Part shown: piece by piece, positions 1-64,000 of the stretch
How the letters are laid out: each line of letters opens with the position of its first letter
How positions within the stretch are numbered: the stretch's first letter is position 1
Source of the DNA: Callorhinchus milii
Lineage: Eukaryota
Assembly: GCF_018977255.1 (NCBI RefSeq)
Contig: NW_024704742.1
Span: forward strand, 136,464,001-136,528,000
Direction of reading: 5' to 3'
Length of the DNA: 64,000 bases
Notes under the pieces: model-generated
Databases searched by the model: none
What the model was told of the DNA's origin: nothing
Seen by the model: only the letters and a program-made list of their open reading frames with translations
Made by a program: the position numbers and the translations under genes

Positions 1-483
1 TGTGAAGCGCTTTGAGACGTCTTAACGACGTGATAAGGAGATGCAAGGATTATTATTATTATCTCACAGCTGAATCCATCCAGGAGAGTGGGCCTTCAGT
101 CCCCTCTTCCAAGCCCATGTCAGGACTTTGAACTCACAGTCTGATGCTCCACTGTAGTGCCGTTGGGGGTGGGGGGTGGACAGGGAAGGGAGACACTGCA
201 TTGTCAGGGATATCCTCTGGATGTGACGTCTGCCTGTTCAGGTGGAAGTTAAAGATGCACAATTAGAAAAGCGAAGGAAGTTTCTGTCTCCCCATGTCTT
301 GGCCGACAATTCCCCCAAATAAAATCGAACGTTGATGCGTGCAATTGGGCTACAGGTTCACCTCCAAATTCAGAGTCACTCCATTCTCCATTTCACAGTA
401 AAGATACTATGAAGTGCTCCTGGTGTGAAACGCGATGTACCAAATATAAGGGTTATTATTAATCTTGCTCTTTCTGCCAATAG

Positions 484-690
<207 letters not shown>

Positions 691-1178
691 TAGAAATTCC
701 CTTTGTCTGGAATGGAAAGCACACACCCTTTTTCTTCCACACCCTTCCTTGAAAAGAAACCCTTGCTCACCAGTAGGTAGGTGCAGGTTGGTGAGAGTCA
801 AAGCTGGTGGGGAGGGGGGGAAGCCCCAGAGTGTGTGTTTGGGGGGAGGGGGAAGATTAAGCAGCTAAAAAACTATTGTCCCTCGAGCCCAGCATTCCAC
901 CATCAGTGGTCATGCTTTCAGCCACTTCGCCCAAAAACTCTTGAACAGTCTTCCTCAATCCCTCAGTCTTGCCCCTTCCTTCCCCATCTTCACGACACGC
1001 CTAAAGACCTTCCTCTTCGACTGTGCCTACAGTCACCTCCCCCGGCTTGGCGTCAGGCTCCAGCACTGTCAAGCGCTCTGGGACACTACCCTAGGTGAAG
1101 GGTGCTATATAAATGCAAGTTGTTGTTATTTGACCTGTTTTGGACCTTGTGTAACCTGTGGTGTTTTGTGTTAAACAG

Positions 1179-1331
1179 TCACACTTACAGGATCGCAACG
1201 ACCCTCCACAACTGTTGTTAGACTTCAAGCACACGTTTCCTGTCATGTTTCCGTTTAATCCATCCTTGCTCAACCTGGACTCCATTCACATCCCAGCGAG
1301 TCTGAATCTAAGTTTCCTCAACAGAGTATAG
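1179..1331 (+). CDS. myo5b: Myosin Vb, last coding exon, [50 protein letters not shown]
   Basis: Acceptor gttttgtgttaaacag| at 1178, in phase 0 with the previous exon, TAG at 1329-1331. Matches the MYO5B end as recalled ([48 protein letters not shown]). Not called in the ORF track. Confidence 0.93.
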
Positions 1332-3599
1332 AATGAACATGATCGGCTGGGAACGAGAGACAGAGGAGATGGTGGTGGGTGGGTGGGTTGGGGGATTGGG
1401 TTGAAGAGGGAGGATTGGAGACAAAATCCGAATCCTCACTGCCTTCTGATGAAGATGGGCCCTTAAAGCCTTCCCAACACTGAATGAGAAGACTGCACTA
1501 CCTCTCTTCCCAAACGCACCACCATTTCAAACCTAACGCTGAGAAGATTTCCCACCTGGGCAATAGATCTTGATTTCTTTTGATTGGTATCTTGTGAAAC
1601 TGGATCAGGGTTGAGGGCGGTGGGGGGAATGCAGAAGGGAAAGGGCCAATCTTCTTTTTGGGATCAAGAGCAAACACAACTCAACAGGCATCATCTGGTC
1701 TCACGGGTTTGAAGAGGAGAAAAGGTAGAGCGGTGAATAAAGTGGGAATTCTGTCGGGTACTGTGCATGCTCTCACAGCTCGCTCAAAGCCACACTCACT
1801 CCCTGTCCCCAATGCTTCCCAGGAATTCTCAAACTCCCGGATCGGAGTTTCCACACTCTCTCCTTTTCAGATTCGGTCATGGGCTTGTATGCGTAGACAC
1901 ACCAGCTTCGAATCAAACTTATACATCCAGTTAGGAGGCGATCACACTTTCCTGTTAGACTTTCCAGCACCTCCTCACCCCATTCACAGGGGCCTTTGCT
2001 ATTGATTTGCTTCAGAAGGCAGATTGCGATCACCATTTCCATTATTGTAGCATGCGACTATCAGGGTGGTAGAGGCCAAACTAGTCTTTTTTATTGTCTA
2101 GTAATTTCCTAAAGCAGATGTTACTATTACTTCCAGCATCCGGTCAGCGCTCTGTTCAGTATCTCATTAATCTTAAGAAGGGGAGAAAGTATCACAAACC
2201 CATTGAACCAGTTAGCTCTAGACAGTGTGTGTGTGTCTGAGATACGCGAGGAACTAGTACGAGGTTCCCCTTTACAACCAGGAGCAAAATTGATCCACCC
2301 TGTTTCCTCTATTACCAACCGTTGCCCAGTGTACTTCCTCTCTCTGTCTGTGTGTTGCGCAGGAACTAGCCTTCCAGCCGCGCCTCAAGTATTGAAACGT
2401 GGCTGGGACACAGCACCCAAAGAGGGTGTCCCATTCCGTCTTCGCATTTCCTCTTAAATTGTGGACAAATTCCACTCCTAGTTTGGCAGCCATCTTCCTA
2501 ACCCCCCCCCCAGCTCCTTTATTAAAAAGAAACCTGCTTCCAAATTACGGCAGAGTTTTAAGGATTTTTTCACCATTTCTGCGGAACTTTAAAACGTTTT
2601 AAGACAAGGCAGTCTCTCAGGCTAAGACCTGGTGGAATTTCAGGTTCAATAAGGTTTGTCAATCTGAATACAGCTCTTAGTGGCACAGGTTCAAAGTAAT
2701 AAAGCTCCTCTTAATTCAGTACTGAATCGGTTATCTCACTCCAAAGGTCCCCTGTGTGTGAGACACCGAACATGTGGCTGGTTGAGGTGGAAGGGGCTCA
2801 TTTGAGGTTGGAAGTAGGGGTATGTGATTCGGTTGGAGGCAGCTTTACTCTGCTCTTATGCTGTGCAGGGGCTGGGCTTGATATTGTTATTGGATGCTCA
2901 ATATGGCTGGGTTGAAAACTAGTTTTCTCTCCTTGTTTAGCTCCCTTCCTCTTTCTCTCTCCACCCCTCCCCTTCCCCATAAACTATAACGTCTTATAAA
3001 TGGTGGAAATTGGTGGAAATGGTTGCTTTTGAAAGAAAATGTGGTTACGAAAGATATCAGAGGTCCACAATAACAGCTCGCGTTTATAAAGTGCACGTCA
3101 CGTGGGGCAGGGTCTCGGAGAGCTTAGCAAAGGCGGATGGGGTCGGGGTCGGTTATGAAGTGGGACTTGATGGAATTTTGTAGTTACGGAAACCGGAAAC
3201 CCCTCTCCCCTACCCGTGAGGGACACTACATAAACACAAGTTGTTGTTACTGTGGATCTTCATGTATGTAAAAGTATGGAACAGGTTCCCAGGGAAACGG
3301 TGGAAGCAGAAAGTGTTGTTTGTTTCAAGAACAAATTAGATAGGTTTCTGTTAGGAAATATTATCCCGGGATACAGTATATAGTTCGGGACACGACATGT
3401 CAAGTGACTGCCGGGTTGGTGGAAGGCGAACTGGATGGACCTTGGCCTTCTCTTGCCTAGCAAATTCTTATGTTGTTATGTTCTGATATGATCTACTTCC
3501 AGAGCACAATTCCCATGTGCTGCAACTTCCGGAAGGAATCCGCCACTCGCAATTCCTTATTCGTGGAATCCTCATCGGAAACCATGGCGTGTTTAAAAA

Positions 3600-3770
3600 A
3601 AACAATGTACATATACATACAGCTATTAAACACTGGAAACTTTGCACATCTTTCAAAAACTTGTGTCTTCCTCTCCCCCCCCCCCCCCCCTTACGTAATA
3701 GAATACTTTTTTTTTCGGCTTAAGGTTGCAAATGATTATTTATTCGTTTTGTTGTAAATATAAAATGGTC
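3600..3770 (+). promoter_or_regulatory. Candidate distal end of the myo5b 3' UTR
   Basis: Pumilio-type TGTAHATA at 3606-3613 and 3753-3760, ATTAAA 3625-3630, miR-19-type TTTGCACA 3641-3648, TATAAA 3759-3764, then GT-rich sequence. AATAAA at 1736 and 2698 are alternative signals. Confidence 0.35.
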
Positions 3771-4844
3771 TGTGGGGGTGTTGGGGATTAATTTGCAGGA
3801 TATGTTAAATTAGAGATTTAGTGTGTGTGTGTGTAAGGAGGAATAGTGCAAGTCAGCGTTTTGTGTGTAAATGGCAATAATTGATCTGCTTGTGTAGGGG
3901 ATTCAGTTTTAGGATATAATATCAATCATCCTTGCAAATCATAGAATTTTATAGCACAGAAGAAGGCCATTGGGATATTATGCCTTTGCCGGCTCTTTGA
4001 AAGGAGTTATCCAACTAATCCCGCTTCCCCGATCTTTCCCCATAGCCTTGCAATTCTTTCCTTTTCAAATTCTGTACCTATCCTTTTCCCTTTTGAAAGC
4101 TGCTATGGCATCACCCCTTCAGGCAGTGCATTCCAGAACATGATGAAACGTCTCAAAGCGCTTCACAGGAAGGTGGAGTGACTGTGTTTTGTAGGCGAAC
4201 CCGGCAGCCATTTTTGTGCTTGGCAACGGCCCACAAATGAATGTCCCGATTTTTTTTACCTGGGGGATTGTTGGCAAGGAGACAGGGAGAATCTCCCTTC
4301 TCTAAGGTGTATTCAATAGGAAGTTAAGATAGATACATGAGGGAGAAAAGAATAGGTTATGCTTGAAGGCTTAGTTGAGGAAGGGCAGGAGGAGGCTCAT
4401 GTGGAGCATAAACACCGGCATAGACCAGTTGGGCCGAATGGCCTGTTTCTGTGCTGTATATTCTAATGTATTCTAATATAAGATCTATTGAGGATACTAA
4501 TATCATGGGAACAGGAAGAGGCCATTCAGCCCCTCGAGCCTGTTCTGCCATTCTGTAAGACCATGGCATATCTGTACCTCAACTCCAGTTGCCCGCCCTT
4601 GCCCCATATCCCTTGATACCCTGACCTAACAAATACCTATCCACCTCAGTCTTGAAGATGTGAATGGATCTCAGCATCCACAGCCTTCTGGGGGAGAGAG
4701 TTCCAGATTTCCACTGCACTTTGTGTGGAAAAAAAAAGTGTTTCCTGATTTCATTCCTAAACGACCGAGCTCCAATTTTAAGATGATGCCCCGCTTGTTC
4801 TGGATTCCCCCACCGCAGGGAATAGTTCCTCTGTATCTACCCTA

Positions 4845-5150
4845 GAGAATGCGCAGATGTGAGCAGGCGAGTGCTAAAGGAACGGGGAGGAGTTGTAGAA
4901 GAGGAGCAGGACCGGGGAGAGGACGTCAAACAGGTAACAACGGGGCAAACTGAGCAAGTTATTCAGGCGCAGGAGCCGCAGGGTTAGTGTGGGAGCGGGG
5001 TCAGTGCGAGAGGTGACTTTGGCAGCGAGGTCTCGGGGACGAAGACTAGTTACAGGCACCGGTGGTGAGTGGAATTCGACGCGATCATTCGCGGTGATCA
5101 GTGGGTTCAGCCGCTGAGACGCTATTTTAAAATGTCCTGCCTGAACCTAA
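4845..5150 (-). mobile_element. Probable 5' portion of an L2-clade LINE
   Basis: Pyrimidine-rich on the - strand; encodes PVTSLRPR...RLNNLLSLP, resembling the segment before the endonuclease in fish L2 ORFs. Confidence 0.4.
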
Positions 5151-5298
5151 CAGCTGAACACCCCCCCCGTGTAATCCTTTCCTCCCGCTAGTTTTTGAAT
5201 TACTGGAATCAGGTTTAGTCTTACTTTCATCATCAAAAAAAACCTAATAAATTGGTCTCTCAATCTACGACTGTTTGTGGGACACTGCTGTGTTTTTT

Positions 5299-5299
5299 N
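5299..5299. other. Ambiguous base N, possible assembly join
   Basis: Single n between two non-contiguous SINE fragments. Confidence 0.8.
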
Positions 5300-6192
5300 G
5301 GATGTTGTAGCACTCACCTCACAAGCGAGAGATCTGGGAAAATTTCCTTACTCCGCACGATTATTAATATTATTAATATTGTGCTAATAATCCCTCAAAA
5401 AATCTATAATAAAATTGGTCACTCAATCCACGGCTGTTTGTGGGACATTGCTGTACGCAATGGGCTGCCGCGTTTCGCCCACAGAATATACAGTCAATTC
5501 ACGTTACAGTGTAGTCTGTGAAGCGCTTTGAGACGTCTCAAAGAGGTGATAATGCGCTGTATCAAATGCAATGATTATTATTGTTATTATCATCATTCTC
5601 TCTCCTTCCCCCCCTCCTCCCAATAAACTTCTCTGCGTTCAAACTGTAAGCCTTGCAGTGCTGGCTCCCAGGGTATGTGTAGTTAAACAGCGGGTCAGGT
5701 CAGCACATAGACTGATGGTAAAGGATAAAGTGAGGTGGAGAGAAAACGACATTTTTTTTAAAAAAGGGACACACAATCGATTGCCTTGACTTAATTTACT
5801 AAAGTAACAAATAATAATAATGATCCTCGCATGCGATATAGCGCCTGATCATTTATTCAAGATGTCCCAAAGCGCTTCACAGAATATACTGTAAAGTGAA
5901 TGTAACTGTGTTTTGTGGGCGAAACGCGACAGGCAATTGCGCGCAATAGCGTCCCACAAACGATCGTACTCCTGTGAAGACTGATAACTAGCTGTGTGCT
6001 TAACAATGTCCGTCTTCCCAATCAATAGCCCCCACTGGGAGGGTGGGGGGGGAATGAGAGGGTGGAGAGAGAAAAGAGAGAAAAAAACAACAACTTGCAT
6101 TTATATAGCGCCCTCTACGCAGAGTGCTGTTTGATACAGTAAACTTCTGATAATTTGTCACTCCAAGGGACAAGGGCTCAGTGACAAGTTAT

Positions 6193-6521
6193 GTGGAGTC
6201 CTGTAGCTCAGTGGTTAGAGCACTCGCTTTGCAAGTGAGAGACCTGAGTTCAATTCCAGGCAGAGGGCGACACCTTGGGCAAGTTTCCTTACTCCACACG
6301 CCTAATAATAATAATAATAATCCCTCCGAAAACAATAATAAATTGGTCATTTTCAATCTACGACTGTTTGTGGGACATTGCTGTGCGCAATTGGCTGCCG
6401 CGTTCGCCCACAAATATACAGTCAATTCACTTTACAGTGTGTTCTGTGAAGCGCTTTGGGACGTTCTCCCGACGTGAAAAGCGCTATATCAAATGCAAGG
6501 ATTATTATTATTATATTATTA
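6193..6521 (+). mobile_element. Young tRNA(Ala)-headed Deu-domain SINE, short variant, full length
   Basis: A box TAGCTCAGTGG, B box GAGTTCAATTCC, TGC anticodon-like loop, Deu-like body (ctgtttgtgggacattgctgtgcgcaattggctgccgcg), L2-type 3' stem-loop, (TTA)n tail. Near-identical to the copies at 19560, 35892, 39103 and 59943. Confidence 0.9.
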
Positions 6522-6860
6522 GCTTAAGTGGCAAGTTTGACATGTGTATAAATACTGTACATAAGTAAAGGCTGGGACATTGATGACAGGGTAACAATAC
6601 TCCACAGCAGTAAATGGAGGCCGAGAGATATGTGAAACAGCCAAGAAAAAGGTCCACTATGTCTACTGGTGCTCACTCCCTCCCACTGGATCTCTTTAAT
6701 CCCGTTCCCTTGCAGCATTCCCCAATTCTAATCCCAAACCTGTAATATTATTTTGCCCCATTATGATCGAATTCCCTTTTAGAGGTGTATTTATTTTTCA
6801 GTTTCTGGTATGATCGCAGGAAATAAGTGGGTGATCTCTCAGTCACATAAAATAGTGTAG

Positions 6861-6940
6861 TAAAAACAGAAGTCGCTGGGAACACTCGGCAGGTCAGGCA
6901 GCATCTATGGAGAGAGGAAAGTGAGTTAACGTTTCAGGCC
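6861..6940. mobile_element. Fragment of a chondrichthyan Penelope-like element terminal repeat
   Basis: aaaacagaagtcgctgggaacactcggcaggtcaggcagcatctatggagagag...gagttaacgtttcagg resembles a very common shark/ray repeat (from memory); truncated where a CR1 begins. Confidence 0.55.
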
Positions 6941-6952
6941 AATCACCACATT

Positions 6953-7279
6953 GGAGAAACTATTTCCACTGGCGGGCGGGTCAGTAACCCGAGGACACTG
7001 ATTTAAAATAGTTGTTAAAAGAAACAGAGGGGAGGTGAGAAATGTTTTCGCACAGCGAGTTGTTCCGATCTGGAATGCTTTGCCTGAAAGGGGGTGGAAG
7101 CCGATTCGATAACAACTTTTAAGAGAGAATAATTTGGGGAGGACAAGTTTGCAGGGCTATGGGGAGAGAGAGAGCGGGGGAGTGGGATTGATTTGGATAG
7201 CTCTTTTCAAAGAACCGGCACAGACACGATGGGCCGAATGGCCTCCTTCTGTGCTGTATAATTCTATGATCTATGATTC
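6953..7279 (+). mobile_element. CR1 LINE 3' end
   Basis: Encodes TRGH...FAQRVV.IWNALPE; 3' UTR gggccgaatggcctccttctgtgctgta plus (tctatga)n. Related ends at about 3280-3485(+), 3939-4140(-), 4305-4480(+), 4503-4843(-), 12650-12860(+), 25040-25175(-), 31380-31690(+), 50490-50660(+), 61945-62055(-). Confidence 0.85.
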
Positions 7280-8351
7280 ACATTAAGTAGCGTTTTTGCA
7301 TAAAGATATCTCAAAAAGCATATCTCATTTTGTCGAAATCACATTTTGAATTTTATTAGGGTTATCAGAAGTATAATGTCATTTTGCTTTGGTCAGTCTG
7401 GTGTCTGATAACACGCAGAAACCCATCTCATACATAAGAATGCCCAAACCAAACAGAACTGCACGTATTCATTAAAATTTTCAGTGACTGGAATAAAGCA
7501 TTTGGGCTCTACCTTTCGCTCTCCCTGGAGGGACACATCTTGTTCACCTAATTTCGGAAAGTATTAGGTGCAAGAGATTGGGGGAAAAGGGGTAAGAGGG
7601 ATCCCAGTGTGTGCATTGGGGAGTGGGACAGGTGGAGTTTGACCAGCTAAAAACTGGGAACTCTGTTTAGTAAAGCAATCTGCTTCTTGCCCAGTTAGAC
7701 TGGTCAATGCATTCATTAACTTGTTAACTTTTATCTTTTCTCAGTGCTTTCCCCCCCCCCACCATCCTTCTTTGCACTTAGCCTATTTTGTCCTCCAGTT
7801 AATATTTCTAAGAAAAAAACACACAAATCTACAACGTGTGTTGGGGGAGAGATAATATATTTATTAATAATAAGTATTCTTTGCATTTGATATTGAGCAC
7901 CTTATCACTGCATCAAAAGGTCTCAAAGCACTTCAGAGGTTTCTGTAAAACGTGGTGATTACGTAGTATTGATTAGGAGTTAACAGTTTGCCAATTGCTT
8001 CGTTGTGAATCGCGCACAGTGCAATGATTTGAAATGCGATTTATTTATTGCTTACCTAACCATACTTGGGTTGTGCACTGTGGACCATGTGGATGACCTG
8101 TCCCCTTTTGGAAAACTGACTTGTAAAATGGAATTTATACGGTGAAACTTAAAAGCAAAATTGAAACAAGACTGTAAGGTACGCTTTTATTATCACATCG
8201 TTAAGATACTTTGACTGTAGATACGTTATGTCAAATAAAAACAGTTGGTCTATAAAAATTTATTGTCTTATGTATTAATAACAATCGTATTAGATCCAGC
8301 AGTTCTTATAGCTTTGTAGAGAATTGCTGTCCGGTATAGTGACTGTATTGT

Positions 8352-8703
8352 GGGGTAGTGGTTAGAGCACTCACCTCACAAGCGAGAGGACCCAGGTTCG
8401 ATTCCCAGGCAAGGCAAAACCTTAGGAAAGTTTCCTTACTCCACATGCCTCTGTTTACCTTGCAGTGAGTAGGAACCTGGTTGTTAGTCGATTAGCGGAT
8501 CGCTTTCCGGGACTAATAATTCCTTCAAATAAATAAAAATAATGTGGTCACTCAATCCATGACTGTTTGTGGGACACTGCTAAATACAACTGGCTGCTGC
8601 ATATAAAATATAGTCAATTCACTTTATAGTATGTTCTGTGAAGCACTTTGAGATGTCTGAATGACGTGATAAGGCGCAGTATCAAATGCAAGGATTACTA
8701 TTA
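8352..8703 (+). mobile_element. tRNA-Deu SINE, long (older) variant
   Basis: tRNA head, then gcctctgtttacctwgcagtragtaggaacc...gatcgctttcc middle segment, Deu body and (TTA)n. Similar copies at about 9718-10025(+), 11586-11925(-), 12900-13220(-), 15730-16035(-), 17110-17385(-), 25608-25942(+), 27500-27752(+), 40720-40950(-), 42020-42320(+), 50060-50407(-), 54338-54697(-), 58990-59357(-), 61343-61698(+), 63741-64000(+). Confidence 0.85.
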
Positions 8704-11700
8704 TATTTGTAAGCAAATACAGTAGCTAATTGCTATCACAGTCTTGGAAAATGTTTCCTAGACAAGTGCTTTTTAAACCATTCTCTCTGCTGTCCTGTTG
8801 AAGGTGACCAGGTAAACCTCTGTGCAGTGACACTGGCAGAACACAAGGAACATAGGAACAAGAGTCAGCCATTCGGCCTCTAGATGTTGTTCCCCCATTC
8901 TATTATTATTATTATAAGTGTCTGCCTAGACTCTGAGCTCAAAGCCCTGACGTGGGGCTTGAACCTACAACCTTCTGACTCAGTGAGAGTGCTACTGAGT
9001 GAGTCAGGCTGACTCCATGAGAGCTGTGGTAGAAAGCAATCACTTTCCAACGGCAACACTCAACACAAAGCGTAAATAAATGAGTCACTAAGCAAACTGT
9101 ACAATGGATGTACTATGACTGTATAATGACTGCAATCATCCTTCACCATTACACTGCCACAATAACGTCAGCTTTCCATCACCTCCTTAACCACCAGTTA
9201 GACTTGTTCCAAATATTGTATTACGAGTTTTAGTGAGATAAATGGAGACAAACCTTTTATAACACAATACAAATTATATTCTCCTAGAATAGAAGACTTC
9301 GCAAGGCATTTAACAATAATGGCTGGGGGTGGGTAGAGGAAAGATGACCGAACACAGTCAAGTTTATGGAGGTTGATTGAGGAGAGCAAGTTGGGAGGTC
9401 TCTGGATGTAGCTCCAGAAAGTGCGGGCAGAGAGGCTGAAAGTCCGACTTTTTCCACTGGTTGGTGAGTCGCTAATTGGAGCTTTAAGATCACCCAAAAA
9501 ACAGGTAGCTGTTTAGGGCATTTTTTAATATATAAGTGGATTATTAAAGCCAGGATTTAGTCAGTCTCAGTTATTAGTTCTCAGTCTAGGATGATGCTCT
9601 ATTGAGGTGATTGAGGAATAAACGCAGAGGAGAACTCTTTCAGACATTGTGTACAGACACAGTGGGCAGAATGAGCTCCTGTGTGCTGTAAAATTCTACG
9701 GTTGTAGCCAACTAGGAACAATCCCGGGCGGAGTGAAATGTTAGGCAAGTTTCCTTACTCCACACGCCTCTCTTTACCTAGCAGTAAGTTGGAAGCCGGT
9801 TATTAATTGATTCATGGATCGTTTTTCAGGGGATAATAACCTCTTTAAAAAAAATTGTAATTTGGTCACTCGATCCACGACTATTTGTAGGACGCTGCTG
9901 TGCGCAATTGGTTGCCGTGTTTCACCCACAAAATACAGTCAATCCACTTAACAATATATTGCGTTGAGACAACTCAACGACGTGATAAGGCGCTGTATCA
10001 AATACGAGAATTATTATTATTATTTTAAAAACACGGCTTCCAAATTTGACGTTGAATTTAAGACTTTCCTACAATTCCTTTGCGGGCGACCTTCAATTTC
10101 AGGAGAAAACGGTCAAGCAGGATAAAGTTAGGTTGAATTTCAGGCCTCTGAGACTTGTGCCTAACCTTTGTCGTGGAAGAAGGCATCGGGACATCAATGG
10201 GCGGTTTAGAAATCTGTACAAGTGCACTTCCCTGAAGAGAAAGCAGAACGCACTAAACAGAAAATCATTAGTGGACTGATAACAGTATTTCACTCCAGCA
10301 TCTTGTCAATGGCGTCATGTTCACTTTCCTGCAATATCCTTTGTCCCGGTTATGCCTCCTGTCTTTAATTACAATGCGGAAACTAATCTAAGTCAGTGTA
10401 TGTCACTCAGTTCTCTAGTTGACTGTTACAGTCTCTCTCCTGGGTCGTGAGTTGATGATTCAAACCCCCAAGTCAGGGTTTTAGCTCAAAGTCTAGGTTG
10501 CATCCCGCCAACACATGGAAATCCCAGAGATAGTTTGTTTCAATGGAACTTGCTCTCTCTCCCTGGAGGGAAGCATCCTGTTTACCTAAATCCGGAAACT
10601 ATTAGGTGCAGGTTGGCGAGAGCCAAGGCTTGGGGGGACCCCAGAATGTGCGTTGGGGTAACTGCCAGAGTCTAACCAGCTAAAAACGCATAGATTGCCA
10701 TTGATATCATCTGGCAAGCTTTCCTCCTGCTTCTCCAGCTAGGACCACCCTACAAGTTAGGGTTTTGGCTTGCAGGGTTAACAGGAGCTGAGTGGGAGGA
10801 TGCCCTGCCTCCAGTCGAAAGGACCAAAAACATCTGTCAGGCAAGTCTTTCCACCCATCCAACCCAAGTCTACTGAAAATGCTATTGCACAAGAGATTAC
10901 GTGTTCATTTTTAACACAAAACAAAAATCCCTGCTGTGCTCGAAGGGAGAAATAAGCTGCATCAAAATGAACCTGGTATTTACTGATCACTCCAATTACA
11001 AGGCAGGCAAGCTAAATTCCTAATTGATTTCCTTTCTGGAGGAAAGTTAAATATAAGGGAAAGCAATAGTGGCCTGGAAGGAAGAAAGAACCTGCAGTTG
11101 TATAGAAATTCATCACTGTAAATCTCGGAGCACTTAGCTGTAATTACTGTCAAGTGTATTGACTGTTCTCGTAAGCTAACGCAACCATTGTACGCGCTGC
11201 AAAGTCCAATCAACAGGGGAATAATTCTTAGCCCTTGAGTGTCAGTTTAGACTTGGAGTTCAAGTCCTGTTGTGAGGCTTCTAACGGAGAGGCAAGAGTG
11301 CTAGAAACTGAGCCACGATGACATCCAAATTATCAAACATACCTCAAAATGCAAGCTGTATTAATGACCTTTCCCCATCCTGCTCCCATCTTATTATATA
11401 CTTGGGAAAAGGTGACCGCCATTCTCCCATTAATAATTCACCAAATAATAATTAACTTATTGGGTGCTTATTACAATTGATTATGTGTTGCCCACAAATA
11501 TACAGTTAATTCACTTTATAGTATATTCTATGAAGCACTTTGAGATGTCTAGAAGACGTGCAAAGTGCTATATCAAATGGAAGGACTATTTATATTGTTA
11601 TAATAATCCTTGCATTTGAAATAGTGCCTTATCAGATCACAAAGAGCTTCACAGAATATATTGGAATCACTGTGTATTTTGTGGGTGAATTGTGGCAGCC

Positions 11701-14700
11701 TATTACGCACAGCAGTGTCCCACAAACAGTCGTGGATTGAATGATCCTTTTTTTGAGGGATTATTACCGCCAGAAAGCGATCCACCGGTAACTAACAACC
11801 GGTTTCTTACTTAGTGCTAGGTAAATAGAGGCTTGTGGAGTAAGGGAACTTGCCTAAGGTTTCGTTCCGACCAGGTATCAAACCCGGGTCCTTTTACTTG
11901 CGAGACAAGAGTGCTAATCACTAGACGGGATTTCACAACATATTCATTGTGCATTTTTTCCACTGCAGAATTTTGTACCTTATCTTGAACAATATCTGAT
12001 GTACAGTGACATTTCTGGGCGCTATGGGAACTGCAGCAGTGAAAGTGCATTTATTTTGAATACAATTGTTTATTAGGTGCTTATTACAACTGATTACTAT
12101 ATAAAATAATTTGGGGTTAATGTTGCAACTAATTAATTAAGGCAACTGTTTTCTGCCAATATTACTGAGCTATTGCATGGTATTGTAATTGGTTATATTA
12201 GAATGCAATATGCGCTCTCTCCCTGGAGGGATGCATCCTACCTAATTCCAGAGGGTTGGGCGCAGGTTGGGAAGAGCCAAGGCTTGGGGACAGACTGTGC
12301 GTTGAGGTACTCCAGGAGTCTAACCAGCTAAAACCCCATAGATTGCCATTGAATGTACTGGCAAGCTTTGCTGCTATTTGCCCAACTAGCACCACTCTAT
12401 CATTAGGGCTTTGGCTTGCAGGGTTAATAGAAGCTGAGTGCGATGACTCCAGTGACTGGTCCACCCTTCCATGGCTTGCCGATGTGCCAGTCTGCCTGTG
12501 TTGTCATCAGCAGTGCCCTAGGATACTGTGGACCCGCCTGGCTCAGGAACTGGACTAGAGACCGTCACAGTGGGCTGGCTCGATTCTGACAGTCCAGAGC
12601 CATGGCCTGGAAATGCATAAATCCAACTAGCCAGACCTTATTTGAACTTCTTTACATAGACTCTGAGGGTGGTAAGAACGTGGAACTCACTGCAGGAAGC
12701 TGTAATGGAAGCAGAAATCATCAACATATTTAACAGGAAACTTAATGCACACGTGAAGGAGAGGGAATAGAGGGGTTTTGGAAGGAAAGAGACTCACGTA
12801 GACTATGAACAGTAACACAGATTTGTTGAGCTGAATGGACAATTTAATTGCTCTACAGACTTTTACATATAATTGTATGCAATTCTGAATTCTGGCACAA
12901 TGATAACAATCCTTGCATTTGATATAGCACCTTATTGTGTCGTTGAGATGTCACAAATTAGTTCACAGAATATAAGGTGAAGTGAATTGACTGTATATTT
13001 TGTGGGTGAAACGCAGCAACCAATTGCACACAGCAGCGTCCCACAAACAGTCATGGATTGAGTGATCAAATTTTTTTTTGGAGGGATTATTACTGTCAAT
13101 AAAAATGATCCACCAATCGAGAAACAACAAGGTTCCTACTTACTGCTCGGTAAACAGAGGCTCGTGGAGAAAGGAAATTACCCTTAGGGTTTGCTCTGCC
13201 GGGAATCGAACCCAGGTCCACACAACATCCACATGTTGCATTGATGTAGGATGAAACCAATGCAATGGCGCTGCTCATAACAGATCATGAGAGACAGAAT
13301 TAAACATGACATTTCAACATAACTATTATACTGAACTAAATAAAATGTTTACCGTAGGATATTGATCAAAGTTATATTTACCCGCTCCTCATTATCTTGC
13401 ATTATCTGATAGCTGTCTGCGGTGAAGAGAAGCCCAGTTTAAACAACTTTTCAACCTTCACCCTCTGTTGTTTTTCAGTCAGCAGTGTCTGGCACACAGC
13501 AACCCATCACCACACAGCAACCCATCACCAACGCTTGCGAGTCCAAAAACAAACTACTCGAGTTCCACATTCTAATGGAAATTTTTGTGGGAAAATATGC
13601 ATTCTCTCTGAGTGAGGCTCCATACTCACCTAACACCAGAAGGTTTAGGCGCGGGGTAGCAAGAGCCAAGGCTTGGGGACCCCAGTGGTACTTGGAGACA
13701 TCATAATGGTGTGTTGCTGAAATTTAAGCATCTAAAACTGCACAGTTTGGCATTGTGAACACTGACCAGCTTCTTGTTACTTGCCCAGCTAGGACCACCC
13801 TTCCCATTAGGACTTTTTGCTTGTTAGGTTAATATGAACCATGTAAGAAGAATCCTAGCCCACAGTGAGTGGTTGGATGGACTGATAGGATTTTTCCATT
13901 CCTACATTGGCATACTTGCTAGTCATCCTAATTTTACCAAACTTTCAGTCATTTTTCTTCTCCCCTTATCAACATCTTCCTCCCCATCTATCATCTGTGT
14001 GAATCACTTTGAGACGTTCTCTTGATGTGAAAGGTGCTATGTAAATTGTCCCAGTGTCCTGGCCAACAATCCACCAGAAAAGATTGGTCTCTCACTTCAT
14101 GGCTGTTTGTAGGATATTAGCGTGAGCAAATTGACTGCCTTGTTTGCCTACAAAATGTGTAGTCATTGAATCCTGTGAAGCAAGTTGAGACTTTTCATTG
14201 ACGAGATATAGCGTTATAAGGAATTGAAGTAATAATCCCTCAAAACAAAATGTGGTCCCTCAATCCATTGAGGGACATTGCTGAATGCAATTGGCTGCTG
14301 TATTTCGCCCACAAAATACAGTCAATCCACTTCACTGAACAAATTGGAAAGCGCTTTGAGATGCCTAATGATGTGATAAGATGCTATATCAAATGCAAGG
14401 ATTATTATTATTAACTAAACGTTGTGAGGCATAAAATGCATTGAACATGTAGACATACTTTGTACTTGGATCCTCTATTACTTTCTTTGTTTATGCTCAA
14501 ACAGTGCAAAAGTTCAACAAATAATGCCAACTGTAGTGGGTGATATGCAAGCAATGGAATTCAGCGACTGGGTCAGAGTCTCGCTCCCAAAGCTACTTGA
14601 ATCAGAACCATGTAAATAGGAATAGAAAAATACCATCAGTCCAGCCAACCTTCACCTTTACCTTGTTGGATCATTCATCCATTTCCAGCTGTTCAATCAG

Positions 14701-15169
14701 TTATTAATAGATCTTGGCAGTTCTTTTAATCTAAATGCCCAATGCTGTGTATGTTTTGCCTATACTTAATGGTAACCAAAACTATTAGTTCAAAGTAAGA
14801 CAAGAATTAAAGTGTTGAGCTAATAGTTACAATAGTAATAATCCTTGCATTTGATATTGCGTCTTTCATGTCATCAAGATATCTTGAAGCGCTTCACGGG
14901 ATGTACTGTAAAGTGAAGTGACTATGCATTTGTAAGCAAAACATGGCAGTAAGTGGCACACAGCAGTGTACCACAAATAGCCACGGACTGAGCGACCAAA
15001 TTATTATTACAATTTGATTTAGGAGATTGTTGACCAGGACACCAGGAGAAACTCACTTCTTTTTTTAAATAGCACCGTGGAGTTTTTAACGTCCATCTAA
15101 ACAGGAAAACTGGACCTCAGTTTATCATCTCATCCTAAGGACAAGTCAAAGAACTAATAGAAATGCTGA

Positions 15170-15727
15170 GCGGATCCTCTCGACTTTGGATTTGAGCATG
15201 TCTAGCATCGCCTCGCCTAAGGATGGGCGAGGCATGAGAGGGTGGGTGGAGGAGCCGCTTGGTGATGGAAAAGAGGAGCCTGGGGTTGTCCTTGGCCTTC
15301 AAGATTTTCTTGGGAGTAGAACAACGATTTAGTGGAGGAGTAAAATTTGATCTGGGAGATCAGCCAGATCTGCGAATGGACCGATTTAAGCCAGGTGTGT
15401 TCAGCAGCACACACCTGTGCTTTAAGGGAGCTGAGGTGGTACCATGGTAATTTTCATAATTTTCATGAGTAGGTGAGTAGGTGACGGTTCGGGAAGTGAG
15501 GGGAGCAAGGGAATCAAGAGTGGTGGAGAGGGCTGTTGTGGAGGAGAGCGACCAAGAAGAATAGGTGATTGCGGGAGGAATTCCAGAAGGAGAGCTCAGA
15601 TGACTCCAAGGCAAGAGAGGTGGTGGTGGGGTGGGGGAAGTTTTTTTTCCAAGGGCGGTAGGAGATGTAGGTGGTTTGGGTGGCAGTGGGAGAGGGATTG
15701 AGGAGTAAAGGGAGATGAAGTGAGATG
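15170..15727 (-). mobile_element. L2 LINE fragment (endonuclease-RT linker)
   Basis: Degenerate TLDSLAPLTSRTV...HSQIWL...KDNPRLLFS, homologous to 24130-24910 and 38320-39100. Confidence 0.8.
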
Positions 15728-16410
15728 AAATATACTGTAAAGTGAATTTACTGTATATTTTGTGGGCGAAACACGGCAGCTTATTGCGCACAGCAGTGTC
15801 CCACAAACAGTCGTGGATTAAAGTGACCAATTTATTATTTTTTTTGAAGGAATTATTACCCCCGCCCCCGAAAAACGATCCGAGAATCGACTAACAACCG
15901 GGTTCTGAATACTGCTAGGTAAACAGAGGCGTGTGGAGTAGGGAAACTTGCTCAACATTTTACACTGTCAGGAAACAAACCCAGGTCTCTGGCTTGCGAG
16001 TTGAGTGCTCTAACCACTGAGCTACAGGACTCCACATAACAATAATCTAAAAAGTGAGGCAACAGATAAAATAAAACATTGAAACTGCAATTGAATGTTA
16101 TGAGAGGAGTTAATGCACTGGAGGAATGAGCTTCGCTGGGCACAAACACTTTTTTCATAAGACTTTTATGCTCTCATATTTTATGAGATATTAAAATGGA
16201 ATTGAATTTACAGTGATTACCTTTTATTGCTGTGTTGCTTCCATGGTAGCCTGGCAATTCTGCTTCTGTAGCAATGCTCCAAGCAGTTCAGAACCAGCGA
16301 AATAATTCATTGTAATTACTTTGTAAATTCTAGTTTCAGCTTGGGCTGAGTGGGATGTGACGGAAGCTGTGAGAGTTACCAACACAGGAAAAAAAACCCT
16401 GCAATGAGCT

Positions 16411-16850
16411 GAGTGTTAGCCTGGCTCAGTTGGTAGCGCTCTCACCTTTGAGTCAGAAGGTTGTGGGTTCAAGCCCCACATTGGGACTTGGAATCACATC
16501 ATCTAAGCTGACACTCCAAGGCAGCGCTGGGGGTGTGCTGCATTGCTGGAGATGCCATCCTTCGAATGAAATGTTAAACTGAGGCCCCAACTACCTGGTC
16601 AGATAGGCATTGAAGATCCTATTCGAAAAGAGAACCATTCGAAAAGAGAAGGGAGTTTCTCCAGGTTTCCTGGCGATCAGATAAAATTAGTCATTCGCTT
16701 CATGGACGTTTGCGGGACATTGATGTGCACAAATTGGCTGCCACTTTTGCCCATTAAAAAAAAGGCCATTTTACGGAACTGTATATTCCGTGAAGCGGTT
16801 TTGGGTGACGTTTAAGGCACTATCCTAAATGCAAGGATATTTATTATTAT
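16411..16850 (+). mobile_element. Older SacSINE1-like DeuSINE with a different tRNA head and longer Deu domain
   Basis: Head gcctggctcagttggtagc...gggttcaagcccc, then ctgacactcca...gttaaactgaggcccc...agatcc...gggagtttctcc...gtcctggc segment, then the same 3' body and tail. Fragments recur at about 110-460, 14820-15140, 22300-22460, 26440-26770, 28120-28335, 44955-45310, 45400-45570, 46180-46400, 46820-47050, 51900-52270. Confidence 0.75.
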
Positions 16851-19559
16851 AACTCTAAAGACCAGGGGGCGGGGTGGGACAGAAATTAGCAGTAGAGAAA
16901 CATATCCACTTCATGCACCCAGTGCCAGAATCATATGCTCTGGGTTAACACACACACATTTCACAGCTAACAAAGAGATGAAACCTGGACCTTCTTGATC
17001 TGTTTATTCCAATCACAAGAGCAGTCCATACTAACTGTAAACACCAGCAGCTAATCGCAATGTAATTAAGGGTTCAGACCACTCAATCTACATGTTAACC
17101 CTTTTCAAATAATAATCTTTGCATGTAATATAGAGCCATTATCACGGCTCAAAGCGCTTCACAGAATATACTGTAAAGTGAATTGACTACATTTTGTGGG
17201 TGAAACGCAGCAGCCAATTGTGCATAGAAGTGGCCCACAAACAGTCATGGATTGAGTAGCCAAAATTTTTTTAAAGGGATTATTACCCACGGAAGTGACT
17301 AACAACCATGTTCCTACTTACTGGTAGGTAAACAGTGGCAAGTGGAGTAAAGATATTTGCCTAAGGTTTCACCCTGCCCGGGACTATAACTAAGATATCC
17401 TTGATACTGCCATTGGTTCAAACTTACCGAGAAAAAAAGAGCTATAATTCATAAATAACTCCAGGCTTTTAATGCAGAATAGCTTCAGTAGAACATTATA
17501 TGCAGATGACTAAGCCAAATCATTGCAATTTATTGTGCCTGTAATTAAATTGCAGGCATAAACTATTCAAACCACTGTAGACATTTATTGCAAAGGGAAA
17601 TAAACTTTATTGCTTCCGAACCATGGGAACATTTGAAATATCTAGTCATTGTTGTAACATAAAATTAATTGGGTTCACAAAAATAGATAACATGATAAAA
17701 ATATAAAACATGATTACATGACCCAGTTCCAGTGAAGTGCTTATCCCACACTTAACATCAATGTAATTCGGTTCAGTGGGCAGCAGCCTGCTTCACGTAG
17801 CCACCCACCCACCATCTGAGGTCAGGCTTTCAGCGTATCAACTCCACTCTCTGCAACTCCAACCTAGTCGTGCCTCCTTCAAGGTTCCATCTTTGGCCAC
17901 ACTTTTGGTCATCTTTCCCCCTCACCTCCACTTGGTGCCACGCTGTGTAAAGTTTTATTATATTTGGCCATGCTTTCAATCACCTTTCCCCCGATTTCTC
18001 CCTTTCCTCATCTTGCTTGGTGTTCCAAGCTTTACTGTCTATGTAAAAGACATTAAACCAATCTCGTGTGTGAAACACACTATACGAGGTTGGAATTTTC
18101 TCTAGAAAGATTTATTTTCCTCACCAACTTAATTTAATTTTCACCAGTATGGTGTGACATAGAAGAGAAATTGGCACACCGGTTGTTCCTAAGCTACATG
18201 GCATATTAAGTGCAAAACAAGTCCAGGCGTGGTATTCTTCTGAACTTCCTGATAAATAATAATAATATTTCTTGCATTTGATATAGTGCCTTATCACGTC
18301 TTCAAGACATCTCAGTGCTTCACAGAATATGGTGTGGTGTAAAGTGAATTGACCGTATATTTTGTAAAGTATGAGAATCTAAAGTATGAGATCAAGAGGA
18401 AAAAAGAGGAAGCAAAACAACAAGTTTCTTTTATAATATATTTGTATGTATTTTTATTGTGAATTTTACATAACATGTTAAATACAAATTGTCCAGTTGT
18501 ACTTACAAAGAAATTGCATTTTCATGAGAAACACTGCTTTAAGCAACACTGAAGGCACATTCAGCATCCCAACAACAACAAATTTACATTTTTATAGCAA
18601 CTTTCACGTCAGGAAGACATCCTAAGGCACTGGAAGACAAATCCCACAAAGACTTGAAGACATTTCTCTATGGTCAAAACATCACTCCGGAATGTGATGT
18701 GCACATTAAGTTTCAGGCAATTCAGCTTTTTTTTTTGCAATGGCATTTATTTATTATAAATAAATATGTTTCTGTTCCCTGATAATTCCTGTTCTATCTG
18801 GCAACAATGTCTGTCCACCTTGCCAAATTCTGGATGGAACAGCAATTAACAGAGAAAACAAAAATGGAACAATGCTAATTCTACACTTTACCAACAATAC
18901 TTGCCTTGACTGACCTACTTATTACACTTATTCTTTTAACCACTATGCCCCAACCCTCTGCAACTCACTGCCTTTGCCTTGCCCCTCTTAACCCATCTTC
19001 AAATCATACCTGAAGACTTTCTTCTTCGACCGTGCCTTCAGTCATCTCCCCTTTCTCCCTAACTCGGCATCAAACTACACCATTGTTAAACGCTCCGAGG
19101 CTCTAACTGACTGAAGGGTGCTAGTTTTTGTTGTGATGTTGAGGACAGATCTATAACTCCAAATATCATTGAAGAGCCACTTAGGTTGGTCAATCATCAA
19201 TGGTTTGGATTACTCGAGAGCTGTCGGTTTTGTTGAGTAAAAACAAGAGCCGATTTAACCCCAGAAAAAAACATTTACCTCACAGGTGACAGACTTCACA
19301 AAGAAACACTAATAATTCAATGAGAAGCCTACCATTAGAAAGCATCAGGCAGGAGATATTTTCAGAGAAGACGAATAAAAGGGAGAAACAGAGAAAACAG
19401 AAAATTAATTAATAAATATGATTTTCAAAACGGGCAGGGGGTGTATTTAGCACTTGACCCCCACACACACAAAGCAGCCAAGATCCAAAATCATTATCAT
19501 TATTCTGAAAGGATTATTAGCCCCAGAAAGCAATCCGCCAATCAACTAACAACAAATTC

Positions 19560-19892
19560 GTGGAGTCCTGTAGCTCAGTGGTTAGAGCACTCGCTTTGCA
19601 AGTGAGAGACCTGAGTTCAATCCCAGGCAGAGGGCGAAACCTTGGGCAAGTTTCCTTACTCCACACAGAGCCTAATAATAATAATAATAATCCCTCCAAA
19701 AACCAAAAACAATAATAAATTGGTCATTTTCAATCCACGACTGTTTGTGGGACATTGCTGTGCGCAATCGGCTGCCGCGTTCGCCCACAAGAATATACAG
19801 TCAACTCACTTTACAGTGTGTTCTGTGAAGCGCTTTGGGACGTCCTCCCGACGTGAAAAGCGCTATATCAAATGCAAGGATTATTATTATTA
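19560..19892 (+). mobile_element. Young tRNA-Deu SINE, short variant, full length
   Basis: Same head, body and tail as 6193-6521. Confidence 0.9.
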
Positions 19893-20222
19893 AATTACAT
19901 TTGTACAGCGCCTTTCACGTCAGGAGCAGCTGGGTTCCCACGTACTGCTAGATAAGCTGGTTTCCAGTGGAGTAAGGAAACGCCAGCGTAGATCATGGTC
20001 AGTTTCTGTGCTGTATATTCTATGCAATTCTATGTTCGCCCAGAAATTGAACCGGGGACCTCTCGCTTGCAAGGCAAGTGCACTACACTACAGGATTCAT
20101 GATTCAGGATTCAAGTCCAATACACTACAGGGTTCACAAACACTCTGCGGGGACTCCGGGTCCTATTCCGGGCGTGAAAAGCGCTATATCAAATGCAAGG
20201 ATTATTATTATTATTATTATTT

Positions 20223-20307
20223 GGTCTCAGACATCTGTCAGCACTCATTCCATCATTAATGTCCACTCTGGAACTCGGATTGCGCAGTGAACTAGTCATC
20301 ATTGACC
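20223..20307 (-). ncRNA. U91 / mgU4-8 box C/D domain (3' domain of the scaRNA), guide for 2'-O-methylation of U4 C8
   Basis: C box ATGATGA (20296-20302), D' CCGA (20275-20278), C'-like TGATGG, D box CTGA (20227-20230), terminal stem GGTC/GACC. 10-nt complementarity to U4 UUGCGCAGUG; the 5th nt upstream of D' pairs with C8. Confidence 0.92.
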
Positions 20308-20681
20308 GGGTTTAGAGACAGACTCCTGGTTCGGGAAAGCGATGGGTGGCTGTTCCAAGACCTTATCTTAATCTTAAGAAGAAAAAGAGAAGGGGAATGA
20401 AGCAAATGTATATTTTTTTGGGGGGGAGGGAGGGAGGGAGCGGACGGGGAAAGCAAATTTAAAGAAGCACAGAGAAAAGGCGTTGTATCAAATGCAAGGA
20501 CTATTATTATTATTATTATTCGGGGTGAAGCAGGACAAATCCCCTTTAAATTTGCGGGGGGTGTGGGGGCGTCGTGTCCCCCTTTATAAATTTGCTTCGG
20601 CCCATCTTAAAAGGGTGAAACTTGAGGAGAAAAAATAGAGAAACGAAGAGGGCCGCGGCTTTTTCTGAGGTAAATTGAGCG

Positions 20682-20768
20682 CATCCATCGCCGGAGAAGG
20701 TTCTAATCACTTCGGGGGCTCTCGCCCCCGATCATATAAGGAAAATCCTGACGCTCACCTGGTGGATG
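20682..20768 (-). ncRNA. mgU12-22 C/D-like domain (5' domain of the scaRNA), guide for 2'-O-methylation of U12 G22
   Basis: Guide ATTTTCCTTA (20737-20746) is complementary to U12 UAAGGAAAAU. D' ATGA at 20732-20735 places +5 on G22. It is followed by an 8-bp hairpin with a GAGA tetraloop (20712-20731) and C'-like GTGATTA (20704-20710). CATCCA/TGGATG bracket the domain. C and D boxes are degenerate. Confidence 0.82.
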
Positions 20769-21292
20769 TGTGTGTGAGTGTGTGTGGGGGTGTGGGGCTG
20801 AAGAAACGGTATTAAATAAACTCACTGAGGACGCACAAAGGCCTCACCACACAGCCCGGACACGAGCCGCCATCGCCTTCCCGCCCCTTCCGAAGCCGCT
20901 CTCCAGCCGAGAAGCTTCCACGCCGCTCAACCTAACCCGCTCGGCTTGTCCCGCCCTCACGCCGCGCGCTCGCTCGCTCGGGCGCCGCCGATTGGACGGT
21001 CTCCCGCCGGCTCTGGCGTTCGTATGGACGCGCCGGGCCGTCAATCATCGTGCGTCACCACGTCTCGCGGGAGCAGCAGGCGTAAGGCGTAAGGCGACAA
21101 CCGAGCGTGATGCACGCGGTCCCCCCGCCTCCCCGCTGCTTTCCCGCTCTTCCATTGGCCAAGCGCGTGTCAATCGTCGCCGCCTCGCTTTCTGATTGGC
21201 TTCCGCTGGGCTGTGGGCGGGGCGCTTGGGGGCAGTGAGTTGGTGCTGTGAGTGACCTTTGGGTCTGTGGCAGTGGTTGTGAGTCTGTGATG

Positions 21293-34633
<13,341 letters not shown>

Positions 34634-35891
34634 CGACGGAGAGAAGATTAGACAACCCGGGGCATCAGGACCGTTCCAGCCAAACTGCAGGATCGGAAGG
34701 ACCTCTCGTCATTCCCTGTGCTGGGTGGGGATCGCTCTCTTCCTTAAAAACCTTCCCCCCCCCCCCATCCAAACAAGAACAAAAGGTTAACATTCTCGCA
34801 TTCAATTCCCTGGCATTCTGTCCCCATCCCCCTGCCATGTTGACTGGATTGAAGCAAAGCATGGTACCTAGTATTCACTCGTGGGCAGTGGCTAGTGATT
34901 GAGTCTTCTAGCTTCCTCCCCCACACCCCCCTTTTGTGTGCAACAAATTAGGAAGGTATTCAGTGAAACTAGCTGAGTTGAGAGAAGCCTGGGTCTGGGC
35001 GGGGGGTGGGAGAGAGGTGAGTCTGAGTTGGATCGCAAGTTAAGCCCTGTTAATTGGAGTTCAACCATTAACCGTTAAGCTCTCCCCACCTGAGAGCTCC
35101 CGGCACGTCTCAAATGGACTCTGCTCAGCGCTTCAGTTTGTGGGATTTGGGCTTGTGGTTTGGCTGGGCTGTGAAGAATGTCTCTTCTCTCAACCCGCCC
35201 CCTCCTACTCCTCCATTCCATAATCTGCCTCACCCATATTCAGCCCAGCCCTTTGCAGAATCAACCGAATGGCATCAGGCAGTCTTGAACCCACAGCTAT
35301 AGGCTCGGAGACGCCTGAACATGTCCCATTACACACCGGGACTGTGTGTCCAGTCCCTTCCTGCTCCCGTGAAGAGTTGCAATCACAGCACAAAGCTGCT
35401 TTCTTTCCTCTCCTTCCCCCCCCCCACCCCAACCCCACCCACCCACCCACTCACCACACATCATTGGTCTGACTATTTTTCTATTTGAGAAGTTGCCAAA
35501 GCAAATTGCCTACGTCCTATTTTTTTCTCCGCCCTCTCCTCCCCGCCTTCAGGTGAGGGTGACGTCCTGCGTGGTATCAGGTCCATCCTGTAGACGGGAC
35601 GTTAAGAGCCGTGATTTCCCTCGCCCATTGTGTGGTGCTGTTTGGAAGGAAGTAGGAGAGAGAATCTCTCTCTGGCCCAGCCGGCACGCTCTGCCTGTCA
35701 GAATTAACCAGAGCAACTGTTGCTCATCTCATTACTGTCTGGGGGATTAGCTGCTCCTGTCTACGTACACACTCTACCCTTCAAAGTAACTAGTTGGGTT
35801 TGAGACACTTCACTATGTGAATTGCACTTTCTATATATAATAATCCTAAAGACAGGATTTGCTGCTTTTTTCATTTAAGGTTAACAGGACT

Positions 35892-36213
35892 TGGAGTCCT
35901 GTAGCTCAGTGGTTAGAGCACTTGCTTTGCAAGCGAGAGACCTGAGTTCAATTCCAGGCAGAGGGCGAAACCTTGGGCAAGTTTCCTTACTCCACACAGA
36001 GCCTAATAATAATCCCTCCAAAACAAAACAATAATAAATTGGTCATTTCCAATCTACGACTGTTTGTGGGACATTGCTGTGCGCAATTGGCTGCCGCGTT
36101 CGCCCACAAATATACAGTCAACTCACTTTACAGTGTGTTCTGTGAAGCGCTTTGGGACATCCTCCCGACGTGAAAAGCGCTATATCAAATGCAAGCATTA
36201 TTATTATTATTAT
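35892..36213 (+). mobile_element. Young tRNA-Deu SINE, short variant, in the putative acaa2 3' UTR
   Basis: Same head, body and tail as 6193-6521. Confidence 0.9.
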
Positions 36214-36659
36214 AACAAGAGGCTGAACCTTCTCTCTCCTCTCCACATTCACACACACAGACATATAACCGTACCCCAGAACTTCTGAAGCATATTTTTT
36301 CCCCTTCAGAACGAAACTTTTTTTTCTTAGCGAGGAGCGTTTTTCAAAATACCTTTTTTCGGAGCATCCCATCTGGGTGGGGATTGCCACGGACACAGAT
36401 TTCCTCCCGCTGATGGGCAGAAATTACAGCTTGGCGTTGCAAATGTTTGGCAAATGCTTTTGGACGTCCTCTCGACGTGAAAGCCGCTGTGTAAATGTAA
36501 CTTGTAATCTGGATTTTTTTTCCCCCCTCTCTGGTTCTGTCAAACCAGGGATCAACAAGTGCCTTATCCGATACCGCAGTGTAACCTCAGAGAGCGCGCG
36601 ACGCTGGGAAGACTCTAGCTTTGTCAGTGTGTCTCGCCCCTTCATTTGTAACCCAATCA

Positions 36660-36665
36660 AATAAA
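36660..36665 (+). terminator. Probable acaa2 polyadenylation signal AATAAA
   Basis: First non-SINE AATAAA after the stop; TGTA just upstream, T-rich tract downstream. Confidence 0.45.
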
Positions 36666-38319
36666 TCTTATTTTTGATGCGTATTTTTAATCTTTTTTCC
36701 CCAAATCTCCCAGCACCCCTTTTCCCCTTTCTCTTCCCCTCCCCCCCCCCACCCACCACCACCACACACACACCTTGCTCGCGACTCTGTATAATATTGT
36801 ACACTCAGGATATTGTGGATTCGAGCCCCATTCGAATCTATAGTTGACGGTGCTCCGGGGGGAAGGGGGGGGGGGCTTTGCGAGGAGAGAATTGCATTGT
36901 CAATACTGCCGTCCTTCTGATCAGACGTTAGAGTTCCCGTCTGTGTCTTCAAATGGACGTTAAAGAACCAAAGAGATGGGTGTTTCTTCTGGCGTCCTGT
37001 GATTTGGTCATTCACTTCAAGTGTTCGTGGGGCACGGCTGTAACATTGACTCCCTCCTTGCCTCCAAATGCACAGTCACTACACTTGAAAGGAGCTACCT
37101 CTAAAATGGTATGGCCTTATATATGATTTAACCACAAGAAGTTTTAGTGTATAAAAATTCGTGCCCTATATAATGGACAATCTATAATAATTATCAGTGA
37201 TATAACAACATAGTTATATCTATATTCTAACATATAGGATAGTGTGTAATAATCATAATATTACTGTTATATAGTTATGTCATTATTAAGAGCCAAGCCT
37301 GGGCACACTGCCAATCTGATGCTCTTAAGCAAGGTAATGGTTTCCGCAGGTAATTTGTCGTTGTAATGAGAACTCACATCGCCAGAGGAGGCCATTGAGC
37401 TTAAGGTGGAACAAGCTTGTTATAATCTCAAAGTGAACCCGTTCGAGGTCATTGCTCGGCAGTGGGTCAGGGTGAATGTCAGTGGTCTATTAAGGAAAGT
37501 CTTTGGTTCTCTCAGACGCTTATAAAAGTGCTGCTCCCTTCAACTTGTTTCTGGCACAGATTCCAATACTGGGAGCTGGACATGTGTTTGCAAGTGAACG
37601 TTTCACATCACACCACTGGCTACTATTACACACAGAAACTGCTGTGTCTACTGCTTTCATGCACTGCGGATCCAAGTTTTACAGGGATGGCTGTCTGCGG
37701 GACACTGCTGTGTGCAAATGGCTGCTGGGTTTTACCCCCAAAATACACAGTCACTCCACTCTACAGTATATCCTGCGAAGCGCTTTGATACGTCTCAATG
37801 ACTTTATCAAATGCAAGGATTATTATTATTCTTCGGGGGAATGGGTGAAGAGAGTCAGCACACCTCTTTCACACGGTTTATTCCAAACATGTATTTTGAT
37901 AGCACCATATCATGTGAAAGCAAATACTGTCATGTAGTGACTATTTCTGTAGTCCGTTGCAGCAAATATGCATGCCAGATTCCACACAGTTTGTTGTTAA
38001 CCATTCCCTAGTTCCAACAAGATCTCACATTTTAATAAGAATAATTTTCACATCTTAATTTTGACCCTTACATTATGATGCAGTGCCTTTTTGCTGGTCG
38101 TGTGGAGGAGAAGGCGAAGAAGAGACGGACTATGGACCCTCGTGGAATCTCATTCTGAAAAGAGGAAAGAGTTTCTCCCAGTGTCCTGGCCGACAATTCC
38201 CCTTTCCCCCCAGGAAAAAAAAGTATTTCTTTGGCCGACCGGATTTCTGACACAATAATAATCTGTTCATTTGATATAGCACTGTTATTATTGTTATTAT
38301 GATCATCAAAGCCATCTCT

Positions 38320-40697
38320 GACCACCGCTTAAGCTCCCTCAACACCTCTGTACCTCTTCTCCCTTCTCAACCCTCTACCATCACATACCGTCCTAGGAAT
38401 TTTTTTTCGTCCCTTTCCACTGCCCTGAAGTCATCTGAACTCCTACACCTCTGGCCCTCACTGACCGATCTACCGTCCTTGCTCTCATTTCTCCACAACT
38501 CCCTCTCCTCCATTCTAGACTCCCTTGCCCCTCTCACCTCCTGAACTGCCTCGTACTCCCGTAAATCTCCCTGGTACACCAGCCATCTCCGTTCCCTCAA
38601 GGCACAAGTGCGAGCTGCCGAACGCGCCTTGACCAAATCCAAACTAACAGTCCATCGGCAGATTTGGCTTCATCACACCAAGACCTACTGCTGCGCTCTT
38701 GCCTCCGCCAAATCCTCCTTCTACTCCAAGGTTATCTTGGAGGCAAAGGACAACCCCAGGCTTCTCTTTTCCACCACAAACTGTCTCCTCCATTCACCTT
38801 CCCATACCTAGTCCATCCTCTCCTCAAACTCCAACTGTGGGGATGCTGGACTTACTCGAATCAAAAATCGAGGGGATACGTTCAGCCACATCTGGTCTGT
38901 CCACAGCCACCCCCACATCACCTCTCCCTAATGATCCACCTCCACCCATCCCCCCCTATACTCCTTCGACCCTATCTCTCCCTCCTCCCTCACCACGACT
39001 GTCCGCAAACTCAAACCCACCACCTGCTCCCTCGATCCCTCTGCCTCCCCGTCCTCCTCGACCTCTCTGCCGTCTTCGACACTGTCAACCACTCCATCCA
39101 TCGTGGAGTCCTGTAGCTCAGTGGTTAGAGCACTCGCTTTGCAAGAGGGAGACCTGAGTTCAATTCCAGGCAGAGGGCGAAACCTTGGGCAAGTTTCCTT
39201 ACTCCACACAGAGCCTAATAATAATCCCTCCAAAACAAAACAATAATAAATTGGTCATTTTCAATCTACGACTGTTTGTGGGACATTGCTGTGCGCAATT
39301 GGCTGCCGCGTTCGCCCACAAATATACAGTCAATTCACTTTACAGTGTGTTCTGTGAAGCGCTTTGGGACGTCCTCCCGACGTGAAAAGCGCTATATCAA
39401 ATGCAAGGATTATTATTATTATTATTATCCTCATACACTGCCTCTCCTCTTTACTTAATCTTCACGGATCTGCCCTGGCCTGGTTCGACTCTTATCTCTC
39501 TCACCTTTGTTGCCTCTAATGCACTGTCACATCTGGCGTCCTCCAGGGCTCTGTCCTTGGCCCTCTCCTCTTTAATATCTATATGCTCCCCCTTAGTGCC
39601 ATCATCCACAAACATGGGGTCAACTTCCATATGTATGCGGATGACACCCAACTCTATCTTTCTGCTTCCACCCTCAACTCCAGGACCACTGCTGTCCTGA
39701 CAGACTGTCTGTCGGACATCAAGTCCTGGATGATGGCAAATTTCCTACAGTTGAATGTGATCAAGACTGAGGCCCTCCTGATTAGCTCGCGCCAGCGACT
39801 CAGCACCTCAGGTTCTAGCAGCGTCAACCTCCATGGTTTCACACTACAACTCACCAAGCCAGTCAGGAACTTAGGTGTCTTGTTCGACCCTCATTTGTCT
39901 TTTCTTCCCACATCCAAGTCATGACCCACTCAGCCTTCCCTCACTTAATAATATAATAATAATAATAATCCTTGCATTTGATATAGCACTTTTCACGTCG
40001 GGGGGACGTCCCAAAGCGTCCTTGCGTACCCAAGCACTTGCGTAACATCGCTCGAATCCACCACTACCTCACCCCTCTGACCGCTGAAACACTTGTTCCT
40101 GTCTTCATCACCTTCACGCTTGACTATGAAAACGCTCTGCTTGTCGGCCTTCCCATCTCCTCCCTCCACAGGCTGTAGATAATCCACAACTCTGCAGCCC
40201 GTGTCCTCTCCTGCACCAAACTCCATGACCCCATCTCTCCGACTCTCGCCCGACTCCACTGGCTCCCTATCCTTCAGAGGATGCAGTTCAAGATCCTGAT
40301 CCTCACCTACAAAGCCCTCCATGGCCTCGCCCTACCCTACCTCTGCAACCTCCTAACCCCCTACCAATCCGCCCGCTCCCTCCGCTCAGCCGGCTCTGTC
40401 CTGCTCCACGTCCCCTGACACACCTGCCCCACCATTGGCGGGAGAGCCTTCAGCCACTCTGCCCCCAACCTCTGAAATTCCATCCCTCAATCACTCCACC
40501 TCGCCCCCTCCTTAGCCTCCTTCAAGTCAATCCTCAAAACCCTCCTTTTCGACCATGCCATCCCCTTCCCCTCCCTTCCCTTCTCCCTCCCTGACCCCAG
40601 CTCGGGTCGGAAATACTGTACACTGTCCAACGCCTTGGGAGGTCCTCCCAATGTGAAAGGTGCTATACAAATGTAATCTTGCTGTTGCTGTTATTGT
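38320..40697 (+). mobile_element. Degenerate L2 LINE (linker, RT, 3' tail) with internal deletions and nested SINE sequence
   Basis: [40 protein letters not shown] motifs; tail ccttgggaggtcctcccaatgtgaaaggtgctatacaaatgtaa followed by TTG-like repeats. Confidence 0.9.
39103..39428 (+). mobile_element. Young tRNA-Deu SINE nested in an L2 RT fragment
   Basis: Interrupts the L2 sequence ...DTVNHSI|L...; same consensus as the other young copies. Confidence 0.9.
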
Positions 40698-42321
40698 TAT
40701 TTGCCATATTATTTAGACATCTCAATGCGCTTCACCAAATATGCTGAAAAGTGAATTGACTATTTTATGGGGAATGTGGCAGACAATTCCACACAGCAGT
40801 GTCCACAAACAGTCATGGATTGAGTTTTTTTTGAGGCATAGTTATCCTCTGAAACTGGGTTTCTACTTACTACGAGGTAAACAGGCGTGTGGAGTAAGGA
40901 AACTTGCCCAACGTTTCGCCTTGCCAGGGATCGAACCAGGGTCCTCTCGCTTAAGCTACTCACTGTTAATATCATTTAATGTCATTGATAGCACTGCCTG
41001 GCAAGCTTTCACACTGCTTGTCCAGCTGGGTTCACCCTACCCATTGGGGCTTTGCCTCGCAGGATTAACAGTAGCTGAGTGGGAGGAAGCCCTGCAAAAA
41101 AATACTGTTACTGTAAGCCAATTGACTACATTCAAAACTACAAGGTTGCTGTACTTTGCAGTTAAAATCCTGTGAAGCACTTTGAGAGATACTCTGATGT
41201 AAACACCACTGTATCACTGTAAGAATTATTATTATTAATAATAATAATCCTTGCATTTGATGTAGCACCTCATCATGTCTTTGAGACGTCTCCTAGAGCG
41301 TCACAGAATATACTGTAAGTGAATTGATTTTTAATTTTGTGAGTGAAAGGCGGCAGCCAATTGTGCACGAATAGTCCCACTGAAGTTTGTTTCCTTTAGG
41401 GAATGGATCCGATCAGAGAGGAGACGAGAGCTGACTTAGGAAAACTGCAGCTCTCCGCACTGATTCAGCACTTTCGCCCCAAGGTAATTACGTCTTGCTT
41501 CCCTCTCGGCGTATGAAAGTCCCTGAAGTTCCAGCCTTGGAGCTAATTAAACTACTGGAGACCTTGGCTGTTGCTACGGCCAAAGCTGCCAGTTCAGATC
41601 AGCCCTCAACGTTTTTTTTCCCCATGTTAAAAGAAAATCCTGATCTCCCCAGGCACAGACAGACAGACAAATCAGTCACAGCTGGTTTGGCTGAAAATTA
41701 ATTCAGTAACATAATGATATAATCCTCGCATTTGATACAGCGCCTTATCACGTCGTTCAGACGTCTTAAAGCGCTCCACGGGATACACTGCAAAGTGACT
41801 GTGTATTTTGTGGATGAAACGTGGCAGACGATTGTGCACAGCAGTGCCTCACAACCAGTCGTGGACTGTGTGGAAGCAACTTTATTCTGTGGGGGGAGGT
41901 AAAAGGGGTTGGGGTGGGGGGAGGTGTGGGTTGAGGAATCTCCCAACAGATCAAATTCAAGTGATAAGGCACTATAGCAATTGCAGGGATTTACTTATTA
42001 TAATAAATGACAGCCAACGTGTGGAGTCCCATAGCTTAGTGGTTAGCACGCTCGCCTCGCAAGCAAGAGGACCCGGGATCGATATCCTTAGGCAAGATTC
42101 TACACACCTCTGTTTGCCCAGCGGTTAATAGAATACCAGTTGTTAGTCGATTGGCGGATCGCTTTCCAGGGGTAATAAGCCCTCAAAAAAAAGGGGGTCA
42201 CTCAATCCACAACTGCTTGTGGAACACTGCTTTGCGCAATTGGCTGCCGCGATTCGCCCCAGAAATTGCTCAGTTACTCCACTTATAGAAATATCAGGTG
42301 AAGCACATTGTGATGTCCCAA

Positions 42322-43737
42322 TCAACAACAACAACAAGATTCTATTTATAGAGCGCCTTTCACGTCGGGAGGACGTCCCAAGGCGCTGTACAGTTGGGTC
42401 AGGACCCGAGCAGGGGGGAAATGGTCAGGGTGAGGGGAGGGGAGGGAGGGAGCGAGGCGGGAGTAGAGAGTCGAGAGGGAGCTGAAGGCACGGTCAAAGA
42501 GAAAGGTCTTGAGACCAGCCTTGAAGGAGGAAAGGGAGGAGACGGCGAAGGCACTGGGGGATAGAGTTCCAGAGCCTCGGGGCTGAGAGGCTGAAGGCCA
42601 CCGATGGTAGGGCGGTTGGAGCGGGGGATGTGGGGCAGACCGGAGCCGGAGGAACGGAGGGTACGGGCAGGTAGGTAGGGGGATAGTAGGTTGGAGAGGT
42701 AGGAGTGAATGGCCTTGTAGGCAGGCTGTCAGGACATCGGTGGTCGTGGAGTTGAGGGTAGAGGAGGAAAGGTAGAGTTGGGTGTCATCCGCATACATGT
42801 GGAAGTTAACCCCATGTCTGCGGATGATGTCACCGAGGGGGAGCATATAGAGGTTGAAGAGGAGGGGACCGAGGACAGAGCCCTGAGGGACACCACATGA
42901 GACAGTGCGGGGGGTGGAGAAAAAGCCATTCGTGGAAACAAAGTGAAGACGGTGGGAGAGGTACGACCTAAACCATTCAAGGACAGGGCCTTGAAGGTTG
43001 AGGTGGGAGGACAAGCGGTGGAGGAGGATAGCGTGGTCGACCGTATCGAATGCTGCCGATAGATCGAGGAGGCAGAGGGAGCCCTGGTCACAGATGGTCA
43101 GGATGTCATTGGTGACCTTGACCAGGGCAGTTTCTGTGCTATGGGCAGCACGGAAACCTGACTGAAGGGGTTCGAATAATGAATGGGTGGAGAGGAAAGA
43201 GTGCAGATGGGAGGCGACAACTCGTTCCAGGACCTTGGACAGGAAGGGGAGGTTGGAGATGGGCCGGTAGCTTGATAGCTGCGACGCATCAAGGGAGGGT
43301 TTTTTCAAGGTGGGAGTGATGATGGCAGTTTTTAAGGGAATGGGAACAGAGCCAGAGGAGAGGGACAGGTTGACGATGTCTATATGTGGGGCAAGGAGGT
43401 GGCGCTGGGAGATAAGGAGTGGGGTGGGGATGGGGTCAAGGGAGCAGGTGATGGGTTTCAGGGATAGGATGAGTTTGGTGACAGAGGGTGGGGAAACGGG
43501 TACGAAAGTGTGTAGGGGAGGATGGGTAGAAGTCGGAGTGTGGGAGGGAGGGGGTGGGTGGATGTTGGAGGAGAAGTGACCGCGGAGCAAATTCCCTTGA
43601 TTTTGGATTCAAGGAAATCCAGCATCTCCTCGCAGTGAAGGTTGGAGGAGATGACCTGCGCGGGGTGGCGGGGGGGACGGAGGAGTTGGGATGTGGTAGA
43701 AAACAGTAGCCTGGGGTTGTTCTTCGCCTCCAGGATT
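42322..43737 (-). mobile_element. Young L2 LINE, 5'-truncated, RT core in an open frame (ORF 42346-43590) but internally deleted
   Basis: [57 protein letters not shown]; (CAA)n tail at 42323-42337. Confidence 0.93.
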
Positions 43738-44173
43738 ATCAATGACATGATAAGACACTATATCAAGTGCAAGGATTATTATTATTGTTCCTATTATTAT
43801 AACGTGGTTTCATTAAGGAGGTAACAGCCCGAGTTGACTGTGGGAAGCCATATGACATGATGCAGTCTTGTATCTCAGTATACAGCAGGTGGCAGCTTTG
43901 TACTAAACATTAGGTTTGATTGTGTGGCCGAAACAGCAAAGAGGTAACTTTATACTGAGAGGGCAATCCTTACCCTGAGGGTGATCAAAGCAACAGGTTT
44001 ACCAGAAAGAGGACTTTGAGCTGGATATGTGAGGGAAGAGAATTGACGTGCACGGCATAGAAGTGTGAGAGGATAGGGTTTAGCCTGGCTCAGTAGCACT
44101 CACTCACTTACTGAATCAGAAAGCTGTGTGTTCAAGCCTCATCTTAGGACTTTGAACTCACGAATCTCGGCTG

Positions 44174-44955
44174 ACAACAACAACAAGATTACATCTGTAT
44201 AGCGCCTTTCACGTCGGGAGGATGTCTCAAGGCTCTGGACAGTGTACAGCATTTCAGACCCGAGCTGGGGTCAGGGGGGAGAGGGGAGGGGAAGCGGGGT
44301 GACCAATGACATGATCGAAGAGGAGGGTTTTGAGGCGGGACTTGAAGGAGGCTAAGGCAAGGGCGAGGCGGAGCAACTGGGGGATGGAGTTCCAGAGATT
44401 GGGGGCAGAGTGGCTGAAGGCTCTCCCGCCAATGGTGCGGTGGGTGGTCGGGGGACGTGGAGCAGCCAGATCCGGCTGAGCGGTGGGAATGGGCGGGTTG
44501 GTAGAGGTTAGGAGGTCACAGAGGTAGGGTGGGGCGAGGCCATGGAGGGCTTTGCAGGTGAAGACCAGGATTTTGAAGGATAGGGAGCCAATGGAGTCGG
44601 GCGAGAATGGGGGAGATGGGGTCACAGAGTTTGGTGCGGGAGAGGACATGGGCTGCAGAGTTCTGGACTATCTGCAGCCTTGGAGGGGGGAGTTGGGAAG
44701 GCCGACAAGCAGAGCGTTTGCATAGTCGAGCCTGGAGGTGATGAAGGCATGAACAAGAGTTTCAGTGGCCTGAGGGGTGAGGTAGTGGCGGAGTCGGGCG
44801 ATGTTACGCCGGTGAGGGAAGGCAGAGCGGGTCATGGCTTGGATGTGGGGAAGAAAAGACGGTTGAGGGTCGAACAAAACACCCAGGTACCTGACTGGCT
44901 TGGTGAGTTGAAGTGTGAAGCCATGGAAGTTGATGCTGCCAAAGTCTGAGGTGCA
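44174..44955 (-). mobile_element. L2 LINE 3' fragment
   Basis: VRYLGVLFD...TLVHAFITSRLDYANALL...GGRAFS; shared 3' stem-loop and (CAA)n. Confidence 0.88.
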
Positions 44956-47161
44956 GTGCCACTCCAGTATAGTGCTGGGATGTGCTGCATCGTTAGAGGT
45001 GGCGTCTTTCAGCTGAGATATCAAACTGAGGTCCCAACTGTGTCTATTCAGATGGCTGTTAAAGATCCCATGATACTATTTGAAAAAAAAAGGGAGTTTC
45101 TCCCTCCTGGTCTCCTCAAAATAAAAAAAAATGGTCATTCACCCCATGGCTGTTTGTGGGATATTGCTGCGTGAAAATTATATTATATGGTTGCCATTTT
45201 TGGCCAAAAAATACAGTCACATTGCTTTACAGTGCATCTTGTGAAGTGCTTTGAGACATCTCAATGGTGCAATAAAGCTCTATATCAAATACAAGATTTA
45301 TTATTATTAGGAGGGTTGTTGGCTTATGCTGAGTATAAACACTAGTTAAGCCAAACTAGTGGCTGTACAGTTCTGTACAGTCCAGTTCATTCTATGTCTA
45401 AGCTGACACTCCAGTGCAGTGCAAGTGGGAGGGAGGCATTATCGGAGGCGCTGACCTTCGGATAAGACGTTAAACCGAGGTCCGCTTGGGGGATTGTTGC
45501 TGCCTCAGGTGGACGTTAAAGATTCCATGATACGATTTGTAAACAGAAGAGGGTTTCTCCTGATATCCTCACAAGTTCACATTGGTTTCTTGTCAAGCGC
45601 TCTGCGTGAGGGGTAGTATATAAATGCAAGTTGTTGTGGGTTTGGATCAAGAAGACCCCTTTTGCTCCCACCGCAGCATCAAGCTGCTTTTCAAACGAGT
45701 ACTAGCCTCAACCATTCTTCCTGGTAACCCATATCAGTGGTTAATTACTCTGGCATTGTATCAAATATAGGGTTCGTCATTATTAACCAAAAGGGTTTAC
45801 TCTTTCAAACTCATTTAATATCTTATACATGGCTCTAAGGTTCCCTCTGTAATGTTTCCCGTCGAGATTCATCTTATTGTTGCTCATTCCGCTAACACTG
45901 GGGATCATACCTGTTGCTCTGCTCTGCGTTACCTCCTGTAGGGCCTTTTGGCAGCTTCATTGTGTCACAGCGACCGGAACTGTACACTGTACACAGGTGT
46001 GGCTAACTCACAGCTGAGTACAATGCAATACAAAATTACATTTGTAAACCGCCTTTCACATCAGGAGAACATTCCAAGGCGCTGAATAGTCAGGGACAGT
46101 GGAGGGCGGAGAGGGTAGGAGGGTGGCCGAAGGCACGGACGAAGAGGAGGGTCTTGAGACGTGCCTTGAAGGACATAGGACACTGGGAGAGAGAAATGCC
46201 CTTCTCTTTTTCAATAATGGGATCTTTAACATCCACCTGAGCAGCCAAATGGGACCTCGGATTAACGGCTCATTCAAAGGACCCCCAGGGCTGCACTGGA
46301 GTGTCATCTTAGACTATGTGATTCCAAGTCCCAACGTGGGGGCTTGAACCCACAACCTTCAGGCTCAGAGCGAGAGCGCTACCACTGAGCCAGGCTGACA
46401 CACAATCCATGATAAACAAAACAAAAAACTCTAAAAGCCCTGTCGAATACACTCCAAATGTCCCATATGTCTATTCATCTCCCTTTTGAACATCCCAATT
46501 GATTCTGCCATTGGTACATACCTTCAATATGTCACACACTCACACCCATCTCTGTGTTTAACGAAACGCAACCTCGGTTTCCTAATCTCTTTCCTCTCCA
46601 ACAGTTCCTTAATGCTTGTCATTGAGTTATTCTCTGTCCGGTTGCAGGCTTGCAACACTGGTGACATAAAAGATTTGTGCAATGCTGCGGTGTGTCAAAG
46701 TTAGAGAATATGCTTCAGAGGATGTGGTCTCTTTCCCACCTTGTGGCAAAATAACGTTGAACATTTTGCCTGACCTTGACGGGTACAGAGTCCCATCTCA
46801 TCATAAGGTCGGAGGCACCCTCCTGAGGATGAGACGTTAAACTGAGGTCTCGTCTGCCTGTTCATGTGGCTGTTAAAGATCTCATGGCACCATTTGAAAA
46901 GAGAAGGGACTTTTTCTCTCCTGGTGTCCTGGCCAACAATCCCCCAGATAAAATTAATCATTTACTTTATGGTAGTTTGCAGGACATTGCTGTGCATGAA
47001 TTGACTGCTGCGTCTGCCTAGAAAAATACACAATCACTGTACTTTACAGTAAATGTCTTGTTTCACTGCCAGCTCTTTACACTCCACATCCATGCTCTCA
47101 CTCACTTAGCTTTCCCTCCCCTCCGTAATAATAATATTCCTTGCGTTTGATATAGCGCCTT

Positions 47162-48665
47162 ACAATACAATACAAAACAAAATTACATTTGTAAAGTGCC
47201 TTGCCCATCAGGAGGACGTCCCAAGGCGCTGAACAGTCAGGGATTAGGACCCGAGCGGCGGGGGGGGCGAGGGGGGATCAGGAGGGGTGGAGGGCAGAGA
47301 AGGTAGGAGGGTGGCCGGAGGCTGGGTCGAAGAGGAGGGTCTTGAGACGGGTCTTGAAAGAGGCAAGGGAGGGAGCGAGACGAAGGGAATGTGGGATGGA
47401 GTTCCGGAGGCCGGGGGCAGAGAGGCTGAAGACCCAACCGCCGATAATGGGCAGGCCGGGCGGGGGACATGGAGCAGATCGAGCCTGCTGAACGGAGGGA
47501 GCGGACAGGTTGATAGGGGGTTAGCAGGTCAGAGAGATAGGAGGGGGCAAGGCTATGGAGGGCCTTGAAGGTGAGGATGAGAATTTTTAACTCGATCCTC
47601 TGAGGGATGCTAGTGGTGTGTGATGGGTCATGGAGCCTGGTGCGGGAGAGGACATGAGCTGCAGAGTTCCGGATGATCTGCACCTTGTGGAGGGAAGGAA
47701 GGGGGGAAGGACAGTTGAGGGTCAAACAAGACGCCTAGTTTCCTGACTGGCTTATTGAGGTGGAATGTGCATTCCTTGGATGCTCGTGCTGCCAGTGCCT
47801 GAGGTGCAGAGGCGCTGGCACAAGCCAATTAGTAAAGCCTCGGGCTTGCTGACGTTCAGCTGTAGAAAGGTGGCTCTCATCCAGGACTTGATATGTGACA
47901 GGCAGTCTGTCAGCACATCAGTTGCCCTGGGGCAAGGTTGGAGGCAGAGAGATAGAGTTGGGTGTCATGCATGCAGATGTGGAAGTTGACCCCGTGTCTG
48001 CGGATGATGTCACCAAGAGGGAGCATGTACAGGTTGAAGAGGAGAGAGCCCTGAGGAACACCACACGAGACTGTGCGGGGGCTGAAGGAGAAGCCATTTG
48101 TGGAGACAAAGTGGAGCCGGTGAGAGATAGGATTTGAACCATTCAAGGACAGAACCTTGAAGGTTAAGGTGAGAGGAGAGACGGTGGAGGAGGATAGAGT
48201 GGTCCACAGTGTCAAAGGCAGCAGAGAGGTCGATGAGGAAGAGGAGACAGAGGAATCTAGTCACAGATGGACAGAATGGCAGTTGTCACCTTGATCAGGT
48301 CTGTTTCCATACTGTGGGATAGAGGTGATGACAGCTGTTTCTAGGGGTGGGAATGGTGCTAGTTGACAGGAAGCGGTTGATGAGGTCTGAGAGTAAAGGG
48401 GCGAGGAGGTGGAGCTGGGAGGTAGGGAGATGAGTAGGGATGGGTTCAAGGGAGCAGGTGGTGGATTTCATGCGGGTTTAGTGGTGGTGAGAGAAGAGGG
48501 GGAGACAGGTTCGAAGGTGTGGAGGGAGCGATGGGTAGGGGCTGGATTGTGAGGGAGAGATGGGGAAGGCTGAACGGATCCCCTCGATTTTAGTCTCAAG
48601 GAAATCCAGCATCTTCTCACAGTTGGAGTTGGAGGAGAGGCGTGAGAGGGTGGACGGAGGAGCCA
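47162..48665 (-). mobile_element. Degenerate L2 LINE fragment
   Basis: [17 protein letters not shown] and 3' tail, with several deletions. Confidence 0.85.
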
Positions 48666-49014
48666 GTTATCATATCATTGAGACGTCTCAAAGCGCTTCA
48701 CAGAACATACTATAAAGTGGATTGACTGAATAATTTGTGGGCGAAACACGTCAGCCAATTGAGCACAGCAGTGTCCTTTTAGCAATCATGGATTAAGTGA
48801 CCCCCAAAAATGTAAGGATTATTAATATTTAACGATCTCTGAAATTATTCAAAAAGAAGAGGGGATTTCTCCTGGTGTCTTGGCCAGAAATCCCCTATCA
48901 CTCACTTCACGTCAGTATACAGTCACTACACCCGACAAGAGGAACTGCTGTCAAATACTGGTATTTATCTGAAGTGAAACTGCTTCATTGAAATTGATTT
49001 CTTTTAATGAAAAA

Positions 49015-49913
49015 AACAACAAAATTATATTTGTCGGGAGGACGTCCCAAGGCTCTGGACAGAGAGCATTACGGACCTGAGCTGCGGGTAGGGGAGGGCA
49101 CAGTTGAAGAAGAGGGTCTTAAGAGGGTCTTAAGATGGGTCGAGGGATGGGGCAAGGTGGAGGGACTGCAATGAAGGCGTGTATGAGGGTTTCGGTGGCC
49201 TGCGGTGTGAGACAGTATTGGAGCCGGGCGATGTTGCAGAGGTGGGGGAAGGCAGAGCGGGTCATGGCGCAGATGTGGGATAGAAAGGATAGTTGAGCGT
49301 CAAGCAAGACCCCAAGGTTCCGGACTGGCTTAGCAAGGTGGAGTGTGCAACCATGGATGGTGATACTCTCAGCGCCTGAGGTGAGGAGGCACTGACGGGA
49401 AGCAATCAGGAGAGCCTCGGCTTTGTTCAGCTGAAGAAAGTTCAGCTGAAGAAAGTGAGCTCTCATCCAGGACTTGATGTCTGACAGACATTCTGTCAGC
49501 ACAGCAGTGGTCCTGGAGTCAAGGGTGGAGGCAGAGAGAAAGAGTTGGGTGTCATCCGCATACATGTGGAAGTTGAACCCATGTCTGCGGATGCTGTCAC
49601 CAAGAGGGAGCATATAGATATTGAAGAGGAGGGGACCAAGGACAGAGCCCTGAGGAACACCGCACGAGATGGTCCGGGGGCTAGAGAAGAAGCCGTTTGT
49701 GGAGATGAAGTGCAGGCGGTGTGAGAGGTACAGTCTGAACCAATCAAGGACAGAGCCATGGAGGTTGGGGGTGGGAGGAGAGGCGGAGGATAAGGATAGA
49801 GTCGTCAACGGTGTCGAAAGCAGCAGAGAGGTCAAGAAGGACGAGGAGGCAGAGGGAGCCCTGGTCGCAGATGGGCAGAATGTTATTTGTTACCTTGACC
49901 AGGGCTGTTTCTG
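49015..49913 (-). mobile_element. L2 LINE RT fragment with 3' tail
   Basis: GVPQGSVLGP...YADDTQL...VRNLGVLLD in ORF 49119-49835. Confidence 0.88.
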
Positions 49914-52309
49914 TAAATCAGTAAACTTAATACTTTTTTTTTGAAATTATTAAGCGGAAATTGTTCTACATGCTGGGACATGAATGGAATGTTTGGTTAG
50001 CTTAGGAGGTATGCCGAAGATGGAATCAAACAAAGTTTCACATGGGTACGAGGTAATATAATAATAATAATCCTTGCATTTGATATAGAGCCTTATCAGG
50101 TCATCGAGACATTTCAAAATCCTTCACAGAATATGCTGGAAAGTGAATTTTGAGGGCAAAACGCAGCAGCCATTTGCACACAGCAGTGTCCCACAAACAG
50201 TCGTGGAGTGAGTGACTGAATTATAATTATTATTTTTGGAGGGATTATTACCCCTGGGAAGGGATCCACCAATCAACTAACAACTGGGTTCCAACTTACT
50301 GCTAGGTAAACAGAGGCGTGGGGAGTAAGGAAACTTGCCTAAGGTTTCGAACTGGGGTCTTCTCGCTTCCGAGGCGGTTGCTCTAACGAATAGTCTACAG
50401 GACTCCGCAATCTGTTCTGTAAAGGTCCTCCGATCACACTGAAGGCAGATGTCCATCAGATGGCTGATGAGGCAAGGGACAACTAATGATTCTGCTGGGT
50501 CAATTGAAATGTTCAAGACTGAGGTGGATAGAGTTTTGTTAGGTCAGGGTACCAAGGGATATGGAGCAAAGGCGGGTAAGTGGAGCTGAGATACAGATCA
50601 GCCATGATCAAGAAGAAGTTGCATGAGCTGAAGGCCTACTCATGTTCCAATGTTCCTGTTAAGTGCTCTGGGGCGCTACCTTGTGTGAGGGGCTCTGTAT
50701 AAATGCAAGTTGTTGTTGATTGGGACCCGGGGATTGTGGTGGACACCAACTTTTGCCTGGACACTGTCCTGAGGGACTGCGCTGAGAAGGGGCGAAGGAA
50801 ACTCTAGTCATTCTCGTCTCTCTTCAAGGGCAGCAAGATCCCAATGCAGGCCAAGCTTGTGACAGGTAAAAACTTCTTCATGGTTCCACGCTTCTTCACC
50901 CCACATCAGATCACATCACAAGCTGATCACCCGGCTCCAGTAAAGGTCCTCCCACAACACTGAAGGCAGATGTTCATCAGTTGGCTGATGAGGAAACTCT
51001 GAGGCTTGGGTTTACAGCTGATGGAAGGTATTACCTGGAGTGAGAGTTTGTGAACACACTATCCAGAACTTAGACTCCACCTTGACTGAATCATAGAATC
51101 ATAGAATATTACAGCAAAGAAAGAGGCCATTCGGGTTGGCAGAGAGACAAGCATCTGCTGCTCAAGCCTCACACCTCCAACCGGGAACTATCGCTCAATG
51201 GGAAGCCCACATTCCGTCCCAGACGCAGACGTTTCCGTGTGTAGGTGGTTTACGTGCATCTCCATCTTGTTCGAACGAAGAAAAATATTTTTCTGAGACG
51301 AAGAAAACATATAACTGAACTGCAGTGACCTCCATGGGATGATGTGTGGGTGGGGGTGGGTGATTGTGGAGCGAGGGTGTGTGTGTGTGGGTGTGGGTGT
51401 GGGGAGGGGGGGGGGGGGCGGTGGGGTGTGTGGGGGTGGGGTGAAAGGAAGGAATGACATTGAAAACTCTTCCACCCAATGGCGGAATGGTTTACGGCCA
51501 CACCAGCATCAGGCCATTTGCGAGCGCCAATGAGCGTCTGGTAGTTGAACGTGATTGAGAGAAACAATCAACTGTGTCAGCTCTGCTCAACTAGAAACAC
51601 TTACTTTTTTCCAGATAATAAGGAAACTCCAACCTTCAGTAACCCGAGGTGAAATGTAATGGATGACTGACTCCCTTAAGTGCTGAGAAAGGGAAAGGTT
51701 GGGGGTGAACGGGAATGAGCTGATCTTGCTTCCGATCTTAAAGGGCGGGTGACCCTGAAAACGTGTGGACAACAACAGATTCCCAGAAAGGAAAAAGGAA
51801 GGAACGAGAGGATGGAGGGAGGGAGGGAGGGAGGGAGCGAGGGACGGACGGACAAACGAACAAACGGATGAACGCAACTTGCATTTTTTTTTAATCGTGC
51901 GAACGTATCCCAAAGTGCTTCGCAGTCATCTGCCGTCTCGTGCGGTGACTGTTTTCCATTGGCAAAGCCAGCAGCCGTGTTTGCACGCAAACAGCCGTGG
52001 AGTGGACTGCAAATCGGGAGGAGCTTTCCCAGTCGCGTCACGGGATCGTTAACGTCAACGTCGACCTGAACAGGTGGGGAACTGCACCTCGTCTGAAGGA
52101 CAACGCATCCACCCCACCCCACTCCACTCCCACCACTGGAGTCTGACTTTAACATCTCATCCGAAGGACGGCACCTCTGGCAATGCAGAACTCAACACAG
52201 CACTGAACTGGACCCTCAGTCTCGACTGCGTGAGCTCACGGGGCTTGAACCCACAACCTTCCGACTCAGGCACGATGTAGAGGAGTCGATGTTAGTATCA
52301 GACTATATA

Positions 52310-52695
52310 GAGGTGCCACCCACTCCCCCCTTCAGCCACTCCCTCGTCCCCCAACCCATCCCGTCACCCCTTCAGCCACTCGCTCACCACCCTACCCATC
52401 CCCTCACACCCCCAACCCAGCCCCTCACCCCTTCACCCACTCAGTCACCCACCTCCTCACCCATTCCCTAATCCAACCCCCTAAATCACCCCCTCACTCT
52501 CGCCCTCACCCTCCCACCCCCTCACCCACCCCCTCACGCACTTCCTCATCCCCCTCAGCACTCCCCTCACGCACACCCTTACACACACTGTCACACACAC
52601 CTTCACACATACCCTAACCCCCTCACACACACCCCCGCACCCCCTCACACACACCCTGACCCACCCCCTCACTCAGTCCCTCACCCACCCCCACC
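52310..52695. repeat. Low-complexity degenerate (CCCTCAC/CA)n tract
   Basis: Irregular cccctcac / cacacc units, almost no G on the + strand. Confidence 0.85.
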
Positions 52696-53559
52696 AAAGG
52701 ATTTTTTTGACCCTGAAAGAATTTCAAAGTTAACAACTTTGTTTGATTGCCACAATCAGCAGAGTTGGCACACTCTCTCTTTCTACCCACTACACAGGGG
52801 GTACGAGAGGTAATCTTATCCTCAGTGCTGACAGACAACTCATTGTATCCAAGGGCCGCAATTCCATGTGGTCCGAGTCTGAAGACCGGTGTCATCCCTC
52901 CCACAATCACTCAAAGCCATCACCCTTCAAAGAAGGAAGTGAATAAGTAATAGCTTGTGGTAGGCAGATGCTGTGCTCATTATTTTTAATTGATAATTCA
53001 TTATAATGATTAAAATGACACTCTTTGTATTTGTTATTGCGCCTTTCATGCCAGGAGGGCGTCTCAAATGCGTCACAGGATATCATGCACAGTGTAGTTA
53101 GTGACTGTGTATTTTGTAGGCGAATGCAACCAATGTCCCACAAACAGCTATGAAGTGAATGACCTAATTTTATCTGGGCATGTTGGCCCAGACACCAGGA
53201 GAGAGAAATGACCCAATCTTTTGCAAAAGGGTTGTGGAATTATTAACATCCACCTAACCAGGCACAGATGGGGCGTCAGTTTAACATCTCATCCAAAGGA
53301 CATGACTGCAATAGTACAGCACGTCCCGGAAGCATTATACATTGTACTGACCCGCAGGGGAACTTGCTATTGACCGAACCAGATACTTGGCAGTGCCTGC
53401 TGAGTGCACTCAGATCTAATCGAACACAACATTATTCAGCCGCCAGGGCAATGGGAATAAATCTTGTCCACATTTGTGAGAAAGCTTTGGGTTGGTTCCC
53501 AGGAACCGCAGTGTGAATCTGCCAAATGCAACAGCTGTCCATTCTGAAATCATAATAAT

Positions 53560-54337
53560 AATACACGATACATTTGTACAACGCCTTTCACGTCGGGAGA
53601 ACGTCCCAAGGCACTGGATGGTGTACAGCATTTGAGACCCGAGCTGGGTTCAGGGAGGGAGAAGGGAGGGGTTGGAAGGTGGCAGAGGTAAGGTGGGGCT
53701 TTGTAGTGAGGACCAGGATCTTTAACTGGATCCTCTGAAGGATAGGGAGCCAATGGAGTCGAGCGAGAATGGGGGAGATGGGGTCACAGAGTTTGGTGCG
53801 GGAGAGAGTTGTGGATTATCTGCAGCCTGTGGAGGGAGGGATTTGGGAAGGCCGACAAACAGGGCGTTTGCATAGTCAAGCCTGGAGGTGATGAAGACAT
53901 GAACAAGCGGTCTGAGGGGTGACGGAGTCGGGCGATGTTACGGAGGTGAGGGAAGGCAGAGCGGGTCATGGCTTGGATGTGGGGAAGAAAAGACAGTTGA
54001 GATTTGATCAAGACACCCAGGTTCCTGACTGGCGGTGAGTTGAAGTGTGCAACCATTGAGGTTGATGCTGCCAGAGCCTGAGGTGCTGAGGCGCTGGCGT
54101 GAGCCAATCAGGAGGCCCTCAGTCTTGTTCACATTCAACTGTAGAAAATTTGCCCTCATCCAGGACTTGATGATTCAATTGTCAGGACAGCAGTGGTCCT
54201 GGAGCTGAGGGTGGAGACAGAAAGATAGAGTTGGGTGTCATCCGCATACATGTGGAAGTTGACCCCATGTCTGCGGATGAGTTACCAAGGGGGAGCATGT
54301 AGATATTAAAGAGGAGAGAGCCAAGTACAGAGCCCTG
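53560..54337 (-). mobile_element. L2 LINE 3' fragment
   Basis: [31 protein letters not shown] and 3' tail. Confidence 0.85.
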
Positions 54338-54600
54338 GATAATAATCCTTGCATTTGATATTGCGCCTTATCAAGTCTTCGAGACGTCTCAAAGCGCTTA
54401 ACAGAGTATACTGTAAAGTGAATTGACTGTATATTTTGTGGGCAAAACGTGGCAGACAATTGTACATAGCAGCATCCCACAAACAGCCTTGGATCGAATG
54501 ACCAAATTATTCTTTTTTTTAATGGGATTATTGCCCTCGGAAAGCAATCGGCTAACAACTGGGTACCTACTTACTGTTAGATCGACAGAGGCTTGTGGAG

Positions 54601-56508
54601 TAAGGAAACTTGGCTAATGTTTCAACCTGTTCGGGATTCCAACCCGAGTCGTCTCGCTTGTGAGGCGAGCGCTCTAACCACTGAGCCACAGAACCCCACC
54701 ACCATCAAATTGTGCTGCAGTTTAGAGTTCGAGACCAAATTGGCAGTGTCAAGAGTAAGCAAAGGGGGAATTTTATACACAGATGGGCAGTGGGTAACTA
54801 GGAAGTGGATTCCATTCTCGATCTTCATTGAACTTTGCCAAATATTGTGAAACATCCTTCTTTCTTCTTTAATTTTTTTGTATTTTTTTACACACAATAG
54901 ATGCAAATAACAGGGAACAAGAGAGAACCAGGACTGGCTCAGCAAGAATGCCGTCGCAGGAGCTAGCTTGGGGAGAGGGAGGGGGAGAGGGAGGAGGAGC
55001 GAGGGATGGGGAGAGGAAAGGGGAAGAGGGCAGGGTGAAAGGGAGGAGAGAGGGAGAGGGAGGTGGAGGGGAGGGGGAGAGGATAGAAGCGTCGTATTGT
55101 CGGAGGGGCTGCCCTTCGGACGAGACATTGAACGTGGTCAGGGAGACGTTAAAGATCCTCGACCTGCTGTGGAAAAGAGCAGGGAGTGTCTCCCCTAGAA
55201 AACAGTCTTCAGCTAAATTAGTTATTCACTTAGTGGCTGTTTGTGGGAACATCAGCAACAGGTGTGGTCGAAGAAGAAGAGGGTCTTGAGATGAACCTTG
55301 AAGCAAGCAAAGGATGTGCTGAGGCAGAGGGGCTCAGGGATGGATTTCCAGAGGTTGGTTGTAGAGGCTAACAGTGGAGCAGGCAGGGAGGGGGGAAAAT
55401 GGAGGAAGCCACTACCTGCCGAACAGAGGGCGCGGAAATGTCTGTAGAGGTTTAGTAATTCACAGAGGTAGAGTAGAGCAAGGCCATGGACGGCTTGAAA
55501 GGTGAGGACGAGAATTTTGAATTCTATCCTTGCATTTGCATTTGATGTAGCACTTTTCACGTCTCCTAGACGTCTCAAAGCGCTTCACAGAATATACTGT
55601 AAAGTGAATTGACTGCATATTTTGTGGGTGAATTCTGGGGCATGGGGAGCCAATGGAGCCAGGTGAGGATGGGGGTGATAGGACCACAGAGATTAGCGCG
55701 GTAGAGGACATGAGCTGCAAAATTTTGAATAATCTGCAACTGGTGGAGGGAGGAGTTGGGAAGACCAACGAGGAAGGAATTGGCATAGTTGCCAATTGCC
55801 TGGATGGTACGAAAGTGTGGATGAGGGTATTGGTTGCCTGAGGGGAGAGGTAGTGGTGGAGGTGGGCAATGTTGCGGAGGAAGGCAGAATGGGTCAAGGT
55901 GCATTGGGGGGTAACTGCTGGAGTCTAACCAACTTGTTGACCAGTGGGAACAAGCATTTCTCTGTCATATAAAGGAAACTTGTCTAAGGTGTCACCCTGT
56001 TTGGGATTCGAACCCGAGTCGTCTCGCTTGTGAGGCGAGCGCTCTAACCACTGAGCCACAGAACTCCACCTCCATCAAATTGTGCTGCAGTTTAGAGTTG
56101 GAGACCAAATTGGCAGTGTCAGGGGTAAGCAAAGGGGGAATTTTATACACAGATGGGGAGTGGGTAACCAGGAAGTGGATTCCATTCTCGATTTTCATTG
56201 AACGTTGCCAAATATTGTGAAACATCCTTCTTTCTTGTTTAATTTTTTTGTATTTTTTTACACACAATAGATGCAAATAACAGGGAGCAAGAGAGAGCCA
56301 GGACTGACTCAGCAAGAATGCCATCGCAGGAGCTAGCTTGGGGAGAGGGAGGGGGAGAGGGAGGAGGAGCGGGAGAGGACAGAAATATCTTATTGTCAGA
56401 GAGGCTGTCCTTCGGATGAGGCATTGAATGTGGTCAGGTAGACGTTAAAGGTCCTCATCCTGCTGTGGCAGGAAGTGTCTCCCCTAGAAAACAGTCTTCA
56501 GCTAAAAT
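54601..56508. repeat. Local direct duplication: 54601-55217 and 55972-56508
   Basis: Both copies have SINE head, about 270 bp otherwise unique sequence, purine tract and old SINE piece, ending tctcccctagaaaacagtcttcagctaaa. Confidence 0.9.
55255..55897 (-). mobile_element. L2 3' fragment interrupted by a SINE tail (about 55525-55632)
   Basis: LHQLQIIQN..AHVL...ITPILTWLHWLP | RIEFKILVLTF. Confidence 0.8.
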
Positions 56509-57619
56509 TCGTTACTCACATAATGGCTGTACTGAATATGTAAAGTGTATTGACTGTATATTTTGTGGGCAAAACGGTTTTAGCTGCTTAGACTCCAGCA
56601 GTTACCCCAACCACACTCTGGGGTCCCCAAGCCTTGGCTCTTGCCAAAATGCGCCTAATACTTTCTGGAATGAGGTAAGCAGGATGTGTCTCTCCAGGAA
56701 GAGAGAGAGAGAGAGCGCATTCCATTCCAACAATCTATCTCTGGGATTTCCATGTGTAGGTGGGATGCAGGGAATTCTCAGTTGGGTTTGGAGACTCTTA
56801 AGCAACAGTGATGGGTTTCTATGTATGTCAGACACCGGGCTGACTCAAAATAGGTTATGTTGTTGCTGGGGGACAGACCTCTATCAAAGACACGTCAACC
56901 CTTAAGCTCTTCAGCTGCTGTTTCTTTTACTTGCAACCTGCTGTGTGCTGCCATTGATGTTTCAGTTTCACGGTGATGTTTCACCGTGCTTAAGAGTCTC
57001 CAAACGAAACTATATGGATTTGTGGATGGCCCCTGTTGATTTTGCAGGCCTCAGAGGTAAGAGTTTGGAGATAGTCCCTTGAGCAACCTGTGGCTCAAGC
57101 CAGGTGAACCAGTTTGGAATGGAATGCAAGGCACGAAGCAGTGCAGAAGGGTCCAGGTAAAGGCAAAGGGAAGACCTTTGCTGTAAGGACTTTGCCGTTG
57201 AACCTGGATCAAGAAGTAAATGTTTACTGTACAGTAAAGAGCCAAATATCCACACTGACTGGGTTACCAAAACAGTGTGGATTCAAGGTTCCACACATAT
57301 TTGCCTGTGTTTTTCTCTGCCTGTAACTCTGTGTGTGTGTGTGTGTGTGTGTCTCGCTCTCTATCTGTATGTGTGTGTGTGTCTTGCTCTCTAACTCTAT
57401 GTCTGTGTCTCTCATTCCCCCTCTCTCTCTCTGTCAAGCTCTCCAAAATGCTGCCCCGCATTGATGTCGCTATATAAGCGCAAGTTTATATCGTTATCTC
57501 TCCAACATTGTGTTGTGTCTTTTTCTCTATCTCTGCAACACTTTGTATTTCTCTCCCTCGCTCTCTCTAACTAACTGTGTGCGTGAGTCTCTCTCTGTCT
57601 TACTTGAGGAGAAGGAATA

Positions 57620-58080
57620 CTCGGATTACTCAAACACACTCCTCACCAGTCTCCCCAGCTCCACTGTTCAAAAGATCCAGATCATTCAGAACTCTGCCGC
57701 CCGCATACTGACCCCGACCAAACTCTGTACCCACATCTCACCAGTTCTGGCCAAGCACCACTGGTTCCCCATCATCGGACGGATCGACTTCAAGGTCCTC
57801 ACTCTCATGTTCAAATCCCTTCACTCGCTGGCACCTCCCTACCTCTCCGACCTCCTCACTCCCCAATCCACCATACGGCATCTCTGCTCGACTGGCACCG
57901 GCCTCCTGCTCATCCCTCGCACCCCCCCACCACCCCACCATCAGAGGTCTAGCTTTCAGCCACTTCACCCCAAAACTCTGGAACATTCTCCCTTAATTCC
58001 TCCGCCTTGCCCCCCCCTCTCCCCTTCTTCAAGTCCCTCCTGAAATCTTTCTCTTACGGCCACCTTGATATGCTTCCTAA
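57620..58080 (+). mobile_element. Older L2 3' fragment
   Basis: DYSNTLL...IQNSAARILT...HISPVL..HHWFPI..RIDFKVL. Confidence 0.8.
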
Positions 58081-59942
58081 AGTGTGGTGAAATTATTTGT
58101 TTCCAATTTTCCTTTCTTTTGAAGGGATTATTTCCTGCGGAAAAGGGATCCGCAAGTCTACTAACAACCGGGTTTCTACTTACTGCGGGGTGAACAGAGG
58201 TGTGGGTGTGGAGTAAGGAAACTTGCAAATGTTTCTCCCCGCCCAGCAATCGAAAGCAGGACCTCTCCCTTGCGAAACGAGTGCTCTAACCACTAAGCTA
58301 TTATCGAAATGAATAGGCAAGGTCATTGTTATAAAGAAAGCTTCTCAATGGCACTGGGCATAATGAGCATTGTGTAATAAAACGTTCACCAACAAGAGTT
58401 CATTTCACGTTCCGTCACCAAACGAGGCTTGCGAGTCCAGGCAGTGAATTAATCACAGATAAACCGCCCCATGAACAAACCAACCCTTTAAAGTGTTAAC
58501 CATTATGTCACCCTATTCACACTGGCATGGGTAATTCGTTCAACCTGAGCTACACGTCTGTGCCAACAAACCGACTTAGCGTTTGCCTGGACAAGGGAGC
58601 TTTTTGTACAATGGAGAGCTATTTGTGCAGTGTTTAAGCTGCCTTCCCAAATGCACCGTATCTGAAGCTCATTACTGTGGAATGAAAGGTTTAAGGGCTA
58701 AGGAAGCTTAGTGAGGACTGGACTGAACTGTATGGGAGCGATACAGCAGCTGAAATAAATGCCAACCAGCCAGCCAAGCTTTCAAATACCTACAGTAGAA
58801 CATCATCTTATTTGGAACATCAATGTGTTCTGTTGTGATTTGCTTCGAGTCCCAGCAAGTGTCACGCTTGCTGTTGCTAATTCCTCAGCACAGTACTCAA
58901 CCTCTCCCTGGCTTCGAGCTCGCTCGGTCTCGTCCGACACTCCAGTGCTATATTGGGGGCGTGCTTCACTGACACAGGTGCTGTCTTTAATAATAATAAT
59001 AACAATAATAATAATAATCGTTGCATTTGATAGAGTGCTTTATCTATTACTTCTTTCAGATGTCTCAAAGCACAAACCAAAAGTGAATTGACAGTATATT
59101 TTTGGGCGAGACAGCAGTGTCCCACAAACAGTCGTGGATTGAGTGATCAACTTATTATTATTATTTTTTTTGAAGGGATTATTACCCCCAGGGAGCAATC
59201 TCCCAATTAATTAACAACCGGGATCCTACTTACTGCTGGTAAACAGAGGTGTGTGGAGTAAGGAAACTTGCCTAATGTTTTGTTCTGCTTAGGAAACAAA
59301 TCCAGGTCCTCCTGCTTGTGAGGCGAGTGATCTAACCAATATGCTACAAGACTCCATGGACTCGATGTTAAACCAAAGTCCCGTCTGCGTGTTCAGGTGG
59401 ACGTTAAGGAAGCCTTGGCACTAAAAAAAGGGAGTTTCTGGCATCCCGTCCAAACAATCCCTCAGATAAAATTAGTCGTTTGTTTCATGGCTGTTTGTGG
59501 GACATTGCTGTGGGCAATTGGGCTGCCACATTCGTCCACAAATACACAGTCACTCCATTTCATAATAAAATCCTTTGAAACGCTTTGAGATGTCAAAAGG
59601 TGTGATGAGGATCTATACAAAATGGAAGGATTATTATTATCATTATTAGTAATTCTGTAATGGAGTCCTGTAACGTTATTTAGAAACCAAGCAGTAAGTA
59701 GGAACTATATCTTTATTATTAATAATTATGGGTATTCTGTGTATTGTATAACTTCTGAAAAGTTTAGAGTCTGACTCATATTTATTTAATCCCTTTACTC
59801 AATCAGAGAAACATTTTAATACAATTATCTAACTGGACAAATTCCTTACCCAGTAATACTTTGAGGAACTTATGATTCAGTCTTCTAGAGACCTGCACAG
59901 ATCCTGCTTTGTTCTACTCAAACCGGGCAACTGTAAAGAGGT

Positions 59943-60277
59943 TATAATAATAATAATAATAATAATAATCCTTGCATTTGATATAGCGCTTTTCACAACT
60001 TCTAGACATACCAAAGCACTTCACAGAATATACTGTAAAGTGAATTGACTGTATATTTGTGGGCGAACGCGGCAGCCAATTGCGCACAGCAATGTCCCAC
60101 AAACAGTCGTAGGTTGAAAATGACCAATTTATTATTGTTTTTGGTTTTGGAGGGATTATTATTAGGCTCTGTGTGGAGTAAGCAAACTTGCCCGAGGTTT
60201 CGCCCTCTGCCTGGAATTGAACGCATGTCTCTCGCTTGCAAAGCGAGTGCTCTAACCACTGAGCCACAGGACTCCAC
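59943..60277 (-). mobile_element. Young tRNA-Deu SINE, short variant, full length
   Basis: Reverse complement of the same consensus, with (TAA)n at the left end. Confidence 0.9.
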
Positions 60278-62551
60278 TGTGGTATGTGAAATTTGGCTCT
60301 TTCTCACTGCAGTGGCAACGCTATACAAGGGGGGAATATAATAATAATAACAATAATAATCCTTGCATTTGATGTAGCACCGTATCGTGATGTTGAGCTG
60401 TCTCGAAGCGCTTCACAGAATAAATTGAAAAGTAGAGTGACTGTGTATTTTGTGGGCGAAACGCGGCAGTCAATTCTGCAAAGCAGTGTCCCACAATCAG
60501 TCGTGGATTGAGTTACCAATTTATTATTAATGTTTTTAAGGGAATCAACTCACGACAGGGTTCCTACTTATTGATAACTTAGTCACTCATTTCACGATTG
60601 TGCAATTGGCTCCCGCGTTTCGCCCACAAAATACACAGTCAATTCACTTTGCAGTATATTCTGTGAGACGTATCGAAGACGTGATGAGGCGCTATGTCGA
60701 ATAGAGCCGTGGGATCCTTAACATCTGCTTGTTCAGGTAGATGTTAAAGATCCCACAGCTCTATTCGACAAGAGAAGGGAGTCTCTCTCCATCTCCCGGT
60801 GTCCTGGCCGACAATTCCCCCGAATGCTGCTGCTTTGCACCCACAAAATATACAATCACTCCACCTTACAGTAAATAGTGTGAAGCGCTTTGAGGACGTC
60901 TTAACGATAGGCACTCTATCAAATGCTAGGAATAGTATTAATAATAAATAATGAATCCCAAACCCTCTGAATGCTTGACCAGGCTGAAGGTACATCAAGT
61001 TCTCCACAGGATGGTCCAGTATGTCAATGTGGGCATTGACATCAGATGTTGTCTCCATTGTTTGTCTGAGGTTTCATTAACCAGCAGTGTCTCTCTCAGC
61101 CTTGCCCGATCATGCTCTGCCCACTGAACCCTGAACACAGTGAAAGAATGGCACAAACTGTGGTCCCCATGGCAGTGAAGCTGTTAGCGTCACATAGATT
61201 CAGATCGAATTTACAGCATGGAAACAGGCCACCAGTCATTGCCAGTGTTTTTACACCAGGTGAGTCTTCGCCCAATCCTTGGTGCCTCCCACACCCTTCT
61301 ATTCCTTTCTCCTGCATATGTATATCTAGCTTCCACTTAAATGTGGAGTCTTGTAGTTCAGTGGTTAGAGCACTCGCCTCGCAAGCGAGAGACCTGGGTT
61401 TGATTCCCGGCAGGCAGGGCGAAACGTTGGGCACATGCTCTGCTTACCTAGCAGTAATTTGGACCCTGGTCGTTTGTCGATTCCAGACTGCTTTTCCAAG
61501 CGGTAATAATTCCTTAGATAAATAATAAATTGGTCACTTGATCCACGACTGTTTGTGGGACACTCCTGTGTGCAATTGGCTGCCGTGTTTTACCCACAAA
61601 ATATACAGTCAATTCACTTTATATTCTGTGAAGAGCTTTGAGACATCTCAAAGGCGTGATAAGGCGCTATATCAAATGGAAGGATTATTATTATTAATTA
61701 TAAATGCATCTAGGAATCCCATAGTATGGTGATTAGTGATCAGTGGTTAGTGTAGTGAGGCCTTTGACTGTGCATTCAGACACCTTTCCTCCACACCCCC
61801 CCACCCAGGGATCTGAAAGATGATGTGCAAATGTCACAATATATTATATTGTATTATATTCTGCTTCAACCACCACTTTACCTCTACTCTTTGAGGTCTT
61901 AGTAAACGTCTGGTAAAAAGAATTCTCCCAACTTCTCCCTTTATCATAGAATTACCGAATTACACAGCATAGAAGGAGGCCATTCAACCCATTGTGTCTT
62001 TGAAAAGAACTATCCAATTCAATCCCATTCTCCCGCCCTCTACCCATAGCAAACTTGTCCTCCCCTTATATTTCATGATGATCTTAAGATAATGTCCTTC
62101 TACCATCTCACCCACCAGTGGATCACAAGATGACAAGATAGATCATTCAGGATCTATCTTGTCATTTACTCAGTGTCCTCGAACAGCCCTTTCCTCCTTT
62201 CCTACTTGTTGATTCACATCTTTGCAAATCATGTTGAAACTTGAATCTAATCAAAAGTAGTTCCATGTGTTCAAGCCATTTGGCTCAAATCATCTGTATT
62301 GGTGTTTATTCTCCAAACTAGCCTCCACCCAACCTAAGCCACACACCCTCTGTTTCCTTCTCTGTTGTGTGTCCATTCATGAGATGACATTTGGTCTCAG
62401 CTCCTCAGGGTAAACAGGGAATATCTGCCAAGCTAACCACCCCTGATTCTTAACACTGCTGGAATGTCTGTGAGGGCAAGCAGGCTGGAGGGAACCTGTC
62501 AACCACGCTACAAGGGCTCACAGGTAAAATACTGAGCACTTGGACAAGGTA

Positions 62552-62820
62552 CCAGACAGAGGGCGAAACCTTGGGCAAGTTTCCTTACTCCACACAGAGC
62601 CTAATAATAATCCTCCAAAACCAAAAACAATAATAAATTGGTCATTTTCAATCTACAACTGTTTGTGGGACATTGCTGTGCGCAATTGGCTGCCGCGTTC
62701 GCCCACAAATATACAGTCAATTCACTTTACAGTATATTCTGTGAAGCGCTTTGGGACGTCCTCCCGACGTGAAAAGCGCTATATCAAATGCAAGGATTAT
62801 TATTATTATTATTATTATTA
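62552..62820 (+). mobile_element. Young tRNA-Deu SINE, 5'-truncated
   Basis: Starts just after the B box; body and tail as in the other young copies. Confidence 0.85.
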
Positions 62821-64000
62821 CCAGAGCGTGTCTAGTGTTTATGAAATCGTTCCAGAATAGAGAAAACGCAGAAGATGAGGATGGTCATTTCAATCCTCGA
62901 CTGTTTGTGGGACGCTGCTGTGCGCAATTGGCTCCCGAGTTTCACCCACAAATATACAGTTAATTCACGTTACAGTCTATTCTGTGAAACGCTTTGAGAT
63001 GTCTAGAACACATGAAAAGCGCTATAATCAAATGCAAGGATTAATTAGGGTTAGGGTTAAGGTTAAGGGTTAATTAATTAATTAATTAATCAATCATTTA
63101 GGATGAAGAAGGTGCTACAGTCCATCCTATTTCACCCCATCAACTGCATCAAGCTGCTTTTTGCCATCCTTTGATGAGACATTAAACCAACGTCCTTCTG
63201 CCTGTTTAGGTGGGTGTTCAAGATCCCACGGTGTTATTCGACACCTCTAACCTGATGTCCAGACCAACGATCCTCCAAATAAAATTGGTCCCTCACTCCA
63301 TGGCTGTTTGTGGGACGTGGCTGTGTGCAACTGGTTGCTGCGTTTCGCCCATAAAATACCACCAATCCACTGTAGAGTATATTCTGTGAAATGCTTTGAG
63401 ATGTCTCAGTGATGTGATATCAAATGCAAGGATTATTATTAGTATTTTAAATGTGGTCCATTGTCCTGTCCTCAAGTTGCTTTCCTGACAACCTGTTCCA
63501 GTTGTTGGTTTCACTCTGAGAGAAAAGAAAACAGCTTCTCCCTATTTATTTTCTGAAAGGCCAGATGTTTCCATAAACACTGCAGGGCGCAGGATTTCAC
63601 ATCATGTCTAAACAGGAGATTGTTTTATCAACAACATTTTACTGACTAATTTATTGCACAGATTAAAGAGACTGAATGTCTGGCCAGCTAAATAATTCTC
63701 CATCTTCAAACGAAAGGTCCCAGAGAAGCCTTTATAGATATGGAGTCCTGTAACATCGTGGTTAAAGCACTTGCCTCCAAGCGAGAGGATCTGGGTTCGA
63801 TTCCCTGACAGGGCAAAACCTTCGGCAAGTTTCCTTACTCCACATGCCTCTGTTTACCTAGCAGTAAATAGGAAGCTGGTTGTTAGTCATTTGGCAGATC
63901 AATTTCCAGGGGGAATAATCCCTTAATTTTTTAAAAATAATAGCAATTGGCTGCCACATTTCACCCAATATACAGCCAATTCACTTTACAGTACACTCTG

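Follow-up and report, generated by a model that had tools for sequence, protein, structure and literature searches.

A predicted scaRNA17 (mgU12-22/U4-8) ortholog head-to-head with acaa2 in the elephant shark Callorhinchus milii

Introduction

Human SCARNA17, or mgU12-22/U4-8, is a 421-nt RNA whose host is SNHG22 and whose 5′ and 3′ parts are represented in Rfam by RF00492 and RF00283, respectively. It has been described as a capped Pol II transcript that resides in Cajal bodies, is assembled into a fibrillarin RNP, and guides the formation of Gm22 and Cm8 (PMC4041459, PMC2811027, PMC7960923). Table 1 of PMC7960923 assigns Gm22 of U12 and Cm8 of U4 to this RNA, and methylation at G22 of U12 is reported to be complete in human cells and to disappear once scaRNPs are no longer in Cajal bodies (PMC8336889). 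Part of the human RNA is processed to free mgU4-8 (PMC5612246, PMC7648615); PMC2811027, PMC12150615, and PMC3349704 provide the background on mechanism and processing. The C and D boxes of the 5′ domain are described as non-canonical, and the 3′ loop of mgU4-8 has been proposed to form an 11-bp pairing with nt 30-40 of SNORD16 in regRNP17, a SNORD16-blocking role (both PMC5612246).

The human gene, as U91, is listed together with ACAA2 as bidirectional pair I414, without a ZNF143 site (PMC3082894); in the published coordinates, the start of MYO5B is about 9 kb past SCARNA17. Jorjani et al. 2016 rated the conservation of SCARNA17 as "Therians" (PMC4914119). In the alignment of Marnef et al. 2014 (Fig. 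S5, PMC4041459), the U12 domain is present in 7 of the 10 rows, all of them therian. A chicken survey predicted two U4-C8 guides, both of which are intronic (PMC2653536 Table 1).

Locus and gene order

The window, that is, the whole stretch of 64,000 nt analyzed, is contig NW_024704742.1:136,464,001-136,528,000 (plus strand) of the Callorhinchus milii assembly GCF_018977255.1, and genome-wide searches covered 991.5 Mb. The predicted scaRNA17 gene lies at 20222-20902 on the minus strand and spans about 670-680 nt; its 3′ end is set by an Rfam match, and its 5′ end is approximate (about 20883 to 20902). To its right, acaa2, which encodes mitochondrial 3-ketoacyl-CoA thiolase, occupies 21290-34630 on the plus strand, with the first coding exon at 21290-21309 and later exons from 25307 to about 34630. 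Pfam recognized plus-strand thiolase exons at 25310, 27187, 28876, and 29649, and both of the exons tried had human mitochondrial 3-ketoacyl-CoA thiolase (4c2j) as their best PDB match. The protein showed its top identity, 98%, with the Callorhinchus milii "3-ketoacyl-CoA thiolase, mitochondrial", followed by rays at 77-81% (13 matches), and tblastn with that C. milii thiolase gave nine segments from 25307 to 34630 in addition to the first exon at 21290-21309.

To the left, myo5b enters the window on the plus strand with its last two coding exons at 484-1331 and a stop at 1331. These C-terminal exons were read from ORF translations, and we take them to be those of myo5b from their position and their likeness to the myosin V tail. 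Immediately outside the window, on its left, plus-strand exons encode a myosin V DIL domain, and their best PDB match was myosin-Vb, with 93.6 bits versus 78.9 for Va and 53.2 for Vc. The gene order is thus myo5b (plus), scaRNA17 (minus), and acaa2 (plus), with scaRNA17 and acaa2 head-to-head. As in human, scaRNA17 is an intergenic unit head-to-head with acaa2 and beside myo5b, so that the divergent arrangement claimed by an earlier sequence-only reading of this DNA agrees with both the gene order and the published pair I414 (PMC3082894).

More than 15 near-identical thiolase pieces, many of which share the same E-value, are found on C1 (about 32.0-37.8 Mb), C2, C3, C4, C9, C43, and C1473. They correspond to positions 158-208 of PF00108, in most cases accompanied by positions 209-246 at a distance of about 0.8 kb, and look like a fragment multiplied by a mobile element or by segmental duplications.

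Guide sequences and target snRNAs

In box C/D RNAs, the target is the base paired to the fifth nucleotide upstream of the D or D′ box. The genome yielded a single U12 match (L001) and eight U4 matches, three of them full-length (L002-L004). On the minus strand, 20746-20737 is an exact complement of nt 19-28 of this sole U12, and 20289-20280 is an exact complement of U4 nt 5-14 in all three full-length genes; counting one G-U pair, each guide helix is 11 bp long (U12 nt 18-28 and U4 nt 5-15). After one spacer base, the U12 guide is followed by the box AUGA (20735-20732) and the U4 guide by CCGA (20278-20275), and the fifth base upstream of the box faces U12 G22 and U4 C8, respectively. The sequence-only reading had proposed two minus-strand domains of about 85 nt, each with a 10-nt antisense element and a D′-type box, which were complementary to U12 nt 19-28 and U4 nt 5-14 and directed to the targets of human SCARNA17. 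Both domains were found, at 87 nt each, their guides proved exact against the U12 and U4 genes of C. milii itself, and the D+5 register leads to the human targets G22 and C8 (PMC7960923 Table 1).

Bare complementarity of this length is common, as sites of at least 10 nt number 30 for U12 (16 of which are one repeated 11-mer) and 14 for U4 in the window; an antisense match alone was therefore rejected as evidence. When a box (NUGA or CNGA) was required one base downstream of the guide, just these two sites were found on both strands of the 64 kb. Among 20000 dinucleotide shuffles of 20222-20902, the U12 guide with its box appeared in 77, the U4 guide with its box in 43, and both in none.

A perfect 11-nt complement to U12 nt 16-26, within the branch-point-pairing region, is carried by a repeat in the window (5343, 6284, 8431, 9750, 19651, 19980, and 10 more sites) and is followed by no D box. 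Where checked, this repeat adjoins tRNA-like heads, as at 19571-19660, and the complementarity is probably a coincidence. Two loci (L005 and L006, from about 1501) are chimeric retrocopies in which U4 5′ halves are fused to the tRNA-like head of a common SINE.

We consider it highly probable that this locus is a working elephant-shark ortholog of scaRNA17, a capped Pol II RNA that would guide methylation of U12 G22 and U4 C8. At the level of sequence, the RF00283 match, the conserved blocks and kink-turn of the 5′ domain, the complementarity of the guides, and the gene order all speak for its orthology to human SCARNA17. The gene was not assigned to RF00492, and orthology rests on the domains, the guides, the kink-turn geometry, and synteny. 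Counted against this explanation are the null result with RF00492, the CCGA D′ box, an unbridged repeat in the linker, an uninformative overall fold, the chance-level frequency of the guide pattern without its stem, and the lack of a TATA box, each of which is taken up below.

The 3′ domain

The 3′ domain (20308-20222, minus strand, 87 nt) is a canonical box C/D guide of the mgU4-8/U91 type. Its predicted terminal stem (20307-20304/20226-20223) encloses, in order, a C box (20302-20296), the U4 antisense element (20289-20280, with C8 as predicted target), the CCGA D′ box (20278-20275), a C′ box (20256-20250), an internal CUGA (20241-20238), and a D box (20230-20227). RF00283 matches 20308-20222 on the minus strand with 56.9 bits against a gathering threshold of 40, over positions 1-83 of the 83 in the model, and this is its single match in the entire genome. 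A comparison of the window with all Rfam families gave nine matches over the cut-off, RF00283 and eight tRNA-like matches that are presumably heads of tRNA-derived SINEs. The U91 covariance model proposed as a check by the sequence-only reading therefore returned what that reading had expected on the minus strand. Rfam names RF00283 "SCARNA18", yet in HGNC usage SCARNA18 is the H/ACA RNA U109 (Jorjani supplement, PMC4914119); the RF00283 consensus agrees by eye with the 3′ domain of human mgU12-22/U4-8 (PMC4041459 Fig. S5).

Fourteen sequencing runs were listed for this stretch, 12 of which contained part of it and four of which were compared; the kinds of the runs were guessed, and none is on record as RNA. 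The CCGA at 20278-20275 showed no variant letter in any of the four runs compared. At 20259 and 20604, both outside the boxes and guides, the letter differs from the window in three of these four runs.

In our judgment it is unlikely that the gene is a true ortholog that functions only in part, in which the U12 domain works but the CCGA D′ box impairs the U4 domain (or the other way round) and another guide fills in for the missing methylation. In favor of such partial function, D′ is CUGA in all 10 published mgU4-8 rows (PMC4041459 Fig. S5), two further guides for U4 C8, both intronic, have been predicted in chicken (PMC2653536 Table 1), and retroelement tails lie within and against the gene. 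However, the 3′ domain retains its guide, its C, D, and C′ boxes, and its terminal stem, and it is the sole RF00283 match in the genome. Moreover, degenerate D′ boxes are common, and the conserved D′ box of the 5′ domain is itself AUGA.

Promoter, transcript, and linker

About 390 bases separate the RNA from the acaa2 start codon, and this interval (20903-21289) is a candidate CpG-island promoter region common to scaRNA17 (minus) and acaa2 (plus). The GC content at 20800-21200 is 0.65-0.67, with a CpG observed/expected ratio of 1.31-1.33 versus 0.50 for the window. A scan with consensus motifs, matches to which do not amount to function, placed CCAAT boxes at 20995, 21158, and 21199, GC boxes at 20956 and 21215, and ETS-, CRE-, and TCTCGCG-type motifs in 20903-21289. 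No TATA or Staf/ZNF143 consensus, in the forms used for the scan, was found upstream of the inferred start. An AT-rich segment at about 20820-20810 was rejected as a promoter, as it sits inside the region covered by contigs.

Three runs from two studies (X1, X2, and X4), guessed to be RNA, gave unstranded contigs at this locus: 20241-20492 and 20529-20876 in X1; 20261-20430, 20529-20796, and 20767-20893 in X2; and 20240-20419 and 20655-20892 in X4. Together they cover both domains and the linker except for a repeat, stop at 20876, 20893, and 20892, and leave 20903-21289 uncovered, an interval that is covered by X9, a run of unlabelled kind that continues through the promoter to 21314. At its end, the X2 sequence carries 23 loose letters, which we take to resemble a sequencing adapter. 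These contigs give a weak hint that a transcript covers both domains and has its 5′ end near 20893. Because of filters and skipped repeats, the missing cover of acaa2 exon 1 in X1, X2, and X4, the gap at 20493-20528, and the contig depths were not used as evidence. A start at 20902 would produce a leader of 143 nt before the C-like box of the 5′ domain, versus 134 nt in human SCARNA17.

The linker between the two domains measures about 370 nt and accounts for the extra length of the shark RNA relative to the human one. It holds an antisense insertion of a retroelement-type 3′ tail that ends in ATT repeats (20476-20523, plus strand), which is 90% like a second tail at 20177-20224 on the plus strand and has 34 other matches in the window; the second tail abuts the 3′ end of the RNA. 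A 14-bp helix with one G-U pair is predicted between the leader (20870-20883) and a linker segment immediately 5′ of the 3′ domain (20332-20345), both on the minus strand. Its arms are 524 nt apart, its predicted mean pair probability is 0.97, and the best helix in 300 shuffles did not exceed 12 bp. The leader/linker duplex was computed at -56.8 versus -32.8 ± 4.3 kcal/mol (0/1000), for windows that were picked after the helix had been seen. In addition, a 12-bp helix (20555-20544/20464-20453, probability 0.77) is predicted to loop out the tail in the linker. The predicted 14-bp helix, which requires sequence up to 20883, favors a single molecule and fits the ends of the contigs. The fold of the whole 681-nt RNA showed no stability beyond that of shuffles (z = -0.19), and whole-RNA folding energy was set aside as uninformative. 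AT-rich near-repeats at 20580-20590 and 20544-20555, TATA-like on the minus strand, also serve as 5′ arms of predicted linker helices.

Another reading, which we regard as quite improbable, is that each domain exists as an RNA of its own: the bidirectional acaa2 promoter would yield the 5′ domain, and the 3′ domain would arise from a second start or through obligatory cleavage of the linker. Pointing in this direction, none of the unstranded contigs from these runs of guessed kind bridges 20493-20528, and a TATA-like stretch lies in the linker near 20590-20580. The published lizard, turtle, and coelacanth rows show a 3′ domain without a 5′ domain (PMC4041459), and free mgU4-8 is processed from part of the human RNA (PMC5612246, PMC7648615). 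However, the break coincides with the repeat that the contig tool skipped, the contigs enter the linker on both sides, and the predicted helices, that is, the 14-bp helix between the leader and 20345-20332 and the 12-bp helix spanning the repeat, would make sense only on one molecule.

The 5′ domain

The 5′ snoRNA-like domain (mgU12-22) comprises the 87 nt at 20768-20682 on the minus strand between the arms of a predicted 6-bp terminal stem (20768-20763/20687-20682). It contains a C-like box (20759-20753), the U12 antisense element (20746-20737, with G22 as predicted target), the AUGA D′ box (20735-20732), an 8-bp stem directly after D′ (20731-20724/20719-20712), a 3-nt bulge (20711-20709) between the stem and C′, a C′ box (20710-20704), and a D-like GCGA (20691-20688) in place of the D box. 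The predicted fold of the domain has a z-score of -2.08, matched by 5 of 200 shuffles, and the 8-bp stem has a predicted pair probability of 0.98 at -18.4 kcal/mol. The succession of D′, the 8-bp stem, the 3-nt bulge, and the GA of C′ is in the register of a kink-turn, a statement about geometry only. A C′/D′ kink-turn was reportedly described for the 5′ domain by Tycowski et al. 2004.

With RF00492, a model of 144 positions with a threshold of 75 bits, no match was obtained at E ≤ 10 in 20100-21300 and none in the genome, so the SCARNA17 model that the sequence-only reading had also named as a check did not bear it out. A permissive Rfam scan of 20100-21300 gave nine matches at E ≤ 10, none of which placed a scaRNA family on the 5′ domain. 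Genome-wide, the pattern of guide, D′, and C′ had 10 matches versus 8 for a control and, at this chance level, was rejected as evidence when taken without the stem. The kink-turn stem was present in one of the 10 matches, the copy in the window (8 bp), and the other nine reached at most 3 bp. The 20 nt at 20746-20727 are unique in the 991.5-Mb genome at no more than one mismatch.

Two blocks of the domain, 20746-20727 (20 nt) and 20716-20704 (13 nt), agree by eye at every base with the opossum sequence in Fig. S5 of PMC4041459. In the same comparison, the third pair of the 8-bp stem is G-C here and A-U in human, both sides having changed, and the human row likewise has GCGA at the marked D box (PMC4041459 Fig. 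S5). Because of the identical blocks, the stem change, and the shared GCGA, all judged by eye, homology of the 5′ domain to the U12 domain of mammalian scaRNA17 is well supported at the sequence level though Rfam misses it, and we infer that the RF00492 model is too narrow. The reading in which only the 3′ domain is genuine, as a U4 guide, and the 5′ "domain" is a chance motif in promoter-proximal GC-rich sequence deserves almost no credence: RF00492 fails, the pattern without stem occurs 10 times versus 8 in the control, and the window repeat holds an 11-nt match to U12 nt 16-26, but 33 bases in two blocks are identical by eye to opossum scaRNA17 (PMC4041459), in the right order and at the orthologous locus, the 20-base block is unique in the genome, and the kink-turn stem is found here alone.

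Proposed mode of action

Under the preferred reading, that of a working scaRNA17 ortholog, and by analogy with the human RNA, Pol II would start in the CpG island shared head-to-head with acaa2 and produce one capped RNA of about 680 nt. On the 5′ domain, whose own C and D boxes are non-canonical, a box C/D RNP may be built on the C′/D′ kink-turn; its guide would pair with U12 nt 18-28, and fibrillarin would 2′-O-methylate G22 in Cajal bodies. The canonical 3′ domain would pair with U4 nt 5-15, leading to methylation of C8, also in Cajal bodies, and this domain might perhaps be released from the RNA in stable form, as happens in human. In the folding model, the 14-bp helix would fasten the leader at the foot of the 3′ domain, and nested helices would loop out the lengthened linker, the retroelement tail included.

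Phylogenetic range and implications

The kind of RNA and its mechanism are already known, and automatic annotation may cover the 3′ domain already. What may be new is the range, in that the two-domain form would extend from therians to jawed vertebrates. Full-text literature searches, which covered listings and abstract openings, returned no shark or chimaera scaRNA17; the scope of these searches lay outside Tycowski et al. 2004, Kehr et al. 2014, and Marz et al. 2011, the last of which is said to be a homology survey of exactly these RNAs. In the portions covered, PMC13736004 and PMC6298559 do not treat scaRNA17. Searches of metagenome contigs with the 3′-domain and 5′-domain patterns gave no matches.

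The sequence-only reading had dated the RNA and its link to acaa2 to the jawed-vertebrate ancestor provided that the DNA came from a cartilaginous fish, as is the case with Callorhinchus milii. By parsimony, the fused gene and its linkage to acaa2 would already have been present in the most recent ancestor shared by all jawed vertebrates. The D′ box of the U12 domain lies 513 nt from the 3′ end in the shark, versus about 259 nt in human, and is therefore beyond a 420-nt window. The two-domain form would have been missed because RF00492 is blind to it and because its U12 domain lies at twice the human distance from the 3′ end. On balance, we lean toward the joint reading that the fused U12/U4 guide and the bidirectional acaa2 promoter are ancestral to jawed vertebrates and have been unreported outside therians.

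If this joint reading is true, several consequences would follow. First, the "Therians" rating would be artefactual, owing to a narrow covariance model and short search windows. Second, in birds, reptiles, coelacanth, and teleosts, the U12 domain would be concealed by a longer linker, or else it would have been lost or relocated. Third, the C′/D′ kink-turn block, the leader of about 140 nt, and the pairing of the leader beside the 3′ domain would become candidate Cajal-body or processing signals of capped C/D scaRNAs, whose route to Cajal bodies is stated to be unclear in PMC4041459. Such a very distant ortholog would be a good footprinting tool for Cajal-body targeting of these RNAs, and it also probes the generality of the SNORD16-blocking role, as the pairing is absent here. 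Finally, the shark gene implies that U12 G22 methylation has long been under selection in the minor spliceosome.

Comparison with known systems

SCARNA2 (mgU2-25/61), the other capped two-domain guide, has the same layout of a snoRNA-like 5′ domain and a canonical 3′ domain. It differs in its targets, U2 G25 and C61, and in its location on another chromosome. A SCARNA2 candidate was found in this genome at L023:1501-1914, which is C20:9442109-9442522 (plus strand), by RF01268 with 57.6 bits versus 48. Its best local alignment with scaRNA17 is at the junction of stem, bulge, and C′, where 14 of 16 bases agree. Published vertebrate copies of SCARNA2 have a GU-rich leader (PMC4041459); in the candidate, the 300 upstream bases are a GA-rich repeat, with a TATA-like word just before the first guide. 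The promoters of scaRNA17 and of the SCARNA2 candidate showed no likeness.

For the pairing with SNORD16, the genome offers two tandem SNORD16 copies (L011 and L012), 875 bases apart at C22:2337772-2338746. With both copies, the longest Watson-Crick pairing was 6 bp, and with G-U pairs 8 bp in another register; the pairing varies by eye among the mammalian rows as well (PMC4041459 Fig. S5).

The nearest published likeness to the shark 3′ domain, by eye, is the coelacanth mgU4-8 row of Marnef et al. 2014 (Fig. S5, PMC4041459). In the lizard, turtle, and coelacanth rows, the roughly 300 nt upstream are AT-rich and lack the U12 guide and the boxes of the 5′ domain (PMC4041459). In contrast, the shark has the 5′ domain, about 370 nt upstream of its 3′ domain.

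Compared to human SCARNA17, the shark RNA is longer (about 680 versus 421 nt), with a retroelement tail in its linker. Unlike in human, the hairpin that links D′ to C′ is a short stem capped by a tetraloop and the D′ box of the 3′ domain is CCGA, and the shark RNA falls below RF00492 detection. Nevertheless, the two share the main features of the system. First, both have two tandem domains in the same order, with the same guides and with U12 G22 and U4 C8 as D+5 targets. Second, the 5′ domains have in common the AUGA D′ box, the stem, the 3-nt bulge, the GAUUA of C′, and non-canonical C and D boxes. Third, in both species the RNA lies head-to-head with ACAA2 and has MYO5B on its other side, with no Staf/ZNF143 site and with a leader of similar length.

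Follow-up and report, generated by a model that had tools for sequence, protein, structure and literature searches.

A probable chimaera orthologue of SCARNA17, with predicted guides for U12 and U4 snRNA, head-to-head with ACAA2 in Callorhinchus milii

The window analysed here (i.e., the whole 64,000-nt stretch from Callorhinchus milii, positions 136,464,001 to 136,528,000 of contig NW_024704742.1 in RefSeq assembly GCF_018977255.1) contains a minus-strand locus with two C/D-type RNA domains and, on the plus strand, the protein-coding gene ACAA2, with a likely bidirectional promoter between the two (Table 1). Positions are those of the window throughout.

Table 1. Features of the locus, with window coordinates, strand and the evidence for each
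Feature	Position	Strand	Evidence
SINE 3' tail adjoining the 3' end of the RNA	20150..20222	+	repeat cover (20150-20224), self-BLAST
3' C/D domain (U91/mgU4-8), 85 nt	20223..20307	-	Rfam RF00283
Element before box D	20231..20241	-	comparison with human, Rfam and SNORD16
D' antisense element for U4 snRNA	20279..20290	-	pairing with human U4
Linker, 377 nt, nested helices predicted	20308..20684	-	cover by probable RNA contigs
SINE 3' tail with (TAT)n in linker, antisense to the RNA	20450..20522	+	tail motif, self-BLAST, X1 contig 20241-20492
5' C/D-like domain (mgU12-22)	20685..20762	-	RF00492 block, siRNA match, fold
D' antisense element for U12 snRNA	20737..20746	-	pairing with human U12 primer
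5' leader	20763..20902	-	probable RNA contig ends 20876 and 20893, primer likeness
Bidirectional CpG-island promoter (likely)	20903..21264	.	GC 0.67, CpG o/e 1.1
ACAA2 (mitochondrial 3-ketoacyl-CoA thiolase)	21290..34633	+	PDB 4C2J, tblastn exon map

The ACAA2 gene looks intact, with ten coding exons, the first of which (21290-21308) encodes MMALLR and is followed by a donor at 21309, while the other nine were mapped by tblastn up to 34630. For two of the exons the best match was the human mitochondrial thiolase 4C2J. Exon 2 shares 98% identity with ACAA2 of Callorhinchus milii, and none of the other 119 proteins listed exceeds 82%. The start shows two in-frame ATGs, the same as in the C. milii protein record. 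The RNA gene is intergenic and lies head-to-head with ACAA2, which is the synteny of SCARNA17; human U91 and ACAA2 are described as a bidirectional pair (PMC3082894). The promoter holds CCAAT on the minus strand at 20991, 21154 and 21195 (about 1.1 would be expected by chance per 420 bases) and GC boxes at 20951 and 21215, and the motif scan of 20903-21264 found neither a TATA nor a Staf core. On the other side of the RNA gene, inspection of the plus-strand frames of 1-20000 by eye revealed no gene that could be its downstream neighbour. Some teleost gene models (P0030, P0039, and P0065) have ACAA2 fused with ribosomal-protein domains (PF01159, PF03868); these fusions are probably merged neighbour genes and hint at a different neighbourhood in teleosts.

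Fragments of LINE reverse-transcriptase frames were seen by eye in introns and flanks (24215-24976, 39520-39924, 42346-43608, and 49119-49889), and eight of the nine Rfam matches at gathering level were tRNA-like SINE heads. The tRNA calls by ARAGORN and Rfam (6198-6268, 19565-19635, 35896-35966, 54623-54694, and 55993-56064) are not likely to be tRNA genes; they mark the heads of a tRNA-derived SINE that is abundant and ends in a (TAT)n tail. As SINE heads, the calls near the locus were rejected as parts of the RNA gene.

The 3' domain of the RNA gene had been described in the initial annotation, whose quoted 85-nt minus-strand sequence agrees in every letter with window 20307-20223. Its stem and its C, D' and D boxes are present as stated there, i.e., a 4-bp terminal stem (GGUC/GACC), box C AUGAUGA (20302-20296), D' CCGA (20278-20275), and box D CUGA (20230-20227), together with a C' box, AUGAUGG (20256-20250), all on the minus strand. 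The covariance model RF00283 aligned over its full length (model positions 1-83 of 83) and scored 56.9 bits (E 1e-10), above its gathering score of 40, which makes the domain a member of this family. The pattern of C box, D box and exact 4-bp stem occurs once in the window, at this domain, and in 2 of 100 dinucleotide shuffles. A piece of the human scaRNA17 mgU4-8 probe (PMC5612246) matched the domain at 17 of 19 positions as its single match in the window, with one also found in 2 of 100 shuffles. The folding energy of the domain was no better than that of shuffles (z 0.27).

Against the 5' end of human U4 as printed in PMC13253345, which may differ from chimaera U4, positions -2 to -11 before D' form ten consecutive Watson-Crick pairs and position -12 forms a G-U pair. 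Base -5 (G) sits opposite C8 of human U4, so that C8 takes the fifth position before D', as in SCARNA17, and together with the RF00283 match this upholds the proposal of a U91-type domain with U4 C8 as its target. The D' guide agrees with the Rfam alignment at 10 of 10 bases, and U4 Cm8 is assigned to scaRNA17 in PMC7960923. An exact 10-mer of the U4 guide complementarity also occurs at 22203-22212 inside a SINE body, where it is probably due to chance because the SINE core is similar; given this additional copy, the 10-mer taken alone is weak evidence. The claim that the mammalian domain accumulates as a processed fragment agrees with PMC5612246 and PMC7648615.

A second guide before box D had also been suggested. 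We found it unsupported, because conservation in register is lacking and the pairing that the human element makes with SNORD16 is broken. Six of the 11 bases are as in human, and of the five bases at -3 to -7 one agrees with the Rfam alignment, the base at -5 being among those that depart from the consensus. The human element was proposed by Poole et al. (PMC5612246) to pair with SNORD16 and to lower methylation of 18S A484, and these authors found no verified rRNA target for it. All 11 bases of the human element pair with the SNORD16 loop, whereas the chimaera element forms six Watson-Crick pairs and one G-U pair of 11 with the same human loop (longest run 4), with a duplex energy of -6.1 kcal/mol as compared to -16.2 kcal/mol for the human element; judged against human SNORD16, the 11-nt complement of the loop that marks the human "regRNP17" is not present. 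The 3' domain might nevertheless double as a regulatory RNP like regRNP17, its element pairing with SNORD16 or guiding a second methylation, given that the CUGA and the C' box upstream of the element are conserved, that the element can be fitted to the human SNORD16 loop in a bulged duplex of -6.1 to -8.9 kcal/mol, and that the human model has knock-down support (PMC5612246). With the pairing reduced from 11 of 11 and the register lost relative to both human and Rfam, we consider this unlikely, and from sequence comparison the element would seem to hold neither a conserved guide nor a conserved SNORD16 pairing.

Upstream on the RNA strand, at a distance of 377 nt from the 3' domain, lies a second C/D-like domain. 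It has a CCA/UGG stem, a non-canonical C-like box (GUGAGC, 20758-20753), D' AUGA (20735-20732), C' GUGAUUA (20710-20704), and a non-canonical D-like box (GCGA, 20691-20688), all on the minus strand, with an 8-bp hairpin carrying a GAGA tetraloop between D' and C'. By the geometry of kink-turns, the altered boxes would still pair mutually, forming G-C and C-G beside the two G-A pairs (GUGAGC with GCGA). The guide sequence of this domain is AUUUUCCUUA. Its base -5 (C) stands opposite the first G of UAAGG in human U12, which we take to be the Gm22 site. The guide forms ten consecutive Watson-Crick pairs with the human U12 primer given in PMC4980772, which may differ from chimaera U12, so that, against human U12, an upstream non-canonical domain carries a U12 guide at the Gm22 site as in SCARNA17. 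Gm22 of U12 is assigned to scaRNA17 in PMC7960923, and the boxes of human mgU12-22 are likewise described as non-canonical (PMC5612246).

By score, this 5' domain is not filed under RF00492, because its 14.5 bits (E 2.7, model positions 24-126 of 144) fall below the gathering score of 75; it ranked first among four weak matches in 20640-20900 and did not appear in a 3-kb scan. Within it, a 17-nt block including the U12 guide and D' is identical to the RF00492 consensus. A piece of a human scaRNA17 siRNA (PMC5612246) matched the domain at 18 of 19 positions as its single match in the window (1 of 100 shuffles also gave one), and the siRNA and probe pieces match the chimaera locus on one strand with their human order kept. 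The 5' domain folds somewhat better than shuffles (z -2.08, with 5 of 200 shuffles as good). For the initial annotation this means that the identity of the 3' domain holds and its isolation does not, as the supposed lone island would be the 3' half of a two-domain SCARNA17 gene.

The surroundings of the 3' domain are similarly mixed. The SINE tail motif occurs in 38 copies in the window and in none in shuffles; the tail at 20150-20222 flanks the RNA with (AAU)n as read on the RNA's own strand, and that at 20450-20522/20524 sits inside the larger gene, between its two domains. The earlier picture of an island between SINE debris is accurate on the 3' side, where the tail abuts the domain, and fails on the 5' side, where some 140 nt of flanking sequence are close to unique (self-BLAST found no match to 20399 and at most one to 20449). 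At the other end of the gene, the sequence that begins at 20902 is similar to the human 5' primer, a weak pointer by which the transcript would likely start there. In the predicted fold of the RNA, a 14-bp helix joins leader 20883-20870 with linker 20345-20332, just before the 3' domain (pair probability 0.97), and two nested helices (20598-20585 with 20412-20399, and 20555-20544 with 20464-20453) close a loop containing most of the linker SINE tail. The shuffle counts are 9 of 2000 as good for the leader clamp and 18 of 2000 for the nested pairing, but the choice of segments was made with the fold already in view. Among the minus-strand 60-mers of the window, 27 of 2130 pair with the leader equally well, and the fold of the whole RNA was not significantly better than that of shuffles (z -0.78, 4/20). 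The clamp and nested helices would likely loop out the SINE tail, which we offer as a lead only.

We then compared the locus with assembled sequencing contigs. Among the 14 runs listed with the stretch, eight were guessed to be RNA (two studies) and none is on record as RNA; four were compared over 20000-21450, i.e., the probable RNA runs X1 (study P1), X2 and X3 (both study P2), and the DNA-like run X9. Contigs of X1 lie at 20241-20492 and 20529-20876, those of X2 at 20261-20430, 20529-20796, and 20767-20893 (where the contig runs into adapter), and those of X3 at 20244-20419 and 20529-20787, plus 21265-21306 on ACAA2 exon 1. The probable RNA contigs of three runs and two studies, which are strandless and whose RNA status is a guess, together cover about 20241-20893, and none crosses the masked repeat at 20493-20528, hence none spans the whole RNA. 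Cover is interrupted in X2 at 20441-20489 and absent in X3 at 20833-20881; gaps of this kind prove nothing, and matching contig ends are a weak hint only. Over the promoter (20931-21224), X1, X2, and X3 have no cover, while the DNA-like X9 continues. No splice joint was found in X1-X3 over 20000-21450, and the contig pattern is consistent with a single unspliced RNA of 670-680 nt that extends from about 20900 to 20223.

Within the species, 13 variants fall in 20223-20762, of which 11 are in the linker (several in homopolymers), one is at 20259 between D' and C' of the 3' domain, one is at 20699 before the D-like box, and none is in a box or guide. The contrast between domains (2) and linker (11) was not significant (p = 0.36; lengths of 162 and 378 were used, the final limits giving 163 and 377). 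The purifying selection suggested earlier is thus borne out by the conservation between human and chimaera and not by the within-species variant test. The window allele at 20259 differs from all three covering runs and that at 20604 from all four; each is either a private allele or an assembly error.

These data bear on whether the gene works as a two-domain unit. One alternative is a lone U91-type snoRNA, with only the 3' domain functional and the U12-like domain a decayed relic, which would account for the non-canonical C and D boxes upstream and for a score far under the RF00492 cut-off; moreover, the human 5' domain does not accumulate after processing (PMC5612246). A relic of this kind would hardly be expected to keep a U12 guide and D' in a 17-nt block identical to the Rfam consensus, box changes that pair mutually, no variant in guide or boxes, and cover by probable RNA contigs, and we regard it as quite improbable. 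Another alternative, that two separate intronic snoRNAs derive from a spliced non-coding host, an older state that was later fused in mammals, would be served on the RNA strand by a good-scoring donor at 20758 (CAG/GTGAGC), by two donors of lower score (20847 and 20825), and by an acceptor-like AG at 20373 with its long tract of pyrimidines. The acceptor at 20373 is read through in all three probable RNA runs, the three donors are crossed as well, the interval is free of joints, and the "donor" at 20758 is the C-like box itself, all of which makes a spliced host very improbable; a minor spliced form is conceivable, as contigs can drop rare forms. By approximate splice-site weights, this C-like box is the best-scoring 5' splice-site look-alike in 19000-21400, and it is unused in the contigs. 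Finally, a silent pseudogene or chance match, which could appeal to the guessed RNA status of the runs, is nearly refuted by the E value of 1e-10, by two domains in order with human synteny, and by cover confined to the predicted RNA.

Overall, we read the locus as the chimaera orthologue of SCARNA17 (mgU12-22/U4-8), a predicted dual guide for U12 G22 and U4 C8, with a probability of roughly 85%. Orthology is likely because the locus holds both domains in order, both guides as matched to human targets, ACAA2 as head-to-head neighbour, and joint-free cover by probable RNA contigs. The proposed mechanism is drawn from the human gene and the work on it, in that human scaRNA17 is described as independently transcribed (PMC2811027, PMC3349704, and PMC7648615), and Drosha/DGCR8 and a single-stranded 3' flank have been implicated in release of its fragment (PMC7648615). 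In the chimaera, RNA polymerase II would start near 20900 in the CpG promoter common to ACAA2 and produce an unspliced RNA of about 670-680 nt. Two kink-turns, one per domain, would load the core C/D proteins, the usual U-U and G-C pairs being replaced by G-C and C-G in the 5' kink-turn, and fibrillarin, probably acting in Cajal bodies, would methylate the snRNA base that pairs with position -5 of each D' guide. The 3' end of the RNA is probably set by the canonical 3' domain, which may be excised as a stable piece of 80-85 nt, for which the (AAU)n SINE tail would provide a single-stranded 3' flank, and the long linker would serve as a tolerant spacer.

With the two-part design and the ACAA2 neighbour as in human, the full two-domain SCARNA17 was likely present already in the ancestor of jawed vertebrates and may have been lost later on. 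A Xenopus survey gives the location of scaRNA17 as "?" and U4 Cm8 as not detected, and a chicken survey assigns U4 C8 to snoRNAs in RPL23A and RFWD2 (PMC2653536); because neither the SCARNA17 gene nor U4 Cm8 was found in Xenopus, the chimaera locus has modest evolutionary value. We tentatively hypothesize, at somewhat less than even odds, that SCARNA17 and the promoter shared with ACAA2 were present in the jawed-vertebrate ancestor and were lost in frogs together with U4 Cm8, that the chimaera gene makes a 670-680 nt RNA with a clamp-held SINE tail, and that the SNORD16 role was a later add-on. If true, this would offer a natural comparison for the purpose of U4 Cm8 and of the released fragment.

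The RNA family and its mechanism are already known, and the 3' domain passes the Rfam cut-off, so that automatic annotation would flag it as SCARNA18. Marz et al. 2011, who reportedly surveyed the homologues of unusual sno/scaRNAs across animals, may already list some from fish. Our literature search found no fish SCARNA17 record, with the founding paper (Tycowski et al. 2004), Marz et al. 2011, and Rfam members as sources that may cover fish, and no paper with Callorhinchus, snoRNA, and scaRNA together; SCARNA17 and shark go unmentioned in the available text of PMC13736004, and a search of the PMC2832892 supplements for such fish records gave no match. Scans of metagenomes gave no match to the 3' domain. 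The 17-nt block with the U12 guide was present at 117 loci, and BLAST detected the 3' domain at none of them; three of these had an upstream C-like motif and one an 8-nt piece of the U4 guide, and nine that were inspected by eye were rejected as chance matches. What is added here is the 5' U12 domain missed by Rfam, the limits of the whole gene, and a gene neighbourhood in a cartilaginous fish that is like the human one, and the chimaera sequence would improve the RF00492 model.

In comparison with known systems, the closest is human SCARNA17, located at hg18 chr18:45594391-45594811 (421 nt), of which U91 is the 83-nt 3' part (chr18:45594729-45594811; PMC6984369). The Rfam name of RF00283, "SCARNA18", clashes with human scaRNA18, which is U109, an H/ACA RNA on chr5 (PMC6984369), and leads to a wrong name in automatic annotation; identity with human scaRNA18, which would call for an H/ACA RNA that guides a U1 modification, was rejected, as the boxes found are of the C/D type, the guide is one for U4, and no H/ACA family matched at 20223-20307. 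Human SCARNA17 and the chimaera gene have in common two C/D domains in one order, U12 and U4 guides at D', non-canonical 5' and canonical 3' boxes, an RNA that ends with the 3' domain, and a head-to-head ACAA2. They differ in length (about 670-680 nt in chimaera), in the 377-nt linker with its SINE tail, in the D' of the 3' domain (CCGA in chimaera, CUGA in human), in base -12 of the U4 guide (U, forming the G-U wobble, as compared to C in human), and in the diverged element before box D. Relative to the Rfam models, the chimaera 5' domain has its 8-bp tetraloop hairpin between D' and C' where RF00492 has a longer insert, and the 3' domain matches U91 (RF00283) over its full length with an unaligned D'-C' spacer of 16 nt versus 12. 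Between human and chimaera, the boxes and both D' guides are thus kept, while the linker length and the SNORD16-pairing element are changed, a contrast of relevance to the human mgU4-8 fragment, whose role is debated. SCARNA2 (mgU2-25/61) and SCARNA9 (mgU2-19/30) are likewise two-domain C/D scaRNAs processed to fragments of 70-80 nt, and SCARNA2 has its own Pol II promoter and a 3' end set by the RNA itself (PMC2811027). Both of these have U2 as their target and contain UG-rich motifs to which TDP-43 binds; human scaRNA17 has no such motifs (PMC6412121), and the longest UG run in the chimaera RNA is three repeats.
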